A stretch of 64,000 bases of DNA from Saprospira grandis DSM 2844 (GTDB lineage: Bacteria; Bacteroidota; Bacteroidia; Chitinophagales; Saprospiraceae). Below the pieces are notes generated by a model that worked only from the letters and a program-made list of their open reading frames with translations, made no database searches and was not told the origin of the DNA. This document shows, in pieces, positions 1-64,000 of the stretch (its first letter is position 1; each line of letters opens with the position of its first letter). The DNA lies in the NCBI RefSeq assembly GCF_000275825.1, contig NZ_JH719942.1, forward strand, positions 1,060,988-1,124,987, read 5' to 3'. The position numbers and the translations under genes are program-made.

Positions 1-146
1 GGCAAAAACTTCTGCGGTCCCTTGGCCTAGCGATGTGCAGCAGTGGCCGTCAGGCCAGACCAAGGCGCTGCAAGCGCCGCAGGGCCGAGCGAACAGCGAG
101 CTGCGAAACGTAGCGCCCGCAGCCTGCTGCGGGAGGCCCCAAAAAA
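1..146. repeat. GC-rich interspersed intergenic repeat (family member, 'CCCCAAAA' end orientation)
   Basis: Shares the modules cagggccgagcgaacagcgagc...gaaacgtagcgcc...ggaggccccaaaaaa with many other copies in the window. GC is far above the flanks. Confidence 0.6.
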
Positions 147-166
147 TAAAACAAATCCCCTTAAAT

Positions 167-685
167 ATGCGTATATTTACAGTTATTATTTCATTCTTTT
201 TTTTGCTGAGTTGTTCATCTTCTCCAGAAGCTGTGGCCGAGCAGCCTGCGCCGGTGCCTGTAGAAAAAGAAGAAGCCGCCGCTCCACCTGCAGCCGAGCC
301 AGAGCCTATTGCGGTCATAGATAGCAGTGCGCCCAAGCGGGCCCAAAAGCCCAGTTTGCGGCCAGCTTTTCCTCAGTTTGATAGTTTGGCCCATGATTTT
401 GGGGAAATTATTCAGGATTCGGTACTTCGGCATCGCTTTCATTTTGAGAATATTGGAGAGCGGCCTTTAGAGATAGAATCGGTGCAGGGGAGTTGTGGAT
501 GCATACAGGGCAGTCAGCCATTTTTGCCTATTGGGCCGGGCGAAAAAAGTTATATTGATGTCCGTTTTGATAGTCGGGGGCGGCAGGGAGCTGAGTACAA
601 ATACGTTTTGGTTAATTGGAAGGGCAAAGAGGAGCCATTGAAGTTGGAAGTCCGGGCAAAAGTCTTGTTAAAAGAGAAAAAATAG
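167..685 (+). CDS. DUF1573-like lipoprotein (start moved to Met45 of the ORF; upstream part is repeat)
   Basis: Signal peptide MRIFTVIISFFFLLSC. The motif HDFGEI...FxFxNxGxxPLxI..V.GSCGC is typical of DUF1573. Confidence 0.55.
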   Translation: MRIFTVIISFFFLLSCSSSPEAVAEQPAPVPVEKEEAAAPPAAEPEPIAVIDSSAPKRAQKPSLRPAFPQFDSLAHDFGEIIQDSVLRHRFHFENIGERPLEIESVQGSCGCIQGSQPFLPIGPGEKSYIDVRFDSRGRQGAEYKYVLVNWKGKEEPLKLEVRAKVLLKEKK

Positions 686-722
686 TGGTATATTCGAGAA
701 GATAACCAAAAAACTATTTTCG

Positions 723-1436
723 ATGAAAAACTTTATCTTTTTGGCCTTTTTAGGGGCCTTGCTATTGGGGCAAACGGCCTGTAAACGCAGCGTAGAAGGC
801 GAGACGCAGAGCTGGGAGGCCAACAAGGGAAATGTACAGAAGCTATCGGCTAAGTACAGTAATTTTAAGCCTGCATTTGAGGAAATCTTAAAAAAAGCGG
901 AGGCCAAAATGACCGAAGCGCAGGCGATGACTGATGAGAAGGCCAAGATTTCGGCCATGGCCGAGGCCAACTCGATTATTCGGCCCAAATTTGTTCAGGG
1001 CTTAGAAGGGATGGACCGCAAGATTTCTACTTTGGAGGACCTAATGGCCAAGGCGAGTCAGCAATCTACGGACCATAGCGACCGCGATGCCGCTTGGGCA
1101 GCTAAAAGCAGTGGTGAGCGGGCTATTCGGGAGGCTCGTGAGCTTATTCGCGGCGCCAAGGTGAGCTCGGCAGCAGTAGCCGATGGCATTATTAATGATG
1201 CAGAGCGGCAATTGAGTTCGGCCCAAAAGCGCTTGCAAGAAGTGGTCAAAACGGCCCAGAAAAAAGCCGATGAGCAAGAAAAAGCAAAGGCCGATCAGAA
1301 AGCGGAAGAAACCGCTAAGCAAGAAGTTGAAGAGAAAAAAGCTTCGCCCATCAAATGTGGGTACTGCGGTACGATGAACAAGCCTGGCAGCTTAAAATGT
1401 AGCTCTTGTGCTGCCCCCTTAGAGGCCAATAAATAG
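723..1436 (+). CDS. hypothetical lipoprotein with a coiled-coil and a C-terminal zinc-ribbon (CxxC...CxxC)
   Basis: Lipobox LLLGQTAC. The protein is K/E/A-rich and helical, and ends CGYCGTMNKPGSLKCSSCAAPLE. Confidence 0.5.
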   Translation: MKNFIFLAFLGALLLGQTACKRSVEGETQSWEANKGNVQKLSAKYSNFKPAFEEILKKAEAKMTEAQAMTDEKAKISAMAEANSIIRPKFVQGLEGMDRKISTLEDLMAKASQQSTDHSDRDAAWAAKSSGERAIREARELIRGAKVSSAAVADGIINDAERQLSSAQKRLQEVVKTAQKKADEQEKAKADQKAEETAKQEVEEKKASPIKCGYCGTMNKPGSLKCSSCAAPLEANK

Positions 1437-1452
1437 GTGGAACTAGGGGCAT

Positions 1453-1500
1453 AAAAAAGCCGCAAAGGAGAAATTCCTTTGCGGCTTTGCTGTTTTTATT
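1453..1500. terminator. bidirectional rho-independent terminator
   Basis: AAAAAA-GCCGCAAAGG-agaaatt-CCTTTGCGGC-TTTgcTGTTTTTATT. It lies between convergent genes. Confidence 0.6.
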
Positions 1501-2026
1501 GGCCAAAAATCTGCGCCCAATAATAGCCCCATTCGCTATCTTCATCGGCAACAAAGCCTGCACCCATAAAGCGGGCGTCGGGGTCCAGCATATTTTTAAG
1601 ATGGCCAGGGCTGTTGTACCAGAGCTCAAAAACGGCGGCGGCTGTGGCGGTGCCCACCGCAATATTTTCGGACATAGGGAAAAGCTCCGTTTGGCAAAAG
1701 GGCTTAATTTTTTCAAAGGTATCGGCTACTTTTTTTAGTTTTCGGCCTTTGCGGTCATAGAGCCCATGTTCAAAATATCCGTCTATTATCATATCTTTGG
1801 CATGATATCTTGCTGCCCAACTGAGTTCCTTAGACCAGCTGAGGGCTGCCAGCCCCCTAGTTTGTCGAAGTTCATTAACGAGTTCTAGCAACTTTTGCTC
1901 CTCACTCTTATTAGAAGAAGCAATGCGTTCATTGCCCTGCGGCAAGCCCTTAAAACTCTGCGCCTCTAGGCGAAGGGCCGCCATAGAGAGCAAAGTCAAT
2001 AGGATGAAGAAGATTTGAAATTGCAT
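1496..2026 (-). CDS. CAP/SCP/PR-1 superfamily secreted protein (YkwD-like)
   Basis: Signal peptide. The motifs ...YHAKDMIIDGYFEH...ENIAVG...ELWYNSPGHLKNML... resemble the CAP domain. Confidence 0.55.
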   Translation of the reverse strand: MQFQIFFILLTLLSMAALRLEAQSFKGLPQGNERIASSNKSEEQKLLELVNELRQTRGLAALSWSKELSWAARYHAKDMIIDGYFEHGLYDRKGRKLKKVADTFEKIKPFCQTELFPMSENIAVGTATAAAVFELWYNSPGHLKNMLDPDARFMGAGFVADEDSEWGYYWAQIFGQ

Positions 2027-2051
2027 TGCGCTAAAAGTTAAAATTGAAATA

Positions 2052-3521
2052 ATGAAACAGCTATTTTGTCTGCTCGTTTTTTTGGGAGCCAGCCTTTTTG
2101 CTGAAAGTTGGGCCCAGACAAATTCTTGTCAAACGGTAGAACTCTATCTTTATGCCAAAGATAACAGCGGCTTGATTGCAGATGCAAATATTCGCCTTTG
2201 GCGGCCTGCCGATAGCCTGAGTTACCGCCTAAAAACCGATTCTCTGGGCCGTTGTCGGGCTTGTTTGCCCTTGGCCAAAAAGGAATATCAGGTCCAAGTT
2301 CGACACAAAATTTTTTCTACTCAAAATTTTTCGCTGCAACTCGACGGAAGCGATAGTACGATCTATAAAAAAATAGGCCTAGACCGACTGCCGGGCTATT
2401 TGCTCGAGCTCAGTATTACCGAGTTTTTGCAGGGCCAAGGCGATAGCCTAGCCGCTGGCGAATATAGCCTAGAGGGCGTCACGATCGAAATCTATAATAA
2501 AACGCAGTATAAACAGGAGCTCCGCCTAGTGGAACATCCCCATCATGAAATTTCTTTTTTGATGGAGCAGGGCAATGAGTACATTTTTATGCTCCGCAAA
2601 CAGGGCTATTATAGCAAGCGTATGCGGGCCAATGTGAATGTTAATGATTGCATTTTGTGCATGGAGGGCTTTGGAGAGCTTACCCCCGGGGTGGCCGAAT
2701 CGCTCACGCAGGACAATAGCATGGGCACTTTGGTCAGCAATGTAAATTTGAAGCCCTTGGCCGTGGGCGAAAAAATGAAGTTGGACAATATTTACTATGA
2801 TTACGGTAGCTCGCAAATTCGGCCCGAAAGCTATGCCACCCTCGACCAATTGGCCGAGATGATGCGCGACAACCCCAATGTGTATATGGAACTTTCGGCC
2901 CATACCGATTGCCGAGGGAGCAAAGCCTTCAATTTGGAGCTTTCGCAGAATCGGGCCAATAATGTGGTCCAATATATTCAAGAACGCCTCCCCAATGGGG
3001 CCGATCGGGTTAAGGCACAGGGCTATGGCGAGTCTAAACCCCTCAATTCTTGTGTCGATGGCATTAGCTGTAGCGAGGAGTTGCACCAACAAAATAGACG
3101 AACCGAGCTGTTGGTCCTCGATGTGGTCGATGATGAAGATTATATCAACCGCCCGCTGGCCTCAATCATGCAAGAAGAGCTGGAGTCCGAGATTTTGGCC
3201 GCCAATAATAGCTCTTACTTTAAAGAAAAGGACCCTAGCCAGCAAAAAGCACAACAAGAACCCAGCATTCCCGGCCCAATTCCCCCAAATTATAGCGGCT
3301 ACAAAATTGAGCTGAGCCGCAGCCAAGAGAGCCCAGCCCTAGACCACCCTATTTTTATGGCCTTTTCAGAGGTCTTTCTAGATATTGACGAGCAGGGATT
3401 TATCAGTTTTATGGTGGGCGATTACCCCGCCGAGGAGGAGGTCAATAAGGCCCTAGACAAATTTCGTTCACGCTTTTCTAAGGCAAAGGCAGTTTATTAC
3501 AAACTGGGAATTCGACAATAA
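2052..3521 (+). CDS. OmpA-family outer membrane/peptidoglycan-associated protein
   Basis: Signal peptide. OmpA C-like region NIYYDYGSSQIRPESYATLDQLAEMM...SAHTDCRGS...NLELSQNRANNVVQYI...NRRTELLVL. Confidence 0.8.
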   Translation: MKQLFCLLVFLGASLFAESWAQTNSCQTVELYLYAKDNSGLIADANIRLWRPADSLSYRLKTDSLGRCRACLPLAKKEYQVQVRHKIFSTQNFSLQLDGSDSTIYKKIGLDRLPGYLLELSITEFLQGQGDSLAAGEYSLEGVTIEIYNKTQYKQELRLVEHPHHEISFLMEQGNEYIFMLRKQGYYSKRMRANVNVNDCILCMEGFGELTPGVAESLTQDNSMGTLVSNVNLKPLAVGEKMKLDNIYYDYGSSQIRPESYATLDQLAEMMRDNPNVYMELSAHTDCRGSKAFNLELSQNRANNVVQYIQERLPNGADRVKAQGYGESKPLNSCVDGISCSEELHQQNRRTELLVLDVVDDEDYINRPLASIMQEELESEILAANNSSYFKEKDPSQQKAQQEPSIPGPIPPNYSGYKIELSRSQESPALDHPIFMAFSEVFLDIDEQGFISFMVGDYPAEEEVNKALDKFRSRFSKAKAVYYKLGIRQ

Positions 3522-3523
3522 TT

Positions 3524-3686
3524 TTTTGGGGCTGCCCCTGCGGCCTGCGGCCTTGGGTCGGGCTATGTCGCAGCTCGCTGTTCGCTCGGCCCTGCGCTTT
3601 TTCGCTACGCTCAAAAAGCTGGGTCTGGCCTGCGGCCACTGCTATCTATCCCTCAGCCTGCGGCCCTTTGGGCCTGCTAGACGCAA
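3524..3686. repeat. GC-rich interspersed repeat (TTTTGGGGCTGCCCC...GCCTGCTAGACGCAA form)
   Basis: Near-identical to 6981-7193 without the internal insertion. Confidence 0.7.
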
Positions 3687-3798
3687 TTGGACCAAAAAAA
3701 GCCGAGCCTGCAGTAGGCAGACTCGACTTCACTTAATAACCCTAAAACCTTAACCTTTGGCCTAAATTGACTTAAGCCTCTGGAAAACCAAAAAACGC

Positions 3799-4245
3799 TT
3801 ACTGAACATGAATGCTGATTTTCTCCTTTTTAGGCTCCTGATTTTTAGGAACCTCTAGTTGGAGAATGCCATTTTCATAGCTAGCAGTAATACTTTCTAA
3901 GTTGTATTTATTAGATAAACGGAGCTTGCGCTCAAAGGTTGTAAAGGCAAACTCTCTTCGTCTAACTTTAACATTTTCAGGCAGTTCCTTAACATTTTTC
4001 TGGGCCGAGATATGTAGCAGGTCCTTCTCTAGCTCCAATTTAAAGTCTTCTTTTTGGAAGCCTGGAGCCGCTAGTTCTAGCAAAAGGCCAGCTTCTGTCT
4101 CAAAAACATTGAGCATAGGTTGCTGATGGCTTTGGTCTTGGCCAAAAAACTGTTGTAGGGGTTCTTGCTTGAGCAGTTGCTCTAGCTCTTTACCAAATTC
4201 ATTGAAGGGGAACCCAAAGAAGTGATTTGCTTTTGCGTTTTTCAT
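3799..4245 (-). CDS. Hsp20/alpha-crystallin family small heat shock protein
   Basis: Alpha-crystallin domain pattern (...FAFTTFERKLRLSNKYNLESITASYENGILQLEVPK...). Confidence 0.85.
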   Translation of the reverse strand: MKNAKANHFFGFPFNEFGKELEQLLKQEPLQQFFGQDQSHQQPMLNVFETEAGLLLELAAPGFQKEDFKLELEKDLLHISAQKNVKELPENVKVRRREFAFTTFERKLRLSNKYNLESITASYENGILQLEVPKNQEPKKEKISIHVQ

Positions 4246-4449
4246 AACTCTATTATTTTTCTTACTCTTTTACTATTTAAGCTGGCCTTGGGCCAGTATG
4301 TCTATTGAAGCTTCATCCTCTATTAGACAAGTTTGGGACCAAGGGCCAAAAGAAGAAAAACAACTGCCAAAATGGCAAGAAAATAAAGAAAAGGCTGCCA
4401 AAATGGCAAAAACACTAATTTTGAGCTGTCATTTTGGTCCAATTGCGGT

Positions 4450-4598
4450 TTTGCAGGGCGCGCAGCGCCCGCAGGCCTAGCGATGCGGAGGGGGGCGGCG
4501 AAGCCGCAGACCGAGCCAGCTTGCTGGTGAAGGGCCGAGCAGACCTGCGAGCCCCAAAACGTAGCGCCTGCCGTAGGCAGGAGGCCCAAAAAAAATCC
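4450..4598. repeat. GC-rich interspersed repeat
   Basis: Carries the gcctagcgatgcggagg...gaagggccgagcagacctgcgagcc...ggaggcccaaaaaaaa modules. Confidence 0.6.
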
Positions 4599-4625
4599 CC
4601 TCTCTAAACGAAAGGGGATCTAGTT

Positions 4626-6758
4626 TTACTTTTTCAGTTTCATATAATCTTTAAGGATAAAGGCGACCTCTTCGAGGTAAGCGTCTTTTTCTAGGCCGGC
4701 ATGCCATTTCTCAAAGCTTTTGGCCTTCACGCTATCGAGAGCGATTTGCTCCTTATCGGCCTTGAGGTTATAGATAGAAAAGTCCTCAATTTTGGGCATC
4801 ATATCCTTATACTGTTCGGCCTCTTTATCGGTTTTGGCCTGATGGGCCTCATAATCTTCTAGCTGAAGTGGATAAACGGTTTCGCCTTGTTGTTTTTCCA
4901 GCCATTTTCCGTGCTCTTCTAGCAGCTGGAAAGTTTTGCTTTTTGCTTGGCGTTTTGCGCTTTTGCTTTGCAGTTTGGGCAAGGCCTTCATTTTCTTTTT
5001 ATGGTAATTGGCGGGATCAATTTCGGACCAAGCCATGGGATAATCCTCATCTTTTTCGCCTACTTTGAGGTAGCTATAGCTACCGGGCAGCACGATATCG
5101 GGTTCAACCCCTTTGAGTTGGGTAGAGCCGCCATTGATACGATAGAACTTTTGGATCGTAATTTTGAGGCTACCGAGTGCGCCTAAATCTTTGTAGCGAG
5201 GCGGCACCACTGCGTCTAGGTCCATAAAGCGCTGCACAGTTCCCTTACCAAAAGTAGAGGGGCTGCTGCCGACAATAATGGCGCGGCCATAGTCCTGCAA
5301 AGCGGCGGCCATAATCTCGGAAGCCGAGGCAGAATAGGCATTTACGAGAATAATGAGGGGGCCCTTATAGAGGGCGCCGGCCTCTTTATCTTCTAGTACA
5401 TAGGGGCGATTATCGCGGCTTTTGACCTGTACCACGGGGCCACGGTCAATAAATAGGCCAGTCATTTTGACCACATCAGAGAGCGAGCCGCCACCATTAA
5501 AGCGCAGGTCGATGACGATGCCATCAATATTTTCTTGGAGTAATTTGCGGACCTCCAATTCCACATCGGTAGCACAGCGGCGGCCTTTGGGGTCTTGAAA
5601 ATCGGCATAAAAGCTACGCAGATCAATGAGGCCCATTTTCACGCCGGCCTTTTTGTGTTCTACGATAGCCGATTTGGCATAACTTTCTTCTAGGACCACC
5701 ACATCGCGGATGATTGGAATCACCTTAGTTTCGCCACTTGTTTTCTTGACGGTTAGGCGCACCTCGGTGCCTTTTTTGCCTCGAATCATGGGTAAAACGT
5801 CATCAATGCGCATATCTACTACATTGACGGCTTCTTCATTGCCTTGGGCCACCTTAACAATTTTGTCATTGACCTCTAGCTCGCCTTGTTTCCAAGAGGC
5901 TGATCCGGGCACAATATTCACCACCTTAATGTAGCCATCTTCTTGGCGAAGCTGGGCACCGATTCCCTCCAACTTGCCCGACATACGGATATTAAAGTTT
6001 TCTTTTTCTAGTGGGGGGAAATAGCCAGAGTGCGGTTCGTGGGCATTGGCAAAAACATTAACATAATTGGCAATACGGTCGTCGCGGCTATCTTTCTTAA
6101 TATTTTCGGACCATTCTCGGTAGCTTTTGAGTAGCTTTTCGCGTTCCTCTTTTTCTATTTCCTCAAAGGTTTTGATCTTATCAACTTCTTGGGCTTTTTC
6201 TTGGGCTTTTTCTTGTCGCTCTAGGCGGTCGTGCACACGGCCAAGGACCTGCAATTTGAGGTAATCCTCCCAGCGGGCTTTTAGTTCTTCGGGGTCCTTG
6301 AGGAACTCTAATTTTTCGCCATCCATTTGAAACTCGCCTTTTTGGGCAAAGCGAAAGGGTTTGGCCAAAATGTCTTCATAGTAGCCTTCTACCTGCTTAA
6401 TTCTTTGGTCAAAAGTGTTATTGACCAGATTAAAAAAGCTAAAATCGCCAGCTTGGGCGGCATCATCGAGTTTAAATTTGAAGTCTTCAAACTTTTTGAC
6501 ATCATCGGCCAAGAAAAAGCGCTTATTGAGGTCCATCCGCTTCAGGTAAAGAGTATAGACCTTTTCAGAAAACTCATCATTGATGGCTTCTGGCGCATAA
6601 TGGTTGTAGCGCATACTTTGGAGCAGCACTTCGAGCAGCAGTTCTTCTCGGTTAGAGAGGTCCCCACTAATTTGGGGTTGATTATTTTGCCCTTGCTGCC
6701 AGCGGAAGGCAATGAGTAGGCTACAAGCGGCAGTAATTAAGAGGAGTTTACGGATCAT
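4626..6758 (-). CDS. prc: S41 family carboxy-terminal processing peptidase (tail-specific protease)
   Basis: PDZ plus S41 core (GLIDLRSFY...IDLRFNGGGSLSDVV...GPLIILVNAYSASASEIMAAALQDYGRAIIVG). 710 aa, N-terminal signal. Confidence 0.85.
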   Translation of the reverse strand: MIRKLLLITAACSLLIAFRWQQGQNNQPQISGDLSNREELLLEVLLQSMRYNHYAPEAINDEFSEKVYTLYLKRMDLNKRFFLADDVKKFEDFKFKLDDAAQAGDFSFFNLVNNTFDQRIKQVEGYYEDILAKPFRFAQKGEFQMDGEKLEFLKDPEELKARWEDYLKLQVLGRVHDRLERQEKAQEKAQEVDKIKTFEEIEKEEREKLLKSYREWSENIKKDSRDDRIANYVNVFANAHEPHSGYFPPLEKENFNIRMSGKLEGIGAQLRQEDGYIKVVNIVPGSASWKQGELEVNDKIVKVAQGNEEAVNVVDMRIDDVLPMIRGKKGTEVRLTVKKTSGETKVIPIIRDVVVLEESYAKSAIVEHKKAGVKMGLIDLRSFYADFQDPKGRRCATDVELEVRKLLQENIDGIVIDLRFNGGGSLSDVVKMTGLFIDRGPVVQVKSRDNRPYVLEDKEAGALYKGPLIILVNAYSASASEIMAAALQDYGRAIIVGSSPSTFGKGTVQRFMDLDAVVPPRYKDLGALGSLKITIQKFYRINGGSTQLKGVEPDIVLPGSYSYLKVGEKDEDYPMAWSEIDPANYHKKKMKALPKLQSKSAKRQAKSKTFQLLEEHGKWLEKQQGETVYPLQLEDYEAHQAKTDKEAEQYKDMMPKIEDFSIYNLKADKEQIALDSVKAKSFEKWHAGLEKDAYLEEVAFILKDYMKLKK

Positions 6759-6980
6759 AACTATAGTTCTATTGATTAAGCGGAGGGCAAAAAAGAAGAT
6801 AGTGTATTTTTGTTAAAATTTGCAGTTTCTAGATTTGGTTGGCTCGTAAAATAGGGCCATTCATTTTGCTTTAACAAATTTTAATACGCTAGAACGATAT
6901 TTTTAGTTGATTTCTTAGAAAAATTTGGGCCAAATCAATTTTGCCTTAAGCAAAAGTCTTTTTATTTCTTTTTTCATTTT

Positions 6981-7193
6981 TTTTGGGGCTGCCCCGCCCT
7001 TTGGGCGGGTCGGGCTATGTCGCAGCTCGCTATTCGCTCGGCCCTGCGCTTTTTCGCTACGCTCAAAAAGCTGGGTCTGGCCTGCGGCCACTGCTATCTA
7101 TCCCTCAGCCAGATTTAATTGCGCTGCTTTGGCTATAGTTTGCTATGAATTTTTGGCTATGGCCTGCGGCCCTTTGGGCCTGCTAAACGCAAA
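6981..7193. repeat. GC-rich interspersed repeat with a nested ~55-bp insertion (AGATTTAATTGCGCTGCTTTGGCTATAGTTTGCTATGA...)
   Basis: Aligned by eye to 3524-3686 and 18043-18385. Confidence 0.7.
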
Positions 7194-7241
7194 AGCCCCA
7201 ATTTGCTAGAGCAAATTGGGGCTTGGGCCGGGGGCTAGGCT

Positions 7242-7859
7242 TTATTGTACGGCTTCATTGAGGACTTGGAGGCGTTGAGACACTTCTTGTCCAGCCTCAT
7301 TATAGAGGCGAAAAATGTAGTAGCCATCTTCAAAAGTTTTGAGATTGATGGCCTTATAATTATTTCCTGGCGTCAGTTGCATTTTATTTTGGGCCACTAA
7401 TTCTAGGCTTTGGGCCTCATAAATTTCAAAGTCGAGCTCTTGAGCTTCTTGAGCTTTCACGCCAAAAAGGAAATAGCCTTCTTGCACGGGTTCTGGCGAC
7501 ATACTGAGGGTCACGGGCAATTCCTTTTGTTTATTTTCGGCCCCCATCAGGCTAGCGAGCAGCCGTTGGCTAAAGGCGGCATCGCCTGCGCTTCGGTCTG
7601 CGGGAGCTAGAGCCTCGATAGGTTCTTTAAAGAGCTCGGCGGGAATTTGGTCCTCTACTTTACTAATGGGCAGGCTTTCAAATTTTTCTACAACCAAGGT
7701 TTTTACATCTAACCGACCTCTTTGGGCAGACTCGGTAATAATCGTTTCGGTTTTAATGGCAGTAGCAGCACTATCTTCTGCATTTTCGCAGTCACATTGG
7801 CAGCCATAGGCCAAAAAAGCCATTGTGGCAGAAAGGTAAATTGCTTTTTTAAACATCAT
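7242..7859 (-). CDS. small secreted/lipoprotein paralog with T9SS C-terminal sorting-domain-like end (1 of 4)
   Basis: Lipobox. C-terminus ...FEIYEAQSLELVAQNK...GNNYKAINLKTFEDGYYIFRLYNEAGQEV... matches the T9SS CTD pattern. Confidence 0.5.
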   Translation of the reverse strand: MMFKKAIYLSATMAFLAYGCQCDCENAEDSAATAIKTETIITESAQRGRLDVKTLVVEKFESLPISKVEDQIPAELFKEPIEALAPADRSAGDAAFSQRLLASLMGAENKQKELPVTLSMSPEPVQEGYFLFGVKAQEAQELDFEIYEAQSLELVAQNKMQLTPGNNYKAINLKTFEDGYYIFRLYNEAGQEVSQRLQVLNEAVQ

Positions 7860-7956
7860 TTTAATTTTAGGGCCAATAATCGGTTAAAAAAAAGAGCGTA
7901 CTGTATGTACAGCCGCTCTTTTCAAATATTTCGTTTAGGCAAAAACAGCCTAAGAA

Positions 7957-8499
7957 TTAGTCACGTTTGATCACAACTGTATTAGTCATTTCTTTACCTG
8001 CTTCGTCTTTTAGCTTGAAGAAATACTTCCCTTCTTCTAGGCTAGTTACGTTGAGGGCTTTGTAGTTGTGGCCTTGGTTGAGGCTAAACTTGTTGTTGGC
8101 GGCTAGTTCGAAACCTTCTTCATCGTACATCTCGAACATAACATTTTTAGCTTCTTCTGCTTTGAGGCCAAAAACGAACATATCGTCAACGGCTTTATCT
8201 TCCATGGTGAGTTCGACGCCAGCAAGCTGGTCTTCTTTTTCGGCAGACATCAAAGAGCTGTGAATATCGTTTACTGCATCTTCGCTTTGCTTAGCGTTTG
8301 CTTTTTTGGCTTCTACAACAAAAACGTCTTCAGCAGTAATCGCTACATCTGCGCCTTGGAACTGAACAGTTTGTACACCACGAGTGCTATTTACATTTTT
8401 GATATTTACGGCAGTAGCAGCTTGTTGGTTATCAGAGCCACAAGAGCCCATAGTGAATAGTACAGCGGCAGCGAGGAGGAAGCTTGACAACTTTTTCAT
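7957..8499 (-). CDS. small lipoprotein paralog with T9SS CTD-like end (2 of 4)
   Basis: MKKLSSFLLAAAVLFTMGSCGSD. C-terminus FEMYDEEGFELAANNKF...NYKALNVTSLEEGKYFFKLKDEAGKEM... Confidence 0.5.
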   Translation of the reverse strand: MKKLSSFLLAAAVLFTMGSCGSDNQQAATAVNIKNVNSTRGVQTVQFQGADVAITAEDVFVVEAKKANAKQSEDAVNDIHSSLMSAEKEDQLAGVELTMEDKAVDDMFVFGLKAEEAKNVMFEMYDEEGFELAANNKFSLNQGHNYKALNVTSLEEGKYFFKLKDEAGKEMTNTVVIKRD

Positions 8500-8663
8500 A
8501 AGAGGTGGTTTTAATGTGATAGTAAATAATAGGTTTTGGCTTTTAGAGCCAGTTGTTTTGGGTTTATTGCGGTTAAAACGATGGGGTTTAATCCGCTCTA
8601 TATATGTTTATGGCAAAAGTACTGACTTTGTTACCTTTAAATCGGTTTTTTTTTCATTTTTTT

Positions 8664-9206
8664 TCAGACTTCCACTAAACCTAAATAGATTATTTCTAGA
8701 GAATTGGCCAGAAGTAGGATATAGGGGCCAGATTCTAGGCTAGCTGTAGGAATGAGCAGATTGGTTTTTCCTTTGGGTACTGCGGTAGTTTCTTTAGCTA
8801 GGCGATTAAATCCGTCTTGGTCAAAAAACTGAAGTTCTAGGTCCATTTCTTTGGTGGTAGCTAGCTCTAGGTAGAGGTAATCATTACCTTCTTTTTTGTA
8901 GGCTAGTTGAATAGGGCTTTCGTTTAGTTGGTTGGCCTTAGCGAGCAGCTCTCTAAATTGTGCTTGGCTTTTGCTTGATAGGCTTCCCTTGCCTCTCAAA
9001 AAGAGTTTAACTTCTTTCAGTTCTCGATCGACGGTTATTAAGCGTTGAAGCCTTGGAAAATCAGAAAAGTGGACCTGCTGTCCTCTAACACTACTATCTG
9101 CCTGCAAGCCTTCAATATTGACTTCTGGCCTAGGGGCTGGCCCTGGTCCACAAGCGCTGACCAAAAGAAGCAGGACAAAATAAATAATGCGATGTTTTAG
9201 ACACAT
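8664..9206 (-). CDS. small lipoprotein paralog with divergent T9SS CTD-like end (3 of 4)
   Basis: Lipobox LLLLVSACG. C-terminus LQFFDQDGFNRLAKETT...SLESGPYILLLANSLEI... Confidence 0.4.
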   Translation of the reverse strand: MCLKHRIIYFVLLLLVSACGPGPAPRPEVNIEGLQADSSVRGQQVHFSDFPRLQRLITVDRELKEVKLFLRGKGSLSSKSQAQFRELLAKANQLNESPIQLAYKKEGNDYLYLELATTKEMDLELQFFDQDGFNRLAKETTAVPKGKTNLLIPTASLESGPYILLLANSLEIIYLGLVEV

Positions 9207-9384
9207 TGGGAGTGATGTTTATAGACAGCTTGTCTATCGTTTAGAAGTGTAATTCAGTTGTCAAACAGTTGCTTAGCTCCTGTAGGGAATTTAGAGAGGA
9301 GGTTTTCTTTTTTAGGTCACGGAATAACACTTCTTGAGAAGTTAAATATAAGCATATTTAATGAGCCTTTAAGGTATTTTATCA

Positions 9385-9420
9385 CAAAAAAGGACAGCTT
9401 TTCAAGTGGCTGTCCTTTTA
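9385..9420. terminator. bidirectional hairpin terminator
   Basis: AAAAAA-GGACAGC-ttttcaagtg-GCTGTCC-TTTTA. Confidence 0.55.
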
Positions 9421-9448
9421 GGGGGTATAGGCTTATATTGAGGCTAAA

Positions 9449-9991
9449 CTATTCTCTTTCAATAGAGAACATTTGGTTTAGCTCGGCGCCAGCTTGGTTT
9501 TTCAGTTTGAAGTAGTAGGTTCCTTCTTTGAGGCTACTTACTTTGATGGCCTTATAGTTTTTGCCTTCTGTTACTTCAATGTTGTTATTGGCCGCCAGTT
9601 CAAATCCTTCCTCATCATACATTTCAAAGGTTAGATTTTCTTCGGTTGTTGATTCTAGTGAGAAAGCGAAGATATCATTGATGGGGCCTTCGGCCACAGT
9701 CATTTTAACGTCTAATTTCTGCGCTTCATTTTCGGCTTTGGCCAAAGAGCGCATGATGCCTGTAACGGCTTCTTCATTTTGCTTATCCTTTGCTTTTAGG
9801 ATAATCATATTCTCGGCGGGGATGCTAACGGCATCGCCGGCGATGCTAAACTTTTGTGCGCCGCGGGTTTCTTCTAGATTGATGCTTCCTGTCATGCTAC
9901 TGCCTGCCTTTTTGGCGAGGTCATCGCCACAGCTACTGAGGCTAAAAAGGATCATGGCGCTAAAGAGGAAAAGTAAATTGAGTTTCTTCAT
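9449..9991 (-). CDS. small lipoprotein paralog with T9SS CTD-like end (4 of 4)
   Basis: MKKLNLLFLFSAMILFSLSSCGDD. C-terminus FEMYDEEGFELAANNNI...NYKAIKVSSLKEGTYYFKLKNQAGAEL... Confidence 0.5.
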   Translation of the reverse strand: MKKLNLLFLFSAMILFSLSSCGDDLAKKAGSSMTGSINLEETRGAQKFSIAGDAVSIPAENMIILKAKDKQNEEAVTGIMRSLAKAENEAQKLDVKMTVAEGPINDIFAFSLESTTEENLTFEMYDEEGFELAANNNIEVTEGKNYKAIKVSSLKEGTYYFKLKNQAGAELNQMFSIERE

Positions 9992-10113
9992 GGTTGGTGC
10001 GATTTAAAAGTTGCTTTTTATAAATTTTCTATTGATTTTGCTATCTTATTTGGGTTGGCCTTTGGGCCAACCGTTTAATATTTCACTATTTCCTGGTCCT
10101 AATATCAAAAATA

Positions 10114-10428
10114 ATGCAAAACCAAGATAAGCAAGAACTTAATATTCAGATTTCTGAAGAAGTAGCTGATGGCATTTATTCTAACTTGGCCATCATTAGT
10201 CATTCTCCGGATGAGGTAGTTTTAGATTTCGTTCGTTTGGTCCCTAATATTGAGCATGCTCGGGTAAAATCTAGGGTATTGATGAGTCCGCATCATGCCA
10301 AGCGTTTATTGGCGGCTTTATCGGATAATTTGCAGCGTTACGAGCAAGAGTTTGGTCCGATTCAGGACCCTAGAAATGGCAGCCGCAACAGCAGTTTGTC
10401 TTATTCTGGTCCTAAGGGGCAGGCTTAA
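10114..10428 (+). CDS. DUF3467 family protein
   Basis: ...IYSNLAIISHSPDEVVLDFVRLVPNIEHARVKSRVLMSPHHAKRLLAALSDNLQRYEQEFGPI matches the family as I remember it. Confidence 0.75.
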   Translation: MQNQDKQELNIQISEEVADGIYSNLAIISHSPDEVVLDFVRLVPNIEHARVKSRVLMSPHHAKRLLAALSDNLQRYEQEFGPIQDPRNGSRNSSLSYSGPKGQA

Positions 10429-10454
10429 ATTAATACCGCCCAAAATCAAGCCAA

Positions 10455-10478
10455 AAGCCCTTTTTAAGGGCTTTTTTT
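10455..10478 (+). terminator. rho-independent terminator
   Basis: AAGCCC-ttttt-AAGGGCTT-TTTTTT. Confidence 0.55.
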
Positions 10479-10502
10479 ATGGGCCTAGGGGTATTTCTCT
10501 GG

Positions 10503-10668
10503 ATAAGGCGGCCAAGCCGCCGCAGAGGAGCGCAGCGACTTGGCTGAGGGGCTGTAGCAGGGCCGCCGCAGGCGGCAGACCGAGGCGGCTTGCCGCCGAA
10601 GGGCCGAGCGAACAGCGAGCTGTGCAATGGCCCGACCCGCAGCGAAGCGCAGGGGCAGCCCCAAAAAA
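10503..10668. repeat. GC-rich interspersed repeat (GGGGCAGCCCCAAAA end)
   Basis: gccgccgcagaggagcgcagcgac...gctgtagcagggccgccgcaggcggcagaccgaggcg...gaagggccgagcgaacagcgagctgtgcaatggcccgaccc... Confidence 0.7.
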
Positions 10669-10674
10669 GGGGTA

Positions 10675-12510
10675 TTAATCAAATAATTGCCAGAGAACAG
10701 AGAGTCGGAGCCAGTTATTGGCCTCGGCATATTGGTAGCTACTAAAGTAATTTTGGTTTTCCCAGAAGTAGCTAATATTTTGGTAATTGAGGCCAATTCG
10801 GAAGCGATAGACCTTGAGGACGGCAAAGGCGTCTAGTTGGGGATAAAACTGTAGGAGTTGTTGGTCTTGCAGGTAAAATTGGTTCCAAGTTGGGGCATAG
10901 GCTTGGGCGTAGAAGGCTGTTTGGTAGCGTAGGCGGAAGCCCAGTTGCCAGCTTGCGTTTCGGAAATATTTGCCTTTAAAGTAGAGTTTTTGTTGGAGTT
11001 GGCCTTGGGGCAGGGGCCAGTATTTTTCTTCTCCAACTTGTAGCTGCCCAACTAGGCGAGTCTTGGAATAAAAGCCTTTGTAGTGGAAGCTTTGCTGGAG
11101 TTCGGCTTGCAGCAAGCTCAGGCTACTATTGAGTTGTTCGCTTTGGCCGTTTAGGTTGTAGATAATGGGGTTTTGGCGGAGGAAATACTGGGCTTTGAGG
11201 CTTCCCTCCTGCCCTTTCCAGCTCAGGCCGAGGCCGAGATTGGCTTCTTGGCTTTGGCCAAAGTCATTGTTCCAGATTTCTTGGCCAGAGAGATAGGCTT
11301 TTTGTTCTAAAAAGCTGGGGCGAAACTGCTGCATTTGTCCCCAGGCTGCTACAGCTAGTCCTTTAGACAAGGGGCGTTCATAGCGCAGTTTGAGCTGATA
11401 ATCTAGGGTTTGATCTCCAAATAAAACTTGGCCTGAGGCGCTTAGATTTTGGCCTTGATAATTGGCGGCAGCAAAAACGCTATTGAGTTGTTCTAGGGGC
11501 AGGGGTTCTTGTGTAATGGCTTGAAATCTGTGGCCCAAAAAGAGCTGAATATCAGCGAGCTGATAGCTCAATTGATTTTGAATCAGCTGTTGTTGCATGG
11601 CCATTCTCAGGCCTCGGTTATTAACCTGAAGTGGTCCGTAGAAGCTACTATCTGTGGCTAGATTATTATCAAAAAACTTGAATTGTTCTTCTTGGTAATG
11701 CAGTTGGTGCTCCCAGTTTTTCCAGTTTTGGCGATAGAGCAGTTCCAAAAAGCGATTTTCCTGTCGGGGCGAGTCATTATCGCCTTCATTGAGGCTAGTT
11801 TCGGCAGTTTCTAAAAAATCATTGCTCAGGCCTTGCAAAACACTATCTTGCAGGCCGCCATTTTCGCTTTGATTTTGGCTAGAAGAGACGACAAACAGGC
11901 TGCCCTTATAGTTGGCTTTTTGGTAGTGAAGCTGCAGGCCGAGGTCTCTATGTTGGCTAGAGAGGCTATTAAAATAGCCTCTTTGGCTCAGCACGCTATA
12001 CTGGATGCCATAATAGAGTTGTTTATTGTATTGCTGGGCCAATTCGGCTTTGAGGGCCAGATTTTTCAGATTAATTTGGCTGTAATAAAGGTTGGTTAGG
12101 GCTTTATCATTTTCTACCTCATAGATGCGGAGTTGTTTGGGGCGCAGGCGGTAGCGGTCCAGATGTTCACCAGCGCCTAGGCGGGGGCCTAATTCTTTTT
12201 CTTCATACTGCCAAGTTTTGGCAAAAACGGGCGTTCCCCAATGGCCTAAATTCCCGTAGTTTTGGGTCCAACTTTCTTCTGCCCAGCCCCAGGCAAAATC
12301 ATGCATATAATGGAGGCTAGTATCTAGTTTGGCCCATTTGTTTTTGCTTAGGGCATAGCGCCATTTTATCTTCAGGCTATCGCCTAATTTCTGAAAGCGT
12401 TCGGCTTCTGTGGCTGCGGGCAGGCTATCTTGCTGAAGGCTATCTACTGGCGTTTGGGCCCAGCTGCTACTGGCCCAAAAGAGCAGAGTAGCGAAAAGAA
12501 CAATTCGCAT
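10675..12510 (-). CDS. hypothetical outer-membrane beta-barrel protein
   Basis: Signal peptide (...SSSWAQ). Q/N/Y/G-rich alternating pattern. C-terminus ...SVLWQLFD. Confidence 0.45.
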   Translation of the reverse strand: MRIVLFATLLFWASSSWAQTPVDSLQQDSLPAATEAERFQKLGDSLKIKWRYALSKNKWAKLDTSLHYMHDFAWGWAEESWTQNYGNLGHWGTPVFAKTWQYEEKELGPRLGAGEHLDRYRLRPKQLRIYEVENDKALTNLYYSQINLKNLALKAELAQQYNKQLYYGIQYSVLSQRGYFNSLSSQHRDLGLQLHYQKANYKGSLFVVSSSQNQSENGGLQDSVLQGLSNDFLETAETSLNEGDNDSPRQENRFLELLYRQNWKNWEHQLHYQEEQFKFFDNNLATDSSFYGPLQVNNRGLRMAMQQQLIQNQLSYQLADIQLFLGHRFQAITQEPLPLEQLNSVFAAANYQGQNLSASGQVLFGDQTLDYQLKLRYERPLSKGLAVAAWGQMQQFRPSFLEQKAYLSGQEIWNNDFGQSQEANLGLGLSWKGQEGSLKAQYFLRQNPIIYNLNGQSEQLNSSLSLLQAELQQSFHYKGFYSKTRLVGQLQVGEEKYWPLPQGQLQQKLYFKGKYFRNASWQLGFRLRYQTAFYAQAYAPTWNQFYLQDQQLLQFYPQLDAFAVLKVYRFRIGLNYQNISYFWENQNYFSSYQYAEANNWLRLSVLWQLFD

Positions 12511-12526
12511 AGAGCTTTAATTTTTG

Positions 12527-12568
12527 CGCAAAAAAAAGCCATGGACCCAAAGAGTCGATGGCTTTTTA
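12527..12568 (-). terminator. rho-independent terminator downstream of the HU gene
   Basis: The minus strand reads AAGCCAT...ATGGCTT followed by TTTTTTTT. Confidence 0.5.
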
Positions 12569-12593
12569 TCAGAACTTAGAAAGAAAAAGCAAT

Positions 12594-12920
12594 TTACTTC
12601 TTCTTTTTCTTGTCAGCAACAGCTTTAAGGCTAGTGCGTAGATCTTTGTTATCTACAGTACCAGCAAGCTCTTTACCTGCTTTAAACTTTACAGTTACCT
12701 TATCGCTGATTTGGATTTCCTTCTGCGTAGAGGGGTTGATTCCTTTACGGGCAGCACGGTAATTCACATCAAAAGTACCGAAACCCACCAAAGTGATTTT
12801 TTGGCCTGCTTTCAAAGTGTCAGCAATAGTTTCTAGGGTAGCATTCAAGGCTGCAGCAGCATCAGCTTTTTTCAAGCCAGCAGCTTCTGCAATTTTGTCG
12901 ATCAAATCTCCTTTGTTCAT
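12594..12920 (-). CDS. hup: HU family DNA-binding protein
   Basis: MNKGDLIDKIAE...TLVGFGTFDVNYRAARKGINPSTQKEIQI...K-rich tail. Confidence 0.9.
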   Translation of the reverse strand: MNKGDLIDKIAEAAGLKKADAAAALNATLETIADTLKAGQKITLVGFGTFDVNYRAARKGINPSTQKEIQISDKVTVKFKAGKELAGTVDNKDLRTSLKAVADKKKKK

Positions 12921-13149
12921 AGTTAAATTCTAGATTATCCAAATGATACAGTAATTCTTGCGCCCTAAAAAGCTAGCTTGGGGTAGTTTGAATAGGCAGG
13001 GGGGCTCTGTATCTAGGGCTTCTTACTGTTCTTCAAACCAATGGTCGAAGGTCTAGCTTTCGGCGCTTACAAATTTATGTCCTTTTGTAGCATTTCCAAA
13101 CATTTACCCAAAAAAAGCAAATAAAGGCCCTAAAAAAGGCCATTTTAGT

Positions 13150-13370
13150 ACTGTTTTGGGGCCTCCGCAGCCAAGCTGCGGCGGTTACTCCCTTGGGTCG
13201 TCGAAGACGAACTAAAGTTCTTGTTGTCGCTTCGGGGCTCGCAGGTTTGCTCGGCCACTCGTTTTTTCGCTGCGCTCAAAAACTCGGTCTGGCCCTCTGG
13301 GCCAGCCCTCCGCATCGCTAGGCCAATAAAGGCCTTCGGCCCAGAGCGGCTTCGCCGCCAAAAGAGCCTG
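13150..13370. repeat. GC-rich interspersed repeat
   Basis: ttttggggcctccgcag...ggggctcgcaggtttgctcggcc...ttttttcgctgcgctcaaaaactcggtctggcc...gcatcgctaggcc. Confidence 0.6.
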
Positions 13371-13378
13371 CCTAAAAT

Positions 13379-13412
13379 AACAACAGCCAGTCAGAAATCT
13401 GACTGGCTGTTG
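13379..13412 (-). terminator. perfect 16-bp hairpin immediately 3' of the tRNA-Gln gene
   Basis: AACAACAGCCAGTCAG-aaat-CTGACTGGCTGTTGTT. Confidence 0.5.
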
Positions 13413-13484
13413 TTGGCCTACTAGGACTCGAACCTAGAATGACAGAACCAAAATCTGCTGTGTTACCAATTACACCATAGGCCA
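13413..13484 (-). tRNA. tRNA-Gln (anticodon UUG), copy 1
   Basis: Hand-folded cloverleaf. Acceptor TGGCCTA/TAGGCCA, D stem GTGT/ACAC, anticodon stem GCAGA/TCTGT with loop TTTTGGT (U33, UUG), T arm CTAGG-TTCGAGT-CCTAG. Confidence 0.7.
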
Positions 13485-13532
13485 ATAAAATCTTTGCTAC
13501 GTATAAGAGCCAAACTCTTCTTGGAAAAGTTG

Positions 13533-13604
13533 TTGGCCTACTAGGACTCGAACCTAGAATGACAGAACCAAAATCTGCTGTGTTACCAATTACACCATAG
13601 GCCA
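13533..13604 (-). tRNA. tRNA-Gln (anticodon UUG), copy 2 (tandem duplicate)
   Basis: Identical 72-nt sequence about 120 bp from copy 1. Confidence 0.7.
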
Positions 13605-13654
13605 ATTCCGTAGCGGCACAAATATAAGAAGGAAAATTAAATGGCCAAAACTTT

Positions 13655-14086
13655 TCACATTTTTTCTAGAAAAATTTGTCGTTTCCCTTCTTCTTGGACC
13701 AAAATCCTCAAATGCAGTGCATTTTCGGCTAGCAAAGGTAGCAAAATTTCTGGCCATTCTACAAAAAAGTAATGTTCATCTTCTAGGTAATCTTCAATCC
13801 CAATATCTAGGGCTTCTTCTAGGCGATCTAGGCGGTAGAGATCGGCATGGCGGACGAGCAGGGGGCTGCCTTGCAAGCTATATTCGTTGATGAGGCTATA
13901 ACTAGGGCTACTGGCCTCTTCTTGGCCCCCTAGGGCTTGCAGTAAATAATGGACCAGGGTGGTTTTTCCGGCCCCCATAGGCGCATCTAAAAAAACTTTG
14001 CGGTAAGTTTGCAGGGGTCCGGCAGCTAGCTGCTGGGCCAGTTCGGCCAATTCGGCCAAATTGTTTACCGTATAATCTGCTTGCAT
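13655..14086 (-). CDS. tsaE: tRNA threonylcarbamoyladenosine biosynthesis protein TsaE (start trimmed to MQADYTV)
   Basis: P-loop FLDAPMGAGKTTLV. About 144 aa. YjeE-like. Confidence 0.75.
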   Translation of the reverse strand: MQADYTVNNLAELAELAQQLAAGPLQTYRKVFLDAPMGAGKTTLVHYLLQALGGQEEASSPSYSLINEYSLQGSPLLVRHADLYRLDRLEEALDIGIEDYLEDEHYFFVEWPEILLPLLAENALHLRILVQEEGKRQIFLEKM

Positions 14087-14138
14087 AATGAATTTAATTT
14101 CTGCAAAATTAGTCCAGTTTTTTGGGCTTCCCAAAAAA

Positions 14139-14927
14139 ATGAGCGCTGGCCTACTTCTTTTTGGCCTTTTTTTTACGGCCTGCAAAAGCAGCAGCCCGCT
14201 GGCCTACCTACAAGCCCCGCCCCAAGACAAGATGCAAATTGATGGACGGAGCGAGGATTGGCCAGAGGGTCTACAGCGGTTAAGAGAAAAAATTAACATT
14301 CAGTATGCGGCCAAAGAAGACGAGGAATTTCTCTACCTATATATACGTATAGATGAGGCGAACTACCAAAATTACGTTTTGGCCAATGGGGCGCAAATTT
14401 GGATAGACAGTTTGGGCAAAGACAAAAAAAGCTTGGGGCTCAATTATCCGCTGCCCTTGGCCAACAGCCGCTTAGAGGAATTGGCCCAAAAAGCAGGGGT
14501 TGACGAGGCCAAATTTTTGGCCCTCTACACCCAAGAATTGCAAGAATTTGAACTCCTCAATTTTGTTGCTGAGGATATTCGCGTAAGTAATTTGGCCTCT
14601 AAAGATTTTAAAACTGCCGCTCATTTTGATGCAGGCAAGCGTCTCTGCCTAGAGTTTCAACTGCCTAAAAAACGCCTAGGCCTCGCCCCAAAACAAAAAA
14701 CGCCTTTTTCCCTAGGCTTTTTTGTCCGAGCGGCCAAAGTCTCCCCCTTTGAGCAGGCAGAACAGGCGGGTAGTCTCTTTGACGAACAAGACCCCCAGAA
14801 TGGCGTAACCAGTAGCAACCCCATGCTGGGCGGTAGCAGTCAACAAATGAACAGAAATAACAGCTTATCTATTTCGCCTAAAAGTAACTTACCAAAAATT
14901 TGGACTAGACTTAGCCCCAAAGAATAA
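14139..14927 (+). CDS. hypothetical lipoprotein
   Basis: MSAGLLLFGLFFTACKSSS lipobox. Q/N-rich C-terminus. Confidence 0.45.
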   Translation: MSAGLLLFGLFFTACKSSSPLAYLQAPPQDKMQIDGRSEDWPEGLQRLREKINIQYAAKEDEEFLYLYIRIDEANYQNYVLANGAQIWIDSLGKDKKSLGLNYPLPLANSRLEELAQKAGVDEAKFLALYTQELQEFELLNFVAEDIRVSNLASKDFKTAAHFDAGKRLCLEFQLPKKRLGLAPKQKTPFSLGFFVRAAKVSPFEQAEQAGSLFDEQDPQNGVTSSNPMLGGSSQQMNRNNSLSISPKSNLPKIWTRLSPKE

Positions 14928-15280
14928 GATGTTTCGACATCTAAATAGTTGTTCAATTTTTGTGACAAGAGATATATTAGATATATTTCAACAGTGTTTT
15001 GCCTTAAAATGGCACTTTTGTCCTTTTTTTTCTTTCTCCTCTTCATTTCTGCTAAAGACTCAAAAGTAAAAAAATGCAAGATAAATAGCTGTTTATCAGC
15101 TAAATATATAGTAATATTACTAAATTCAGGAAAGCTAGGTAAAACACCTAAAAAACGGATAATAGGCCTTTTTCTGAGCCAGGAACGAACAAAAGCCACC
15201 ATATTTATAACACAACAAACAGCGACTAGCTTAGCTTGCTAACTAGGAAACTGTTTGGGGTAAATAATGGGGATTTTTAT

Positions 15281-15317
15281 AAGCATCAAACTTGGGGGAG
15301 TTTGATGCTTTTTTTTG
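15281..15317 (+). terminator. rho-independent terminator ending an AT-rich non-coding stretch
   Basis: AAGCATCAAACT-tggggg-AGTTTGATGCTT-TTTTTT. Confidence 0.6.
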
Positions 15318-15329
15318 GTCTATTTTGCG

Positions 15330-15502
15330 GTGGGCAGGCGGCAAAGCCGCCGCAAGCGAGCGAAGCGAAGCGGCTGAGGGGCTGAAGCAGGGCCGCCGCA
15401 GGCGGCAGACCAAAGCGGCGCAGCCGCTGCAGGGCCGAGCAGACCTGCGAGCTGTGCAATGGCCCGACCCAAGGCCGTAGGCCGCAGGGGCAGCCCCAAA
15501 AC
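15330..15502. repeat. GC-rich interspersed repeat
   Basis: Same module set as 10503-10668. Confidence 0.7.
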
Positions 15503-15505
15503 CTT

Positions 15506-16192
15506 CTATTCTGGAATAGGATGATCCAGCATTTTAAAGGTAAAGAATTCGAGCATATTAACCACTGCGTCTAGGCGGCCTTGCTCTACAGAAACATCGG
15601 TAATAGAGGGAAAATGCTCGGCAAAATAGATGTGGTCGCTGGCCATTTCGATCAGGCTAGAGGCCAGGGTATTGGGGTAGGGAAAATTGGGATTAACCGC
15701 CTGAATGGCATCTGCAATCACCTTAGACAGTGTTTTATAGTTGAGGAAAAGGCCATCTTTATTTTCATCATCGACCTCTTTGGTATGGTAAGCCTTAATG
15801 CCCTCGGCCACCACAATGCGGTGCAGGCGGTTTTCGTCTACATATTCTACGGCAGGATTGGTTTGGGAAGAAGTGACCAGGGTAGACAAAATAATTTTTA
15901 GTCGCTTGGCTGGGCAAGTAATATTCATGCTATTATAATCAATTTGGAACATGGTCCATTCCCAGTACCAGCAGACCAAATAGAGCAGCAATTTGTGCTT
16001 ATTTTCAAAGTAGCGATAGACCGAAGCCTCTGTTGATTGTATTTTGCAGGCCAGCTTTTTAAAGGTAAACTTCTCGAACCCCAGTTCCTCGATAAGGATA
16101 ATGGCATACTCGATAATTTTTCGGCCTAGTTTAGTTTGCTGCGGGTCGCGCAGATAGAGGTTTTCGTTGAGTTGAATATGGATAGCAATCAT
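15506..16192 (-). CDS. TetR/AcrR family transcriptional regulator
   Basis: N-terminal HTH: KLGRKIIEYAIILIEELGFEKFTFKKLACKIQSTEASVYRYFENKHKLL. Confidence 0.8.
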   Translation of the reverse strand: MIAIHIQLNENLYLRDPQQTKLGRKIIEYAIILIEELGFEKFTFKKLACKIQSTEASVYRYFENKHKLLLYLVCWYWEWTMFQIDYNSMNITCPAKRLKIILSTLVTSSQTNPAVEYVDENRLHRIVVAEGIKAYHTKEVDDENKDGLFLNYKTLSKVIADAIQAVNPNFPYPNTLASSLIEMASDHIYFAEHFPSITDVSVEQGRLDAVVNMLEFFTFKMLDHPIPE

Positions 16193-16250
16193 ATGTGATT
16201 GTTGAGCAGTGGTTCTAGAGCGGTATTAAGGGGCAAAGATAGGCTTAAAA

Positions 16251-16284
16251 TAAGAAAAAACCCTTTTGCAGCTACGCAAAAGGG
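16251..16284 (-). terminator. rho-independent terminator after the SulP gene
   Basis: CCCTTTTGC-agctac-GCAAAAGGG with a U-run on the minus strand. Confidence 0.5.
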
Positions 16285-16309
16285 CCTTATCCAAATAGCT
16301 AAGGGAAAA

Positions 16310-17905
16310 TTAGCTGGCTGTTTCTTGCGGTTGTATCCGCTTTAGTTCGGCCAAGGTTTCCCCTTTTCTATCTAGCCCCTGCCAATTCCATTTTATTTCT
16401 TTAAACTGGGCATAATCCTTAAAATCTTCAAAGACATCTAGGATATCGGGGGCAATATATTCTGTTCGGCTAACATCAATAATCAATTGACTTTTAGCGG
16501 GAAGATTAGACAAATATTTTTTTACTGCGCTTTTGTTGAGGAAAGAGAGATCTTCTGAGAGCGTTAGGTAAATCTTATTGCCCTCTTTAGTTTCTACAAA
16601 AGGCAGGCGATAGTTATTGCGTAAAATATAGAAAACGGCCACTGCCATCCCGATCATAATTCCAATGAGCAAATCGCTGAGCAAGATGGCTATAATGGTA
16701 ACCAAAAAGGGCACAAACTGTTTGTAGCCTTGTTGCCACATCTGCTTAAAAACGCTAGGGTTGGCCAATTTATAGCCCACCATTACCAAAATAGCGGCTA
16801 AGCTAGCCAATGGAATCAGGTTGAGCAGAAAGGGAATCGTCAAAACGGCCAAAAGCAGAAAAAGCCCATGCAAAAATGCCGCAGTTTTTGAGCGTCCGCC
16901 CGACTGAATATTGGCCGAAGAGCGCACAATAACTTGGGTTACGGGCAATCCGCCTAGCAAACCGGCCGCAATATTCCCTATGCCCTGCGCCTTGAGCTCC
17001 TGATTGAGGTTGGTGGTCCGTTTGTGTGGGTCCAACTTATCGGTTGCCTCGGCACAAAGCAAAGACTCCATACTCCCCACAATGGCCAAGGTAATCGCCG
17101 TGGTATAAACAGCTGGATTAAAGAGCTCGGCAAAATTGGGAAACTTCATTTCATTAGAAAAAGCCGCCCAAGAATCAAAAATGGGCAGACTGACCAGATG
17201 TTCTGGGGCAATTTCTAATTGCGGAATCCCTTTAAAGCTCAAATTCAGTACGATGCCTGAAAAAACCGCCACCAAAGGCCCTTGAATCCATAAGGCCCAA
17301 GGCTGCTTTTTAATCATCTCTTGTTGCCAAATAATGAGAATGATAAAGGCGACCAAAGCCGCTACGGCAGGTCCCCAGTTTACATTCAGCCCCTCAAAAA
17401 CATCCGTAAAGGCCTTAAAAATTTCACTAAAAGTGGTCTCTCCATCGGGCTGAAGATAAGCCATCTCCCCCTCGGGGTCCTTATCGTCGCCTAGTGCATG
17501 CGGAATTTGCTTGAGGATAATGATCAAACCAATTCCCGATAGCATGCCTTTAATCACTGCTGCAGGAAAAAAATACCCAATGCCGCCAGCCTTAAAAAAA
17601 CCTAATAACAACTGCAAAAGGCCAGAAATGACCACGGCTAGCAAAAAGGTCTCAAAACTGCCCAATTGCTCAATTGCTGCAATGACAATAGCCACCAAAC
17701 CCGCAGCCGGGCCGCTAACACCTAGAGATGAATTGGAAAAAAGCGTAACCACTACGCCACCCACAATGCCGGCAATAATGCCCGACAAAAGAGAGGTGCC
17801 TGAGGCCAGGGCAATACCTAGACATAGAGGAACCGCTACCAAAAAAACGACAATTGCCGCAGGTAGATCGTTCTTCCAGTGCTTGAAAGTAAGGGGAGCT
17901 TTCAT
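16310..17905 (-). CDS. SulP family anion transporter with C-terminal STAS domain
   Basis: About 10-12 TM helices in the SulP pattern. The cytoplasmic C-terminal ~130 aa are STAS-like. Confidence 0.85.
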   Translation of the reverse strand: MKAPLTFKHWKNDLPAAIVVFLVAVPLCLGIALASGTSLLSGIIAGIVGGVVVTLFSNSSLGVSGPAAGLVAIVIAAIEQLGSFETFLLAVVISGLLQLLLGFFKAGGIGYFFPAAVIKGMLSGIGLIIILKQIPHALGDDKDPEGEMAYLQPDGETTFSEIFKAFTDVFEGLNVNWGPAVAALVAFIILIIWQQEMIKKQPWALWIQGPLVAVFSGIVLNLSFKGIPQLEIAPEHLVSLPIFDSWAAFSNEMKFPNFAELFNPAVYTTAITLAIVGSMESLLCAEATDKLDPHKRTTNLNQELKAQGIGNIAAGLLGGLPVTQVIVRSSANIQSGGRSKTAAFLHGLFLLLAVLTIPFLLNLIPLASLAAILVMVGYKLANPSVFKQMWQQGYKQFVPFLVTIIAILLSDLLIGIMIGMAVAVFYILRNNYRLPFVETKEGNKIYLTLSEDLSFLNKSAVKKYLSNLPAKSQLIIDVSRTEYIAPDILDVFEDFKDYAQFKEIKWNWQGLDRKGETLAELKRIQPQETAS

Positions 17906-18042
17906 AAACTAAAATAGAATGTAGAACACATTTAAGGACTAAGCCAACTGTGCTCAAGGGTAAATAATAGTAATACTATCAAGCACAAAGGTAATTAACT
18001 TAAATTAGTTAGTTTTCCTTTTTTTTTATTTTTTTATTGATT

Positions 18043-18385
18043 TTTTGGGGCTGCCCCTTCGCTTCGCTCGGGTCGGGCTGTGTCAGGGCTCGCAGGTCTG
18101 CTCGGCCCTGCGCAAAATTTCGCTAGGCTCATTTTGCTAGGTCTGCGGCTTCGCCGCCCCCTTTTCCATCCCTCAGCCAGATTTAATTGCGCTGCTTTGG
18201 CTATAGTTTGCTATGATTTTTTTGGCTAGACCAGCTATTTTTTAAGGGCATAGCCTTCGCTATAGCCGAGAAAAATAGGGCCGACTAGCGGAAAATTGCT
18301 GCAAACTATAAAAGTGAGTGCATTTAAATTTGGCTATGGCCTGCGGCCCTTTGGGCCTGCTAGACCTAAAAAAGGCCCAAAACCT
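18043..18385. repeat. GC-rich interspersed repeat carrying a two-level nested insertion
   Basis: It starts like the 3524 copy, then carries the AGATTTAATTGCGCTGCTTTGGCTATAG... insert. That insert is interrupted by a further ~105 bp flanked by TTTGGCTA direct repeats. It ends cctgcggccctttgggcctgctagac. Confidence 0.6.
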
Positions 18386-18422
18386 TAGGGTTTTGGGCCT
18401 TTAGGGCCGGAGCGCTTTCTCT

Positions 18423-18902
18423 TTATTCTTCTTTTAGGCTAAAGCTCCCCATAAAAGCTTCTATTTCTTTTGGGCCAACTTCTTGGGGTTGCCTGTTCAC
18501 AATCAGCAGTTGATAGACCTTATTGTCTTTGCGGTAGAGCTCGTAGACGGCGGCGGCATCAAAGCCGAGCAGCCTATAGCGTTTAGACTTTTTGGGCCAG
18601 GGGCCTTCTTCTCTTTGGATGCTTAGGGGTTGGAGGCGGATAGCGGCGCCTAGGAGCAGGGCTTCAAAGAGGCTATCGTTGGCAAGGGCTTGTTGGTCTT
18701 TGTTTAGTGGCATACAGGCCGCCTGATACTCCCAGATAGAATCGGGACTTTTATAGAAATAGGCTTCTATTCCATTTTGTTCTAGGCTATCGAAGGGGGC
18801 GGGAAACTGCAGGCTATAATGGCCCAATTTGGAGTGGACCTTTTGGCCCTTTTGGCAGGCAAAGAGGCTAAGCAGCAGGGTTAAAAAGATAAAAACTCTC
18901 AT
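18423..18902 (-). CDS. hypothetical lipoprotein
   Basis: MRVFIFLTLLLSLFACQ lipobox. Confidence 0.4.
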   Translation of the reverse strand: MRVFIFLTLLLSLFACQKGQKVHSKLGHYSLQFPAPFDSLEQNGIEAYFYKSPDSIWEYQAACMPLNKDQQALANDSLFEALLLGAAIRLQPLSIQREEGPWPKKSKRYRLLGFDAAAVYELYRKDNKVYQLLIVNRQPQEVGPKEIEAFMGSFSLKEE

Positions 18903-18934
18903 GATTGATTTTGGGCCAAAAGTACGTTTTTTTT

Positions 18935-19105
18935 GGGAGAGATTGGAGGCGGCGAAGCCGCCCCGGCCGCAGGCCGAATGGCCCAGCGCTGCGGAGGGGT
19001 GGCCGAAGGCCAGACCGAGCCGCCTTGGCGGCGAAGGGCCGAACAGCCTTGTGAGCCCCGCAGCATAGCGGCGGCCGCCCCAAAATGAAGGGCGGCCGCG
19101 GGCCC
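18935..19105. repeat. GC-rich interspersed repeat
   Basis: ggcggcgaagccgcc...gcagcatagcggcggccgccccaaaa. Confidence 0.6.
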
Positions 19106-19978
19106 CTAAAAAATACTTTGATTTGTGAGTCGGAGGGCAGCACGGAGTGCATTGAGCATATTTCCATGCGTTTGAATTTCTTGAATATCGAGACCAATAT
19201 CGACAATAGTTTGGGCCACATTGCCAGAAATGCCAGAGAGCATTGCTTGGCAGCCCATCAGTTTGGCGGCCTTGCTCATTTTGATCAGGGCATTGGCCAC
19301 CTCGCTATCCATAACGGCGATACCGCGAATATCGAGAATAAAGACCTTGGCGTTTTTTTCAGCAATGGCCTCGAGCATAGCGTGCATCACCTGTTGGGCG
19401 CGTTCGCTATCTAGAAAGCCCACCAAAGGCAGCAGCAGAATGCCTTCCCAAAGCGGGGTAATGGGTGTAGACATAGAGGAAAGCGTTTCCTCTTTTTCTC
19501 GGAGCAATTCATCTTTGGCCGAGCTATAGCCATCGGTGAGGGTAGAGACCGCAATGCCCGTAAACTTTCGGTAAGTTTTGAGTAGATTCAGGCTGAGCAG
19601 GCCTTGTTGTTCTAGTAGATCTTGGACCTCTTGATGGTAATAATTGAGGAATGCCAGGTAGGCATCGAAGGGGATGCCCACGCTGGCGAAGACCTGTCCA
19701 AAAAAGCGTTGGCGTTCGATATACTCATCATCGGCTTGGCCGGAGAGCAAATCATCCCAGAAAATGTCTTCACTATCTCGGATTGCCTGCAAGACATCTT
19801 CGGTATAATAGCTTAGGAAGAAAGGGTGATTTTGCAGCCAATCATAGAAGCGTTGATAGAGTGCATCTTTTTGATCATAAATTTTTTGGCCTGCTTGGGC
19901 AAGTTCTGTTAGCTCTTCATCTTGGAGAAAAAAGAGTGCTTGATAGTAGGGCCAATTTTTTTCGTTAGGATCAATCAT
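19106..19978 (-). CDS. RsbR-like protein with an N-terminal helical sensor-like domain and a C-terminal STAS domain
   Basis: The C-terminal ~110 aa (VFILDIRGIAVMDSEVANALIKMSKAAKLMGCQAMLSGISGNVAQTIVDIGLD...) look like STAS. Confidence 0.6.
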   Translation of the reverse strand: MIDPNEKNWPYYQALFFLQDEELTELAQAGQKIYDQKDALYQRFYDWLQNHPFFLSYYTEDVLQAIRDSEDIFWDDLLSGQADDEYIERQRFFGQVFASVGIPFDAYLAFLNYYHQEVQDLLEQQGLLSLNLLKTYRKFTGIAVSTLTDGYSSAKDELLREKEETLSSMSTPITPLWEGILLLPLVGFLDSERAQQVMHAMLEAIAEKNAKVFILDIRGIAVMDSEVANALIKMSKAAKLMGCQAMLSGISGNVAQTIVDIGLDIQEIQTHGNMLNALRAALRLTNQSIF

Positions 19979-19984
19979 CTGTAC

Positions 19985-20968
19985 TTAATAATTTTGGATA
20001 TGCAAGAGGACCAGGGTTTGGTTGAGCAGGATGTAGCCTACTTCACCAAAGGTAAAGGGTCCTTCATAATTGCCTAGCTGTTCGCCATCTAATTTAAAGT
20101 TCAGATAATTCACGATACAATTGCAGGCTGTAATGGCGGGGGAATTGGGCATTTCTTTACGGAAAGCCTGGGGATTATAATCTACTGTTTTGGCCAAATG
20201 ATAGACTTGGTCTGTAGAAACGGGGGCATAAAAATAGACTATTTTTTCCTCTACTCGTTGGATAGTGGTGTTAATCAGGGCTCCGGAATAGTTGGAAATC
20301 AGGGGTAGGCTTCCGTCTATGCCCTTCCTTTTACAATAATGTGCAAAATTTTGTTTTTCGCCATTGATCAGGGCTTCGCTGGCTTGAAAATCGGTAGTTA
20401 AGAACTGAATATCGTCATCTTGGCCTTCTTCGTAGGGATTATAGATTTCGATTTCGGCATACTGTGCTGCGGGCAATTCGACATGCATAAGGACCGCTCG
20501 GTTCTTCATTTTTTCTGCTTTTGGGCCATAATAGGCAGCGGGCAGATGGCTGGGGTCGGCTTCTAGTTGTCGGCCAGTGATCCAGCCTAGAATGGGTTGG
20601 TCGTAGAGTCTATCATATTGGCCAATATCTAGGGCATAGGCCTTATGCACTTCTGAAAAAGCGGGCAGTGCAATATAGCTAAAGCCATTTTCTGGGCGAT
20701 CGTCCAGTAGTTGTTCCAGTTCTTGGGCCGAGTAGCTTTTGATTTCGGCTTTTAGGGCCAGATCGCTCAGATTAGAGACAAAAAGGCGGTTAAGATCTTT
20801 TTGCGCTCCTTCTCGGCTCATGAAGTAGGGCGTACTTCCGCCCAGCCATTGGCCGGCGGGCAGTTGGTCTAGTAAGCGTTGGCTACCTGCGATCAGCAGT
20901 ATTTGGCCAGATTCAATTAGTGCTTGGGTTTCTTTTAGGGAGAGGAGTTGATTTTGAAGCTTAGCCAT
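19985..20968 (-). CDS. uncharacterized cytoplasmic protein, tandem paralog 3 of 3
   Basis: 327 aa. About 75% identical to paralog 2 over long runs (LPAGQWLGG..PYFMS, FVSNLS.LALKAEIKSYSAQE). Confidence 0.6.
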   Translation of the reverse strand: MAKLQNQLLSLKETQALIESGQILLIAGSQRLLDQLPAGQWLGGSTPYFMSREGAQKDLNRLFVSNLSDLALKAEIKSYSAQELEQLLDDRPENGFSYIALPAFSEVHKAYALDIGQYDRLYDQPILGWITGRQLEADPSHLPAAYYGPKAEKMKNRAVLMHVELPAAQYAEIEIYNPYEEGQDDDIQFLTTDFQASEALINGEKQNFAHYCKRKGIDGSLPLISNYSGALINTTIQRVEEKIVYFYAPVSTDQVYHLAKTVDYNPQAFRKEMPNSPAITACNCIVNYLNFKLDGEQLGNYEGPFTFGEVGYILLNQTLVLLHIQNY

Positions 20969-21071
20969 ATTGTTCTATTGTTAAGTTAGAAAATGGCCTA
21001 TTGTGTTTATTGCTTAATTTTGCTCAAGGAACAAAGTTCTTCAAAAAGATAGTGGGTTAGTGTAATCGTTT

Positions 21072-22049
21072 TTACTTATCCTGAATATAGAGCAGGACCA
21101 GCGTTTGGTTGAGTAAAAGGTAGGCAATTTCGCCAAAGGTAAATGGCCCGCCATAGTTGGCCAGCTTTACGCCATTCAATTGAAAATTGAAATAGATAGA
21201 AATGCAATTAAAGGCTGTTTGGGCGTTTTCATGGGGCATTTTATCTAAGAACGCATTAGGGCTATACCTAATTTCCTTGGCCCAATAATAAATTTGGTCG
21301 GTAGATACTGGGCCATAAAAATAGACTCGATTTTCTTCAATCCGTTCAATATCGATATTGACCAAAGCGCCAGAGTAATTAGCGAGCAGGGGGAGTTGGC
21401 CCTTAATGTTGTTGCTACGGCAATAGTGGGCAAAATTTTGTTTTTCGCCATTGATGAGGACCTCTGCGGCGGAGAAGTCATTTTCTAAGAACTCGATACG
21501 GTCGCCTTGGCCTTGTTCGTAGGGATTATAGATTTCGATTTCGGCATATTGGCTTTCGGGCAGTTCAATGTGCATCAATACGGCCTTATTGCTTAGGCAA
21601 CTAGCTGTTGGGCCATGATAAACGGCTGGAAACTGTTCATCTTTGGCCTCTAGGTCTTTTCCAGTAACCCAACCTAAAATTGGAGAGTCGTAGAGGCTTT
21701 CATATTGTCCAATTTCTATAGCATAGGCTTTATGGACCTCAGAAAAAACGGGCATAGCGATATAGCTAAAGCCATTTTTGGGCCGATCGGCCAGTAGTTG
21801 CTCAAACTCTTGGGCCGAATAGCTTTTAATTTCAGCTTTTAGGGCCAGATTGCTCAGGTTGGAGACAAAAAGATGGTCGAGATCTTTTTCTGCGCCGGCT
21901 TCACTCATAAAGTACGGAATAGTTCCCCCTAGCCATTGGCCTGCGGGCAACTGATCGAGTAATTCTTGGCTAGCGGCAATCAGCAAGAGCTCTCCGGCTT
22001 GAATGAGGCGGCAGGTTTCTTCTAAGGTTAATATTTGGTTGTTCGGCAT
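21072..22049 (-). CDS. uncharacterized cytoplasmic protein, tandem paralog 2 of 3
   Basis: 325 aa, the same family. Confidence 0.6.
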   Translation of the reverse strand: MPNNQILTLEETCRLIQAGELLLIAASQELLDQLPAGQWLGGTIPYFMSEAGAEKDLDHLFVSNLSNLALKAEIKSYSAQEFEQLLADRPKNGFSYIAMPVFSEVHKAYAIEIGQYESLYDSPILGWVTGKDLEAKDEQFPAVYHGPTASCLSNKAVLMHIELPESQYAEIEIYNPYEQGQGDRIEFLENDFSAAEVLINGEKQNFAHYCRSNNIKGQLPLLANYSGALVNIDIERIEENRVYFYGPVSTDQIYYWAKEIRYSPNAFLDKMPHENAQTAFNCISIYFNFQLNGVKLANYGGPFTFGEIAYLLLNQTLVLLYIQDK

Positions 22050-22086
22050 GAGCCATTTTGTTAGCGGTTAAGATATGTATGGCCAA

Positions 22087-23070
22087 CTATTCTGTTTTAA
22101 CATCTAGAATAACCATAGTTTGGTTCAGGACCAGATAGGCGATTTCGCCAAAAGTGAAGGGGTAATGGTAGCCTTTGGTGTAGTTTTCTTCTCCGCCCAA
22201 TTGCATAAAGTTAGCGATACAATTGTAGGCGACTAAGGTCGTTTCGGTTTTTGGGGGCAGTTTGGCCTTAAAAGCGGCTTGTCGATTTTCTATAGTTTTG
22301 GCAAAGCGGTACGTTTGGCTTTGAAAAACGGGAGCAGCAAAACTGACAGTTGTGGCAGCTTCTTCGGCCTGATAGATAGAGGTATTGAGTTGGGCACCGC
22401 CAAAATCTCCGACCAAGGGGTATTCCATATCAATTTGATGTTCTTGCAGATAGCTCAGAAAGTTTTGTTTTTCGCCATCAATCAAACAGTCCTCTACCTG
22501 ATAGCCATCTTCTAGGAATTGGATATTGGGGCCATCATTTTGTTCATAAATATTCACAATAGAGAGCTCTGCATATTGCTCTGCAGCAAGTTGGGCGTGC
22601 AGGGCCACAAGTTGGTCCGTATAGACCGCTCCATCTTGGCCATTCACCACTAGTGGTTGAGCGGCCTCGCCCCAAACAATACCTGTGACCCAACCTAGGG
22701 TAGGCACATCAAATAGCTTTGGGTTTTGGCTAATTTGCAAGGCATAATTGGCCTGTACTTCCTGAAAAGCGGGCATAAGTAAATAGCTAAAGCCATTTTC
22801 TGGACGATCGTCCAGCATTTGCTCCAATTCTTGAGCGCCATAGGCCTGAATGCTAAAATCTTGAATTTCAGTAGTCAGATCTGTCACAAAAACCTGCTCT
22901 CGGTTCAAAGCACCGCCCTCTTCAGTCATAAAGTAGGGAATGCTGCCGCCGATCCAGTTGCCTTTGGGCAAAGTTTTCAAAATTGGTCCATCTGCGGCAA
23001 CAACTAAGGTTCGGCCTTGCTCAATCCATTCTGCACAGGTTTTTTGGGAAATCAGTTGGTTTTTATTCAT
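22087..23070 (-). CDS. uncharacterized cytoplasmic protein, tandem paralog 1 of 3 (most divergent)
   Basis: 327 aa with shared motifs (LP.G.W.GG.IPYFM, GFSY...PAF.EV...YAL, GEKQNF..Y, PFTFGE..YL.LNQT.V.L). Confidence 0.55.
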   Translation of the reverse strand: MNKNQLISQKTCAEWIEQGRTLVVAADGPILKTLPKGNWIGGSIPYFMTEEGGALNREQVFVTDLTTEIQDFSIQAYGAQELEQMLDDRPENGFSYLLMPAFQEVQANYALQISQNPKLFDVPTLGWVTGIVWGEAAQPLVVNGQDGAVYTDQLVALHAQLAAEQYAELSIVNIYEQNDGPNIQFLEDGYQVEDCLIDGEKQNFLSYLQEHQIDMEYPLVGDFGGAQLNTSIYQAEEAATTVSFAAPVFQSQTYRFAKTIENRQAAFKAKLPPKTETTLVAYNCIANFMQLGGEENYTKGYHYPFTFGEIAYLVLNQTMVILDVKTE

Positions 23071-23085
23071 GGGGGAAGGGAGGCT

Positions 23086-23307
23086 TTAACGTTTAAAAAT
23101 GGCTTTTAGGTCGGCCGCATACATCTTTTCATTTTTGGCACAATAGGCCCAAAGCTGTTGCCTAGCTTCATTTAAGCTTAATTTTCCTTTGCGGAGCTGT
23201 ACCTTGAGGCTATTCAGTTTTAGCTGTAGCGACAAGCTTTTTAACTTGGGCTTAATGCGCTCTTCTAAGAGGGCTGCCCATTCTTCTTCTTGAGGATCTG
23301 CTAGCAT
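23086..23307 (-). CDS. small coiled-coil protein, first gene of the paralog/STAS operon
   Basis: 73 aa. Its stop is 15 bp before paralog 1. Confidence 0.4.
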   Translation of the reverse strand: MLADPQEEEWAALLEERIKPKLKSLSLQLKLNSLKVQLRKGKLSLNEARQQLWAYCAKNEKMYAADLKAIFKR

Positions 23308-23379
23308 AAAGTTTCTGATTTAGTTGTTTCTCTCTACAATTTAATAAAAAAAGGCTTCTTTAGGAAGCCTTTTTTATTC

Positions 23380-24096
23380 TTAGTCTAGTGGTTCACACTG
23401 CGGTCGCATTTTGTCAATTGTACTTTTTGCCAAATCATTAACGCCTTCTAGTTCGCCTTCTTCGGCTTTCCAGAAAGTAGCACAGGTCTTTAAGGGACTA
23501 TCACAAAGCATTTTAGATTGTAGTTTCCCCGTGCTATCTTGGGCATATAGCCAGAGCTCGCAATGCTCATAATTTCCCAGATAAGTCCCTTTGGCTTTGG
23601 GTTGGCCATTCTGATAAAATTCTGCAAAAGGCCCATTAGCCTCATTATTGCGCATAACCACCCATTCTTTGATCTGCCCATTGGGGTAGTAGGTTTTCAG
23701 GCTATCATCTAAGGCGCCCTCCTTATAATGGCCGGCCTGTTTTAGTTGGCCATTGGGGTAATAATAGCTCAGCGGACCATCTAGTTGTCCTTTTTCATTG
23801 TACTGAAAATGGCCAGCCAATTGCCCATTTTGGTGATATTGTTTTTCTTCTCCAACGCTTAGGCCCGCCTTCATTTTGCGCTCCAAAAGCAATATTTTTT
23901 GGCCTTCTTGCAGGCTATACTCCTTATACTCGCCTTCTTTTTGCTGATTGATGGTATCAAATTGGTATTCCATCAATAAATCGGCCTGCTGTTCTGTTTT
24001 CCAGATTTTTGGATCTTCATTTTTTGGAGCCTGCTCCTCGCCTTGGCAAGCCATAAGAAGAAGAAAACTGCCTGCGGTTATTATTTTTTTGATCAT
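23380..24096 (-). CDS. MORN-repeat (YwqK-like) lipoprotein
   Basis: Repeated G-x-Y--NGQLK/NGQPK units and an LLLMACQ lipobox. Confidence 0.55.
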   Translation of the reverse strand: MIKKIITAGSFLLLMACQGEEQAPKNEDPKIWKTEQQADLLMEYQFDTINQQKEGEYKEYSLQEGQKILLLERKMKAGLSVGEEKQYHQNGQLAGHFQYNEKGQLDGPLSYYYPNGQLKQAGHYKEGALDDSLKTYYPNGQIKEWVVMRNNEANGPFAEFYQNGQPKAKGTYLGNYEHCELWLYAQDSTGKLQSKMLCDSPLKTCATFWKAEEGELEGVNDLAKSTIDKMRPQCEPLD

Positions 24097-24111
24097 GCTA
24101 ATTAAGATTTT

Positions 24112-24252
24112 TATTTTTTGGGGCCTGCCGCCTTTGGCGGCCGGGCTGTGTCAGGGCTCGCAGGTCTGCTCGGCCCTGCAGGCTTTTTCGCTTCGCTTCA
24201 AAAGCCTTTGGTCTGCGGCTGCGCCGCCCCCTTATCCATCCCTAGGCCAATT
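24112..24252. repeat. GC-rich interspersed repeat
   Basis: ttttggggcctgccgcc...gggctgtgtcagggctcgcaggtctgctcggccctgc... Confidence 0.65.
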
Positions 24253-24342
24253 GAGGCTTAATTGATTGGGCTAAAATAAGCAAGTTGTTTTTCTAGAAAA
24301 GGACATTTCTGCAAAAAGTTACGTTCTTTAAAAATCGGGCGC

Positions 24343-24371
24343 TTGACAAAATAGTTGTATCTTTAGATACT
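24343..24371 (+). promoter_or_regulatory. candidate sigma70-like promoter (TTGACA-17-GATACT)
   Basis: Sequence match only, about 60 bp upstream of the 24431 start. A TATTTTTG (Bacteroidetes TAnnTTTG-like) element also sits at ~24377. Confidence 0.3.
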
Positions 24372-24430
24372 CCCTTATTTTTGGTACTCATTCAATTCAC
24401 AAATTAGTTATTCCCCAACCCTTTTGTCCT

Positions 24431-24937
24431 ATGAAAATTTACGCTTTTTTTTTGGCCATTTTGGCCATTAGTCTTGTTTCTTGCCAGTCTGCCCCCAAAT
24501 CTTCAGTTACTGATGAGCTGGCTAGTTTTCCTAAAAAAGAATTTGCCAAAGTAGTAGCTTATGATTATGAAAGCATGCAAGGCGACTATATTTTGAATAA
24601 AAACGGGGAGTTACACCCTTCTGTTAAGGCTGAAAAAGAACTGACGGAGGAGCAGCAAAAGCTTTTGCTGGCCACATTGAATAGTAAAAACAGTTATGGT
24701 GGCTCGGTCACTCGTTGTTTTTATCCTCGTTTGGGTTTTGTTTTCTACAATGCTGCTGATGAGCCGGTGGGCCAAGTAAGTATTTGTTTTCAGTGCAATC
24801 AGCAGGTGGCTGGGCCGCAGATTCCGGTACAAGAGGCCTTATTGGCCGAGGGCGAACTGATTGGTTATAGTGCATTGGGCCGAGAGAAGTTATTGGAGCT
24901 TTGCCAAAGTTTGGGGTTTAGCAATTGTAATGAATAG
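24431..24937 (+). CDS. hypothetical lipoprotein
   Basis: Signal peptide/lipobox LVSCQS. Cys pairs CFYP...CFQCNQ. Confidence 0.45.
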   Translation: MKIYAFFLAILAISLVSCQSAPKSSVTDELASFPKKEFAKVVAYDYESMQGDYILNKNGELHPSVKAEKELTEEQQKLLLATLNSKNSYGGSVTRCFYPRLGFVFYNAADEPVGQVSICFQCNQQVAGPQIPVQEALLAEGELIGYSALGREKLLELCQSLGFSNCNE

Positions 24938-24955
24938 CTGGTTTAAGAAAATAGA

Positions 24956-24992
24956 AAGGCCGTTTTCCGGATAGGGAAAACGGCCTTTTTTT
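24956..24992 (+). terminator. rho-independent terminator
   Basis: GGCCGTTTTCC-ggatagg-GAAAACGGCC-TTTTTTT. Confidence 0.6.
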
Positions 24993-25015
24993 GGTCCAAT
25001 TTTCTGCGTTTTACA

Positions 25016-25185
25016 GGCGGCGAAGCCGCCGCAAAGGAGCGCAGCGACGCGGCTGAGGGGCTGTAGCAGGGCCGCCGCAGGCGGCAGACCGAGGCGCGCT
25101 AGCGCCGAAGGGCCGAGCAGACCTGCGAGCTGTGCAATGGCCCGACCCAAGGCCCAAAGGGCCGCAGGGGCAGCCCCAAAATAGC
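25016..25185. repeat. GC-rich interspersed repeat
   Basis: Same module set as 10503-10668 and 15330-15502. Confidence 0.7.
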
Positions 25186-26637
25186 TTAATCTACAGGCGT
25201 AAGCAGTCCTTCATTATTGGTTTTGATGAGGCAAACCATAGCGTTGGTGGCTACATTCATGGTGCCCGTCATGAGGTAGCCCTTGAGTTCTCGGCGGGTA
25301 GTACCGGGGACCAGCTCGCGGATAGGCATGACCGTTCCGGCTTGGTTACCGGCTAGGGCTTGGCTACCATTATTGACAGAAGCGCGGCCAAATTGGCGAA
25401 TTTCGCCATCCCATTCTGGGGTGAGGTTGGGGCCTACTTTTGCCATAGCGAGTTCATCGCCAAAGTTGGCATCATCATATTGGTAGACGGCACTGATGAC
25501 AAAGCTAGGTTCATTGCCAGCCACCTCGGAGGGGACCAAAGCGATGCTACCGGCTAGCAAATCTTCTGTGGTATTGGTAAAGCCGCCATTTGTTTTGCCT
25601 AGATATCGGCGTTGAATTTCTCCGACGCCTTCATCGACTTGTAGGAGGAGGAGGTCCCCTTCATTCACTTCATTTCTAGTGGGGTCTCTATTTTCGACAT
25701 GGCTCAGAATCGTAATTCTGGCATTTAGGGAATCGTAGCAAGAGCCTCCGGCCACCAAAAACATATCTTGGCCGCCAAAACTTTGTTGCGAGACCTCGCT
25801 ACCCGAAGAGGCGCGAAATCTGATGACGAGGATATCGGTCGTAAAGTTGGGGTTGGTTGGGGTACCATTTTGCTCATCTCGTTTTTCGGCGGTAGCGGTT
25901 ACCATATAGGCGCCATTGAGTACCTCTACAGAGGCGGCGCGATCTTCACCGACAAATCCGCGGACAGAGCGCCAGATGATATTGCCATCTAGGTCTAGGC
26001 GCATAAGGAGCACATCTGTTTTATCTAGGGCTTGATAATCTTGGTATTCGGGTTTACCGATATAGACATCGGTAGTTTCTCCGGCCAAGACAAAGCCTCC
26101 ATCGGGAAGTTCCTTAATATCATAGACAAAGTCCTTATAAATTTCTGAAGAGCTTAGGGTAGATCCATTGAGCAAGACTTTTTCCCAGACCACATTTCCT
26201 TCTAGGTCTAATTTATAGAGCACGATATAAGTGGCATCTAGGGTAGATTGTCCGCCAACTGTCACTACGGTAGTTCGGTTACCGGCTACTAGGTAGCCAG
26301 ACTCATCGGAGAGGACCAGCACGCGGTGGCCTGTTTCTTCATAGCCGTTACTTCCATCGCCAAAGGTTTTGCTCCATTCCTCATTGCCCAGAGAATCTGT
26401 TTTAACGAGGTAGAAGTCATTGTAGCTAGCGGCATTGACAAAAGCGTTGGAAGAGCCGAGGATAATGAAGCCTTTATCGGTAGTTTCCTTAACGTCTTTT
26501 CCGATTTGGTCATTTACATGTCCGTAATACTTAACGAAAGCATCTTCTTGATTGGAGGGAGAGATATTCTCTTTTTTGCAAGCGCTAAGGCCCAGTAGCA
26601 GGAGCATACAGCTAGCGAAGAAATACTTATTGATCAT
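25186..26637 (-). CDS. lipoprotein with beta-propeller-like repeats
   Basis: LLGLSAC lipobox. Periodic D-x-x-G-N-x-x-W motifs. Confidence 0.4.
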   Translation of the reverse strand: MINKYFFASCMLLLLGLSACKKENISPSNQEDAFVKYYGHVNDQIGKDVKETTDKGFIILGSSNAFVNAASYNDFYLVKTDSLGNEEWSKTFGDGSNGYEETGHRVLVLSDESGYLVAGNRTTVVTVGGQSTLDATYIVLYKLDLEGNVVWEKVLLNGSTLSSSEIYKDFVYDIKELPDGGFVLAGETTDVYIGKPEYQDYQALDKTDVLLMRLDLDGNIIWRSVRGFVGEDRAASVEVLNGAYMVTATAEKRDEQNGTPTNPNFTTDILVIRFRASSGSEVSQQSFGGQDMFLVAGGSCYDSLNARITILSHVENRDPTRNEVNEGDLLLLQVDEGVGEIQRRYLGKTNGGFTNTTEDLLAGSIALVPSEVAGNEPSFVISAVYQYDDANFGDELAMAKVGPNLTPEWDGEIRQFGRASVNNGSQALAGNQAGTVMPIRELVPGTTRRELKGYLMTGTMNVATNAMVCLIKTNNEGLLTPVD

Positions 26638-26660
26638 AGTTTTCTAATTTAGGTAGGAAA

Positions 26661-28055
26661 TTAATTCCCTTTAATATCTGAGGCTTTATCTTTAATTTCG
26701 TCAATCACCTTAGAGCTAGCGCGGCCACGGCGAACATCTTCGATGATACCGGGTTGATCTCTTTCGAGTTCTCGAACGAAGCTATTGAGTTCTCGTTTTA
26801 GTTCGGAGTCTGTAGTTCGTTTAGCGTTTCGTTTTTCTTTTTTGATAATTTTATTGAGTCGGCGATTGATATAAATTTCGTTGTACTGTCGTTTTTTTCT
26901 GGGTTTGTAGAAAGACTTTTCGAAGCCGATAGTTAGCGAATAGTTATCCATACGGAAGTCATTATCTACATGTCCGTATTCGTAGAGTAATTCGGGGTTA
27001 CTATAGCGATTTTCTCTATTGACGGAATTCATCAGGAAGCGGTTATATCGGGCTTCGATAATAACGAAATCGTGTCCTAGGCGAATTTTTGCGCCTGCGC
27101 CAGCGAGTAGGGAGACATTAAATCCTTCTCTTAGGGAGAGGCGGTCGGCTTCTCCGGCTTGGGTTTCGGCAGAGAGGCCAGATCCGGCGATAACGAAGCT
27201 ACGTTCGCCACCGACAACGGCTCCTCCGCCATCAGATTCTCGGGTGGTATTTCTTTGGATATTGACCATACTTGCAGAGAGTAAGAAATTGGGTGCTCCT
27301 CCGATATAGGCGTAGGGGATTACTTTTTTGTAGCGTTTAAAATAGTGTTCATAGCGTAGCATCAGGGGGATATCGATCCAGTACTGTCGTTCATCGAACT
27401 GCAGGCTAGAGTATTGCAGTGTATTTTGGGCGGGGTTTTGCAAACCTGTCGAGAGGAACATACTATCGATAGCTCGGTAGCTTCTGAGGGCAAAATTACC
27501 TTCTAGCGCGAGTGTAAAGTCTCTCCAGATAGGCATTTCTATACCGATAGCGCCAGAAAAGCCGAGTACAAATTGGTTATAATTTTCTGCTCGATAATTA
27601 TTATTATCTACATTATAGGTTTCTAGTGTTTGCAGGCGGGTATTATTGACGCCAATATTTCCATAAATAGAGACTAGGGGTTTATGTCTGTAAGTTCTAG
27701 AGAGATAAATCAGGTCATAAGAATTACTGGGGTTCAGAGAATCTGCCTCATAGAGGGGATTAATTTTGAGGAGTTCTTCAAAGGAGCGGGTAGCATCATC
27801 TAGGTCATTTCGGAAGAGGTAACTTTCGGTAAGTAATTTATAGCCTTCTTCTCTTTTTGCTTTAACGGGAAAAGCTCTTTTATTCGCTAGGCAATCTCGG
27901 ATCAGGTCGCCCACTTCTTCTAGCTGCCCTTCTTCATAGGCTCTTTTAGCCTCATCTAGGTGATCGTTACAGAGGTCCTCATCTAGTGATTGTGCAGATA
28001 AGGCTTGAGGGCTGAGGGCTAGGGCGACAGCGGCCCAAAGCAATTTTAGTTTCAT
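26661..28055 (-). CDS. hypothetical outer-membrane protein (start at MKLKLLW) with a helical N-domain, a beta-barrel-like core and a charged coiled-coil tail
   Basis: Signal peptide ...ALSAQ. Alternating hydrophobic strands. K/R/E-rich C-terminus. Confidence 0.4.
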   Translation of the reverse strand: MKLKLLWAAVALALSPQALSAQSLDEDLCNDHLDEAKRAYEEGQLEEVGDLIRDCLANKRAFPVKAKREEGYKLLTESYLFRNDLDDATRSFEELLKINPLYEADSLNPSNSYDLIYLSRTYRHKPLVSIYGNIGVNNTRLQTLETYNVDNNNYRAENYNQFVLGFSGAIGIEMPIWRDFTLALEGNFALRSYRAIDSMFLSTGLQNPAQNTLQYSSLQFDERQYWIDIPLMLRYEHYFKRYKKVIPYAYIGGAPNFLLSASMVNIQRNTTRESDGGGAVVGGERSFVIAGSGLSAETQAGEADRLSLREGFNVSLLAGAGAKIRLGHDFVIIEARYNRFLMNSVNRENRYSNPELLYEYGHVDNDFRMDNYSLTIGFEKSFYKPRKKRQYNEIYINRRLNKIIKKEKRNAKRTTDSELKRELNSFVRELERDQPGIIEDVRRGRASSKVIDEIKDKASDIKGN

Positions 28056-28207
28056 AATAAAAAGCGAATTAGTAATTATTAAACTCGAACTCATTTTGGT
28101 AGACGGCAAGCGTCTGGCTTGGCTAAGGAGTAGATAAGGCCTAAAAAAGGGGAAAGCTAGCCCGGCTAGCCCTCCCCTGGCTCTATCTTTAGAGGTATAT
28201 TATTGTA

Positions 28208-31200
28208 TTAGCTCCCTTGTTGGTATTCATTACCACAGGTAGAAAGGGGAACGCGTTCGCCTTCTGCAGTAATAATATACAGGCGTTGGTTGCGTGGATC
28301 TCTTTCGGGATCATCGGTACCGATATATTTCTTCCATTCTTTATTAGAAAGGTTGCGGCGCACCATAGCGCAGAGTTGGCTAGCGTAGCGGAACATATCC
28401 ACCTCATAGATTTTCACTTCTCCATTAGCGCAGCCGGTAAGGACTTTTTGTCCATCATGAGTAAAGGCCACAGAGAGGACCCAATCTTCATGATCTTCTA
28501 GGCGAACGGGCTGGAACTTAGGATCTTTGAAGGGGAACTCCTCTTCATTATCATAGTTCTCATAGGCTTGATTCCAGATTTGCCAAAGTGTAGCTCTTTT
28601 ATCGAGGCTACCCACCACGAGCATAGTTCCATCATCAGAGAAGCTGAGGTCACTAATTTTGGCGCTATGATAAACCAGGCGTTCGGGAACATAGCGGTTG
28701 CCGTCTTGGTCCAGACCATTTTTATAATGGTAGATATCAAAGATGAGCAAAGAGCCATCTTGGTAGCCTACGGCAACAAATCGGCCAGTGGGGCTAATAG
28801 CTACAGCGGTAGCATTGCGTTTGTTGTAGGGGTTTTCTAGTTTAAAATCCTCTTGGCCCGACTTAATATTCCAGATAGAGACATCAGGAGATCCTCCGGC
28901 GCCAGCCACATGTTGTCCATCGGCAGAAACGGCAATAGAAGTCACTCGGTAAGGCGTACGTTCTACAATAGGAGTAACTTCTCCTTTCATATTGGTATAC
29001 TTGATACTGCGGTCATCTCCGGTAGAGATTACGGCATTGCCCGTAGGCAAGAAAGCGAGGTCCCAAACGCGGCGGCCACGGTGAACGTCTACCTTAAGCA
29101 TGCGTTCTTCTTTGGCCACATCCCAAATTTCCATATAATCTTCATCGCCAGCACGGACCAAGAACTTTCCTTCGGCACTCATATCCATACAACGATAAAC
29201 TCGGTTATTGCGGTTGCGGGTAAGCACCTGCGGAGCGCCTGCGGTTTTTTGTTCCTCTTTGCTATCAAAAACCTGTAGGGGCCATTTAAACAGCCAGCCA
29301 TCAGAACCTGTAGTATAGACTTTTTGGTCAAATTCTCCTTCTGCGGTAGAGACTACAATAGATCTCATGGCACCAAGGTGCGAGAGGCCATCAGGAGCTA
29401 CATTCAGGCTATTAAAGTCTGGGTTATCTCCTACCCCCTGCATTTTATCTATTGCCTTATAAAGGGCTTCATAGATATAGGCATCATGTTCTTTTCCCCC
29501 ATTTACCCGATTCAGCTCAAAGGCTTCTTTAGCCAAAAGTGCTTCTAGGTCGGGTTCTTCTACTTTCCAAGACTTTACGGCTACAGACTGGGCCAAAGAA
29601 AGGCCTTTTGTCATAATCGCCTTAAGGCGTTCTTCTTGGGCTCTACGTTCTGACTTCATGGCATCGCGGCGAGCTTGTTCGGCCCTGAGCTTAGCAATTT
29701 CTGCTCTTTGGCGTTCCAATTCTGCCGTATCCAGAGCGATTAGGGCCTTTGAGCGAGCCTGATTGGCGGCTCTAGACTTCAATTCAGCAATATCTGAAGA
29801 GCGAATTGCCTTTTCGGTAGCCTGACGGGCCAAGAAACTTTCTCTTTGGGCACGATTAGCATTTACCTTGGCCATATAGCGGCTCTCATTGGCTCTTTGC
29901 TTGGCTATTTCTGCCTGATAAGCAGCTAGGCGAGCCTCTTTTTCTTTGCGGCCAGCCACCTGAGCCGATCGGCGGGCACTATCTAAGGCCACACCGGCCA
30001 AGAGCAATAGAATAAGACAGATGGCCCCAAAGCCCAAAGAAAGATAAGTAATCAGCATACGGGTTTTCCGTTTGCGGTCATCATCTTCCCGCTTATCTCT
30101 AAGTTTTTTATCAGAGGCTTCATGACTTTTGAGTAAAAAGTCAATCGTTTCATCATAAGTAGTATTATACCGAGAAGCCCAAGCCTTAGTAGGCGCTAGG
30201 CGCTCAGGATGTTCCTCATCATAAGTATGCGGTTCATACCATTTGAGGCCCAAACTCAATTCGGGTTCTACCCAAAGTGCCCCCTTCCCTTCAAAGTAAA
30301 GGGCAGCGGCAGTAGATAAGCGAGTATAGGTTTCAGCGGCCTCATGCTCTTCTTCAGCCCAATGCGCCAAACGATCCCAATAAGAAATTAAGCTTTCATG
30401 CGTAATACTAATTACGGTATCTAGCTCCAAATCATCCCGATTTGGGGGCGCCTGCAAAAAGCGGCGGTCCGCCCGAGAAAAGGCCACAATAACCGGAGCC
30501 AAACTCTCTATACTTTGGTCCGTCAACTTGCAAAGCTCGCCTACAGTAGCCACCCTACGACTAGCCGAACCATCGGCATTGCGCTCAGAAAGCGCCCGAA
30601 ACATTCGTTGACAAGTAACTTTTTGCTCTTCTGTTTTCAGCTTATTATAGGCCTCCTCGGCATGCACAGAAAGTGCCTCCTTAATAGTCCCTACATTCTC
30701 ATAATGCTTAATCCCCAAAGGAAGACTAGGGTCAGAATCTACCTCTACCCAATTATCCCAGACACGCATCATCAAATGCTGCAAACGAGGCAAATCGTCA
30801 AAGTCTTCTCCAATATCGGAAATCATGCGGCTCACTAGGTCCGGAGCAATACTCGCCCCCACCGCCTTAACCGGCATAATCATCACCTTCTTGAGCTCTT
30901 CTACCTTCATTTTCGGAATCAGAAACTGCCCATCGTTAATCGCCTCCGGCAAGCCCCTAAAATCCGTACAACGTCCAATATAATCCGAGCGCATCGTCAA
31001 TACAATATAAATAGGCGCTTCGCGCTGCCTAGATGCATTGAGCAATAAATTGACAAAGGTAGCCGCATCTTCCTGAGCCGCTGAAGAAGTTTTTGCAAAG
31101 GCAAAAATCTCTTCAAATTGGTCAATGACCACCATCAAATTGGCCCGCTCTACATCCGCATCTTTATACGCGTCTACCAAACCCAAACTCCCTCGGCGCA

Positions 31201-31567
31201 AGCTTTTCTCGACAATAGCCGGATAGTTAGGGTCCATCTTACTGTCAGGGTGCAAAACCCCTCTAGAAGCCAATTGACGACTCAAGTTTCCAATCGGATT
31301 ATTGCCAGGCTGACAAACCGCAATTCGCCAACTCTGCCCTGCCTGCCCCGCAAAACCATCTTTTAGCTTGGGGACCAAGGCCGAACGAACTAGCGAGGAC
31401 TTACCTCCACCTGCACCTCCTACCAACGCCAAAAAACGATTGCCACGAATTTTACGCAACAATTCATCAAGCTGCTTATTCCTTCCGAAAAAAAGCTCTC
31501 TTTCTTTGGCCTCATAAGGGCGCAGTCCAGGATAAGGTTCCTTAGTTAAAATTTCAAAGGATGCCAT
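28208..31567 (-). CDS. STAND-type P-loop NTPase - TM helix - coiled coil - WD40 beta-propeller protein
   Basis: N-terminus PYPGLRPYEAKERELFFGR...LVGGAGGGKSSL (Walker A). TM LITYLSLGFGAICLILLLLAGVAL at ~aa 500. A/R/E/Q-rich coiled coil of about 150 aa. C-terminal WD-like repeats (...ISTGDDRSIKY.., SIWNIKSGQ, LWQIWNQ). Confidence 0.65.
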   Translation of the reverse strand: MASFEILTKEPYPGLRPYEAKERELFFGRNKQLDELLRKIRGNRFLALVGGAGGGKSSLVRSALVPKLKDGFAGQAGQSWRIAVCQPGNNPIGNLSRQLASRGVLHPDSKMDPNYPAIVEKSLRRGSLGLVDAYKDADVERANLMVVIDQFEEIFAFAKTSSAAQEDAATFVNLLLNASRQREAPIYIVLTMRSDYIGRCTDFRGLPEAINDGQFLIPKMKVEELKKVMIMPVKAVGASIAPDLVSRMISDIGEDFDDLPRLQHLMMRVWDNWVEVDSDPSLPLGIKHYENVGTIKEALSVHAEEAYNKLKTEEQKVTCQRMFRALSERNADGSASRRVATVGELCKLTDQSIESLAPVIVAFSRADRRFLQAPPNRDDLELDTVISITHESLISYWDRLAHWAEEEHEAAETYTRLSTAAALYFEGKGALWVEPELSLGLKWYEPHTYDEEHPERLAPTKAWASRYNTTYDETIDFLLKSHEASDKKLRDKREDDDRKRKTRMLITYLSLGFGAICLILLLLAGVALDSARRSAQVAGRKEKEARLAAYQAEIAKQRANESRYMAKVNANRAQRESFLARQATEKAIRSSDIAELKSRAANQARSKALIALDTAELERQRAEIAKLRAEQARRDAMKSERRAQEERLKAIMTKGLSLAQSVAVKSWKVEEPDLEALLAKEAFELNRVNGGKEHDAYIYEALYKAIDKMQGVGDNPDFNSLNVAPDGLSHLGAMRSIVVSTAEGEFDQKVYTTGSDGWLFKWPLQVFDSKEEQKTAGAPQVLTRNRNNRVYRCMDMSAEGKFLVRAGDEDYMEIWDVAKEERMLKVDVHRGRRVWDLAFLPTGNAVISTGDDRSIKYTNMKGEVTPIVERTPYRVTSIAVSADGQHVAGAGGSPDVSIWNIKSGQEDFKLENPYNKRNATAVAISPTGRFVAVGYQDGSLLIFDIYHYKNGLDQDGNRYVPERLVYHSAKISDLSFSDDGTMLVVGSLDKRATLWQIWNQAYENYDNEEEFPFKDPKFQPVRLEDHEDWVLSVAFTHDGQKVLTGCANGEVKIYEVDMFRYASQLCAMVRRNLSNKEWKKYIGTDDPERDPRNQRLYIITAEGERVPLSTCGNEYQQGS

Positions 31568-32045
31568 ACTTTATATATAGTGTTAGTCTTGGGGGAGTTT
31601 TGGCAAAATAATGTTGCCTAGTTGATTCTTCTCAGTGTAGTATGTTTTCAGCTTTAAGATAAGCGAATTATCCAGAATAATAAAACCCCTCCTTAATTAT
31701 TCCTTAAAATTCAAAGGGCCTTTTTTCTTTCTAACTTTACTTTTGTCACCTCTCCTCCTGCCCTTTTTTAGGGCCTAGCCCTAGCTCCTTACCCCCCTCA
31801 TAAAAAACAACCAAGCCAACTTGCCCCAAAAGCCCAAGCAGCAACAACAAATAAATGGTACCAAAAGTCTACCCTCAACAACTAAACGCTAAACTATTCC
31901 CCCAAAAAAAATCTATCCTTTTGCGCAAAATTTTATTTTGCCCTCCTACTTTAATTAGTATCTTAGCCCCGGAAAGCAGTATTTGCAGCCTTTCAACCGC
32001 TCAAAATACTGCAAACCAATTCTTTAAGATAAAAACTTCAGGAAT

Positions 32046-33053
32046 ATGGCTAAGCGCAAAAAAAAGCCTGCATTTTCAAAAGAACAGTACCTCTCTTGGT
32101 ACGAATTGATGTATCTCACACGCAAATTTGAAGAGCAGTGTAATATTGTATACTATCAGAAAAAAATTCGTGGATTTCTCCACCTCTGTATTGGCCAAGA
32201 AGCCATCTACGCCGCTATGCAGTCGGCCTGCAGAAAAGAAGACTCTTGGATTACCGCCTACCGCGTACACGGTATGGCCCTAGCCGCAGGCATCTCCCCC
32301 AACGAAACTATGGCCGAACTCTACGGTAAAGCCACTGGCAACGTAAAAGGTAAAGGAGGCTCTATGCACTTCTTTAATGCCGAACGCAACTTTTATGGCG
32401 GCCACGGTATCGTGGGCGGCCAAATTGGCCTCGGTACCGGACTCGCCTTTGCCGATAAGTACAAAGGCAACGATAATGTCACCCTCGCCCTCTTCGGCGA
32501 TGGCGCATCTCGCCAAGGGATCCTACACGAAAGCTTTAATATGGCCATGACATGGAAACTTCCCGTCCTCTTTATTTGCGAAAATAATAAGTACGCTATG
32601 GGAACCTCTGTAGAACGTACCTCTAATGTGACTAATCTCCACATCTTGGGCGAAAGCTACAAAATGCCCAATAAAGCCATTAACGGCATGGATGTAGAAG
32701 TGCTCCACAACGAATTGAGCGAGGCCATCAACTATATCCGCCAAGGTAACGGCCCTATGCTTATCGAAATCGAAACTTACCGCTATAAGGGCCACTCTAT
32801 GTCAGACCCCGCTAAGTATCGAACCAAAGAGGAAGAAAAGGAATATAAAGAGAAGGACCCCGTAGGCCGCATAGAACACCTTCTGCTCGATAATAAAATG
32901 ATTACGGAAGAAGAATTGAAGGAAATTCAAAATCGCCTCAAAGAAAAAGTGAAGGCCGCTGTAGACTTTGCCGAAAATTCTCCTCTCCCCCAGCCCGAAC
33001 AGTTGTACGAGGATATGTACACCCAAGAAGATTACCCTTTTATTAAGGACTAA
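32046..33053 (+). CDS. pdhA: pyruvate dehydrogenase E1 component alpha subunit
   Basis: TPP-dependent E1 alpha motifs (...HLCIGQEA...GGHGIVGGQIGLGTGLAFA...LFGDGA...ICENNKYAMGTS...). Confidence 0.85.
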   Translation: MAKRKKKPAFSKEQYLSWYELMYLTRKFEEQCNIVYYQKKIRGFLHLCIGQEAIYAAMQSACRKEDSWITAYRVHGMALAAGISPNETMAELYGKATGNVKGKGGSMHFFNAERNFYGGHGIVGGQIGLGTGLAFADKYKGNDNVTLALFGDGASRQGILHESFNMAMTWKLPVLFICENNKYAMGTSVERTSNVTNLHILGESYKMPNKAINGMDVEVLHNELSEAINYIRQGNGPMLIEIETYRYKGHSMSDPAKYRTKEEEKEYKEKDPVGRIEHLLLDNKMITEEELKEIQNRLKEKVKAAVDFAENSPLPQPEQLYEDMYTQEDYPFIKD

Positions 33054-33109
33054 ATCTCTCCCTCAGAAACCCAAAGAGCAATGGATAACTATTTCTGTTG
33101 CTCTTTTTT

Positions 33110-33283
33110 TGTTTTGGGGCCTCCGCCTCGCTTCGCTCGTCGGCGCTACGCTTTGGGGCTCGCTATTCGCTCGGCCCTGCGCAGGCTCCGCCTGCTTGGT
33201 CTGGCCTGCGGCCACCCCGCCGCATCGCTAGGCCTGCGGCCCTTCGGGCCTGTAGATCGCAAAACACCAAACCTTTGGACCAA
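33110..33283. repeat. GC-rich interspersed repeat
   Basis: ttttggggcctccgcctcgcttcgctcg...tgcgcaggctccgcctgcttggtctggcctgcggccacc... Confidence 0.6.
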
Positions 33284-33319
33284 AAAAAGAGCGACTGAAA
33301 ACTTCAGTCGCTCTTTTTA
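33282..33319. terminator. bidirectional rho-independent terminator
   Basis: AAAAAAAG-AGCGACTGAA-aa-CTTCAGTCGCTCT-TTTTA. Confidence 0.6.
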
Positions 33320-33335
33320 ATGAAATGATGTCTAA

Positions 33336-34127
33336 TTATTCATCCCCATCATCATCTAAGTTCATCGCTGTAGATTGGCCCTTAGGCATCATGCTCGTAT
33401 CATCCCAGAGCTTAGATACCCAAAAGCGAAGTACCGCCTGTTTCTTCTCTTCCTTATCCAAGTACCCGTAATTTCCAGCTGTTTTTGCTTCTAGTCTGAA
33501 ATTGTTTTCTGCGCCCGTCCAACGGAAACTGATTTTCCGCCAAAACAAACCATAGCTTGCTTTTACATGCTTGACCACCCCTTGGCCATAAGTAGCCGTG
33601 GCAATTGCATAAGTAAGGGCATACTTCGCTCTTTTCTTTCGGCCAGCAGCATGGGCAATAATTTCAAAAGCCTGAACGCCCTCCAAATCTGAAACGATCG
33701 GGTGCCAGCGGCCATCGGCAGGGATTTCTCCTTGAATAAAAGTGCCTACCCGACCATTTGCTCCAAGCATGCCATTCACCTCTAGCTTAAAATTGGGCAA
33801 AGTGGTCCCGATCCCTACATTACCTCCCTTACGTAAGAAAAGAAGGCTTTCATTTTCGCCATCATTAAAACTGAGTCCTTCACTATGTGGAGTGGGGTTC
33901 ATAGAAATGCTAAAAGAGGCCTGAGGGTCTCGGATGCTTTGATAGAAGCTCATCAAGCGCTTATTTGGGCCCTGAGTGGCCAACATAAGGCCCTCAGTTG
34001 AACTTTGGGAAAAACCATCGTCTACTTTATTGACCGTAGAGTCGATAAGGTCGGCAAAGTTCACTTCAGTGGGGACCATCCCCCTTTTGAATAAATTTTT
34101 GAGTGTGCTACGCGTGAGTAAAGCCAT
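33336..34127 (-). CDS. phage tail-fibre-like protein (candidate eCIS fibre)
   Basis: The motif GNVGIGTTLPNFKLEVNG is common in tail-fibre and collar proteins. It is the last gene of the contractile-system cluster. Confidence 0.35.
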   Translation of the reverse strand: MALLTRSTLKNLFKRGMVPTEVNFADLIDSTVNKVDDGFSQSSTEGLMLATQGPNKRLMSFYQSIRDPQASFSISMNPTPHSEGLSFNDGENESLLFLRKGGNVGIGTTLPNFKLEVNGMLGANGRVGTFIQGEIPADGRWHPIVSDLEGVQAFEIIAHAAGRKKRAKYALTYAIATATYGQGVVKHVKASYGLFWRKISFRWTGAENNFRLEAKTAGNYGYLDKEEKKQAVLRFWVSKLWDDTSMMPKGQSTAMNLDDDGDE

Positions 34128-34199
34128 TGAGTTGGATACTTTAACTTGAGCTTGTTTAAATTTTTTAGTCAGCAGCTAGACTAAGGCAAAAAAAAATGC

Positions 34200-35185
34200 T
34201 GCAAAGCGCTTATTATTGTTGATTACGACAAAAACAAAAAAAGGCTTTGCAACATGGTTGTGAATTTATCAAAAGAATTTATTACGGAAAAAATATTAGC
34301 ATTTTTTCCCGAAAAAAAATTGGCTCGAAAAACCAAAGCGCCTCTGTGGCAAATTGTTAAAGCGATAATTTATAGGCTTAAAACAGGTTGTCAGTGGAGA
34401 GAATTACCGATACAATCTTTTTTTGACGAAGTTCTAATTTGCTGGCAAACAGTATATTACTACTTCAATAGCTGGTCCGAGTCTGGTATTTGGCAAAAAG
34501 TGTGGATCCAATTTCTAGCCCATGAAAAATCTTGTTTAGATTTATCTAGTATACAGCTTGACGGAAGTCATACCCCAGCGAAAAGAGGGGGCGAAGCTGT
34601 GGGTTATCAGGGCCGAAAAAAGTCCAAAACCACAAATGCTCTCTTTCTCACAGATAAAAATGGGCTGCCAATCGCTATGTCTCCGCCTTTTGCGGGAAAC
34701 CATAATGATTTGTTTGAAATCGAGAGTCATTTCCAAAAAATGCTTGCCGATCTGCAGCTTTCAGACATCTCTCCTGATGGTTTATTTATGAATGCTGATG
34801 CAGGGTTTGATAGCAAAAAACTTAGAGAAAACTGCCAAAAAATGGGCATTATCCCTAATATTGACCACAACAAAAGAAATAGAAAAAAAGCTTATTATCA
34901 AGATATTATAGATGAGGAACTTTACAAAGAACGCTTTTCTGTTGAGCGAACTAACGCATGGATTGACGCATTCAAAATTTTACTCATTCGTTTTGAAAGA
35001 AAAGCCGACAACTGGGCGAGTCTACACTATTTAGCCTTTATACTTATTTTCCTAAAACGAAATTTTTAAACAAACTCTTAAATGTAAAGGCGGGTGAATG
35101 CCATCAAATTTAAAAAATTGTTTGGAAAAGGCGCAGTCAAAACGATTTTATAATTTAGATTTTCTTAATAACGCCTTTATTTATT
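34200..35185 (+). mobile_element. IS5-family insertion sequence (approximate ends)
   Basis: A single DDE transposase ORF with imperfect terminal inverted repeats (AAAGCGCTTATTATTG / CAATAAATAAAGGCGTTATT). It sits inside the injection-system locus. Confidence 0.45.
34254..35069 (+). CDS. IS5-family DDE transposase (DUF4096 N-terminus)
   Basis: N-terminus ...WQIVKAIIYRLKTGCQWRELP... is typical of IS5/IS1182-type transposases. Confidence 0.7.
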   Translation: MVVNLSKEFITEKILAFFPEKKLARKTKAPLWQIVKAIIYRLKTGCQWRELPIQSFFDEVLICWQTVYYYFNSWSESGIWQKVWIQFLAHEKSCLDLSSIQLDGSHTPAKRGGEAVGYQGRKKSKTTNALFLTDKNGLPIAMSPPFAGNHNDLFEIESHFQKMLADLQLSDISPDGLFMNADAGFDSKKLRENCQKMGIIPNIDHNKRNRKKAYYQDIIDEELYKERFSVERTNAWIDAFKILLIRFERKADNWASLHYLAFILIFLKRNF

Positions 35186-35191
35186 GTTTTT

Positions 35192-35395
35192 TGGGCTTTG
35201 GCGAGGCGGCGCAGCCGCCTGCGAGCGCAGCGAGCCATGGCCCAGCGCTGCGGAGTGGGTGGCCGTAGGCCAGACCGAGTTTTTTGAGCGCAGCGAAAAA
35301 AACGAAGGGCCGAGCAGGCTTGCGAGCCCCGCAGCATAGCGGCGGCCGCCCCTACTAAAAAGGGCGGCCGCGGGCCCCAAAAAATGGATCTTATA
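35192..35395. repeat. GC-rich interspersed repeat
   Basis: ggcgaggcggcgcagccgcc...gcagcatagcggcggccgcccc...aagggcggccgcgggccccaaaaaa. Confidence 0.6.
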
Positions 35396-35460
35396 GCACT
35401 AAAAAAGGCCCAAAAGTGCGTAGACTTCTGGGCCAAATCGGTTATGTTTTATACTATTGT

Positions 35461-38400
35461 TTAATCGTCTAATTCTCGTTCTTCGGTCATTACAAAGTCG
35501 CCATCAAGCATCATATTGTCTAGGCCAGCTTTGGCTGGAGACTGGAAGGCCACCTCGTCGAGGAGATAGAGTGGATTTTTCTCGAAAGGAATGAGGACAG
35601 ACCAAGGCGTGGTAGCCTTGAGCAAGGGAGAAGAAGAATTATCGATAGCGGTATCACCTACATCGAAGCCCTCGCCGCTGGGGAAGACCTGCACGGCAGA
35701 AAACTTAGTGACAAAATCGACATATTCTCTTTTTTCGATAAAGCTAAGGAGGACATCCTTCGCCATTGTGCCGCCTAATTCAAGTTCTCTTTGGCCGCCA
35801 TACATCCAGGGGCAGACAAAGTCCATAATATCCTTATTCAATTTTTTGAGGAAGGTACCGTTGTTCATACCTTTTTGGAAGCGGAGACCGCCGGCCACTT
35901 TCACTCTTTCGTAGATAGGATTACGGAGTTTGATATCGACAAAAGGCGAAGCTAGCGGGATGAGATAATCGCGGATAGCCTCTAGGGTGGCGTTATTGAC
36001 CATGGGGAGTCGGCCTTGGTGAGAAGCCTTAATTCTGGGTACAACAACGAGGACCACCTGTCCTTTTTCGATGAACTCTTCATTGCCAATATGCGTCACA
36101 CATTTAACTTGGAAGATATCGGGAAACTGGTCGAGGATAAGGCGTTCATAATCCCAGGCAGAGACGGCTCTACCTTTATGGCGGAGGCGTTCGCTGCTTC
36201 GGGTATAGAATTCTTTTTTATTTTCGCCGGGTCGGCCTTCAAAGGAGCCAAAAGGTTGTTGGACCGAGCGAATTTGGACCAATGGGCTAGCCAGATTTTT
36301 AATCTTATTGGGGGCTAATTTTTCTTCTAAGTGTTTCACCTCCTCTTCGGGGTTTCCGGCCCAGGTTGCCGAGATGGCTTGGGTAGAGAGGTGCAAAATG
36401 GTGGGCATACGGCTAGCGTCGCCACGGAGCGAGGCGCGCAGCCAGAACTTTCCTTTTTTGAAGATGGTATTATTATCTGAAATATCTCTGGGGATATCGA
36501 AAGTGATAATTCCGGAGTTATTAAAGAAATTGGTGGTATCGTTTAGGATTTGGGTTTGCGAGAACTCCTTCCATTCGTCATTAACGAGGAAGCTCCAAAC
36601 GATTTCGGCCTGTTTTGCTTCGCTGCTTCGGCCCTTCATCATAGAAAAATAGTCTTGATTTTCTTTGAGTTCGAAGTAGATAGAGAGCGTAGCGGGTGGA
36701 TTAAAATCTTTGACTCCGAGGAAGAGGTAAGCGTCTTCATCGTAGGCGGGAAGCAGAGTGGGTTTAACTGGGCGGCCTTGAGAGAAGTTGCGCATCACAC
36801 CGAAGGGGTGGATATGGAACAACTCTTCAGCCACAGCTCCAGAGCTATTTACGGTACCGATAGACATGATATTGACTTGGGCCGTAGCGGTATAGTCGAT
36901 ACTCATATTTCGGATAACGGGTGTAAAAGGTTGGTTGGGGAGTTTCTTTTTCTCCTTCGTTTTGGGGTCTGCATTATGGGCAGCCACATCGGCGTAGAGA
37001 TTGGGAAACTCATCGTGGGCGAAAGCCGAGGGCGGGTTGGTCAATTCCATGCGGAAATAGCCCGTTTGGGTTTCGCTGGTATAGGTATCAATTTGTTTAA
37101 GGTTGGCCTGAGGTTCTAGGTCAAAGAGTTTAAGGTCGATATGATTTAGGCAGGTAGTCTTACTAATGCCATGAACATTATCTTCATCTTGTTCGAAGAG
37201 GAAATACTCTTTAACATTGTTCTTATTTTTGGGGAAGAACTCCCCTTCTTGGAGGGCCGACAATTTGATTCGGTAATCTTCATTGCGGATACCGAGGCCA
37301 TATTCTCGATAATAGCCACGGAGGCCTTTTGTATTATCGGGTAGATTATGCCAATTGATATTGATTTTGAGGTTAGTCAGTTCCTTTTTGAAGAGCTCGG
37401 TTTTTCCGATAAGGAGATAAGAGCCTAGCTTTGGGGTAGGGCCAAAAGCTTGGAAAGGGATACTACCTTCTAGTTGGCCGTATTCATTGCTTAGGTTGAG
37501 GCGTTTGATTCCTTTGACTTCAACATCAATGTTAATGCGTTCTAGGCTTAGCTCTTTAAGGAAAGAGTAAGAGTAGGTCACATTTTCGTTTTTGTGGAGG
37601 ACCTTCATAACGGGAAGGCTAGTATCGAAATCGGGGCCTAAGACATTGGCATTATAGCCTACGATAGCGGGGGCATTGGCGGATACGGTAGCGAGCAGGC
37701 TAAACTCGGGGATATTCCAATTTTCTGGGGGAAGGAGTTCGCAGCTTTTGGCTTCGATCCAACCTTCTTCTCCAGAGAGGACTAACTTCAGGCTATTTTT
37801 AAAGACCTTAGAGAAGGCATCTTCTTTAGAGAGGCCTTGATTTCGGCTAATATCCTTAATCAGAAGATTTAGGGTATACATAGAAGACTTATCGAATCGC
37901 ATGCGCAACTTGATACTACGGTGGCCTTCTTCCATTTCGAGGATAGGGGCAGCCATGGCCCAGCCTACTTCGGCATAGACCATTTGGCGTTCATCGGAGG
38001 CTTTTTCGAGTAATTCTTCTCCGAAGGAGGGCCATTCCTCTTCATTATTGATAAAGCGTTTGCCTAGGCCATCTCTAGAGTTGGCGATAGGGGCGGCATA
38101 CATATTTGTGATAAGGCGATAAGAGCTCCCGATACCGATTTTGGGATTTTTGCTCACAAAAAGCGTCTTGACTTCATCTATTTTAGCTTGGTTTAGTTCT
38201 ATGCCATAATCGGTTTTATAGCGAATAGCTTTACCGTCTTCATCGACGCCAGCGTCTAGGAGTGTGCCTGCGGGCAGGAAGAAGCTATCAATATGTTTAG
38301 CTAAGTTGAAATAGACATTCACCTGATCGGGTTGCAGGCCTCTTTCTTGCATTTTGAGCACATCGTAATAATAGAAATCGAGATGCTTTTCGGTGAGGGT

Positions 38401-39231
38401 ATTCAGGTGGTCCTGATTATGTTTAAAGAGTTTCACGAAAGCGATAAAGAGCGCCAAATCGGGGCGGTGATCATCTTTTTCTTTGAGTGATTTCTCTAGA
38501 TATTTTGGTGCTTCTTGTACGATATAAGAGAGCACGCTATAGAAGGTCCGAAACTGTAGGCGGATCTTTTTGGTATAGTCTTGAATTTTGAAGTTGGCTC
38601 TGGGGTCTTCTGCCTCGATAGCGCGGGCAGAGAGCAACTTTTTAGAGGGGAACCAGATACTATGAAAATGCTCTTCAATTTCATTGGGGCTATAGGTACC
38701 TGTTTGGTGAAACTCGAGGAAGCGATCTTGTTCTAGGAGTTCGATTAAATTGGAAGAGAGTTGCTGTTTGATGGCGTTCTCTAATTCGTTCTCTAGTTCA
38801 TCGGTATCGCCGGGTTGGAGGGTATTCATTTTGAGGGCATGCACATACCAGTCATTAAACTGTTTGGCCATGTCGAACACCTGTGTATAGAGGGCCTTAA
38901 GCGCTTCTAGGCGGCCTGTGGTGCGGGCTGCATTTTCTAGCTCGGTAATATATTTGGCGTGTTCCTGCTCAATTTTTTTAAGATCGGTTGCAATAATAGA
39001 GGCCAAGAACACCGAGAGGTCATTGCGCAAAAAGCGCGACCAATCTCCTGCGGGGGAATTAGTTTGGTCATAAAACTGGACCATTTCGGCATATTTGGCC
39101 GAAAAGGCGAGGAGGTCACTAGTAGAGCGTTCATCTACCTTAATATATTCTGGGATGAGAGCTTTGAGCAATCGTTGGCTCTGCGTTACGCCATTCCAGG
39201 ACAGGCTAGATTTATTCTTTTTGGTACTCAT
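35461..39231 (-). CDS. large baseplate protein, gp6/gpJ-like (Afp11-like), 1256 aa
   Basis: Sits directly downstream of the gp25-like wedge gene. Its size and C-terminal region fit baseplate-J-like proteins, but the assignment is not motif-proven. Confidence 0.45.
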   Translation of the reverse strand: MSTKKNKSSLSWNGVTQSQRLLKALIPEYIKVDERSTSDLLAFSAKYAEMVQFYDQTNSPAGDWSRFLRNDLSVFLASIIATDLKKIEQEHAKYITELENAARTTGRLEALKALYTQVFDMAKQFNDWYVHALKMNTLQPGDTDELENELENAIKQQLSSNLIELLEQDRFLEFHQTGTYSPNEIEEHFHSIWFPSKKLLSARAIEAEDPRANFKIQDYTKKIRLQFRTFYSVLSYIVQEAPKYLEKSLKEKDDHRPDLALFIAFVKLFKHNQDHLNTLTEKHLDFYYYDVLKMQERGLQPDQVNVYFNLAKHIDSFFLPAGTLLDAGVDEDGKAIRYKTDYGIELNQAKIDEVKTLFVSKNPKIGIGSSYRLITNMYAAPIANSRDGLGKRFINNEEEWPSFGEELLEKASDERQMVYAEVGWAMAAPILEMEEGHRSIKLRMRFDKSSMYTLNLLIKDISRNQGLSKEDAFSKVFKNSLKLVLSGEEGWIEAKSCELLPPENWNIPEFSLLATVSANAPAIVGYNANVLGPDFDTSLPVMKVLHKNENVTYSYSFLKELSLERINIDVEVKGIKRLNLSNEYGQLEGSIPFQAFGPTPKLGSYLLIGKTELFKKELTNLKININWHNLPDNTKGLRGYYREYGLGIRNEDYRIKLSALQEGEFFPKNKNNVKEYFLFEQDEDNVHGISKTTCLNHIDLKLFDLEPQANLKQIDTYTSETQTGYFRMELTNPPSAFAHDEFPNLYADVAAHNADPKTKEKKKLPNQPFTPVIRNMSIDYTATAQVNIMSIGTVNSSGAVAEELFHIHPFGVMRNFSQGRPVKPTLLPAYDEDAYLFLGVKDFNPPATLSIYFELKENQDYFSMMKGRSSEAKQAEIVWSFLVNDEWKEFSQTQILNDTTNFFNNSGIITFDIPRDISDNNTIFKKGKFWLRASLRGDASRMPTILHLSTQAISATWAGNPEEEVKHLEEKLAPNKIKNLASPLVQIRSVQQPFGSFEGRPGENKKEFYTRSSERLRHKGRAVSAWDYERLILDQFPDIFQVKCVTHIGNEEFIEKGQVVLVVVPRIKASHQGRLPMVNNATLEAIRDYLIPLASPFVDIKLRNPIYERVKVAGGLRFQKGMNNGTFLKKLNKDIMDFVCPWMYGGQRELELGGTMAKDVLLSFIEKREYVDFVTKFSAVQVFPSGEGFDVGDTAIDNSSSPLLKATTPWSVLIPFEKNPLYLLDEVAFQSPAKAGLDNMMLDGDFVMTEERELDD

Positions 39232-39296
39232 GCTAAGATGCGCTTAAGAGATGGTTATTGTTGTTCTGATAGTGATAGTAGTGGGGTCTAAAGGAA

Positions 39297-39713
39297 TTAG
39301 AGTTCGGTACCTTCTGCGAGATAGAAGGGATAGACCATATTATTACGAGCATTTACGCCCTTAATTTCATAGACCACATTGACATTCACACGGCCACGGA
39401 GCTGCTCGCTTTCGTCTACATCTACAGAGATGAGGCGGATACGGGGTTCGTGATAAAGGATAGCCGTAGTAATGAGATCTTGTATACGGATTCGGGTAGC
39501 GTTATTGATACTTTGAAAAGCCTGGCTATGGATATCGCAACCATAGCTAGGGTTCATGATTCGTTCGCCGGGGAGAGTAGAAAGAAGGATATTAAGGGAT
39601 TCCCTAATATCTTCTTCATCTTGAGACATCACAATTCCGCGGGTAGAGTCGCTAAAGCGGGGCGGGAAGCTCCAGCCTGAGCCTAAAAATGATTTTTGGA
39701 TATCGTCTGACAT
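39297..39713 (-). CDS. gp25/GPW-like baseplate wedge protein
   Basis: SFLGSGWSFPPRF...ESLNILLSTLPGERIMNPSYGCDIH... is the GPW_gp25 signature. Confidence 0.75.
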   Translation of the reverse strand: MSDDIQKSFLGSGWSFPPRFSDSTRGIVMSQDEEDIRESLNILLSTLPGERIMNPSYGCDIHSQAFQSINNATRIRIQDLITTAILYHEPRIRLISVDVDESEQLRGRVNVNVVYEIKGVNARNNMVYPFYLAEGTEL

Positions 39714-39769
39714 GCTTAGAAATTTCTTATCGTCTAAAAATTGGGATCAACTATTTATCTTAAGAGCAG

Positions 39770-39905
39770 AGCGGGCAGTTGCATTGGCCTAGCGCTGCGG
39801 AAGGGTGGCCGTCAGGCCAGACCGAAGCCCGCAGGGCTGAAGGGCCGAGCAGACTTGCGAGCCCTGTAGCATAGCGCCGCAGCTTTGCTGCGGAGGCCCC
39901 AAAAA
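39770..39905. repeat. GC-rich interspersed repeat lodged between the PAAR and gp25 genes
   Basis: gcctagcgctgcggaagggtggccgtcaggccagaccgaagcc...gaagggccgagcagacttgcgagccctgtagcatagcgccgcag...ggaggccccaaaaa. Confidence 0.6.
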
Positions 39906-40196
39906 CTACCCAATCAATACAGTAGGAGCACCAGCCACTACGGCACCACCATGGCCACAAGAGTCGCCGATACGGGCAGCGGGTTTCCCCTCAATCATGA
40001 CCGTTCCGGAGCCAGAGGCAATAGAATCGCCTGCGCAGGCACAGACGGCAGAGTCGCCAAGGCGGGCGGCTGGAATTCCGGTAACCATAACGGTACCGGC
40101 ACCGCTAACAATGGGCCCACCTACATGAGGTGAAGGACCGGGGCAAACGGCGGGGCAAACGTGCATATCGCCAATTCGAGCAGAGGGCATTCCCAT
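39906..40196 (-). CDS. PAAR-domain spike-tip protein
   Basis: Three PAAR-like repeats (PSARIGD, PAARLGD, PAARIGD) in 96 aa. Confidence 0.85.
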   Translation of the reverse strand: MGMPSARIGDMHVCPAVCPGPSPHVGGPIVSGAGTVMVTGIPAARLGDSAVCACAGDSIASGSGTVMIEGKPAARIGDSCGHGGAVVAGAPTVLIG

Positions 40197-40217
40197 AACT
40201 TATTGATTTTAATACTG

Positions 40218-42062
40218 TTAATTAATCTTTACTATACCACCTTTCACTTCGCAAAGTCCGCCGCCTTCCAATTTGGCCGAGGCAGAACCTTTGAGTTCCA
40301 TAGTGGTAGAGCCTTCTCCTTTAACGGCAAGGGCCTTGATAGAGAAGTTGGCGACCGCCTCCATTTTGGTATCGGACTTTGATTTTGTCTCGATGTTAAT
40401 GTCGGCCTCCATTTTAATATTTTTCTTGGCTTTAACGACAAAGTCGCCATCGGTCTCGAAGAGAATCCCGTTCTTATCCATCAACATTTTGTTGACGTTT
40501 ACGGGGTCTTCAATCAGGATCGTATCTTCATCATCATTGAGCTCGATAATCATCTTGTCTTCTGTAATGATCTTGACAATATTTTTGCCTGGATCATCTT
40601 GAAGTTCAATTCGGGTTTTTCCCTTATTGATAGAAATCGACTTAAAGATGTTGGGGTCTGCGGGAATATGCGTTTCCTCGGTCGTAATTCCTCTGCCGCT
40701 ACTATACATAGAGCCCAGAATGACCGGATAAGTGGGGTCTGAGTTGAAAAAGCCAACCACCACCTCATCCCCTACTTCGGGATAAAAAACAAAACCGCAA
40801 TCTTCGGTAGCATAATAATGCGCCATACGGGCCCAAACGCCCTCCCCGGCTTGGTCATCAATAATTGGGATATTGATCAGGACGCGAAATTCGCCATCGG
40901 GATCCGAGTCAATTTGCTTGACCACCCCATGTTGCAGCCCATGAATAGCGGGCAACATTCCGCCTGCGGGGCGAGAGCTAGCCGTAATATTGGCCTCCAT
41001 ATAAGGTTGAGGGTCCATACCCAAGCCCACCTCGGTCAACCATTGGCCTTTCATGACCGTATGGCGAATTCGGCTAACATAAGCATCGCCGACAAAGCGA
41101 GTTCCAAAGCCAAATAGCTCAATCGTTTTGCCCAATTCCGCCTTAGCAGAACCATAAAACTTGAGGCTGCCTCGGATACGAGAAAGATGTCCTCTTTGAT
41201 AAACAGAATCGGCCCAAGACTGAATCACATCCTTAGTCACTGGCGGAGTTGTTTTGACCGTATTTTTGGGTTCAATCACTGCCCCCAGCTTTCCAGAGTC
41301 CAAATCCCCCTGAGCATTTACAGCAGGTTTGGCTCCATCGGCTGTAACAATAGCCAAGTCGGTATGGCTCCAACAAGTAGCACCCACCTCCGTATATTGA
41401 TGAGTCGAATCGATATTCATATCCATCTCCACCAAATCATTTCCATAAGAAATGACCAGTTCAGACTTTTCGCTCACCGTAGGTTTCTTAATCGTAATTT
41501 CGCCATCATTGATAATGGTCACCAAGCTATTCACATCGGCCCGAGACTGGATAAAATCCCAGTCCGTACTCCAATACTGAATCAGTTTTTTGTGTGTGCC
41601 CGAGGTCCCTTCCACATCTGCAGAAAGTCCAGCTTCACTCACCACTGCCGAAATAATATCCGAGTCTGCCTGCTCATAAAACACCTTGTTTTTACGACCA
41701 ACCGTTAGTTTGAGCGCCTTATCCTTACACTTGAGCACCAAAGAGGCACCACTATAATTAGACTGCTTGATACCGTGCTCCACCAAAATCCCCTTATAAA
41801 GAGTTTCCTCCTTACCTGGGCCATACCCCGCTTTCACCTCTACCTCCTTGCCTGGTTCAAACATGGCATCTTCAGAGGTAGGAAACTTTTGCTCCCGAGT
41901 ATCTCCGTCCTTAAGTGTAATACGTGCATAAGGAATTTTATTCAGCTCCTTAACAATATCTACACTCTCCACGACCATTGTTTTAGGCACCTCAGTTCCA
42001 TCAATCAGTACAAGTACCGACAGATAGCCTTCGCCCATGCCTTTTACTGGAGAATCTGCCAT
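40218..42062 (-). CDS. VgrG/gpD-gp5-like central spike/baseplate hub protein
   Basis: 614 aa. Its N-terminal half resembles phage late control gene D / VgrG (...KAGYGPGKEETLYKGILVEHGIKQ...LVLKCKDKALKL...). It lies directly upstream of PAAR. Confidence 0.7.
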   Translation of the reverse strand: MADSPVKGMGEGYLSVLVLIDGTEVPKTMVVESVDIVKELNKIPYARITLKDGDTREQKFPTSEDAMFEPGKEVEVKAGYGPGKEETLYKGILVEHGIKQSNYSGASLVLKCKDKALKLTVGRKNKVFYEQADSDIISAVVSEAGLSADVEGTSGTHKKLIQYWSTDWDFIQSRADVNSLVTIINDGEITIKKPTVSEKSELVISYGNDLVEMDMNIDSTHQYTEVGATCWSHTDLAIVTADGAKPAVNAQGDLDSGKLGAVIEPKNTVKTTPPVTKDVIQSWADSVYQRGHLSRIRGSLKFYGSAKAELGKTIELFGFGTRFVGDAYVSRIRHTVMKGQWLTEVGLGMDPQPYMEANITASSRPAGGMLPAIHGLQHGVVKQIDSDPDGEFRVLINIPIIDDQAGEGVWARMAHYYATEDCGFVFYPEVGDEVVVGFFNSDPTYPVILGSMYSSGRGITTEETHIPADPNIFKSISINKGKTRIELQDDPGKNIVKIITEDKMIIELNDDEDTILIEDPVNVNKMLMDKNGILFETDGDFVVKAKKNIKMEADINIETKSKSDTKMEAVANFSIKALAVKGEGSTTMELKGSASAKLEGGGLCEVKGGIVKIN

Positions 42063-42098
42063 TTTTCTTTATTTATCTTCTAGTTAATTGAGTCAATT

Positions 42099-42287
42099 CT
42101 ATCGATTCATTTTGTACTCCCAAGCTTCCATTGCTCGGCGCACCGCTTCCTGAATCAGGATTTCTTTATCTTTTTCGGTCATGCCTTTTCCCTGTTCCTT
42201 TCCATCTTCTTTTCCCTGACCTTTGCCCCCAGCATTTTGTGCATTCACATTGGTGTTGACATTCATTTCTTTTACTGTTACTGCCAT
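42099..42287 (-). CDS. small hypothetical protein (62 aa) inside the contractile cluster
   Basis: ORF with a K/G/E-rich N-terminus and a helical C-terminus. Confidence 0.3.
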   Translation of the reverse strand: MAVTVKEMNVNTNVNAQNAGGKGQGKEDGKEQGKGMTEKDKEILIQEAVRRAMEAWEYKMNR

Positions 42288-42321
42288 AAGCTGTATATTT
42301 TTTTGCTGTTTTTAAGCAGGT

Positions 42322-42472
42322 TTTTTGGGGGCCTGCGGGCTTCGCCCGCCGCTATGTTGCAGGGCTCGCAAGCCTGCTCGGCCCTTCGCAAAATTTCGCT
42401 ACGCTCATTTTGCTTGGTCTGGCCCTACGGGCCACCCTTCCACAGCGCTAGGCCAAAAACGGCTTCGCTTAA
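42322..42472. repeat. GC-rich interspersed repeat inside the contractile cluster
   Basis: ttttgggggcctgcgggcttcgcccgccgctatgttgcagggctcgcaagcctgctcggccc... Confidence 0.6.
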
Positions 42473-43158
42473 TGAGCTACCACCTTAGAGAAAGCGTAAG
42501 AAAGTTCAATTTCTTGGACCAGCAAATCCTCTGAAGTAGAGTTGAGCGAGCTCAAACTCATTTTAGAGGGATAGGCAAAATTAAACTCCATAGAAATCAA
42601 AATTTGCGGCTTTCCAGATTTTGTCAAGTTGGGGTGCATTACATTTACCTGAATCCCCTTGAGCTTAATTTGCTCATTCCAAGAAGCCATGGCCTCAAAA
42701 CTTTCTTCACACCATTTGGTCCAAGGATCCGAGCTTTTAATGATATCGGGACGCACCAATCGCTTTAGCGTAATGGCCGAGTTTTTCATTTTGTCGGGCA
42801 AGTCAATGGGGTAATTGTAGCCCCCCTCATTATACGTCTTCTTTCCCTCCAAACCAATCTCCAAACCACTCACCTCAATAAAAGAGTTATGAATATTGGT
42901 ATCACCTGGCGTAGGCAAGCCATTAGCTCCGCCACCGTCTATCTTATTGATTGCCTTTTTCATCATTCCTCCAACCATTCCTCCTACAAAGGTATCTACA
43001 GCCCCTTTAGCAACTCCAGCCAAAAAGCTATTCCCTTCATGCTTCTGATCATACATCTGCACATCAAAATAGAAGGCAGGAATAGGTGAGGTCGTTTTTT
43101 CGTCCTCTTTCATGACTTCATCTAAGAAGCGCTCAAATGGGCTAATGGTATTATTCAT
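42469..43158 (-). CDS. tube-fold protein with a Gly-rich insertion (candidate tube initiator / Afp5- or Afp7-like, no LysM)
   Basis: PIPAFYFDVQMYDQ...SFIEVSGLEIGLEGKKTYNEGGYNYPIDLPDKMKNSAITLKRLV...ISMEFNFAYP parallels the gp19-like motifs of the two tube genes. Confidence 0.45.
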   Translation of the reverse strand: MNNTISPFERFLDEVMKEDEKTTSPIPAFYFDVQMYDQKHEGNSFLAGVAKGAVDTFVGGMVGGMMKKAINKIDGGGANGLPTPGDTNIHNSFIEVSGLEIGLEGKKTYNEGGYNYPIDLPDKMKNSAITLKRLVRPDIIKSSDPWTKWCEESFEAMASWNEQIKLKGIQVNVMHPNLTKSGKPQILISMEFNFAYPSKMSLSSLNSTSEDLLVQEIELSYAFSKVVAH

Positions 43159-43220
43159 ATCTTATTGGGATTATCTACAGCGATTGGTCTAAAAGTTAAT
43201 ATGCTAAGCGGTATTTTATC

Positions 43221-43736
43221 CTAACCGCCCACCTCCGTTTCAAAATGACGGAAGGCAAACTCCATTTCTTCTACAGCCACCTCATTTTCAGATTCGGCAT
43301 CAAAGTTAGAGGGAATATATTTTGTAATAAAGGCCTTTTCAAGTCGCCAGATAAACTGCGTCTCCATATTGTGGTCCAAAAGGTGGATCTCAATAGTTCG
43401 GCGAGAAGTATACTCTCGACTCACCGCTACCTGGTCAAACAAACGGCTCATTTGATCATCTTGAGAAAACGATCCTTTTTTAAGGGTAATACGGCTGTAC
43501 TGCAACATACCGGGCATGCGCTCCTTTCCAAAAAAGGGAGAATTACCATCGCGGTACTCAATCACCCCAATTTCAGCCTCCAAACCATCTACAGTTTGAA
43601 AAGACATTTCAATTGGACCAATAAACACCCGAAAGCTAAAGCGCGTTAGGGGCCAAGTCATTGTGGAATCTGAACTCATAACATCTATTTTTGAGAAAGC
43701 GGCTGCCCAAGTTAACTCGCTAAATACTAGGGCCAA
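43221..43736 (-). CDS. phage tail tube protein (gp19/Afp1-Afp5 family), paralog 2
   Basis: TRFSFRVFIGPIEMSFQTVDGLEAEIGVIEYRDGNSPFFGKERMPGMLQYSRITLKKG. Confidence 0.8.
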   Translation of the reverse strand: MALVFSELTWAAAFSKIDVMSSDSTMTWPLTRFSFRVFIGPIEMSFQTVDGLEAEIGVIEYRDGNSPFFGKERMPGMLQYSRITLKKGSFSQDDQMSRLFDQVAVSREYTSRRTIEIHLLDHNMETQFIWRLEKAFITKYIPSNFDAESENEVAVEEMEFAFRHFETEVGG

Positions 43737-43866
43737 GGCAAGATTTTTTTGGGCCTATGCCCTAAAAATAGCGCTTAGCGATACTGCCTTTCATTATCAA
43801 GGAGTTAAGGCTGCTTATAAGTTAAGCGCTTTAGGCTACTAAATTAAAGAAAAAATCTTGATAGCA

Positions 43867-43900
43867 CAAAAAAAACCTAGCAGGTTTTTACCTGCCAGGT
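43867..43900 (-). terminator. intrinsic terminator/attenuator immediately downstream of the major tube gene
   Basis: The minus strand reads ACCTGGCAGG-taaaa-ACCTGCTAGG (one G-U pair) followed by TTTTTTTT. Confidence 0.5.
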
Positions 43901-43927
43901 TTATTTTATTGCTAAGCTAAGTTAAAC

Positions 43928-44383
43928 TTATGCAGTTTCCATAGTCCACTCTTCGCAGCAGAACTCAAGTTCTTCGATAGCGACTTCAGAGTCAGCTTCT
44001 GCGTCAAAAGGAGTAGGAGTAAACTTAGTAACGAAAGCGTTGAGTAGCGTCCAAGTGAAAACGATCTCATCAGCTTCATTCATCAAGTGAATGATTACAG
44101 TACGGCGCTCAGTGTGTTGGTGGTCAACTGAAAGCTCTTTGTACCACTGATAGAGGTAGTCATCGCTCTGGAAAGTACCCTTCTTCAAGGTGATGTTGCT
44201 ATAAGACATCAAACCGGGACGCTTAGTCTTGTAGAAGTTGGTAGAGTTACCTGCACGGTACTCCATTACAGAAATCTCAGTCTCAAGACCTTCGATTGTC
44301 TGGAAGCCCAAAGTGTTGGGGATATTGTCAATCTCGATAGAGAAATAAAACTTAGGCAGTGGCCATTCTGTTGTTGCAGACAT
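43928..44383 (-). CDS. phage tail tube protein (gp19/Afp1 family), paralog 1
   Basis: PKFYFSIEIDNIPNTLGFQTIEGLETEISVMEYRAGNSTNFYKTKRPGLMSYSNITLKKG. Confidence 0.85.
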   Translation of the reverse strand: MSATTEWPLPKFYFSIEIDNIPNTLGFQTIEGLETEISVMEYRAGNSTNFYKTKRPGLMSYSNITLKKGTFQSDDYLYQWYKELSVDHQHTERRTVIIHLMNEADEIVFTWTLLNAFVTKFTPTPFDAEADSEVAIEELEFCCEEWTMETA

Positions 44384-44497
44384 GATATATGGCGTTTAAA
44401 AGTATGATCTAAATTTAAAATGTTGATGCTCTCCCGTTTGAGCCCAAGAGAAAGGCTAAAATGCTTTAGATAGTGATCTCTAAGTTAAGCACAAAGC

Positions 44498-45991
44498 TTA
44501 CTCAGCACCACCGGGCATTTTCTGCTGGAAAGTGATAACGATGAATTCAGCAGGACGAGAGATAGCTACTTTTACAGAAACCTTCATGTAACCATCTAGG
44601 ATATCCTGAGGAGTCATAGTTGTACCCAAACCAACCTCAACTTGGAAAGCCTGATCTTCAGTAGCACCTACCAAAGCACCTGCTTGCCACTGGCTACGCA
44701 AGAAAGAACCAATCATTGATTTAACTGCGATCCAAGTGTTAGCGTCATTGGGACGGAATACGAAAGGCTCACAAGCGAACTTCACAGACTGCTCCAACAT
44801 GATCATAGTACGACGTACGTTGATGTAGCGCCAGTCTTGGCTGTTACCGTCTAGCGTACGAGCACCCCATACCAAAGTACCTTTTCCTACGAAAGGACGG
44901 ATGGCATTGATTGCTTTACCGCTCAAGGGCAAGTTCAAGTCTTCTTGCTCAGTAGCAGAAATGTTTACAGTAGGTCCAGTTACAGAAGAAACTGATACGT
45001 TAGCAGGCGCTTTGAATACACCTACAGTGCTATCTACCAAAGAGTAAAGACCAGCTACAGCTCCAGAAGGAGGCAATACGTTCAACATATCGCGCATTTG
45101 ACCCAATACATCATTGTATACGGGGCTTACCGCCTTCATGATGTTGTGTACAGCAGTTACGTTAGCATCAGCGTCAGCCATCTTAGCGATTTCAGCTTTG
45201 ATCAACTCACCTTTTTCAGCTTTAACGAAACCAGCAGCTACGTTGTCATCTACTTCTTTGTTAAGCAACTCAACGAAACCTTCTAGGTTAGCAACATTAG
45301 TATAGTCAAACTCATCAGCTTGAACAACAGTAGCTTTCAACCAAGGGTAGTAAGCTGCACCGAAGTCTAGGAAGTTGTTGCCATAAGCCTCACGAGCGCA
45401 AGTTACAACATCATCATCTAGCATGCTGCGAGATTCGTTACCGTTCCATACGTCTAGGATAGCGAAGCGGCTACGAGTGTCAGCACCACAATGCTTCAAC
45501 ATTGCTTGTTGTACTGTACCACAGTCACCTTCTTCCAAAGAGATAGCATCGGGAACTACAAGCAAAGTAGGCTCTTGCTCCTTCAACAAAGCAGTGATAC
45601 CACCACCGTTCTCAGTACCCACTAGGGTCTTGGGAGAAACGTCGTCGTTGTATCCACCAACAGAAACGATGTAGCAAGTTCCACCGCCGTTAGCGTAGAA
45701 CATTTGAAGGCTACGGAACAACATGTAGTTACCGGCATCAACAGAAACGGTATAGTTGTCACCTTCAGCATCAACGTTGAAAGTAGTTTTGGGAGCACCA
45801 CCAAAGTAAGATAGGTACTCAACCAATGAAGTAATGCGCATTGGCGTGTTGGTCAAGTCGCGCTTACCAGCAGCGGCTCTCTCTGTGTGGCCAATGAAAG
45901 CAGGGATAGCAGTTCCTACTGCTACAACAGAATTCGAAAAGGCGCTTTTTTCTTCGATATAAACGCCTGGTGTTGCATACTGTTTTGCCAT
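44498..45991 (-). CDS. contractile tail sheath protein
   Basis: The N-terminal TPGVYIEE motif is a hallmark of phage and eCIS sheath proteins. 497 aa. Confidence 0.85.
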   Translation of the reverse strand: MAKQYATPGVYIEEKSAFSNSVVAVGTAIPAFIGHTERAAAGKRDLTNTPMRITSLVEYLSYFGGAPKTTFNVDAEGDNYTVSVDAGNYMLFRSLQMFYANGGGTCYIVSVGGYNDDVSPKTLVGTENGGGITALLKEQEPTLLVVPDAISLEEGDCGTVQQAMLKHCGADTRSRFAILDVWNGNESRSMLDDDVVTCAREAYGNNFLDFGAAYYPWLKATVVQADEFDYTNVANLEGFVELLNKEVDDNVAAGFVKAEKGELIKAEIAKMADADANVTAVHNIMKAVSPVYNDVLGQMRDMLNVLPPSGAVAGLYSLVDSTVGVFKAPANVSVSSVTGPTVNISATEQEDLNLPLSGKAINAIRPFVGKGTLVWGARTLDGNSQDWRYINVRRTMIMLEQSVKFACEPFVFRPNDANTWIAVKSMIGSFLRSQWQAGALVGATEDQAFQVEVGLGTTMTPQDILDGYMKVSVKVAISRPAEFIVITFQQKMPGGAE

Positions 45992-46046
45992 GATTTAATT
46001 TATTTTGAAAAGTTTAATTGATTTACAAATTTATTTTGTCATCTGA

Positions 46047-47174
46047 TTACAAATATACAATTATTTCGGAAAACACAGCATTCTCAACGTTAAAATCTGT
46101 TTTTAATATTGATTTTGCTGAATGGTTAGGTAAATCTGTAATCCATTCGATTCCATTTTTGCCTCTTTTGGTCCGAAGCTTAAAGCGGCTCAGCTGTTTT
46201 TCCTTAAAAGGAATGGGCGCTGAAGTTTTGACCAAAACGGCCAGTTCGCCAGAAGGCATAAGCACCTCCTCGGCCTCTTCAAAGTCTACTGTTTCGCCAG
46301 CTCGGCCATTATCGTAGGCCTCATGTCCTTTGTGCTGCCTATCCTCATTCATTTCTACTATATAGTAGTGCCAAGGTAAAGCCCTAGCAGGGAAATGGAT
46401 GTTATACTCTCTTTTAGACAACAACTTTCCCTGCTCATCAAAAAAGCGGTAAGGGCTGTCATCCTCCTTATCGATATAAATATCCACCACGCCCCAAATT
46501 CCGGCAGTTCCCTCAGGAGCCAAATAAAAAGTATACTCTTCCAAGCCGTCTAGCTGCAAAATATACTTTCCGGCTGGGGCATCAGGCATAACCACATCTA
46601 CATGGGCATTTTCGCCTTCCTGCTCCAAAAAGAAATAAGACTGGCCCAACTCATCTACCACCTCGATTTCCGCATCCTCCTCTTCATCATCAAATTCGTA
46701 GCGGAAAACAGGGCCTTCAAGTGCTAAGCGATCCATTTCAGAAACCAACTCATCATTAGACAAATTGCCCTCCTCATCTTCAATCTTATCTTCGGCCCGA
46801 TTTGTAAAGTGATAAATATAATCACCAAACTCATAAGGGAGGCCCGTATAGTTAAGGAAGAAAGCATCTTCTACCTTCATCCAAAAACTTAACTTTAAAG
46901 GTTTTTCCAAACTTTCTAAAGCCGGCCCTCCAGAAACTGTCTCGCCATAACCAATCAGCAAATTATTGCCCTCAAAGGCCGTTTTAAGCTGATTTTGCTT
47001 TAGGCGAAAAACCGTATCGGAAGTAGGACTAAGAACTACATCTTTACAGATCTGCTCATCAAAGTAATCGTGCAGGATCGCTATGTTTAATAGCTGATTA
47101 TAGCGAGTTTGGATGTTCAGCAACATATGATGCTCCATCGGATTTCCTCGCCTGCTAAATTTACGTCTCTTCAT
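46047..47174 (-). CDS. hypothetical acidic protein between the cap candidate and the sheath (eCIS-associated, function unknown)
   Basis: 375 aa, D/E-rich, no P-loop. The alternative start MEHHM is 12 codons in. Confidence 0.4.
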   Translation of the reverse strand: MKRRKFSRRGNPMEHHMLLNIQTRYNQLLNIAILHDYFDEQICKDVVLSPTSDTVFRLKQNQLKTAFEGNNLLIGYGETVSGGPALESLEKPLKLSFWMKVEDAFFLNYTGLPYEFGDYIYHFTNRAEDKIEDEEGNLSNDELVSEMDRLALEGPVFRYEFDDEEEDAEIEVVDELGQSYFFLEQEGENAHVDVVMPDAPAGKYILQLDGLEEYTFYLAPEGTAGIWGVVDIYIDKEDDSPYRFFDEQGKLLSKREYNIHFPARALPWHYYIVEMNEDRQHKGHEAYDNGRAGETVDFEEAEEVLMPSGELAVLVKTSAPIPFKEKQLSRFKLRTKRGKNGIEWITDLPNHSAKSILKTDFNVENAVFSEIIVYL

Positions 47175-47339
47175 TAAGCTCTTCTGCTTTAAGTCCCTTA
47201 AAATTAGAGAATTTAATTTTGGTCTGCAAAGTTTATTCGCAGTTTTTTTTCTTTTTTTTTAATAAAAGCTAAAATTTAGGCCCAGTTGGCATTTTTCGTA
47301 GACCTAGCTAATATCACACTGTCATTAGTTAAGCGACAA

Positions 47340-47482
47340 AGCCCAACTACAGCCGCCCCATTTGGCCTAGCGATGTGCAGGGGGGGCCGCAGGCCAGACC
47401 GAGCAGGCAAAGCCTGCGCAGGGCCGAGCGAACAGCGAGCCCCGAAACGTAGCGCCTGCCGAAGGCAGGAGGCCCCAAACCT
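47340..47482. repeat. GC-rich interspersed repeat inside the contractile cluster
   Basis: gcctagcgatgtgcagggggggccgcaggccagaccgagcagg...gccgagcgaacagcgagccccgaaacgtagcgcctgccgaaggcaggaggccccaaa. Confidence 0.6.
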
Positions 47483-47484
47483 TC

Positions 47485-48045
47485 CTAAATCTTGCGAATA
47501 GAAGGAATTTCTGGCTCGGGCTTTTTATGCTCAATCGGAATTGTTTTGAAGCGATAGAGCACCGAAGGCAAATACTTGGCCCCTACCCCATTCCAAACAT
47601 TAGAAATATCGCGAAAATCTGGCGATACCATTTCGGCCACCAAACGACTGAGGCTGCCCGAAAGTGCGGGCGTATTTTGCTCATTAAAAACGCCTTGGCG
47701 GCTTTGGAAAAAAGCGATCACCGAGCTAACAAACTTAAGGCCCTCCAAATAATTTTCATTGGTAAAATAGGCCGAGAACAACATATATATATTGACTTCA
47801 ACTGGGGGGGTCACCTTAGTAAAATTCCCTCGCTTATTGGGCTGATAAGTCGCCGTGCTGCTCTTATTGCGCTCGGCCTCAATGTTAATGATCGTCATCA
47901 CGATCTTATCGGCCTCTTGCACCGCCATCGAGCCATCGGCATTAACCAAATGAGAAATGATGACTTTCTCTTCTAAAATATTGTGTTTAGACTGCAAAAA
48001 GCGGTTGAGCTCGCCCACCACCGCCGTGACAACTTTATCAATCAT
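47485..48045 (-). CDS. DUF4255-like protein (candidate Afp16/Pvc16-type tube/sheath cap)
   Basis: Size ~186 aa and position at the 5' end of the cluster fit. The N-terminus MIDKVVTAVVGELNRFL resembles cap proteins as I recall them. Confidence 0.4.
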   Translation of the reverse strand: MIDKVVTAVVGELNRFLQSKHNILEEKVIISHLVNADGSMAVQEADKIVMTIINIEAERNKSSTATYQPNKRGNFTKVTPPVEVNIYMLFSAYFTNENYLEGLKFVSSVIAFFQSRQGVFNEQNTPALSGSLSRLVAEMVSPDFRDISNVWNGVGAKYLPSVLYRFKTIPIEHKKPEPEIPSIRKI

Positions 48046-48050
48046 AATCC

Positions 48051-48308
48051 TTATTCTTCTTCCTCCTCAGCTTCTGGCTGAGTTAGTGTTTTGATAGAAA
48101 GCGCAATAAAACGCATAATATAGATGCCCAAAAAGGAGGTGAAATAACCAATCAAGTACATCCAGAACACCCAGTTGCGCTCAATTTCACTCATATTCAC
48201 CACCTCTCTGGTATAACCAAAGAACCAAAGGAACACCACCGCCATAGGCAGCGAGACGATCAGGGCCACAATTAGCCAAATGAACTCTCTTGCGATTATT
48301 TTAAACAT
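48051..48308 (-). CDS. small two-TM membrane protein with an acidic tail
   Basis: Two hydrophobic helices. C-terminus EAEEEEE. Its stop is 6 bp before the cap-like gene. Confidence 0.4.
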   Translation of the reverse strand: MFKIIAREFIWLIVALIVSLPMAVVFLWFFGYTREVVNMSEIERNWVFWMYLIGYFTSFLGIYIMRFIALSIKTLTQPEAEEEEE

Positions 48309-48357
48309 GCTCTATTTTTGTTAGCCTCGATATCGTACAAGGTTGTTTTTGATTTTT

Positions 48358-48530
48358 ATTTTTTGGGGCTGCCCCTCCTTTCAGTCGGGTCGGGCTGTGT
48401 CGCAGCTCGCAGGTCTGCTCGGCCCTGCGCTTTTTTCGCTTCGCTCAAAAAGCTGGGTCTGGCCTTCGGCCACTGCTATCCATCCCTCAGCCTGCGGCGG
48501 CTTTGCCGCCTGCTCGCCGCAAAAGGACCT
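48358..48530. repeat. GC-rich interspersed repeat
   Basis: Same architecture as 3524-3686, with ...cctgcggcggctttgccgcctgctcgccgc substituted. Confidence 0.65.
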
Positions 48531-50706
48531 AAGGCAATCGTTTTTGTTGGCGCTTGAGGAGCATGCTCGCCACCCAAGTTAAGAGCCCGCCCAAAATGGT
48601 CCCTACTAAAAAGGTGGCCACCCAATTATTGAACAAGCCCAAATTATTGCCAATTAACAAAACAATTGTGGCAAAAAGGACCAAGTAAAAAATCCGGAAA
48701 GCGCCACTGTAAAACATCACATCTCGCACCTTCCAATCTAATAAAGAGAAGCCAAAACCTAGGGCCATAAAAAACAGCATGGCCAAAAGGGTGGAGAAGA
48801 CTACGCCATTTGTTTTTTTAATTTGGTAGGCAATCGTATAATGGATTTTATTGCTCTTGGCCACCTTATAGCGTTCAATTCGCTCTAGCTTAGTATTCCA
48901 GATCTCTCTAGCGGCAAATTTTTCTTCTAAAGTTCGCCAAAGCTCGGTATAACCATGATCATAGCTGAGGGCCCAAACGGCCACACCGCCCATTTTCTTT
49001 TCTAGTGCGAGGTCCATTTTCAGGCCCAAACTCGTCGAGTTATCAAAGTAAATTTCTTTCAAGGGATTGCCTAGGGTATCTACCAAAACGCCAATCATAC
49101 TATTGTGCATTTTATCGTAGCGCACCTTAAGGCGGTTGGCCCGGGCCAAATTCCGAATTTCAGAATAGGCCATATAGCCTTCAAAGCTCACGCCCTTATC
49201 GCCTTCTAGTGCCCAAACCGCACCGTGGTAAGGCAAGCCAAGGACCAAGCTAGTGCTGTGCTTGGCTCCAATTTCCTGAACATAGCGGTCAATGGTTTCC
49301 TCCAGACTTTCTTCCAGGCTATCCGATTCGGAGATAATGCCTTCTAGGCCAGAGAAAAGGTCAAATTCATGAATTTGAATGGTGTCCTGCTCTGGCTCAA
49401 ACAAAAACATATTGACGGGATTGCGGGCTGCATAATATTTGGCCAGTTCTGCCCGGCAGGCGGTTGCTTTTAGGGCTCGGCGCAAATAAGGGTCATCTCT
49501 TAGATCTTGAGTTGCTCGGATAATGCCCAAAACGGTCCCCAAATCATAGGTATTATACTCTAGGTTGGTAATTCCAGCTCTGAGGATATACATATTCAAG
49601 GTATCGAGCAACTGCTTTTTATAGCTATCGGTATGTAGTAGATCAATGCTTTTAATGGCAGAAGAAGTGCGGAGCACCGAATCGAGGCTAATATTTTTTG
49701 AGTAGCTCATATAGCTACGCTTCCATTTGGCTTCTGGCTTGAGCAAGGGCGTTAGGGGCACCTTACTTACCCCTGTGGGGCGGAGGTGGAAATTATAGGC
49801 AGAGACGATAAAAACGTCTACCCAATTTTGCAAAAAGCCTAAGTCATAGACCTTTTCGGGATCGCGTAGCGGCAAGCTCATTGCGATAGTAAAATTGGGA
49901 TTTTCTTCTCTTAGGGCAAAAGAAAGCTCTCGGACAAAGTCTTGAAAATCGGCTTTATACTCAATAGGGAGTTCTTCAAAGTTAATTTCTATGCCATCGC
50001 CACCTGCATAATTGAGCACCGAAATAAGGCTATCAATCAGGTTGCGTTGGACCACCTTGGCCGAAGTGAAGAAGATTTCGCTACGTTCGCCTCTATGGCA
50101 AGAAAGCGTAAGCATGGCTTTACAGCTATCTTTATGGGCTGTTTTTACAAAATCGCCATTTTTAAACTGATCAATGGCTTCAAAATCTTCATAGCCTCCG
50201 GTAAAGGGGTTAAGTTTATAGGCATAAAAAGCGGCATGAGTAAGTAGACCGAAATTATAGTTATGAAACTTATCGCCGGCCCAGGCGGGGTGCCAGCCCC
50301 AAACCACTAAATTTTGTTTACTGTTAATCTGAGTAGACTGTACATATACGGCAGGTTCTTGCTCATACATTTCATCAGCGCCCAAAGGTTTTTCGTATCG
50401 AGAGTAGCGGCCCTTAGCCATTACCTTTCGGTCAGTTTCCGTAGGCATACCCCACCAGTGGCGGGCTAGCGTTCTGAAGCGGGTTTGGCTCAGCTCCAAG
50501 ACCACCTTATTTTCAATAATGGTATCTTTCTCGCGCAGCTTTTCGAGTCGTTGCAAGCGCAACTCCGAAGAGTCTTCGGCTGTAGGTCTTAGGATTTGGG
50601 TACCGTTGAGCTCACTACCATCTAGCTGTGCCAAGAGCGTAGTAGTTGCCCAGGCAGAACAGAAAAGGAGGAGGAACAGGGTCCGTATATGAGTCCAGAT
50701 CAACAT
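48529..50706 (-). CDS. secreted GH18-like (chitinase-fold) protein with a C-terminal four-TM anchor, paralog A
   Basis: Signal peptide. GH18 strand motifs KAMLTLSCH, DGIEINFE (DxxDxDxE variant with E kept), VDVFIVSAYNFH, LVLGLPYHGAVW. Four C-terminal TM helices. Confidence 0.55.
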   Translation of the reverse strand: MLIWTHIRTLFLLLFCSAWATTTLLAQLDGSELNGTQILRPTAEDSSELRLQRLEKLREKDTIIENKVVLELSQTRFRTLARHWWGMPTETDRKVMAKGRYSRYEKPLGADEMYEQEPAVYVQSTQINSKQNLVVWGWHPAWAGDKFHNYNFGLLTHAAFYAYKLNPFTGGYEDFEAIDQFKNGDFVKTAHKDSCKAMLTLSCHRGERSEIFFTSAKVVQRNLIDSLISVLNYAGGDGIEINFEELPIEYKADFQDFVRELSFALREENPNFTIAMSLPLRDPEKVYDLGFLQNWVDVFIVSAYNFHLRPTGVSKVPLTPLLKPEAKWKRSYMSYSKNISLDSVLRTSSAIKSIDLLHTDSYKKQLLDTLNMYILRAGITNLEYNTYDLGTVLGIIRATQDLRDDPYLRRALKATACRAELAKYYAARNPVNMFLFEPEQDTIQIHEFDLFSGLEGIISESDSLEESLEETIDRYVQEIGAKHSTSLVLGLPYHGAVWALEGDKGVSFEGYMAYSEIRNLARANRLKVRYDKMHNSMIGVLVDTLGNPLKEIYFDNSTSLGLKMDLALEKKMGGVAVWALSYDHGYTELWRTLEEKFAAREIWNTKLERIERYKVAKSNKIHYTIAYQIKKTNGVVFSTLLAMLFFMALGFGFSLLDWKVRDVMFYSGAFRIFYLVLFATIVLLIGNNLGLFNNWVATFLVGTILGGLLTWVASMLLKRQQKRLP

Positions 50707-50751
50707 AAGTCTTAGGAATAAAATCGTCTGAATAAGAAATTGGGGTCTACA

Positions 50752-52638
50752 TTAAGGGGCTTTAGCTTGCTGCTTATCCACCAGATAGATGACGCCATAA
50801 GTAAAGAAGCCGCCAATCACGAGGCCGAGCAACAAAATAGAAGCGCCACCACGGAATAGGCCATAATAAGAGCCCACCATGAGCAGTAGTGCCGAGAACC
50901 AGCCCAGGTAGATCATTCTGAAGCGGCCATTGGCAAATAGGGTTCTACGCACCTGCTTATTAAAGAGGGCCATACAAAAGCCTGCGGAGGCAAAAATGGC
51001 CCAAAAGAGCAAGACGGCTAAAAGGGTAGCTCCCCAGCTTCTGGCTGCTTTACTGGCTGCGCCTAGCTTTTCGTAAGCTTCTAGCTTGGGCATTTCTATG
51101 GTGGTAAACTCTGAAGAGAGGGTATTCCATACATTATAATAGCCCAAATCGTAGCCTAGGGGCCAAACCCCTACTCCAGCCAAGCCCATATCATTGATAA
51201 ATTGATATTTGAGGCGAAGCGTACGCACATCATCATAGTAGAGTTCGGTACGTTCTATATCATCAATTTGTAGGGCGCCCCCTACTTTCTTAAAGATCGT
51301 ATCTTCTTTGGCCCAAACATAAGAGTAGTAGTTAGAGTCAATTCCTACGGCTGTACTATCTCGCATCACAAAATCATTTTGGATTTTGCTATAGGGCACA
51401 TAGCCTTCTAGATCAAAGCCACGGTTGCTACTTTTCCAGAGGGTTCCATAATTGGGCAGGGCCAAAATGAGTCGGTTGGTGGCATCTCGCCCAATAGAGG
51501 CAATATAATGCTCTACTGATGAGCGAATATCTTCTTCGCCAGAAGCGGCGGTAAAGTTAAGCGGTGCTCCTGGTTTCTTAATAATTTCGCCTGTTTTGGG
51601 GTCATTGTGGTAATCTATAGCCTTAATGATAAAGAAATCGACATGTTCTTTCATTTTGCCCAGATTAAACACCCCTTCAATATCTACAGCTGGAACGCTC
51701 ATACAAACCGCTAGGTCTGGCGAAACTGCTCTTAGGGTAAAGGAAAGTTGGCGAACAAACTTTAGGAACTCTATCTGGGCTAAGGCGGGCACATTCTCAA
51801 AGTTAATCTCTACGCCATCGGCCTTAGAGGTATCCATCAGGTAGACAATATTATCAATGAGGTTTTGCCTTTGCTTGGCATTTTCGGGAGCCAAGAAAAA
51901 AGCATTATTATCATAGCTATGGCTCGTAATACTAAGCAGCACCTTACAATCTTTGGCATGAGCGGTGGGCACAATGCCATTATCGGGATCATCGCCCCCC
52001 AAAAAGTCATGAATAACGGTAGAGTCTAGCGCTTCTCCAGTATAGGGGTCAATATCGTAGCCATAATAGGCAATGGCCGAAAGCAGGCCATAGTCATAGG
52101 TTTTGTAGGCATTGCCATTAAAGTGTGCATGCCAGCCAAAAACGGTGACAAACTGGCTAGCTGTTCCTTTGACCAATTTAGGCACTCGAAACTCAGAGCT
52201 ATCGATAGCGCTAATAGAATCTCTTTGGCGCTCAAAATCGAGTTTAGCGGCTAGGTCGGCATCGCTAGGGGTCATCCACCATTGGGTCAAGAGGTCAATA
52301 AAACGCTTTTTATTGTTGGGGTTTTCAATATCCCGCTTTGCGTTTTCGTCCTCAATCAGTTCTTCTAAGGTGGGGTCATATTCCCGTTCAAAGTCTTCTT
52401 TTTTAAAAGAGGGTAGCTGTTTATACTCATCGGATTTGGTCCGATAAGCATTTTTGACCGTTGTTTTTCGGCTTTCAAACTCATCGCGCAGGGCCCGAGT
52501 AGCTTTTTTCTCTAGGGCGTTGCCTCCGCCTTTTTTGGCAGTTTGGACGGCAATACGGCTTTGTCCCCAGCTATTGCTTGCCAAAAACAAGCAGCTAATC
52601 AGGAGTAATTTAGCCGTTATATGAATGAAAATTCGCAT
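50752..52638 (-). CDS. secreted GH18-like protein with a C-terminal four-TM anchor, paralog B
   Basis: KVLLSITSH, DGVEINFE, VDFFIIKAIDYH, LILALPNYGTLW. Same architecture as paralog A. Confidence 0.55.
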   Translation of the reverse strand: MRIFIHITAKLLLISCLFLASNSWGQSRIAVQTAKKGGGNALEKKATRALRDEFESRKTTVKNAYRTKSDEYKQLPSFKKEDFEREYDPTLEELIEDENAKRDIENPNNKKRFIDLLTQWWMTPSDADLAAKLDFERQRDSISAIDSSEFRVPKLVKGTASQFVTVFGWHAHFNGNAYKTYDYGLLSAIAYYGYDIDPYTGEALDSTVIHDFLGGDDPDNGIVPTAHAKDCKVLLSITSHSYDNNAFFLAPENAKQRQNLIDNIVYLMDTSKADGVEINFENVPALAQIEFLKFVRQLSFTLRAVSPDLAVCMSVPAVDIEGVFNLGKMKEHVDFFIIKAIDYHNDPKTGEIIKKPGAPLNFTAASGEEDIRSSVEHYIASIGRDATNRLILALPNYGTLWKSSNRGFDLEGYVPYSKIQNDFVMRDSTAVGIDSNYYSYVWAKEDTIFKKVGGALQIDDIERTELYYDDVRTLRLKYQFINDMGLAGVGVWPLGYDLGYYNVWNTLSSEFTTIEMPKLEAYEKLGAASKAARSWGATLLAVLLFWAIFASAGFCMALFNKQVRRTLFANGRFRMIYLGWFSALLLMVGSYYGLFRGGASILLLGLVIGGFFTYGVIYLVDKQQAKAP

Positions 52639-52681
52639 TTCGTTCTGCTTTTCAAATTCTCAATGGGGTGTCTAGCTAGCC

Positions 52682-53716
52682 TTATTCGGCTTTAAATACG
52701 GGGATTTTTTTCTGCAAAAAGATTTCTTGCACCCGTTCCCGCTTAATAATCTCCAAGATTTCGGCTCGTTTGAGCTGAAACTTGGCCACCTTAATATAGA
52801 CCCGAACTCCGGTGACCGTATTGAGGTTTCTGAAGCACATTTTGAGTTGCTTATAGGTTCCGGCTTTATAGGCGGGGATCACTCCAAAAGGAGCTGGGTT
52901 GAGGCCTTGTGTTCCTACATAATTATCGTTAGCTCGAGGGTCTTTAAAGTCGTATCGGAGGTTTCGGGCCAAAGAGTTGTTGGCCATAGGGAGGGTTTCG
53001 GTGAGGCCTAGTCCGTAGGCCATTAGGGGTTCAGAAACCTCTGCGGCAATCCAGCTAAGCTTAGGGTTGGCCTTGAGGTTTTGGTATTCTTGATGGGTTT
53101 TATCGCCAATGCCGATCCAGTAGACGGCATATTGATAATCGCCATCGAGTAGGGCTTCGGTGATACAGCTATCGGCTAGTGATTGATAATCGAGGGCGGG
53201 CTGTAGGTCCAGCTGAATTTCGGTAATATCTGGATAGGGGATAGTGTCGGGATAGGCGGTGCGCATGGTATCAATAGAGGTAGTGACCATAACATCATCG
53301 AGGACCAGGGAGTCTTGAAAAGACATGGCTGGAAATTTATAGATTTGCATCCGAAAGGTCCGGCCCAGTAGTCCTCTATTTTTCATCACAAAGTTGTGCG
53401 TTCCGTCTTTAGAGGCCATAAAAGACTCTCGTTCTAGGCTACGCACTTTTTTCATGCGCATTTTAAATTGGGTACCAGGCAATTCTACAATGAGGCGGCC
53501 CAATTTGCGGGCACCAATAGTTTGCATATCGATGACTACTTGTTCGCCTTGTTTGAGGTCATAGGAGAGCACCTTTTTTTTCCAGGCACCCAATTCTACG
53601 AGTTCATCAAAGAGGACAATTCGTTCGTCGTAGGAGCTTTGGGCCTGTAGGGGGCTATATAGCAGGCATAATAATAGGGCAAACCACTGCCAATGCAGCT
53701 TTTTGGGTATTCTCAT
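52682..53716 (-). CDS. hypothetical secreted protein (start at MRIPKK)
   Basis: Signal peptide ...PLQAQ. Confidence 0.4.
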   Translation of the reverse strand: MRIPKKLHWQWFALLLCLLYSPLQAQSSYDERIVLFDELVELGAWKKKVLSYDLKQGEQVVIDMQTIGARKLGRLIVELPGTQFKMRMKKVRSLERESFMASKDGTHNFVMKNRGLLGRTFRMQIYKFPAMSFQDSLVLDDVMVTTSIDTMRTAYPDTIPYPDITEIQLDLQPALDYQSLADSCITEALLDGDYQYAVYWIGIGDKTHQEYQNLKANPKLSWIAAEVSEPLMAYGLGLTETLPMANNSLARNLRYDFKDPRANDNYVGTQGLNPAPFGVIPAYKAGTYKQLKMCFRNLNTVTGVRVYIKVAKFQLKRAEILEIIKRERVQEIFLQKKIPVFKAE

Positions 53717-53917
53717 ATATCCGTAGCATCTAAGGTTCTGAAGCAAGTTTGGCAATTAAAAGTATAGTGTGTTGGCCAAAATTTGCTAGTACAAGCCCAA
53801 ATTAAAGCTTTTTTCAAAATTAACCTTAAAATTCTAGGGCCTTTTCTAAACAAAACCTTAAAGGTCTATCAATCGTCTACCTTTCAAAGTTTTAGGGCCA
53901 AATGTTTTCTAGATTTT

Positions 53918-54470
53918 CTTTTGGGGCTGCCCCAGCCTTTGGCTGGGTCGGGCTGTGTCAGGGCTCGCAGGTCTGCTCGGCCCTGCGCGGGCTTTGCCCG
54001 CTGGGTCTGCGGCTTTGCCGCCCCCTTTTCCATCCCTCAGCCGGGGCGCTGCGCGCCTTGGCAGGCGGCTTTGCCGCCTGCTATATGAATGAGCTGAGGC
54101 CCGGAGGGCCGAAGGCTATGCAGCTAGTGTTGGCCCCCAAGGCCAACGCTAGCTGCCCCCAGGCGGAGGCGGCTTTGGAGGGTCTTTTGCCTGAAATGCA
54201 ATATGTTGAGGGCCAATTTTAATAAAAAGCAAGAAAAAAAGTGGCCAGCCGCCTACCGCCGGCCGGGTCCAATCAGCCCGCAGGGCTGTCTAAACAAAAT
54301 GCCATTTTGCAGCGGCTCTGCCGCTGCAAGGGCCTAGCGCTGTGCAGGGGTGGCCGTTAGGCCAGACCCAAGCCGCCAAAGGCGGCTGCAGGGCCGAGCA
54401 GGCCTGCGAGCCCCGAAACATAGCGCCGCAGCAAAGCTGCGGAGGCCCCAAAAGAAAAAAGTCTAGCCCT
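53918..54470. repeat. composite ~550-bp repeat arm (three GC-rich modules plus a unique spacer), arm A of an inverted pair
   Basis: The reverse complement of 59340-59885 aligns along the whole length. Confidence 0.75.
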
Positions 54471-54520
54471 TAAAAGAGCTAGACCATTTTCAGTGCATCA
54501 AACGCAATGGGGATAATAAA

Positions 54521-57205
54521 TTAGTGTTGGATAACCAGCTTTTGGCTCTTGATGAGCTCCCCAGCCTTGTTGCGGAGCAAGACCACATAATGGCCATTGG
54601 TCCAAGACTGAATATTGAGCTCTAGGCTTCCTTCTGTAGGCAATCCTTGACGCTGAAACAAAGGCTTACCTTCCAAATTGAGGACCTCTACTTGTAGATC
54701 GCCCTTTGAGGCTGCAGCAAAACGCATTTGAAGCATCGTTGCGGCAGGGTTGGGGGTCACCAAAAGGTAGTTGCCCGTAGTAAAGGTAAATCCACCACGG
54801 TTGGGCAAGGGAGTAGAACCACCAGCATCACAATCCTGAATCAATTGGAAATTGCCCAAGCACTCCTGCTGACAGCCATTGGCATCAATTAGTTGGTAAG
54901 TATATTGGCCAGCAGCTAGGCCCGTAAACTGGCCGCTATTGTTGTTTTCTACGGTTTGCGTAGTCAAATTGGCCAAGCTAATTTGGAAAGGGGCCGTTCC
55001 GCCACTGAGGCCCAACTGCAAGCTTCCGTCATTATTATCGCAGCCAGGCTCTTGGCTACTTAGCACAGACAAGCTGATGGGGTCGGGCTCTACTACGGTT
55101 AGTTGTGTTTGTTCGGTACAACCATTTTGGTCCACCACCTCTACAGTATAAGTGCCTGCACAAAGCTGATCAATTTGATCTGTTGTGGCGCCATTGCTCC
55201 AGCTATAGCTGTAGCCAGCACTACCCGTAGCCACTACGGTAGCACTTCCGTCGCAATCGCCAGCACAGCTTACTGCGGTTGCAGCAGAGGTAAGGCTAAA
55301 GCCAGGCGTGCCCATCAAGACAAAAGTGGTATCATAAGAGCAACCATTGGCATCAGTAAGAGAAAGTTGGTAGGTTCCTTCGGCCAATCCAGTAAGAGGC
55401 GCATTAACGGCAACCATTTGACCATTTGCCGTTAGGGTATAAGGAGCCGTTCCGCCATCTAGATTTAGGCTAATGCTTCCGTTATTTTGGCCACAGCTAG
55501 GCGCTGTAAGCCCTGTAAAGTAAAGGTCTAGAGGTGCTGGGCTAATCACTTCTATGGGCTCCACATAAGAGCAGCCATTAGCATCTAGCACCACCACTTG
55601 ATAATTGCCCGCTGCCAATTGGTCGAACTGTGGACTTGTAGAGAAGTTGCCTCCAACAGAATAGATATAAGGAGCGGTTCCGCCAGTAGCCATAATATGG
55701 ATACTTCCGCCATTTCCGGCAGTTGCACAAAGTTGATTTTCTACATCAACTTGAGCATTTAGGGGTTGAACTTGGCCATCAATTTCAAAAGAGAGGCTAG
55801 AGCAATTGGGTTCACAACCGTTTACATCCTCTACCCAAATGCCATATTGGCCAGCAGTAAGATTGACAAAAACGCCAGAATTATTTTGGAAAAGCTCTCC
55901 AGTGGTCCAGTTGATCACAGAATACTGATAAGGAGCGCTACCGCCTGTAGCGTTAATAATAGCTTGGCCATCGTTGGTTGTACAGGCCAAATCTTGAGTA
56001 GCGTCTAGGCTCACATTTAGGCCAGCGCAGCTGCCACCGCCTGTAGTTCCGCCCACTACGTTAATCGAGTAGGTGTAGGTGTTTTGGCCCACCAAAGGAC
56101 AGGCATCATCATGAACATTGAGGGTAAAGCTATGAAAACCTACATCAGCTGCCGTAGGCGTCCAGCAAAACAAGCCATTTTGGAAAGGGAAACCAGAAGT
56201 GGTAAAGACTGCTGCGGGAATTGCCCCATTATAGCTAATAAAGCTATGTTGTCCAGAATCGGGATCATTAGAAAAGACCTCAAAGCAAAGTTGCTGACCA
56301 ACGACAATTGTGGTATCAAAAACTTGGCTACCGTTCATTCCAGTCAATGTGGGAGCCTGGTTTTGGCACTGCACCACCGTAAACTGGATATCACGAACAA
56401 TTTCTCCGATTTTTTGGCCATTTCTAAACTCTTCTACTAAAACGCAGAGTACGCCCACCTGCACCATAGAAGGTACAAAGCTAAGGGCTCCAGTTGCGGG
56501 GTCAATGTTTACGCCATTTTGCGTAAGCAAAGGAGAGCTTGCAGAAATTCCCTGAGCGGCATTATAAGTTACCGGTACATTAGCGGCATCATAGCAATTG
56601 GTTAGTGAATAGCGCAAAGAATCGCCATCCATATCCACTGCTCCATGATTATAAAAAACCGACTGTCCTACACAGGCAAAAGGCGTAGGGTTATTCAAAA
56701 AGGTAGGCGAGTTATTACAATTGCTCAAGGCAGTATTCAGCTCTGTTTCAATGTACATCATATTAGAGCCAGGCGTATTGAGCGTTGTAATTGCATTATT
56801 GCGACAACAAAGGCTCCAGCTAGCGGTCCAGTCTGTACAAGTTGTGGGTAGTGTAACTACTGTTTCATAAGTATATTTTTCAATTCCATAAATACCGCCA
56901 CCGCCATTACAGGCCGTACCCACAATACCCGGACAAGAGGGCGTAATTTCCACTACTCCAGCCTGCATCAAGGTGCTGCTGATTGTTCCACAATTGGGAG
57001 AACTTAGTTCTAGGGTGTAGCTATTGGCAGCATTGATACCATTACAATCTCTATAAAATTGTAGGCTAAACTTATATTGTCCATTACCTAAACAGACATA
57101 AGTCAAATCTGCACCCATAGCATGTGTGGCCTTTGCTTCTTGCGAGGAAAAGCCCAAGAGGAGAAGCATAAAGAACAGGCCTGTTCTTAGCATAGATGTT
57201 TGCAT
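54521..57205 (-). CDS. SprB-repeat cell-surface protein with T9SS C-terminal sorting domain
   Basis: At least five ~45-aa units (GGTAPY.YS...G.Y...V.D.NGC). C-terminus ...GHYVVLLRNKAGELIKSQKLVIQH. Signal peptide. Confidence 0.7.
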   Translation of the reverse strand: MQTSMLRTGLFFMLLLLGFSSQEAKATHAMGADLTYVCLGNGQYKFSLQFYRDCNGINAANSYTLELSSPNCGTISSTLMQAGVVEITPSCPGIVGTACNGGGGIYGIEKYTYETVVTLPTTCTDWTASWSLCCRNNAITTLNTPGSNMMYIETELNTALSNCNNSPTFLNNPTPFACVGQSVFYNHGAVDMDGDSLRYSLTNCYDAANVPVTYNAAQGISASSPLLTQNGVNIDPATGALSFVPSMVQVGVLCVLVEEFRNGQKIGEIVRDIQFTVVQCQNQAPTLTGMNGSQVFDTTIVVGQQLCFEVFSNDPDSGQHSFISYNGAIPAAVFTTSGFPFQNGLFCWTPTAADVGFHSFTLNVHDDACPLVGQNTYTYSINVVGGTTGGGSCAGLNVSLDATQDLACTTNDGQAIINATGGSAPYQYSVINWTTGELFQNNSGVFVNLTAGQYGIWVEDVNGCEPNCSSLSFEIDGQVQPLNAQVDVENQLCATAGNGGSIHIMATGGTAPYIYSVGGNFSTSPQFDQLAAGNYQVVVLDANGCSYVEPIEVISPAPLDLYFTGLTAPSCGQNNGSISLNLDGGTAPYTLTANGQMVAVNAPLTGLAEGTYQLSLTDANGCSYDTTFVLMGTPGFSLTSAATAVSCAGDCDGSATVVATGSAGYSYSWSNGATTDQIDQLCAGTYTVEVVDQNGCTEQTQLTVVEPDPISLSVLSSQEPGCDNNDGSLQLGLSGGTAPFQISLANLTTQTVENNNSGQFTGLAAGQYTYQLIDANGCQQECLGNFQLIQDCDAGGSTPLPNRGGFTFTTGNYLLVTPNPAATMLQMRFAAASKGDLQVEVLNLEGKPLFQRQGLPTEGSLELNIQSWTNGHYVVLLRNKAGELIKSQKLVIQH

Positions 57206-57403
57206 AAAAATTTGGTTTTAATGCGTTTGATGATCTGTTAAGATAACGGTTTGTTAAGATATTTAGCTGCTTTAGTGAAACATAATTCCTTGTTTAGGAT
57301 AGGAGTCAGCTCATAAATTAACACTCGTTAAATTCCATAATTTCTTAGGAGATATTTTTTTTAGCCACTACATTGTGCTTCTAATCACAGTAGCCCTCCA
57401 CTG

Positions 57404-57844
57404 ATGAAAAACTTAAATAACATACAGCCCAAAAAATCTGCATTCTCCTGCCTAGGACGAATGCTTTTGCTGTTGTTATTTCTCTTTAATGCTGGACTAG
57501 GATTTGCAGCCCAGCCCATTCAGCAACAAGGCCATCAGTTGAGTTTTAATAAAAAGCTTAGTAGTGACTGGCAGCAACATTTATATGATTTCGATGGCGA
57601 GGAAAAAGACGCCAATGAAGAAGAAGTAGACAGCCAAGAAGCTGAAGAATTAAAACAGCTCTTGCTTTGGTCCAAAGACGTTCTTCCCTCCTTTTCTAGA
57701 TGGTCTCCTCCCCTCCCCTCTTTCCACTGTTTTTTCATTTCCAAGCCGCACCCTTCTGCTTGCCGCTTTCGGCCCAATACCGAGGCCCAAAAGCAGCAAA
57801 AACTCTATTTGCGCTTGCACTCCCTTAAATTAGATTTGGCTTAA
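57404..57844 (+). CDS. hypothetical protein (weak call)
   Basis: ORF with a signal-like N-terminus and acidic middle. No recognisable domain. Confidence 0.2.
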   Translation: MKNLNNIQPKKSAFSCLGRMLLLLLFLFNAGLGFAAQPIQQQGHQLSFNKKLSSDWQQHLYDFDGEEKDANEEEVDSQEAEELKQLLLWSKDVLPSFSRWSPPLPSFHCFFISKPHPSACRFRPNTEAQKQQKLYLRLHSLKLDLA

Positions 57845-57982
57845 GTCGATCTGCTTCATAGCAGATACGCCTTTGTATTGATGTACAGCTTACTGTACAT
57901 CCAATAACCTATTTCCTTTCTTTATTGCTAAAGATTGGGCAGTCCTCTCCTTGTCCAATACTTAGACTTAAGCCTCCTAATC

Positions 57983-58966
57983 ATGAATTTTCTTTTCGAT
58001 ATGTCTATGGTGACAGGCAATATCCTATCGCCTCCCGTTCTTTTCTTCTTTTTGGGCCTTATTTCCGTTGCCCTCAAATCTGACCTCGAAATTCCGCAAC
58101 CACTTCCCAAGCTCTTCTCGCTCTATCTCTTGATGGATATTGGCTTGCATGGTGGACATGAGCTTTATCATAGTGGTTTTTCTTGGGAGTTGGTCACGGT
58201 CCTTGGCGCCTGTTTCCTTATGGCCTCTATCATCCCTATTTATAGCTTTTTTATTCTTAGATCTCGCTTTGGATCCGCAGATGCTGCGGCTATTGCCGCC
58301 ACCTTTGGTTCTATTAGTGCCGTTACCTTTATTACCGGAATTTCTTTTCTTGAAATCCAAGAGGTGCCCTATAAAGGATATATGGTAGCTGGTATGGCCC
58401 TGATGGAATCGCCCGCTATCATTATTGGGGTCTTGCTCTATAATATTTATGGCAAAAAAGAGCAGAAATCAAAGAAGAAGACTAATTGGGGACATATTCT
58501 CCGCGATGCCTTTTTTAATGGCTCTATTATGCTATTAGTCGGGGCCCTACTCATTGGTATTCTTTCTGGAGATAAGGGCTGGCACGATTTCCAACCCTTT
58601 GATAGCATCTTTAAAGGAATGCTCTGCTTCTACTTGCTCGACAATGGTATTGTGGCCGCTCGCCGCCTAAAAGCTCTGCGCGGAAACCTAGGGTTCTTGC
58701 TTTCTTTTAGTATCCTGATGCCTTTGTTTAATGCCGCTTTAGGGATTGGCATCGCCTACCTCATTGGCCTAAGCAAAGGAAATGCCCTCTTGTTCTGTCT
58801 GCTCACCGCTAGTGCTTCCTATATCGCCGTTCCAGCCGCTATGCGCTTGGCTATCCCCAAATCTAATCCCGCCTTTACGGTTCCTGTGGCCCTAGGTATT
58901 GTTTTCCCTTTCAACGTAATTGTAGGCATTCCGCTCTACTATTATCTCATCCAACAAATTCTCTAA
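57983..58966 (+). CDS. sbtA: SbtA-like sodium-dependent bicarbonate transporter (DUF897 family)
   Basis: About 10-TM inverted-repeat protein. The downstream PII-like gene supports an sbtA-sbtB pair. Confidence 0.6.
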   Translation: MNFLFDMSMVTGNILSPPVLFFFLGLISVALKSDLEIPQPLPKLFSLYLLMDIGLHGGHELYHSGFSWELVTVLGACFLMASIIPIYSFFILRSRFGSADAAAIAATFGSISAVTFITGISFLEIQEVPYKGYMVAGMALMESPAIIIGVLLYNIYGKKEQKSKKKTNWGHILRDAFFNGSIMLLVGALLIGILSGDKGWHDFQPFDSIFKGMLCFYLLDNGIVAARRLKALRGNLGFLLSFSILMPLFNAALGIGIAYLIGLSKGNALLFCLLTASASYIAVPAAMRLAIPKSNPAFTVPVALGIVFPFNVIVGIPLYYYLIQQIL

Positions 58967-58968
58967 TT

Positions 58969-59268
58969 ATGAATATCGTCAAATCTGTCAAAATAGAAGT
59001 CATTCTCGAAAGTATCCAAGTAGAGCGCTTTATTGAAATGCTAGAAGAGGCCGGTGCCCATGGCTATACGCTTTTTGGCAATATTTCGGGAAAGGGCCAA
59101 AATGGCATGCTCGATCATAACTGCCGAGCCAAAATTTTCGCTAATAGCTATCTCTTTACCATTTGTTCTGAAGAGGTGGCCCAAAATATTTTGCCCCAAA
59201 TTGCCCTCTTTTTAGAGGATTGCTCGGGGAGTTGTTTCACCTCTGAGGTGAATCACCTAAAGCTGTAA
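58969..59268 (+). CDS. sbtB: PII-like signalling protein SbtB
   Basis: About 99 aa with a PII-like fold pattern (KIEVILESIQVERFIEMLEEAGAHGYTLF...). Start is 3 bp after the sbtA stop. Confidence 0.6.
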   Translation: MNIVKSVKIEVILESIQVERFIEMLEEAGAHGYTLFGNISGKGQNGMLDHNCRAKIFANSYLFTICSEEVAQNILPQIALFLEDCSGSCFTSEVNHLKL

Positions 59269-59339
59269 AAGGGCGTTTTTATCCCTTTTCTTTTTTGTAG
59301 CTTGGGAGCAGCAGTTTACTGTTGCTCCCTTTTTTTATT

Positions 59340-59885
59340 CTTTTCTTTTGGGGCCTCCACAGCTTTGCTGCGGCGCTATGTTTCGGGGCTCGCAAGCCTG
59401 CTCGGCCCTTCGCAAAATTTCGCTTTGCTCATTTTGCTCGGTCTGGCCTACGGCCACCCCTACACAGCGCTAGGCCCTTGCAGCGGCAAAGCCGCTGCAA
59501 AATGGCATTTTGTTCAGACAGCCCTGCGGGCTGATTGGACCCGGCCGGCGGTAGGCGGCTGGCCACTTTCTTCTCTGCTTGAATTTAAATTTGGCCCTCA
59601 ATATATTGCATTTCAGGCAAAAGGCCCTCCAAAGCCGCCTCCGCCTGGGGGCAGCTAGCGTTGGCCTTGGGGGCCAACACTAGCTGCATGGCCTTCGGCC
59701 CTTCGGGCCTCAGCTTATACATCCTGCAGGCGGCAAAGCCGCCGCAAAGGCGCGCAGCGCCTCGGATGAGGGATGGAAAAGGGGGCGGCGAAGCCGCAGA
59801 CCAAGGCCGTCAGGCCGAAGGGCCGAGCAGACCTGCGAGCCCTGACACAGCCCGACCCAGCCGAAGGCTGGGGCAGCCCCAAAAT
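59340..59885. repeat. composite ~550-bp repeat arm, arm B of the inverted pair
   Basis: Reverse complement of 53918-54470. Confidence 0.75.
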
Positions 59886-59947
59886 AAAAAAACACCTAGC
59901 CCCTAAAAAGAGACCAGATGTTATATATCATCTAAAAAAGAGGAAAA

Positions 59948-61975
59948 CTACTCCTTTTCTTCTGCATCCTCCTCGCCCAAATCGGGCTTAGGGTCTTGCA
60001 AAGTATCTACGCCATGGTTTTCGCTTACCGCCTCGCCGTTCTCGCCGGGCAGCTCATCAAAAATGCGTTTACCAATCAATTGCTCTACAGCATCCTTATT
60101 GAGGACCTCCTTATTGAGGAGTTCATTGGCCAACAACTCTAGCTCTTGGCGTTTTTCTCTCAGCAAGTTTTTGGCCCGTTCATATTGGGAGTCGATCAGC
60201 TTGCGGGTTTCTTGGTCAATTAGGTCTGCAGTAGCCTCAGAATAAGGCTTACTAAAGCCGCCGCCTTCCTTCATCATACCATAATAAGAGACATTGCCCA
60301 CACGCTTATTCATTCCATAAACCGTAATCATAGAGTAAGCCATACGGGTCACATGATCGAGATCAGATTGAGCGCCAGTAGAAATTTTACCAAAGATGAT
60401 TTCCTCTGCAGCGCGTCCCCCCATCGTCATACACATACGGTCTAGCAGTTGCTCTACGGTAGTAATGTGTTGTTCTTTGGGCAAATATTGGGCATAACCG
60501 AGGGCTGCGATACCGCGGGGAACAATAGTCACCTTAACCAAAGGCATGGCATTTTCTAAAAACCAGCCGCAAAGCGTATGTCCAGCTTCATGATAAGCAA
60601 TCACTCGTTTTTCTTCTGGAGAAATCAGTTTATTCTTTTTCTCCAAACCGCCAATCACTCGATCAATAGCGTCATTAAAGTCATTCATTTCTACAAACTG
60701 CTTCCCTCGGCGGGCAGCAATTAGGGCTGCTTCATTACAGACATTGGCAATTTCGGCACCAGCAAAACCGGGAGTTTGGGTGGCCAAATTCTTGGCATCC
60801 ACATCTCCAGAAATTTTGATATTTTTGAGATGAACGGCAAAAATTTGCTCTCGTCCCACCAAATCAGGCTTATCAATAGAAATTTGGCGATCGAAACGAC
60901 CGGGGCGCAAAAGCGCTTGGTCCAAAATATCGGGACGGTTAGTGGCCGCCATCATAATCACGCCTTTTTCGGTGCTAAAGCCATCCATTTCTACCAACAA
61001 CTGGTTAAGCGTATTCTCTCTTTCGTCATTGCCGCCCTGCATAGCGCCACGTCCACGGGCACGACCAATAGCGTCAATTTCATCAATAAAGATAATACAG
61101 GGGGCTTTTTCTCGGGCTTGGCGGAAGAGGTCACGGACCCTAGAGGCCCCTACTCCAACAAACATCTCGACAAAATCGGAGCCAGAGATACTAAAGAAAG
61201 GCACGCCAGCCTCGCCAGCAACGGCTTTGGCCAAAAGCGTTTTACCGGTACCTGGAGGGCCTACCAGAAGCACCCCCTTAGGGATTTTACCACCTAGAGC
61301 AGTATATTTTTTGGGTTTTTTCAAGAAATCCACTACTTCCATAACTTCTTCCTTGGCCTCATCTAGGCCAGCAACATCTTTAAAGCTAGCATTTACTTTA
61401 CCGTCCTTATCGAACAAAGTAGCTTTAGAGCGGCCAATATTAAAGATTTGGGAGCCGGGGCCAGCACCACCGCCACCTACGCGGCGCATAATAAAGATCC
61501 AGATAATAATCAAAATGGCGAAAGGCAGAATCCAGCTCAGCAAGCCGCCGATATAATCGTAGCGGGTTTCATTTTTCTGGTTAATGCTAAAATTGGGATC
61601 ATCCTGAGCAATTTTTTGCTCTAGCGCGTCTAATTTTTTGAGGAAATACTCCATATCGCCCACCGTATAGCTATAATTGGGGGCATCATTATTAAAGGAA
61701 GAGCTGGGCAGTTTGCTATACTCCTCCTTTTCCAAGGCGTCTTCAGTTAGGTAAACCTCTGCTTGACTTTTATTGACGATGATAATTTTATCAACATCTT
61801 TTTGAGCGATAATCGTCTCTAACTCATTCCAACTTAGGTCTTTGGTTTTGGGGCTCACCCAAATCAAGTTCACACTAATGAGCAAGAGAGCAAGAAGGCC
61901 ATAAATCCAATAATAGTTGAACTTGGGGCCGTTGTTCTTCTCTCCCTGTGGTTGGTTATTGGGATTGTTTTGCAT
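59948..61975 (-). CDS. ftsH: ATP-dependent zinc metalloprotease FtsH
   Basis: N-terminal TM helices, AAA module ([23 protein letters not shown]...), HEAGH zinc site. Confidence 0.95.
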
Positions 61976-62095
61976 AATAAGATATCAGAAAATGTATAAT
62001 AATGGGCCAATTGAAAAGATAGGCCCAAGCTATGAGAAAGACAAGATTGCCTTTGTGTTGGTTTTTACTAAAGCCTAATCTAGATTGAATCTAGA

Positions 62096-62488
62096 CTAAA
62101 GAGTTGGGTACTCTTTACGGTTGGCATCACTCCAGAGACCTTCTAAGTTGTAGAATTTTCTTTTTTCCTCATTAAAAACGTGAATCACCAGCGTAAAATA
62201 ATCGAGGAGGCGCCAGTGGCCGCCCTGTTTGCCTTCTGTATGATTGGGGCGTTCGCCCAGTTGTTCCCAGAGGGTTTTCTCTATATTTTTGGCAATACCG
62301 TTGATATGTGTAGAGGAGGTACCATGACAAATTAGGAAAATATTTGTGCTGGCCTCATCTACATTAGAGAGGTCTAAAGAGATAATATTTACCGCTTTGC
62401 GGTCTTGCATAGCTTCTACAGCGACGGCCAATAGGTCCTGCAATTGAGGCATTTTTTCTTCTTTTTGCGAAAGCTCTTGTTTATTCAA
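62096..62488 (-). CDS. rsfS: ribosome silencing factor RsfS (Iojap family); likely true start at MPQLQD (62452)
   Basis: ...AVNIISLDLSNV...DYFLICHGTS..HI...NIEKTL...GHWRLLDYFTLVIHVF... Confidence 0.8.
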   Translation of the reverse strand: MNKQELSQKEEKMPQLQDLLAVAVEAMQDRKAVNIISLDLSNVDEASTNIFLICHGTSSTHINGIAKNIEKTLWEQLGERPNHTEGKQGGHWRLLDYFTLVIHVFNEEKRKFYNLEGLWSDANRKEYPTL

Positions 62489-62580
62489 ATCGACTTATAT
62501 TAAATTGTGGCCCCATTAAAAGACCAAAGAGAGTTAAAGGCCCTAAAGTTAGGGCTAAAAATCAAAAAAGCAGCTATGTT

Positions 62581-63351
62581 ATGCCCAAGCAATCAGATAA
62601 CAGTCTTTTTATCGGAAAGGTTGCCATCCGTCATAAACGCCTAGATTCGACCAACCGCTATGCCTTTGACTTCTTGTCAAAAAGTTTACCAACGGAAGGA
62701 ACTGCCATTATTGCAGACGAACAATGGGCGGGCCGCGGCCAAAAAGGCAACAACTGGCTATCTGAAGCGGGACAGAACATAGCCCTAAGCCTTATTTTGC
62801 GGCCAAAGTTCCTACTTGTTAAGGAACAATTCCTTTGGAACATGGCCATTTCCTTGGCGGTGCATGAGGTCCTGACAAATTGCCAGCTTCAACTGCCGCA
62901 TTATATTAAGTGGCCCAATGATATTTATGTGGGCAACTTTAAGGTGGGGGGCATCTTGATCGAAAGCCAATTGCGGGGCAGCTACCTCGACTGGTCTGTG
63001 GTGGGCATTGGTTTGAATGTTTTTCAAAAAAGCTTCTCGCCTAAATTGCCCAACCCTAGCTCATTAGCCCTACTGACAGAAAAAAAATTGAACATGGATT
63101 CAATTCTGTCACAACTATATGCAGCCATAGAGCGTCTATACCTCAAACTACGGCAAGGCCGAGGCCAAGAACTTTGGCCCTTATATGAAAGCAAACTTTG
63201 GCGCTATAAGAAATGGAGCAAGTTTAAATGGCAGGAAAAGGAACATGAAGGCCGCATTTGGGGCGTAGCTCCCAATGGGCAACTCAAAATTATAGACCGA
63301 AAAGGACAGCTACATTTGTTCAACTTTAAGGAAGTTCAATATATACTATAA
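62581..63351 (+). CDS. birA: biotin--[acetyl-CoA-carboxylase] ligase
   Basis: GRGQKGNNW (GRGRxGRxW-type) motif and the BPL catalytic domain, with a short C-terminal domain. Confidence 0.75.
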   Translation: MPKQSDNSLFIGKVAIRHKRLDSTNRYAFDFLSKSLPTEGTAIIADEQWAGRGQKGNNWLSEAGQNIALSLILRPKFLLVKEQFLWNMAISLAVHEVLTNCQLQLPHYIKWPNDIYVGNFKVGGILIESQLRGSYLDWSVVGIGLNVFQKSFSPKLPNPSSLALLTEKKLNMDSILSQLYAAIERLYLKLRQGRGQELWPLYESKLWRYKKWSKFKWQEKEHEGRIWGVAPNGQLKIIDRKGQLHLFNFKEVQYIL

Positions 63352-63458
63352 TTCCTTTTTTTCGGGCATACTATTTGTTGTTAAGCATTTTACAATACTG
63401 ACGATGTTGTAAGTTAGAGAATTCAAGGGACGAGCTTGGATTCTCTTTTTTTTTGGTC

Positions 63459-63920
63459 TTATTGTAAGATAGGCGGTTCATCTTTGCCCTCTTCCTTAAT
63501 TTCTTCTATATCTGAAAAAGGAATATCTAATGGTTTATTCTTCTTTTTGGAAGGCAACAAGCGGCTGCTGCCAAAATCCCAAAGGGTTTTTAGGTATAAA
63601 AAGCCCAAAAACGGACTAAAAGCGGCTAGGCCCAATAAACTTCCGCCTATTCCCAGCCAAATATTTTTGGCATATAGGCCTTTGATATAGTTATATACTC
63701 TAAGCAGCAACTGCCGATTGATGAGCAAGACCCCAACAGATAAGGCGGCAACAATCCACCAAACAAACTGCTTGAGAAAGCCAATGACCACATAAATTAG
63801 TACCGAGACAACAATTAGGGCCAATAACAATTGTATAAAGCGAGCTAAGGGGCTGCTCTTTTCTTTTTCTTCTAAGTTCAACATAGATCCGTATCTTTGG
63901 TCTGCTCTAAATATAGACAC
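63459..63920 (-). CDS. hypothetical membrane protein
   Basis: Two or three TM helices. Its C-terminus overlaps the intergenic region. Confidence 0.35.
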   Translation of the reverse strand: MSIFRADQRYGSMLNLEEKEKSSPLARFIQLLLALIVVSVLIYVVIGFLKQFVWWIVAALSVGVLLINRQLLLRVYNYIKGLYAKNIWLGIGGSLLGLAAFSPFLGFLYLKTLWDFGSSRLLPSKKKNKPLDIPFSDIEEIKEEGKDEPPILQ

Positions 63921-63959
63921 TTTTTAAAGGAGCTGCCTTATATTGGTCCCCTTTTTAGC

Positions 63960-64000
63960 CAGAGAAGGCGGCGCAGCCGCCGCAGAGGAGCGCAGCGACT
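63960..64000. repeat. start of another GC-rich repeat (truncated by the window end)
   Basis: ggcggcgcagccgccgcagaggagcgcagcgac. Confidence 0.5.

What the first reader, a model, noticed from the sequence alone, without database searches (positions are those of the whole stretch)
48529..53755. Two paralogous secreted GH18-like proteins with C-terminal four-helix membrane anchors directly upstream of, and co-oriented with, the contractile-system genes
Both proteins (725 and 628 aa) have signal peptides and a TIM-barrel GH18 motif set (KxLLSxxxH, DG[IV]EINFE, VDFxxxxxY-FH, LxLxLPxxGxxW). The catalytic Glu is retained, but the DxD residues are changed to ExN. The domain is followed by a polytopic C-terminal membrane domain, an unusual architecture. 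They sit just upstream of the small two-TM protein and the cap gene. They may remodel envelope glycans for assembly or release of the particle, or act as pseudo-enzyme or lectin anchors.
Basis: partly seen in the sequence, partly recalled or inferred. Interest (0 to 1): 0.5.

Follow-up and report, generated by a model that had tools for sequence, protein, structure and literature searches.

The report
Membrane-anchored GH18 pair of a contractile injection system
Two related chitinase-fold proteins, exported to the periplasm and held in the inner membrane by three helices, belong to a conserved accessory module of Bacteroidota phage-tail-like injection systems. They match the recently described SalCis20 membrane protein of Salmonella in architecture, and are good candidates for the unidentified envelope anchor of the Saprospira/Aureispira predatory T6SS.

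Summary
Both ORFs (725 and 628 aa, minus strand) pass Pfam GH18 (E 2.9e-24 and 1.6e-26) and are 30% identical along their whole length. Both carry DG[IV]-E-I-N-F-E in place of DxxDxDxE. Each has an N-terminal signal and three hydrophobic C-terminal helices, plus a fourth juxtamembrane helix.

The architecture is not an oddity. Of 60 genome loci encoding GH18 + 3TM proteins, 59 proteins end in proline and 42 loci carry cap, sheath, tube or spike genes. None of 19 loci with TM-less GH18 relatives does (p = 2e-8).

A 2-TM protein of about 85 aa usually follows the gene, and a secreted GOLD-fold protein often precedes it.

Signal, SleL-like periplasmic fold, three TM helices and CIS-operon location all match SalCis20 (Nat Commun 2026). 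That paper proposes inner-membrane anchoring and peptidoglycan remodelling.

New here:
- The Saprospiraceae gene pair comes from an old duplication.
- At least three lineages have lost the catalytic Glu, which argues for a structural or binding role over catalysis.
- The last residue is Pro in nearly all members.

An Aureispira MAG has the same gene order. This nominates these proteins for the unidentified T6SSiv trans-envelope complex. Function remains untested.

The parts
52682..53716 (-). C357: secreted partner protein (344 aa from the ATG at 53716; the longest ORF starts at a TTG at 53755). Signal peptide at 53642-53716, GOLD-like beta-sandwich at 53333-53620, then a second beta/alpha domain.
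50752..52638 (-). B628: GH18 + 3TM protein, 'B-type' paralogue. Signal 52564-52638. Low-confidence helical linker at residues 26-160. GH18 barrel 51094-52161. DGVEINFE 51796-51819. Juxtamembrane helix plus three TM helices 50761-51033. Ends ...QQAKAP.
   Evidence: Pfam GH18 E 1.6e-26. AlphaFold barrel pLDDT mostly >90. Foldseek top hits are RobpsCRA, SleL and class V chitinases. Hydropathy. The Tyr of the GYD motif is Ile here (AID).
48529..50706 (-). A725: GH18 + 3TM protein, 'A-type' paralogue. Signal 50629-50706. GH18 barrel about 48907-50304, interrupted by an insert of about 140 aa at 49321-49749. DGIEINFE 49975-49998. Three TM helices 48532-48813. Ends ...QQKRLP.
   Evidence: Pfam GH18 E 2.9e-24 in two stretches. 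30% identity to B628 over the full length. Three TM segments. The insert is shared with A-type orthologues such as P0028. GYD motif is AYN.
48051..48308 (-). D85: conserved small inner-membrane protein with two TM helices (48219-48284 and 48093-48170) and an acidic C-terminal tail. It ends 5 nt before the cap gene.
   Evidence: and hydropathy. Family alignment across Saprospiraceae and distant loci (AREFxW, E.E.N and G.Y.MR motifs). HMM hits directly after GH18TM in 31 of 60 loci. No PHROG or Pfam family match.
47485..48045 (-). Cap/terminator gene (Pvc16_N / DUF4255; Alg16A-like). First core gene of the contractile system.
   Evidence: Pfam PF14065 E 1.5e-31.
46047..47174 (-). 375-aa gene in the position of the AlgoCIS cap adaptor Alg16B.
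   Evidence: No Pfam family. Conserved after the cap gene in all related loci. Position matches Alg16B in AlgoCIS Supplementary Table 1. The assignment is by position only.
39297..45991 (-). Core contractile genes: sheath 44498-45991; tube paralogues 43928-44383, 43221-43736 and 42469-43158; small DUF5908/Alg6-like ORF 42099-42287 (assigned by size and position only); VgrG-like spike 40218-42062; PAAR-like ORF 39906-40196; gp25 39297-39713.
   Evidence: Pfam hits. Small ORFs. No TM-grade segment in any core gene checked.
35461..39231 (-). 1256-aa baseplate gene, placed as gp6/Cis11-like by its position after gp25.
   Evidence: No Pfam hit. PHROG 33902 E 4e-28. Same position as the 1313-aa gene in L006.
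33336..34127 (-). Conserved 263-aa protein, a candidate fibre-like adaptor. It is separated from the baseplate gene by an IS transposase ORF (34254-35069, + strand).
   Evidence: Homologues (E 1e-32 to 1e-55) directly follow the Cis11-like gene in L006 and L022, and lie within 2 kb upstream of GH18TM in L034, L081 and L037. Weak tail-fibre PHROG hit. Transposase Pfam hits.

Best explanation
**What the genes are.** A725 and B628 are two diverged copies of the CIS-associated 'GH18 + three TM helices' membrane protein. This is the protein kind described as SalCis20 in Salmonella.

**Predicted topology.**
- Each protein is exported by Sec, and its signal is probably cleaved.
- The chitinase/SleL-fold domain sits in the periplasm.
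- Three C-terminal helices hold it in the inner membrane.
- A basic loop and a short tail ending in proline face the cytoplasm.

**Proposed function.**
- The two copies most likely form a heterodimer. This would be the counterpart of the SalCis20 homodimer and of the tandem GH18-GH18-3TM fusions seen in other lineages.
- With the 2-TM protein D85 and the secreted GOLD-fold protein C357, they would form the envelope-side docking module of this Saprospiraceae contractile system (T6SSiv-like).
- The periplasmic GH18 domains would grip peptidoglycan glycan strands, and perhaps weakly cut them.
- The cytoplasmic loop and tail would contact the baseplate, perhaps through the 263-aa fibre-like protein.
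- The machine would thereby be positioned to fire through its own envelope.

**Shown here:** fold, predicted topology, paralogy, conserved gene linkage, motif state.

**Inferred:** heterodimer, peptidoglycan as ligand, docking to the baseplate, membership of one complex.
For: **Fold and family.** GH18 at profile and fold level, nearest to the YdhD/SleL/ChiW group.

**Topology.** Signal plus three TM helices. B628's TM1-TM2 loop and both C-terminal tails are net basic, which fits an N-out, C-in topology.

**Linkage to CIS genes.**
- 42 of 60 GH18+3TM loci carry at least two CIS gene families, against 0 of 19 TM-less relatives (Fisher p = 2e-8).
- Several 'negatives' in fact carry CIS_TMP, eCIS_core or the 263-aa gene.
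- In L006, L020, L022 and L031 the module lies between the tube and spike genes.
- A cultured Persicobacter has the gene abutting the DUF4255 cap gene.

**Conserved end.** The C-terminal residue is Pro in 59 of 60 TM-type loci, and in all 25 members of an unfiltered alignment.

**Catalysis is dispensable.**
- The catalytic Glu is replaced by Met, Thr or Ile in both paralogues of L005, in L034 and in the abundant L068 lineage. Architecture and linkage persist in all of them.
- In the window, each copy has lost one further active-site residue: Tyr to Ile in B628 and Asp to Asn in A725.

**Old, retained duplication.**
- The A and B clades are sisters, and each contains window, Saprospira and Aureispira sequences.
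- Tandem GH18-GH18-3TM fusions exist elsewhere.

**Only envelope proteins in the cluster.** C357, B628, A725 and D85 are the only cluster products here with signal or TM segments.

**Literature.**
- SalCis20 has a cleaved Sec signal, a SleL-like periplasmic domain and three TM helices. It forms a homodimer and localises to the membrane. It is proposed to anchor the system and remodel peptidoglycan (PMC13266070).
- Aureispira T6SSiv has an inner membrane-periplasm-outer membrane complex of unknown composition and no TssJLM.
- An Aureispira MAG has the same gene order, with a sheath 79% identical to the window's.
Against: **No experiment** bears on these proteins, and the SalCis20 role is itself only proposed.

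**Homology to SalCis20 is not shown.** Its sequence and structure (9R9A) are not in the libraries available here.

**A catalytic role is not excluded.**
- The catalytic Glu is kept in 71 of the 77 TM-type sequences aligned, including both window copies.
- Asn at the D3 position could still support substrate-assisted catalysis, as it does in GH85 enzymes (my own knowledge).

**AlgoCIS.** This close relative is never seen membrane-anchored. Whether it has this gene upstream of its cap gene could not be determined.

**Remaining gaps in linkage.** Some GH18+3TM loci show no CIS gene within 10 kb (L040, L057, L073, L077, L084).

**Weak method points.**
- Heterodimer, ligand and baseplate contact are pure inference.
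- TM and signal calls rest on hydropathy and an AlphaFold model, not on dedicated predictors.
Confidence: 0.55

Rival explanations
1. Dedicated peptidoglycan-cutting enzymes. The GH18 domains would be active glycosidases of the SleL type. Tethered at the assembly site, they would open a local gap in the sacculus so that the tube can pass or the machine can insert. Catalysis would be the essential function, as with MltE or TagX for classical T6SS.
For: - The nearest solved relatives include the spore-cortex enzymes SleL/YaaH and YdhD.
- Glu281 and Asp274 are kept in at least 90% of members, and the Trp of the -1 pocket in about 99%.
- An acidic residue is usually present at D2 or D3: D-x-N or N-x-D across the family, E-x-N in the window.
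- The SalCis20 authors propose this role.
Against: - The Glu is replaced by hydrophobic residues in at least three lineages that keep the architecture and the CIS linkage, including both copies in L005.
- The window copies each lack a further catalytic-site residue.
- The Pro end and conserved cytoplasmic loop are not explained by an enzyme-only role.
Confidence: 0.2
2. Lysis cassette for particle release. D85 would act as a class-II-like holin, and the GH18 proteins as the wall-degrading enzymes that lyse the producer cell to free extracellular particles, as in R-type pyocin clusters.
For: - D85 is small, has two TM helices and a charged tail, and sits next to wall-hydrolase-fold genes inside a phage-tail-like cluster.
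- eCIS release by lysis is the accepted route for Afp, MAC and AlgoCIS.
- Lysis genes embedded in tailocin clusters are well known (my own knowledge).
Against: - None of the four proteins matches a PHROG holin or endolysin family.
- Viral fold matches are eukaryote-virus chitinases, not phage lysins.
- The GH18 domain would be exported constitutively by Sec and held permanently by three TM helices. Cytoplasmic, SAR-type or freely secreted lysins are not built this way.
- The catalytic Glu is lost in several lineages.
- One whole clade lacks the small 2-TM partner.
- No spanin-like gene was noted, though I did not search for one.
- The Aureispira orthologous system is cell-anchored.
- No release was seen for SalCIS.
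Confidence: 0.1
3. Glycan sensor or trigger. The periplasmic GH18 domains would act as lectins that detect prey- or damage-derived muropeptides or chito-oligosaccharides. The signal would pass through the TM helices to the baseplate and fire the system.
For: - The lectin-like state of the active site, and fold matches to chi-lectins (RobpsCRA, YKL-40, Ym1).
- Conserved cytoplasmic loop and tail.
- Lien et al. speculate that the envelope complex and antenna transmit a firing signal.
Against: There is no direct evidence, and it is not clearly separable from the anchor model. GH18-fold matches to lectins and to enzymes score alike.
Confidence: 0.1
4. Unrelated neighbours. On this view these are ordinary chitin- or glycan-degrading enzymes for nutrition, or injected effectors, that happen to lie next to the contractile genes.
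For: - Bacteroidota encode many GH18 enzymes.
- TM-less relatives in Tenacibaculum, Aquimarina and others are not CIS-linked.
Against: - Linkage holds across families and orders, with different gene orders.
- A signal peptide and three TM helices are incompatible with loading into the tube.
- Inner-membrane tethering is incompatible with extracellular polymer degradation.
Confidence: 0.03

Closest known systems
SalCis20 of the Salmonella enterica subsp. salamae CIS (PDB 9R9A; PMC13266070, preprint 10.1101/2025.06.01.657177)
   Same: - Sec-type signal.
- Large periplasmic domain with a SleL-like (GH18) fold.
- Three C-terminal TM helices.
- Encoded inside a CIS operon that also has a cap adaptor (SalCis16b) and an Afp13-like small fibre gene.
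- The authors report homologues of like topology in clade Ib CIS genomes.
   Different: - There are two diverged paralogues (30% identity) here, against one gene forming a homodimer.
- The proteins are 628 and 725 aa, against 775 aa.
- The genes lie upstream of the cap gene. SalCis20 appears to lie with SalCis13 at the far end of its operon, as read from the construct 'SalCis16a-SalCis20'.
- A conserved 2-TM partner and a secreted GOLD-fold partner accompany them here. The main text of that paper does not mention such partners.
- Sequence-level homology could not be tested.
SleL/YaaH and YdhD spore-cortex GH18 enzymes of Bacillus (4s3j, 4s3k, 3cz8; COG3858)
   Same: - Nearest solved folds and profile matches.
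- Same F-E ending of the catalytic strand (xxIDFE).
- JGI names many family members 'spore germination protein YaaH'.
   Different: - Those enzymes are soluble and carry LysM domains. They have no TM helices and no link to a CIS.
- The aligned YdhD keeps the Asp next to the catalytic Glu.
- The window proteins have E-x-N and have lost Tyr (B628) or Asp (A725) of the GYD motif.
Peptidoglycan-related accessory factors of classical T6SS: TagL (3 TM + OmpA-type PG-binding domain), MltE, TagX
   Same: The proposed logic is the same: an inner-membrane-tethered, wall-binding or wall-cutting accessory that roots a contractile machine in the envelope or lets it pass.
   Different: - The folds are unrelated (OmpA, lytic transglycosylase, L,D-endopeptidase).
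- TagL has its TM helices at the N-terminus.
- No TssJLM partners are present here.
CisA, membrane adaptor of the Streptomyces coelicolor CIS (PMC12237407)
   Same: A membrane protein encoded in a CIS cluster, absent from the purified particle, and proposed to recruit the CIS to the membrane.
   Different: - CisA is bitopic with a cytoplasmic N-terminus.
- No GH18 domain is mentioned for it in the abstract read here.
- It acts in a Gram-positive host, in a cell-death context.
Chi-lectins: catalytically inactive GH18 proteins (YKL-40, Ym1, RobpsCRA)
   Same: - Same fold, and top structural matches.
- Altered catalytic motif with a retained sugar-binding pocket.
   Different: - Those are eukaryotic soluble proteins that lack the catalytic Glu.
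- The window proteins keep the Glu. Only some relatives have lost it.

Membership tests
Glycoside hydrolase family 18 (Pfam PF00704) | Profile match above the curated threshold, and a (beta/alpha)8 barrel fold | tested here: met
   86.8 and 94.2 bits against a cut-off of 29.6. AlphaFold barrel pLDDT mostly >90. Foldseek E 3e-16 to GH18 structures.
Glycoside hydrolase family 18 (Pfam PF00704) | Canonical catalytic motif DxxDxDxE | tested here: not met
   The window proteins have D-G-[IV]-E-I-N-F-E: D1 and the Glu are kept, D2 is Glu and D3 is Asn. Across the family, D2 and D3 vary (D/E/N/H and N/D), and the Glu is lost in some members.
Glycoside hydrolase family 18 (Pfam PF00704) | Supporting active-site residues: Tyr-Asp of the (M/G)YD motif and Trp on strand 8 | tested here: inconclusive
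   Trp492 is kept. B628 has Ile-Asp and A725 has Tyr-Asn, while most single-copy relatives have Tyr-Asp.
Glycoside hydrolase family 18 (Pfam PF00704) | Hydrolysis of a GlcNAc-containing glycan | not testable with these tools
   This needs enzyme assays on chitin oligomers and peptidoglycan.
SalCis20-like CIS membrane protein | N-terminal Sec-type signal | tested here: met
   Hydrophobic N-termini with SWG|Q and LLA|Q (or AWA|T) sites. This is a prediction only.
SalCis20-like CIS membrane protein | Periplasmic domain with a SleL-like hydrolase fold | tested here: met
   SleL entries 4s3j and 4s3k rank 2-4 in Foldseek. Profile E 3e-22 to 4s3j.
SalCis20-like CIS membrane protein | Three C-terminal TM helices | tested here: met
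   Hydropathy. AlphaFold helices 536-559, 561-591 and 599-626. The same holds in 60 related loci.
SalCis20-like CIS membrane protein | Encoded within a CIS operon of the AlgoCIS/T6SSiv group (clade Ib) | tested here: inconclusive
   Co-oriented with and adjacent to the cap, sheath, tube, spike and gp25 genes. I did not test the clade by phylogeny. The sheath is 79% identical to that of an Aureispira MAG, and Lien et al. group Aureispira and Saprospira with T6SSiv and AlgoCIS.
SalCis20-like CIS membrane protein | Sequence or structure homology to SalCis20 itself (PDB 9R9A) | not testable with these tools
   9R9A is absent from the PDB sequence copy and from the Foldseek library. No sequence is given in the paper text held here, and no supplements are held.
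Holin-endolysin lysis cassette of phages and tailocins | Membership of a known holin or endolysin family | tested here: not met
   No functional PHROG hit for D85, A725, B628 or C357. No phage GH18 lysin among the BFVD matches.
Holin-endolysin lysis cassette of phages and tailocins | Lysin that is cytoplasmic, SAR-type or freely secreted, with a conserved catalytic residue | tested here: not met
   Three stable TM helices at the C-terminus. Catalytic Glu lost in at least three lineages.

The most novel reading that the evidence does not exclude
[quoted passage not shown] That complex has inner-membrane, periplasmic and outer-membrane-proximal parts, and its composition is not identified in the papers read here.

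On this reading, a catalytically decayed GH18 heterodimer serves as the peptidoglycan-embedded periplasmic ring. The conserved Pro-ended cytoplasmic tail serves as the baseplate docking site. This would be a new type of T6SS membrane complex, unrelated to TssJLM or TssNOPQR and built from a domesticated wall hydrolase.
Probability: 0.3. Interest if true: 0.75.

Novelty: new member of a known kind. Interest (0 to 1): 0.5.

Why it matters
How phage-tail-like injection systems outside the classical T6SS attach to and fire through the producer's envelope is an open question. The trans-envelope complex of the ixotrophy T6SSiv has no assigned proteins in the papers read here, and the role of SalCis20 is only proposed.

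This locus, with about 60 related loci, contributes four things:
- The GH18 + 3TM protein is a widespread, tightly linked accessory of Bacteroidota CIS.
- It usually travels with a 2-TM protein, and often with a secreted GOLD-fold protein.
- Catalysis is dispensable in several lineages.
- The last residue is Pro in nearly all members.

Together these give a short, concrete list of genes and residues to test in Aureispira, Saprospira or Salmonella.

Tried and rejected
1. **AlgoCIS test.** I tried to learn whether AlgoCIS, a proven free extracellular system, has this gene.
   - Its published 18-gene table starts at the cap gene and lists no GH18. The gene upstream of the cap is not reported.
   - A protein search with the 'Algoriphagus sp.' MAG homologue returned only near-identical freshwater metagenome proteins and no named A. 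machipongonensis entry. That search was poorly chosen.
2. **Direct comparison with SalCis20 (9R9A).**
   - It is absent from the PDB sequence copy and from the Foldseek library.
   - No supplements are held for the paper.
   - A 775-aa hit in the representative search proved to be a T9SS-secreted GH18, not SalCis20.
3. **AlphaFold-DB fold search.** The library was not available.
4. **Lysis-cassette idea.** Nothing was found in PHROGs, NCBIfam or the viral fold library.
5. **Sigma-70 promoter and terminator scan.** The counts were close to the shuffled expectation, and the scan is not suited to Bacteroidota promoters. A search for the TAnnTTTG motif gave single hits upstream of C357 (53822) and of the sheath gene (46033). 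I treat these as suggestive only.
6. **Plasmid collection.** It gave one useful cultured example, Persicobacter pPP2, and otherwise generic GH18 hits.
7. **Lipoprotein double anchor.** Many single-copy relatives have lipobox signals. The window proteins' orthologues lack the Cys, so I did not apply this idea here.
8. **Effector or nutritional chitinase.** Rejected on topology and linkage.

Full report
**1. What is in the sequence**

The minus strand of 46-54 kb carries a co-oriented gene row:
- C357 (52682-53716/53755)
- B628 (50752-52638)
- A725 (48529-50706)
- D85 (48051-48308)
- Pvc16_N cap (47485-48045)
- a 375-aa gene in the position of the AlgoCIS cap adaptor Alg16B (46047-47174)
- sheath (44498-45991)
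- three gp19-type tube genes
- a VgrG-like spike (40218-42062), a PAAR-like ORF and gp25 (39297-39713)
- a 1256-aa baseplate gene (35461-39231)

The gaps are 43 nt (C357 to B628), 45 nt (B628 to A725), 220 nt (A725 to D85) and 5 nt (D85 to cap). The 220-nt gap, the 310-nt gap after the cap gene and the region upstream of C357 hold copies of a GC-rich repeat.

T9SS sorting domains and SprB repeats in neighbouring genes mark a Bacteroidota genome. The nearest relatives are Saprospira MAGs, with B628 56% and the sheath 85% identical. An Aureispira MAG follows, with B628 40% and the sheath 79% identical.

**2. Check of the observation**

- Both proteins pass Pfam GH18 well above threshold (E 2.9e-24 and 1.6e-26).
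- They are 30% identical over the whole length, including the membrane region.
- The catalytic strand reads DGIEINFE in A725 and DGVEINFE in B628. It aligns with DGCDIDWE of a solved chitinase.
- Hydropathy gives an N-terminal signal-like segment in both proteins. It finds three TM-grade segments at the C-terminus of A725 and two in B628, whose middle segment is weaker.
- The AlphaFold model of B628 has mean pLDDT 77.8, with the barrel mostly above 90. It shows a TIM barrel with the usual alpha+beta insertion, then an amphipathic helix (520-534) and three long hydrophobic helices.
- B628's TM1-TM2 loop and both C-terminal tails are net basic. This fits a periplasmic GH18 domain and a cytoplasmic C-terminus.
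- Foldseek's best solved matches are a chitinase-like lectin (RobpsCRA), the spore-cortex enzymes SleL, and class V chitinases.
- At profile level the best matches are ChiW, YdhD and a Desulfitobacterium GH18.

**3. The architecture is a conserved CIS accessory**

A protein search found 93 relatives. Their contigs show the same row in close relatives: secreted protein, GH18, GH18, 85-aa protein, cap, adaptor, sheath (L001, L002, L005).

Relatives at 28-31% identity show a single GH18 + 3TM gene followed by a small TM protein. It lies either directly before the cap gene (L008) or between the tube and spike genes (L006).

A scan of one genome per species found 554 relatives, and I analysed the best 80 with HMMs built from the window and five loci:
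- 60 loci encode GH18 proteins with at least two C-terminal TM segments.
- 59 of these proteins end in Pro. The exception ends LPK.
- 42 of the 60 loci carry at least two CIS gene families in the fetched stretch.
- 19 loci encode shorter, TM-less GH18 relatives (Tenacibaculum, Aquimarina, Lacinutrix and others). None of these has a CIS gene, and only one of them ends in Pro.
- Fisher p = 2e-8 for all loci, and 7e-7 for loci with at least 5 kb on both sides.

Several apparent negatives still carry CIS genes that my HMMs did not cover:
- L068 and its twins have a CIS tape-measure gene.
- L050 has an eCIS_core protein.
- L034 has the 263-aa protein described in section 4.

A cultured Persicobacter megaplasmid has the gene overlapping the start of the DUF4255 cap gene. 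RefSeq calls it simply 'glycosyl hydrolase family 18 protein'.

In a library of 1.84 billion representatives the profile finds 1,882 proteins at E <= 1e-30. About 100 of the best 150 align through to the C-terminal end of the profile.

**4. Partners**

*D85.* This protein has two TM helices and conserved motifs (AREFxW, E.E.N, G.Y.MR) shared with distant loci. Its HMM hits the ORF right after GH18TM in 31 of 60 loci.
- It is absent from the clade whose motif is DGV-N-x-D-FE. There the GH18 gene abuts the cap gene.
- It is present in the DGV-D-x-N-FE clade.

- Its family occupies the slot before GH18TM in the Saprospiraceae. It hits that slot more weakly in 12 distant loci.

*Envelope proteins.* Among the cluster products in the window, only C357, B628, A725 and D85 have signal or TM segments.

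*The 263-aa protein.* The product of 33336-34127 has homologues right after the Cis11-like gene in L006 and L022. Homologues also lie just upstream of GH18TM in L034, L081 and L037.

**5. Enzyme or scaffold?**

Across 77 TM-type sequences:
- Asp274, Gly275 and Phe280 are nearly invariant.
- Glu281 is kept in 71 of 77, and the pocket Trp492 in 76 of 77.
- The D2 and D3 positions vary: E/D/N/H/T at D2 and N/D at D3.

The Glu is replaced in four sets of sequences:
- Met in the B-type copy of L005.
- Thr in the A-type copy of L005.
- Met in L034.
- Ile in the L068 lineage.

The L068 lineage is abundant, with more than 100 near-identical database entries, so this is not a decaying pseudogene. All these proteins keep the signal, the fold, the three TM helices, the terminal Pro and, where flanks allow, the CIS linkage.

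In the window each copy has lost one more active-site residue:
- Tyr to Ile in B628.
- Asp to Asn in A725.

I read this as follows:
- The conserved, selected function is structural or glycan-binding.
- Catalysis is optional.
- The window pair is probably weakly active or inactive.

An Asn at D3 is not by itself proof of inactivity, because GH85 enzymes use Asn in that role (my own knowledge).

**6. The duplication**

- In a neighbour-joining tree the A-type and B-type clades are sisters. Each contains the window, Saprospira, Aureispira and L005 sequences.
- The duplication therefore predates the split of these genera, and both copies have been kept.
- Other lineages carry two GH18 domains fused before one 3TM anchor (P0231, L078, L082).
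- SalCis20 is a homodimer.

Two GH18 domains per unit therefore seems to be the rule, which suggests an A-B heterodimer here. This is an inference.

**7. Comparison with what is known**

No mention of GH18, chitinase or transmembrane accessory proteins was found in:
- the AlgoCIS paper
- the two eCIS surveys, apart from an unrelated 'chitinase?' toxin
- a metagenome survey
- the Aureispira preprint

The 2026 Salmonella SalCIS paper describes SalCis20 as follows:
- It has a Sec signal cleaved at residue 42.
- It has a periplasmic SleL-like fold and three TM helices.
- Its cryo-EM structure is a homodimer.
- Its membrane localisation depends on the signal.
- Homologues of like topology occur in clade Ib genomes.
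- Its proposed roles are wall remodelling and inner-membrane anchoring, through the fibre-like SalCis13 to SalCis11.

The window proteins meet every architectural feature of that description. Direct homology could not be tested, because 9R9A is not in the libraries here. I therefore file them as new members of this recently described kind.

As far as the papers I could read go, the following points are new:
- the ancient paralogue pair
- the 2-TM and GOLD-fold partners
- the near-invariant terminal Pro
- the repeated loss of the catalytic Glu

**8. Mechanism and rivals**

The best-supported reading is an envelope docking module with a peptidoglycan-binding GH18 heterodimer (confidence 0.55).

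The rivals are:
- an essential wall-cutting enzyme (0.2)
- a lysis cassette for particle release (0.1)
- a glycan sensor or trigger (0.1)
- unrelated neighbours (0.03)

The lysis idea lacks any family match. It also fits poorly with permanent three-helix tethering and with loss of the Glu.

The most novel reading not excluded is that these proteins form the unassigned trans-envelope complex of the ixotrophy T6SSiv. Two observations favour it:
- Aureispira has no TssJLM.
- An Aureispira MAG has the same gene order.

**9. Limits**

- Everything functional is inferred.
- Signal and TM calls come from hydropathy and one AlphaFold model.
- My HMMs were built from 3-6 sequences, and their E-values refer to the ORFs of about 90 loci.
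- MAG taxonomic labels are sometimes wrong. For example, the same lineage is labelled Algoriphagus, Spirosoma and Limnohabitans.
- The clade Ib assignment was not tested by my own phylogeny.

Noticed in passing
window 34254-35069 (+), between 35461-39231 and 33336-34127: An IS4/IS5-family transposase ORF (DUF4096 + DDE_Tnp_1) sits between the Cis11-like baseplate gene and the conserved 263-aa gene. In L006 and L022 that 263-aa gene follows Cis11 directly. No Cis12, tape-measure or ATPase gene follows in the window. The Aureispira preprint reports IS insertions that switch the T6SS off, so this cluster may be interrupted or rearranged.
   Followed up: partly
window 48356-48430, 53914-53988, 47364-47456, 54331-54427, 53939-53986/54388-54435: A family of GC-rich (about 55-60% GC) repeats lies in the intergenic gaps of the operon: between A725 and D85, after the cap gene, and upstream of C357. 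Copies occur in direct and inverted orientation and are 76-95% alike. They may be REP/MITE-like elements or RNA-structure elements. Spurious + strand ORFs with similar translations come from them.
   Followed up: partly
window 28208-31567 (-); L068 12092-15292; L077 4542-8042: A 1119-aa nSTAND1 NTPase with WD40 repeats lies about 4 kb beyond the CIS genes. nSTAND1 proteins also flank the GH18+3TM gene in two unrelated loci. This suggests a recurrent regulator or sensor associated with these systems.
   Followed up: partly
P0231 (967 aa), P0232 (952 aa), L078 9677-12523, L082 9677-12517: Some lineages encode tandem GH18-GH18 fusions with a single 3TM anchor and a terminal Pro. This is a third way, besides the homodimer and the paralogue pair, of having two GH18 domains per unit.
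   Followed up: partly
L005 10001-11911 and 12173-14296; L034 9980-11842; L068, L075, L086 9626-11359: The catalytic Glu is replaced by Met, Thr or Ile in these CIS-linked GH18+3TM proteins, while the rest of the architecture is kept. In L005 both paralogues are affected.
   Followed up: yes
L028, L033, L035, L036, L042, L047, L052, L064, L068, L072, L074; P0029, P0030, P0048, P0056, P0084: Many single-copy family members have lipoprotein-type signals, with a Cys after a lipobox-like sequence followed by polar residues. They may be anchored at both ends: an N-terminal lipid and the C-terminal three TM helices. The Saprospiraceae copies mostly have ordinary signals ending A|Q.
   Followed up: partly
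loci L021, L023, L025, L029, L030, L032, L038, L043, L062 versus L006, L019, L022, L026, L033, L035 and others: There is a motif swap between clades. DGV-N-x-D-FE members lack the small 2-TM partner and abut the cap gene. DGV-D-x-N-FE members have the partner. In both clades an Asp is present at D2 or D3. The window has E-x-N.
   Followed up: partly
window 53716 versus 53755: The longest ORF of C357 starts at a TTG at 53755. The 99%-identical database protein is 346 aa, and the signal peptide begins at the ATG at 53716. The real start is therefore probably downstream of the finding's end coordinate.
   Followed up: yes
window 7957-9991 and 19985-23070: Two tandem paralogue arrays lie elsewhere in the window: three 180-aa proteins with T9SS C-terminal sorting domains, and several DUF6976 proteins of about 327 aa next to a protoglobin-STAS protein (19106-19978).
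   Followed up: no
window 54521-57205 (-): An 894-aa SprB-repeat protein with a T9SS sorting tail lies immediately upstream of the module. It is separated from it by about 800 nt containing two terminator-like hairpins (54485-54460 and 54266-54245). It is probably a separate transcription unit.
   Followed up: no
window 43221-43736, 42469-43158; L001, L002, L005, L012 second tube genes: The second gp19-type tube gene is 171 aa here. In Saprospira-like relatives it is 473-815 aa, so those carry a large extension on a tube paralogue.
   Followed up: no

What the first reader, a model, noticed from the sequence alone, without database searches (positions are those of the whole stretch)
53918..59885. 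About 550-bp composite inverted repeats flanking a ~4.9-kb segment (SprB-repeat T9SS protein, small ORF, sbtA-sbtB)
53918-54470 and 59340-59885 are reverse complements of each other over their whole length. Each arm has three GC-rich modules plus a shared unique spacer containing ...CTGAAATGCAATAT[G/A]TTGAGGGCCAA.... Long inverted repeats can drive inversion of the enclosed segment. Alternatively, the structure marks a composite transposon-like unit or a recent duplication.
Basis: seen in the sequence. Interest (0 to 1): 0.5.

Follow-up and report, generated by a model that had tools for sequence, protein, structure and literature searches.

The report
Inverted pair of intergenic repeat dimers
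The two 550-bp inverted arms are real, but each is a tail-to-tail pair of an abundant GC-rich intergenic repeat of Saprospira that sits behind gene ends; one arm was copied onto the other by gene conversion, and five assemblies show no flipped or mobile segment.

Summary
Window 53914-54460 and 59341-59889 are reverse complements (89% identity; blocks of 62-294 nt at 92-97%). The window is Saprospira grandis DSM 2844.

Each arm is non-coding. It is a tail-to-tail dimer of two units of a ~130-nt nested-palindrome repeat that occurs about once per 3 kb in every Saprospira sequence examined. Unit "heads" lie next to gene stop codons or terminator T-tracts. They face opposite ways here because they follow oppositely oriented genes. 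Only the ~230-nt middle (extended tails plus an AT-rich junction) is specific to the two arms.

Gene order and orientation of the enclosed segment are the same in all five assemblies: three S. grandis strains, one metagenome contig, and Saprospira sp. CCB-QB6. CCB-QB6 has the right-arm dimer, but its left site holds other repeat units and a 42-nt tandem array. The long inverted repeat is therefore specific to S. grandis.

Arm alignments are mosaics, grouping by position in some blocks and by strain in others, with hairpin cassettes swapped. This indicates repeated gene conversion.

There is no recombinase or transposase, and no variation in presence or orientation. Verdict: an ordinary product of REP/BIME-like repeat dynamics. 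Rare RecA-mediated inversion is not excluded.

The parts
53914..54460 (.). Left arm: a non-coding dimer of two family units, tail to tail, with its own inverted ends
   Evidence: only short, non-conserved ORFs
53914..54044 (+). Left arm, outer unit (subtype A; head TTTTGGGGCTGCCCC ... CTCAGCC)
   Evidence: nhmmer hit 53913-54044 (+), E=7e-24; seed alignment
54045..54216 (+). Extended tail of the outer unit: extra GC-rich hairpins ending in ...TGAAATGCAATATGTTGAGGGCCAA. Specific to the two arms
   Evidence: no other match in the window or in 889 kb of Saprospira metagenome loci; groups by position among strains
54217..54240 (.). AT-rich junction between the two tails. The DSM 2844 left copy is the outlier (71-74% against 95-97% among the other three arms)
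54241..54329 (-). Extended tail of the inner unit, ending in a terminator-like hairpin plus T-run (54266-54245, - strand)
54330..54460 (-). Left arm, inner unit (subtype B; head TTTTGGGGCCTCCGCAGC ... GCGCTAGGCC), just downstream of the SprB-like gene
   Evidence: nhmmer hit 54459-54330 (-), E=6e-25; a unit occupies the orthologous position in CCB-QB6 (L209 17541-17667)
54460..54485 (-). Terminator-like hairpin plus T-tract of the SprB-like gene. Its T-tract runs into the head of the inner unit
54521..57205 (-). Enclosed gene: SprB-repeat protein with a T9SS C-terminal sorting domain (894 aa)
   Evidence: Pfam PF13573 and PF18962, TIGR04183
57404..57844 (+). Enclosed 146-aa ORF with no family match. 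Conserved in all Saprospira loci examined
57935..58966 (+). Enclosed sbtA (Sbt_1 bicarbonate-transporter family). Annotated as 327 aa in public records
   Evidence: Pfam PF05982, E=8e-118
58969..59268 (+). Enclosed P-II-like sbtB (99 aa)
   Evidence: Pfam PF00543
59304..59329 (+). Terminator-like hairpin plus T-tract downstream of sbtB, directly before the right arm
59341..59889 (.). Right arm: the same dimer in reverse orientation. This is the ancestral copy; the whole dimer, unique middle included, is conserved in Saprospira sp. CCB-QB6
59341..59476 (+). Right arm, inner unit (subtype B)
   Evidence: nhmmer hit, E=3e-28
59477..59761 (.). Right arm middle: tail B (59477-59565), AT-rich junction (59566-59590), tail A (59591-59761)
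59762..59889 (-). Right arm, outer unit. In DSM 2844 it carries the A1 variant of the left arm; all other genomes have variant A2 here
   Evidence: nhmmer hit; 8-arm alignment
59891..59922 (-). Terminator-like hairpin plus T-tract downstream of ftsH, directly before the outer head of the right arm
59948..61975 (-). Flanking gene ftsH (675 aa), convergent with sbtB
   Evidence: Pfam PF01434 and PF00004
52682..53755 (-). Flanking gene of unknown function (357-aa ORF, annotated as 346 aa). Its 5' end faces the left arm

Best explanation
The arms are two paralogous copies of a non-coding dimer. Each dimer is built from two units of a very abundant, genus-wide, GC-rich intergenic repeat of Saprospira.

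Each unit is about 130 nt. It is a degenerate long palindrome made of nested complementary blocks interrupted by small, exchangeable hairpin cassettes, and it often carries a tail of further hairpins. Units sit in 3' intergenic DNA with the 'head' (T-run + GGGGC) abutting a stop codon or a terminator T-tract.

The enclosed segment ends with genes that point outwards in opposite directions: the SprB-like gene on the minus strand and sbtB on the plus strand. The units behind them are therefore inverted relative to each other by construction.

The right-hand dimer lies between the convergent genes sbtB and ftsH and is ancestral. In the S. grandis lineage its interior (both tails plus the junction) was copied into the left site. 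The left site already held inverted family units that could serve as homology anchors. This copying is inferred to be homology-directed repair or gene conversion.

Since then the arms have exchanged short conversion tracts with each other and with other family members. One such tract, in DSM 2844 only, made the outer units alike and so extended the inverted repeat to full length.

The structure is a by-product of repeat dynamics. It is not a programmed inversion switch or a transposon.

Shown: anatomy, copy number, positional bias, synteny and orientation in five assemblies, absence of the left copy in CCB-QB6, and mosaic similarity. Inferred: the conversion mechanism and its direction.
For: Identity of the source:
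- A spurious ORF in the left arm is 100% identical to SapgrDRAFT_0917 of S. grandis DSM 2844. Its only close database relatives are SGRA_1327 and SGRA_1333 of strain Lewin, which lie in that strain's two arms (locus).

The repeat family:
- The arm's terminal modules recur about 17 more times in the window.
- An nhmmer profile finds 21 units in 64 kb, and about one per 3 kb in strain Lewin, strain WH, CCB-QB6 and an ENA contig.
- More than 120 contigs of one metagenome carry the family's core motif.
- Among 329 units the head and tail pentamers covary almost perfectly (GGCCT/AGGCC 145, GGCTG/CAGCC 117, GGCCC/GGGCC 39, GGCTT/AAGCC 15).
- For 91 units, a nested structure has 98.6% of cells paired against 79.6% in shuffles. 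Its covariation score is 0.474 against 0.136 (0/500 shuffles reach it) and at most 0.104 for slid partners. No pair changes on one side only, which points to DNA-level complementarity.
- Heads face gene 3' ends in 142 of 243 units, at a median of 17 nt, with 81 within 30 nt.
- Terminator-like hairpins sit directly before three of the four heads in the arms.

The middle is specific to the arms:
- It has 0 matches elsewhere in the window, 0 in 889 kb of Saprospira metagenome loci that give 454 matches to the ends, and 0 in two collection-wide exact-pattern scans.

Synteny and orientation:
- Strain Lewin, strain WH CP110854 (Nanopore hybrid assembly per PMC10508125), ENA contig L212 and CCB-QB6 all have the window's order and orientation.
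- CCB-QB6 keeps the whole right dimer. Its left site has a B unit, a 42-nt x 6.9 tandem array and another B unit, and only 35-51-nt inverted repeats link its two sites.

Mosaic similarity:
- Tail A groups by position (98.3% and 96.5% against 91-94%).
- Tail B plus the inner unit groups by strain (97.6% and 98.4% against 94-95%).
- There are 12 sites that group by position, 10 by strain and 4 in the cross pattern.
- The same hairpin cassette is in the left arm of DSM 2844 and the right arm of Lewin.
- The outer unit of the DSM 2844 right arm matches the left arm rather than its orthologues.

Age and turnover of the units:
- Units are old residents. All 7 window units in regions syntenic with another Saprospira species have a unit at the same position.
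- Those orthologous units differ by whole-cassette or whole-subtype replacement.
Against: - 'The middle occurs only in the two arms' therefore rests on partial sampling and on annotated spurious ORFs.
- The direction of copying (right to left) rests on a single outgroup, CCB-QB6. Loss or replacement of a left copy in CCB-QB6 is equally compatible with that one comparison.
- Consensus assemblies cannot show minority orientations.
- Perfect identity runs of 35-65 nt exceed the minimum that RecA needs (the threshold is from my own knowledge). The evident gene conversion between the arms implies they do pair, so occasional crossovers giving inversion are plausible.
- The function of the repeat family and how it spreads are unknown.
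Confidence: 0.75

Rival explanations
1. Recombination-driven invertible segment. The arms mediate RecA-dependent (or otherwise catalysed) flip-flop of the 4.9-kb segment, giving population heterogeneity in expression of the SprB-like adhesin or sbtAB.
For: The arms are about 550 bp long with perfect runs up to 65 nt. Strain-specific shared substitutions and swapped cassettes show that the arms have recombined with each other since the strains diverged.
Against: All five assemblies show one orientation, across species-level divergence of about 82%. There is no recombinase gene in or next to the segment. The arms lie downstream of terminators rather than at promoters, so inversion would not obviously rewire expression. 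About 10% divergence should depress homologous crossover (from my own knowledge of mismatch-repair anti-recombination). In strains Lewin and WH the outer modules are only about 64% alike.
Confidence: 0.08
2. The 545-bp dimer is itself a mobile non-autonomous element (a large MITE with its own terminal inverted repeats) that inserted independently at the two sites.
For: Each arm has inverted ends (26 nt at 85% and 48 nt at 81%). The building-block family is highly repeated. A separate 88-91-nt module nested in some units is 85-100% identical between copies, which suggests recent movement of at least some modules.
Against: Only two copies of the middle are detectable. No convincing target-site duplication is seen at the arm ends. 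In CCB-QB6 both ends of the left site are already occupied by family units, which fits replacement in situ rather than insertion into an empty site. Units are positionally conserved between species.
Confidence: 0.1
3. Composite transposon or genomic islet. The arms are the ends of a unit that brought in the SprB-like gene, the 146-aa ORF and sbtAB.
For: Inverted repeats bracket a small set of accessory-looking genes. In more distant Saprospiraceae, sbtAB lies in other contexts.
Against: The arms encode no transposase. The same genes lie between the same neighbours in CCB-QB6, which lacks the full left arm. GC content of the segment matches its surroundings. The right arm follows normal terminators of convergent genes.
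Confidence: 0.03
4. The arm-specific middle is a functional non-coding RNA or cis-regulatory element present in two copies and kept similar by selection.
For: The middle of the right arm is conserved in CCB-QB6 at about the level of neighbouring genes. One of its hairpins shows compensatory double changes (TGTTGGCC/GGCCAACG in DSM 2844, GGTTGGCC/GGCCAACC in Lewin, TTTTGGCC/GGCCAAAA in CCB-QB6).
Against: No Rfam family matches, even at relaxed thresholds. The left copy is absent from CCB-QB6. The hairpins resemble the generic cassettes of the family, and compensatory change with no wobble intermediates is equally expected from DNA-level palindrome correction or conversion.
Confidence: 0.04

Closest known systems
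REP / BIME elements of enterobacteria and REPIN doublets of Pseudomonas
   Same: GC-rich imperfect palindromes that are strictly extragenic. They occur at hundreds to thousands of copies, mostly just 3' of genes or between convergent genes, and often as clusters of units in alternating orientation. The two halves of a unit are complementary and change together. (The properties of REP/BIME/REPIN are from my own knowledge. The Saprospira data are.)
   Different: The Saprospira unit is longer (about 130 nt plus tails) and modular, with exchangeable hairpin cassettes and optional inserts. It has a fixed head-to-stop-codon polarity. No RAYT (Y1 transposase) association could be tested. There is no sequence similarity to REP.
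BOX elements of Streptococcus pneumoniae and other modular small repeats (ERIC, Correia/CREE, RUP)
   Same: Non-coding, modular intergenic repeats made of conserved end modules plus a variable number of internal hairpin modules, with complementary ends (from my own knowledge).
   Different: Different sequence, phylum and copy density (about 1 per 3 kb here). No target-site duplication is evident. Units are positionally conserved between species, so they appear largely immobile now.
Inversions between long inverted repeats (rrn operons, IS copies, prophages) by homologous recombination
   Same: Two arms of about 0.5 kb in inverted orientation, 4.9 kb apart, that demonstrably exchange sequence.
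   Different: No inverted isolate or assembly was found (5 of 5 collinear). The arms are about 10% diverged and much shorter than typical inversion substrates.
Site-specific invertons (phase-variable invertible promoters or shufflons, for example in Bacteroides)
   Same: Only the geometry: inverted repeats flanking a segment that includes a surface-protein gene.
   Different: Invertons have short inverted repeats (about 10-30 bp), a nearby serine or tyrosine recombinase, and an enclosed promoter or alternative coding ends. None of these is present.

Membership tests
Site-specific inverton / phase-variable invertible segment | Inverted repeats flank the segment | tested here: met
Site-specific inverton / phase-variable invertible segment | A dedicated recombinase gene in or next to the segment | tested here: not met
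   Pfam and NCBIfam scans of all enclosed and flanking ORFs found no recombinase or integrase
Site-specific inverton / phase-variable invertible segment | Both orientations observed in sequence data | tested here: not met
   5 of 5 assemblies are collinear. Read-level data could not be examined.
Composite transposon | The arms are IS copies that encode a transposase | tested here: not met
   Only short ORFs that are not conserved between the arms. The arms are made of non-coding repeat units.
Composite transposon | The unit is absent, or elsewhere, in related genomes; target-site duplication outside the arms | tested here: not met
   Same genes and same neighbours in CCB-QB6, which lacks the full left arm. 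No duplication is evident at the arm ends.
MITE (the 545-bp dimer as a mobile unit) | Terminal inverted repeats | tested here: met
   53914-53939 against 54433-54458 (85%) and 53939-53986 against 54388-54435 (81%)
MITE (the 545-bp dimer as a mobile unit) | Many dispersed copies with target-site duplications | tested here: not met
   The middle was found only in the two arms. Sampling of complete genomes was incomplete.
MITE (the 545-bp dimer as a mobile unit) | A cognate autonomous element or transposase in the genome | not testable with these tools
   No whole-genome access to any Saprospira genome
REP/BIME/REPIN-like extragenic palindromic repeats (the ~130-nt unit) | Short GC-rich palindromic units, extragenic and in high copy number | tested here: met
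   21 units in 64 kb, about 1 per 3 kb in five loci; all lie between long ORFs
REP/BIME/REPIN-like extragenic palindromic repeats (the ~130-nt unit) | The two halves are complementary and co-vary | tested here: met
   98.6% of cells paired; 413 cells with a change on both sides against 139 in shuffles; 0/500 shuffles reach the observed score
REP/BIME/REPIN-like extragenic palindromic repeats (the ~130-nt unit) | Location at gene 3' ends or between convergent genes | tested here: met
   The head faces a gene 3' end in 142 of 243 units, at a median of 17 nt. Terminator-like hairpins precede three of the four heads in the arms.
REP/BIME/REPIN-like extragenic palindromic repeats (the ~130-nt unit) | Association with a RAYT (REP-associated Y1 transposase) | not testable with these tools
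   Requires a whole-genome protein scan
Known structured RNA family (Rfam) | A match to a curated covariance model | tested here: not met
   Only two tRNAs at gathering score in the window. Nothing meaningful at E<=1 on the left arm or on two other units.
Inverted segmental duplication / duplicative gene conversion | The arms share sequence not found elsewhere and are each other's closest relatives | tested here: met
   Arm ends are 96-97% identical to each other but 72-82% identical to other units.
Inverted segmental duplication / duplicative gene conversion | One copy is missing in an outgroup with conserved synteny | tested here: met
   CCB-QB6 has the right dimer but not the left. This rests on a single outgroup.

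The most novel reading that the evidence does not exclude
The arms expose an apparently undescribed, genus-wide repeat system. It consists of about 130-nt nested-palindrome units, roughly 1,400 per genome if the sampled density of one per 3 kb holds, which would be about 4-5% of the DNA. The units are docked head-first onto stop codons and terminator T-tracts and are positionally stable between species. Their internal hairpin cassettes, and even whole subtypes, are continually overwritten by short-tract ectopic gene conversion. The 550-bp inverted repeat is one visible product of that conversion. In the strongest version of this reading, the units act as 3'-UTR or terminator-associated structures, and the arm pair occasionally inverts the adhesin/sbtAB segment.
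Probability: 0.3. Interest if true: 0.5.

Novelty: new member of a known kind. Interest (0 to 1): 0.3.

Why it matters
The flagged inverted repeat matters little in itself. It should not be annotated as an inverton, a transposon or an island boundary.

It has practical relevance as a 0.55-kb inverted repeat that breaks every short-read assembly of this locus. It is also a possible substrate for rare rearrangement next to ftsH.

The more useful by-product is the repeat family. It is a very dense, structured, polarity-constrained intergenic repeat in a Bacteroidota predator. It matches no Rfam family, and three full-text searches found no description of it. It shows clear evidence of cassette-level gene conversion between dispersed copies.

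This gives a tractable system for asking how REP-like elements are maintained and homogenised outside the Proteobacteria. It would also explain many spurious 'hypothetical proteins' in Saprospira annotations, such as SapgrDRAFT_0917, SGRA_1327 and SGRA_1333.

Tried and rejected
- Exact-pattern scan of genome contigs with the arm-specific motif gave 0 hits. The source genome is not in that collection.
- An FtsH-based locus search in genome contigs returned only relatives at 68% identity or less, too distant for synteny. Both genome scans were then spent.
- Exact-pattern scan of metagenome contigs with a conserved 25-mer from the arm middle gave 0 hits.
- Exact-protein look-ups for sbtB and ftsH returned Logan short-read contigs that all end inside the arms, so they say nothing about orientation. 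The 357-aa ORF is not on record. ENA contig L214 also stops in the arm.
- The nearest non-Saprospira sbtA loci (L207, L208; 68% nucleotide identity) have other neighbours and no repeats, so they do not help polarise events. The 146-aa ORF is not similar to the ORF upstream of sbtA in L207.
- Rfam at gathering score and at E<=1 gave no credible family.
- I looked for a conserved ORF in the arms. A 43-44-aa frame is open in both, but it spans the most diverged part. I treated it as chance.
- I looked for target-site duplications at the arm ends. There is only an ambiguous CTAG on three of the four sides, which I rejected as evidence.
- Three literature searches for a description of Saprospira repeats found nothing.
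- One strand folding failed because the sequences exceeded the length limit. I replaced it with a ViennaRNA script.

Full report
**Observation**

The inverted repeat is real. The repeat finder reports four collinear inverted blocks between 53914-54458 and 59341-59889: 294 nt at 93%, 74 nt at 96%, 69 nt at 97% and 62 nt at 92%. A global alignment of the two arms gives 499 matches, 60 mismatches and 39 gap columns, with perfect runs of up to 65 nt. The quoted motif is present in both arms. The arms are GC-rich islands (0.58-0.62) in DNA of about 0.45 GC.

The flanking genes are a 357-aa ORF of unknown function and ftsH.

**Source and comparators**

A spurious 106-aa ORF in the left arm is 100% identical to SapgrDRAFT_0917 of Saprospira grandis DSM 2844. 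Its only close relatives in 5.8 billion proteins are SGRA_1327 and SGRA_1333 of S. grandis str. Lewin. These two ORFs lie in the left and right arms of the Lewin locus (L086).

I then fetched the same locus from four other sources:
- S. grandis str. Lewin (L086).
- S. grandis WH, CP110854 (L210). This is a Nanopore/Illumina hybrid assembly according to PMC10508125.
- A 39-kb ENA metagenome contig (L212).
- Saprospira sp. CCB-QB6, CP116808 (L209). It is only 81-83% identical at the DNA level, so it is another species.

**What the arms are made of**

A blastn of the left arm against the window shows that its two ends (arm positions about 1-165 and 418-547) recur about 17 more times. Positions about 170-417 match only the other arm.

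Alignment of 19 window copies defines a unit. In order, it has:
- a T-run and GGGGC;
- a variable hairpin;
- a conserved core (GCTCGC...GCTCGGCCCT);
- a second variable hairpin;
- GGTCTG;
- a third hairpin;
- a 3' block ending in CAGCC, AGGCC or GGGCC.

Many units continue into a tail of further hairpins.

A profile of this unit finds 21 copies in the 64-kb window, and one per 2.8-3.1 kb in each of the other four Saprospira loci. A 22-nt core motif hits more than 120 contigs of a single metagenome. That metagenome contains a Saprospira that is 80-86% identical to the window in syntenic stretches.

Each arm is therefore two units placed tail to tail. A subtype-A unit points inward from the outer end. 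A subtype-B unit points inward from the inner end. Their extended tails meet at a 24-nt AT-rich junction.

**Structure of the unit**

Among 329 units, the pentamer after the head GG and the pentamer at the 3' end are complementary in all but a handful of cases. Four matched variants occur: 145, 117, 39 and 15 copies.

RNAalifold on 91 units predicts nested long-range helices, which means the unit is a degenerate long palindrome with hairpins inserted. For that structure:
- 98.6% of cells pair, against 79.6% in shuffles;
- 413 cells have a change on both sides, against 139 in shuffles;
- the covariation score is 0.474, against 0.136 in shuffles (0/500 reach it) and at most 0.104 when partners are slid.

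No variable pair shows a one-sided (wobble) change. This argues for complementarity at the DNA level, or for inheritance within subfamilies, rather than RNA-level selection. No Rfam family matches.

**Position and polarity**

Using crude ORF calls on all loci, the head faces the 3' end of a gene in 142 of 243 units. The median distance is 17 nt, and 81 units lie within 30 nt. Tails come that close to a 3' end only 13 times.

At the locus itself, terminator-like hairpins with T-tracts lie immediately before three of the four heads: after the SprB-like gene, after sbtB and after ftsH. Because the SprB-like gene and sbtB point outwards in opposite directions, the units behind them are necessarily inverted relative to each other. 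This geometry explains why the arms are inverted without invoking inversion.

**Is the segment invertible or mobile?**

All five assemblies have the same order and relative orientation: GH18, the 346-aa gene, the left site, the SprB-like gene (-), the 146-aa ORF (+), sbtA (+), sbtB (+), the right site, ftsH (-), rsfS. No recombinase or transposase is present, and the arms have no conserved ORF.

In CCB-QB6 the right-hand dimer is conserved, including its unique middle. The left site instead holds a B unit, a 42-nt x 6.9 tandem array and another B unit. Only 35-51-nt inverted repeats connect the two CCB-QB6 sites. The same genes therefore sit in the same place without the long inverted repeat, which rules out a composite transposon. 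The long inverted repeat is specific to S. grandis.

The arm middle has no match in 889 kb of metagenomic Saprospira DNA, which gives 454 matches to the arm ends. It also has no match in two collection-wide exact scans.

**History of the arms**

The four-arm and eight-arm alignments are mosaics:
- Tail A groups by position: left with left at 98.3%, right with right at 96.5%, against 91-94% between sides.
- Tail B plus the inner unit groups by strain: 97.6% and 98.4% within strains, against 94-95%.
- The junction of the DSM 2844 left arm is an outlier.
- Informative sites split 12 by position, 10 by strain and 4 in the cross pattern.
- The inner hairpin cassette has three versions. The CCB-QB6-like version is in the DSM 2844 right arm. 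A second is in the DSM 2844 left arm and the Lewin right arm. A third is in the Lewin left arm, both WH arms and the right arm of the ENA contig.
- The outer unit of the right arm is subtype A2 in CCB-QB6, Lewin, WH and the ENA contig. In DSM 2844 it is the A1 variant of the left arm. The repeat therefore extends 'over the whole length' only in this strain; in Lewin the outer units are about 64% alike.

These patterns indicate repeated short-tract gene conversion between the arms, and with other family members.

The same process is visible elsewhere. All seven window units that lie in regions syntenic with the other Saprospira species have a unit at the orthologous position. Orthologous units nevertheless differ by clean replacement of a cassette, or of an entire subtype, between otherwise identical backbones.

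The most economical account has four steps:
1. Both sites carried inward-pointing units in the ancestor.
2. The interior of the right dimer was copied into the left site in the S. grandis lineage, using the pre-existing units as homology anchors.
3. Later conversion tracts shuffled cassettes between the arms.
4. One such tract, in DSM 2844 only, homogenised the outer units.

The direction of copying rests on a single outgroup.

**What remains open**

Consensus assemblies cannot exclude a minority inverted subpopulation. The arms clearly pair during recombination, and identity runs of 35-65 nt are long enough for RecA (from my own knowledge). I therefore keep a small probability for occasional inversion. 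I could not scan complete Saprospira genomes for further copies of the arm middle or for a RAYT-type transposase. The function of the units is inferred only by analogy with REP/BIME elements; candidates are a 3'-UTR structure, a terminator accessory, or none.

**Verdict**

The feature is an ordinary consequence of a REP/BIME-like repeat family, although that family appears to be undescribed and is unusually dense and modular. Interest in the flagged feature itself is low. The family is a moderately interesting by-product.

Noticed in passing
window 21-150, 3518-3660, 4472-4596, 6976-7112, 10539-10668, 13149-13326, 15371-15508, 18037-18180, 18978-19116, 24110-24250, 25050-25187, 33106-33236, 35237-35386, 39783-39908, 42320-42457, 47361-47479, 48355-48494: Seventeen further units of the same ~130-nt GC-rich nested-palindrome repeat family, about one per 3 kb, all intergenic. 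Many start within a few nt of a stop codon. No Rfam match, and no description found in the searchable literature.
   Followed up: yes
L086 16081-16171 (Lewin right arm); also L210 12107-12197 and L212 12107-12197: In strains Lewin and WH and the ENA contig, the first hairpin of the right arm's outer unit is replaced by an 88-91-nt module (GGGTTGAAACCC ... ATGAGGGTTAAAACCCTCAT). The module recurs at least 10 times at 86-100% identity in metagenomic Saprospira loci, almost always nested at the same position of subtype-A units. There is none in the 64-kb window. It may be a recently active nested element or an optional module.
   Followed up: partly
L209 17750-18039 (Saprospira sp. CCB-QB6, left site): A 42-nt x 6.9 tandem repeat array lies between two inverted family units, exactly where S. 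grandis has the arm-specific middle.
   Followed up: partly
L086 ~3579-5059, against window ~48830: Strain Lewin carries a ~1.5-kb insertion with an rve-family integrase (ORFs of 140 and 251 aa) that is absent from DSM 2844. It lies next to a family unit, upstream of the GH18 genes.
   Followed up: no
window 4430-4600 against L091 6000-6175; window 47345-47490 against L086 2095-2240: Units at orthologous positions differ by wholesale replacement. One is subtype B in DSM 2844 and subtype A in the metagenomic species, with the tail conserved. Another has a single hairpin cassette swapped between two S. grandis strains, with 100%-identical flanking backbone.
   Followed up: partly
window 40218-48045 (- strand): A contractile-injection-system or phage-tail-like gene set: a VgrG-like Phage_base_V protein (40218-42062), a tail sheath (44498-45991) and Pvc16_N (47485-48045). 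It may relate to Saprospira rhapidosomes or predation.
   Followed up: partly
window 19985-23070 (- strand): Three tandem paralogous genes (327, 325 and 327 aa), all DUF6976 (E about 1e-115).
   Followed up: partly
window 7957-9991 (- strand): Three tandem 180-aa ORFs. Two have weak matches to the T9SS C-terminal sorting domain.
   Followed up: partly
window 13413-13484 and 13533-13604 (- strand): Two tandem tRNA genes with identical Rfam scores (64.1 bits). A family unit with an extra internal insert lies just upstream, at 13149-13326.
   Followed up: no
window 57935-58966: The mechanical sbtA ORF (343 aa, TTG start) is longer than the 327-aa product in public annotations, so the real start is probably 16 codons downstream.
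   Followed up: no
window 53902-54222; L086 10001-10450 and 15827-16072: GC-rich repeat units generate spurious annotated 'hypothetical proteins' in public Saprospira genomes (SapgrDRAFT_0917, SGRA_1327, SGRA_1333).
   Followed up: yes
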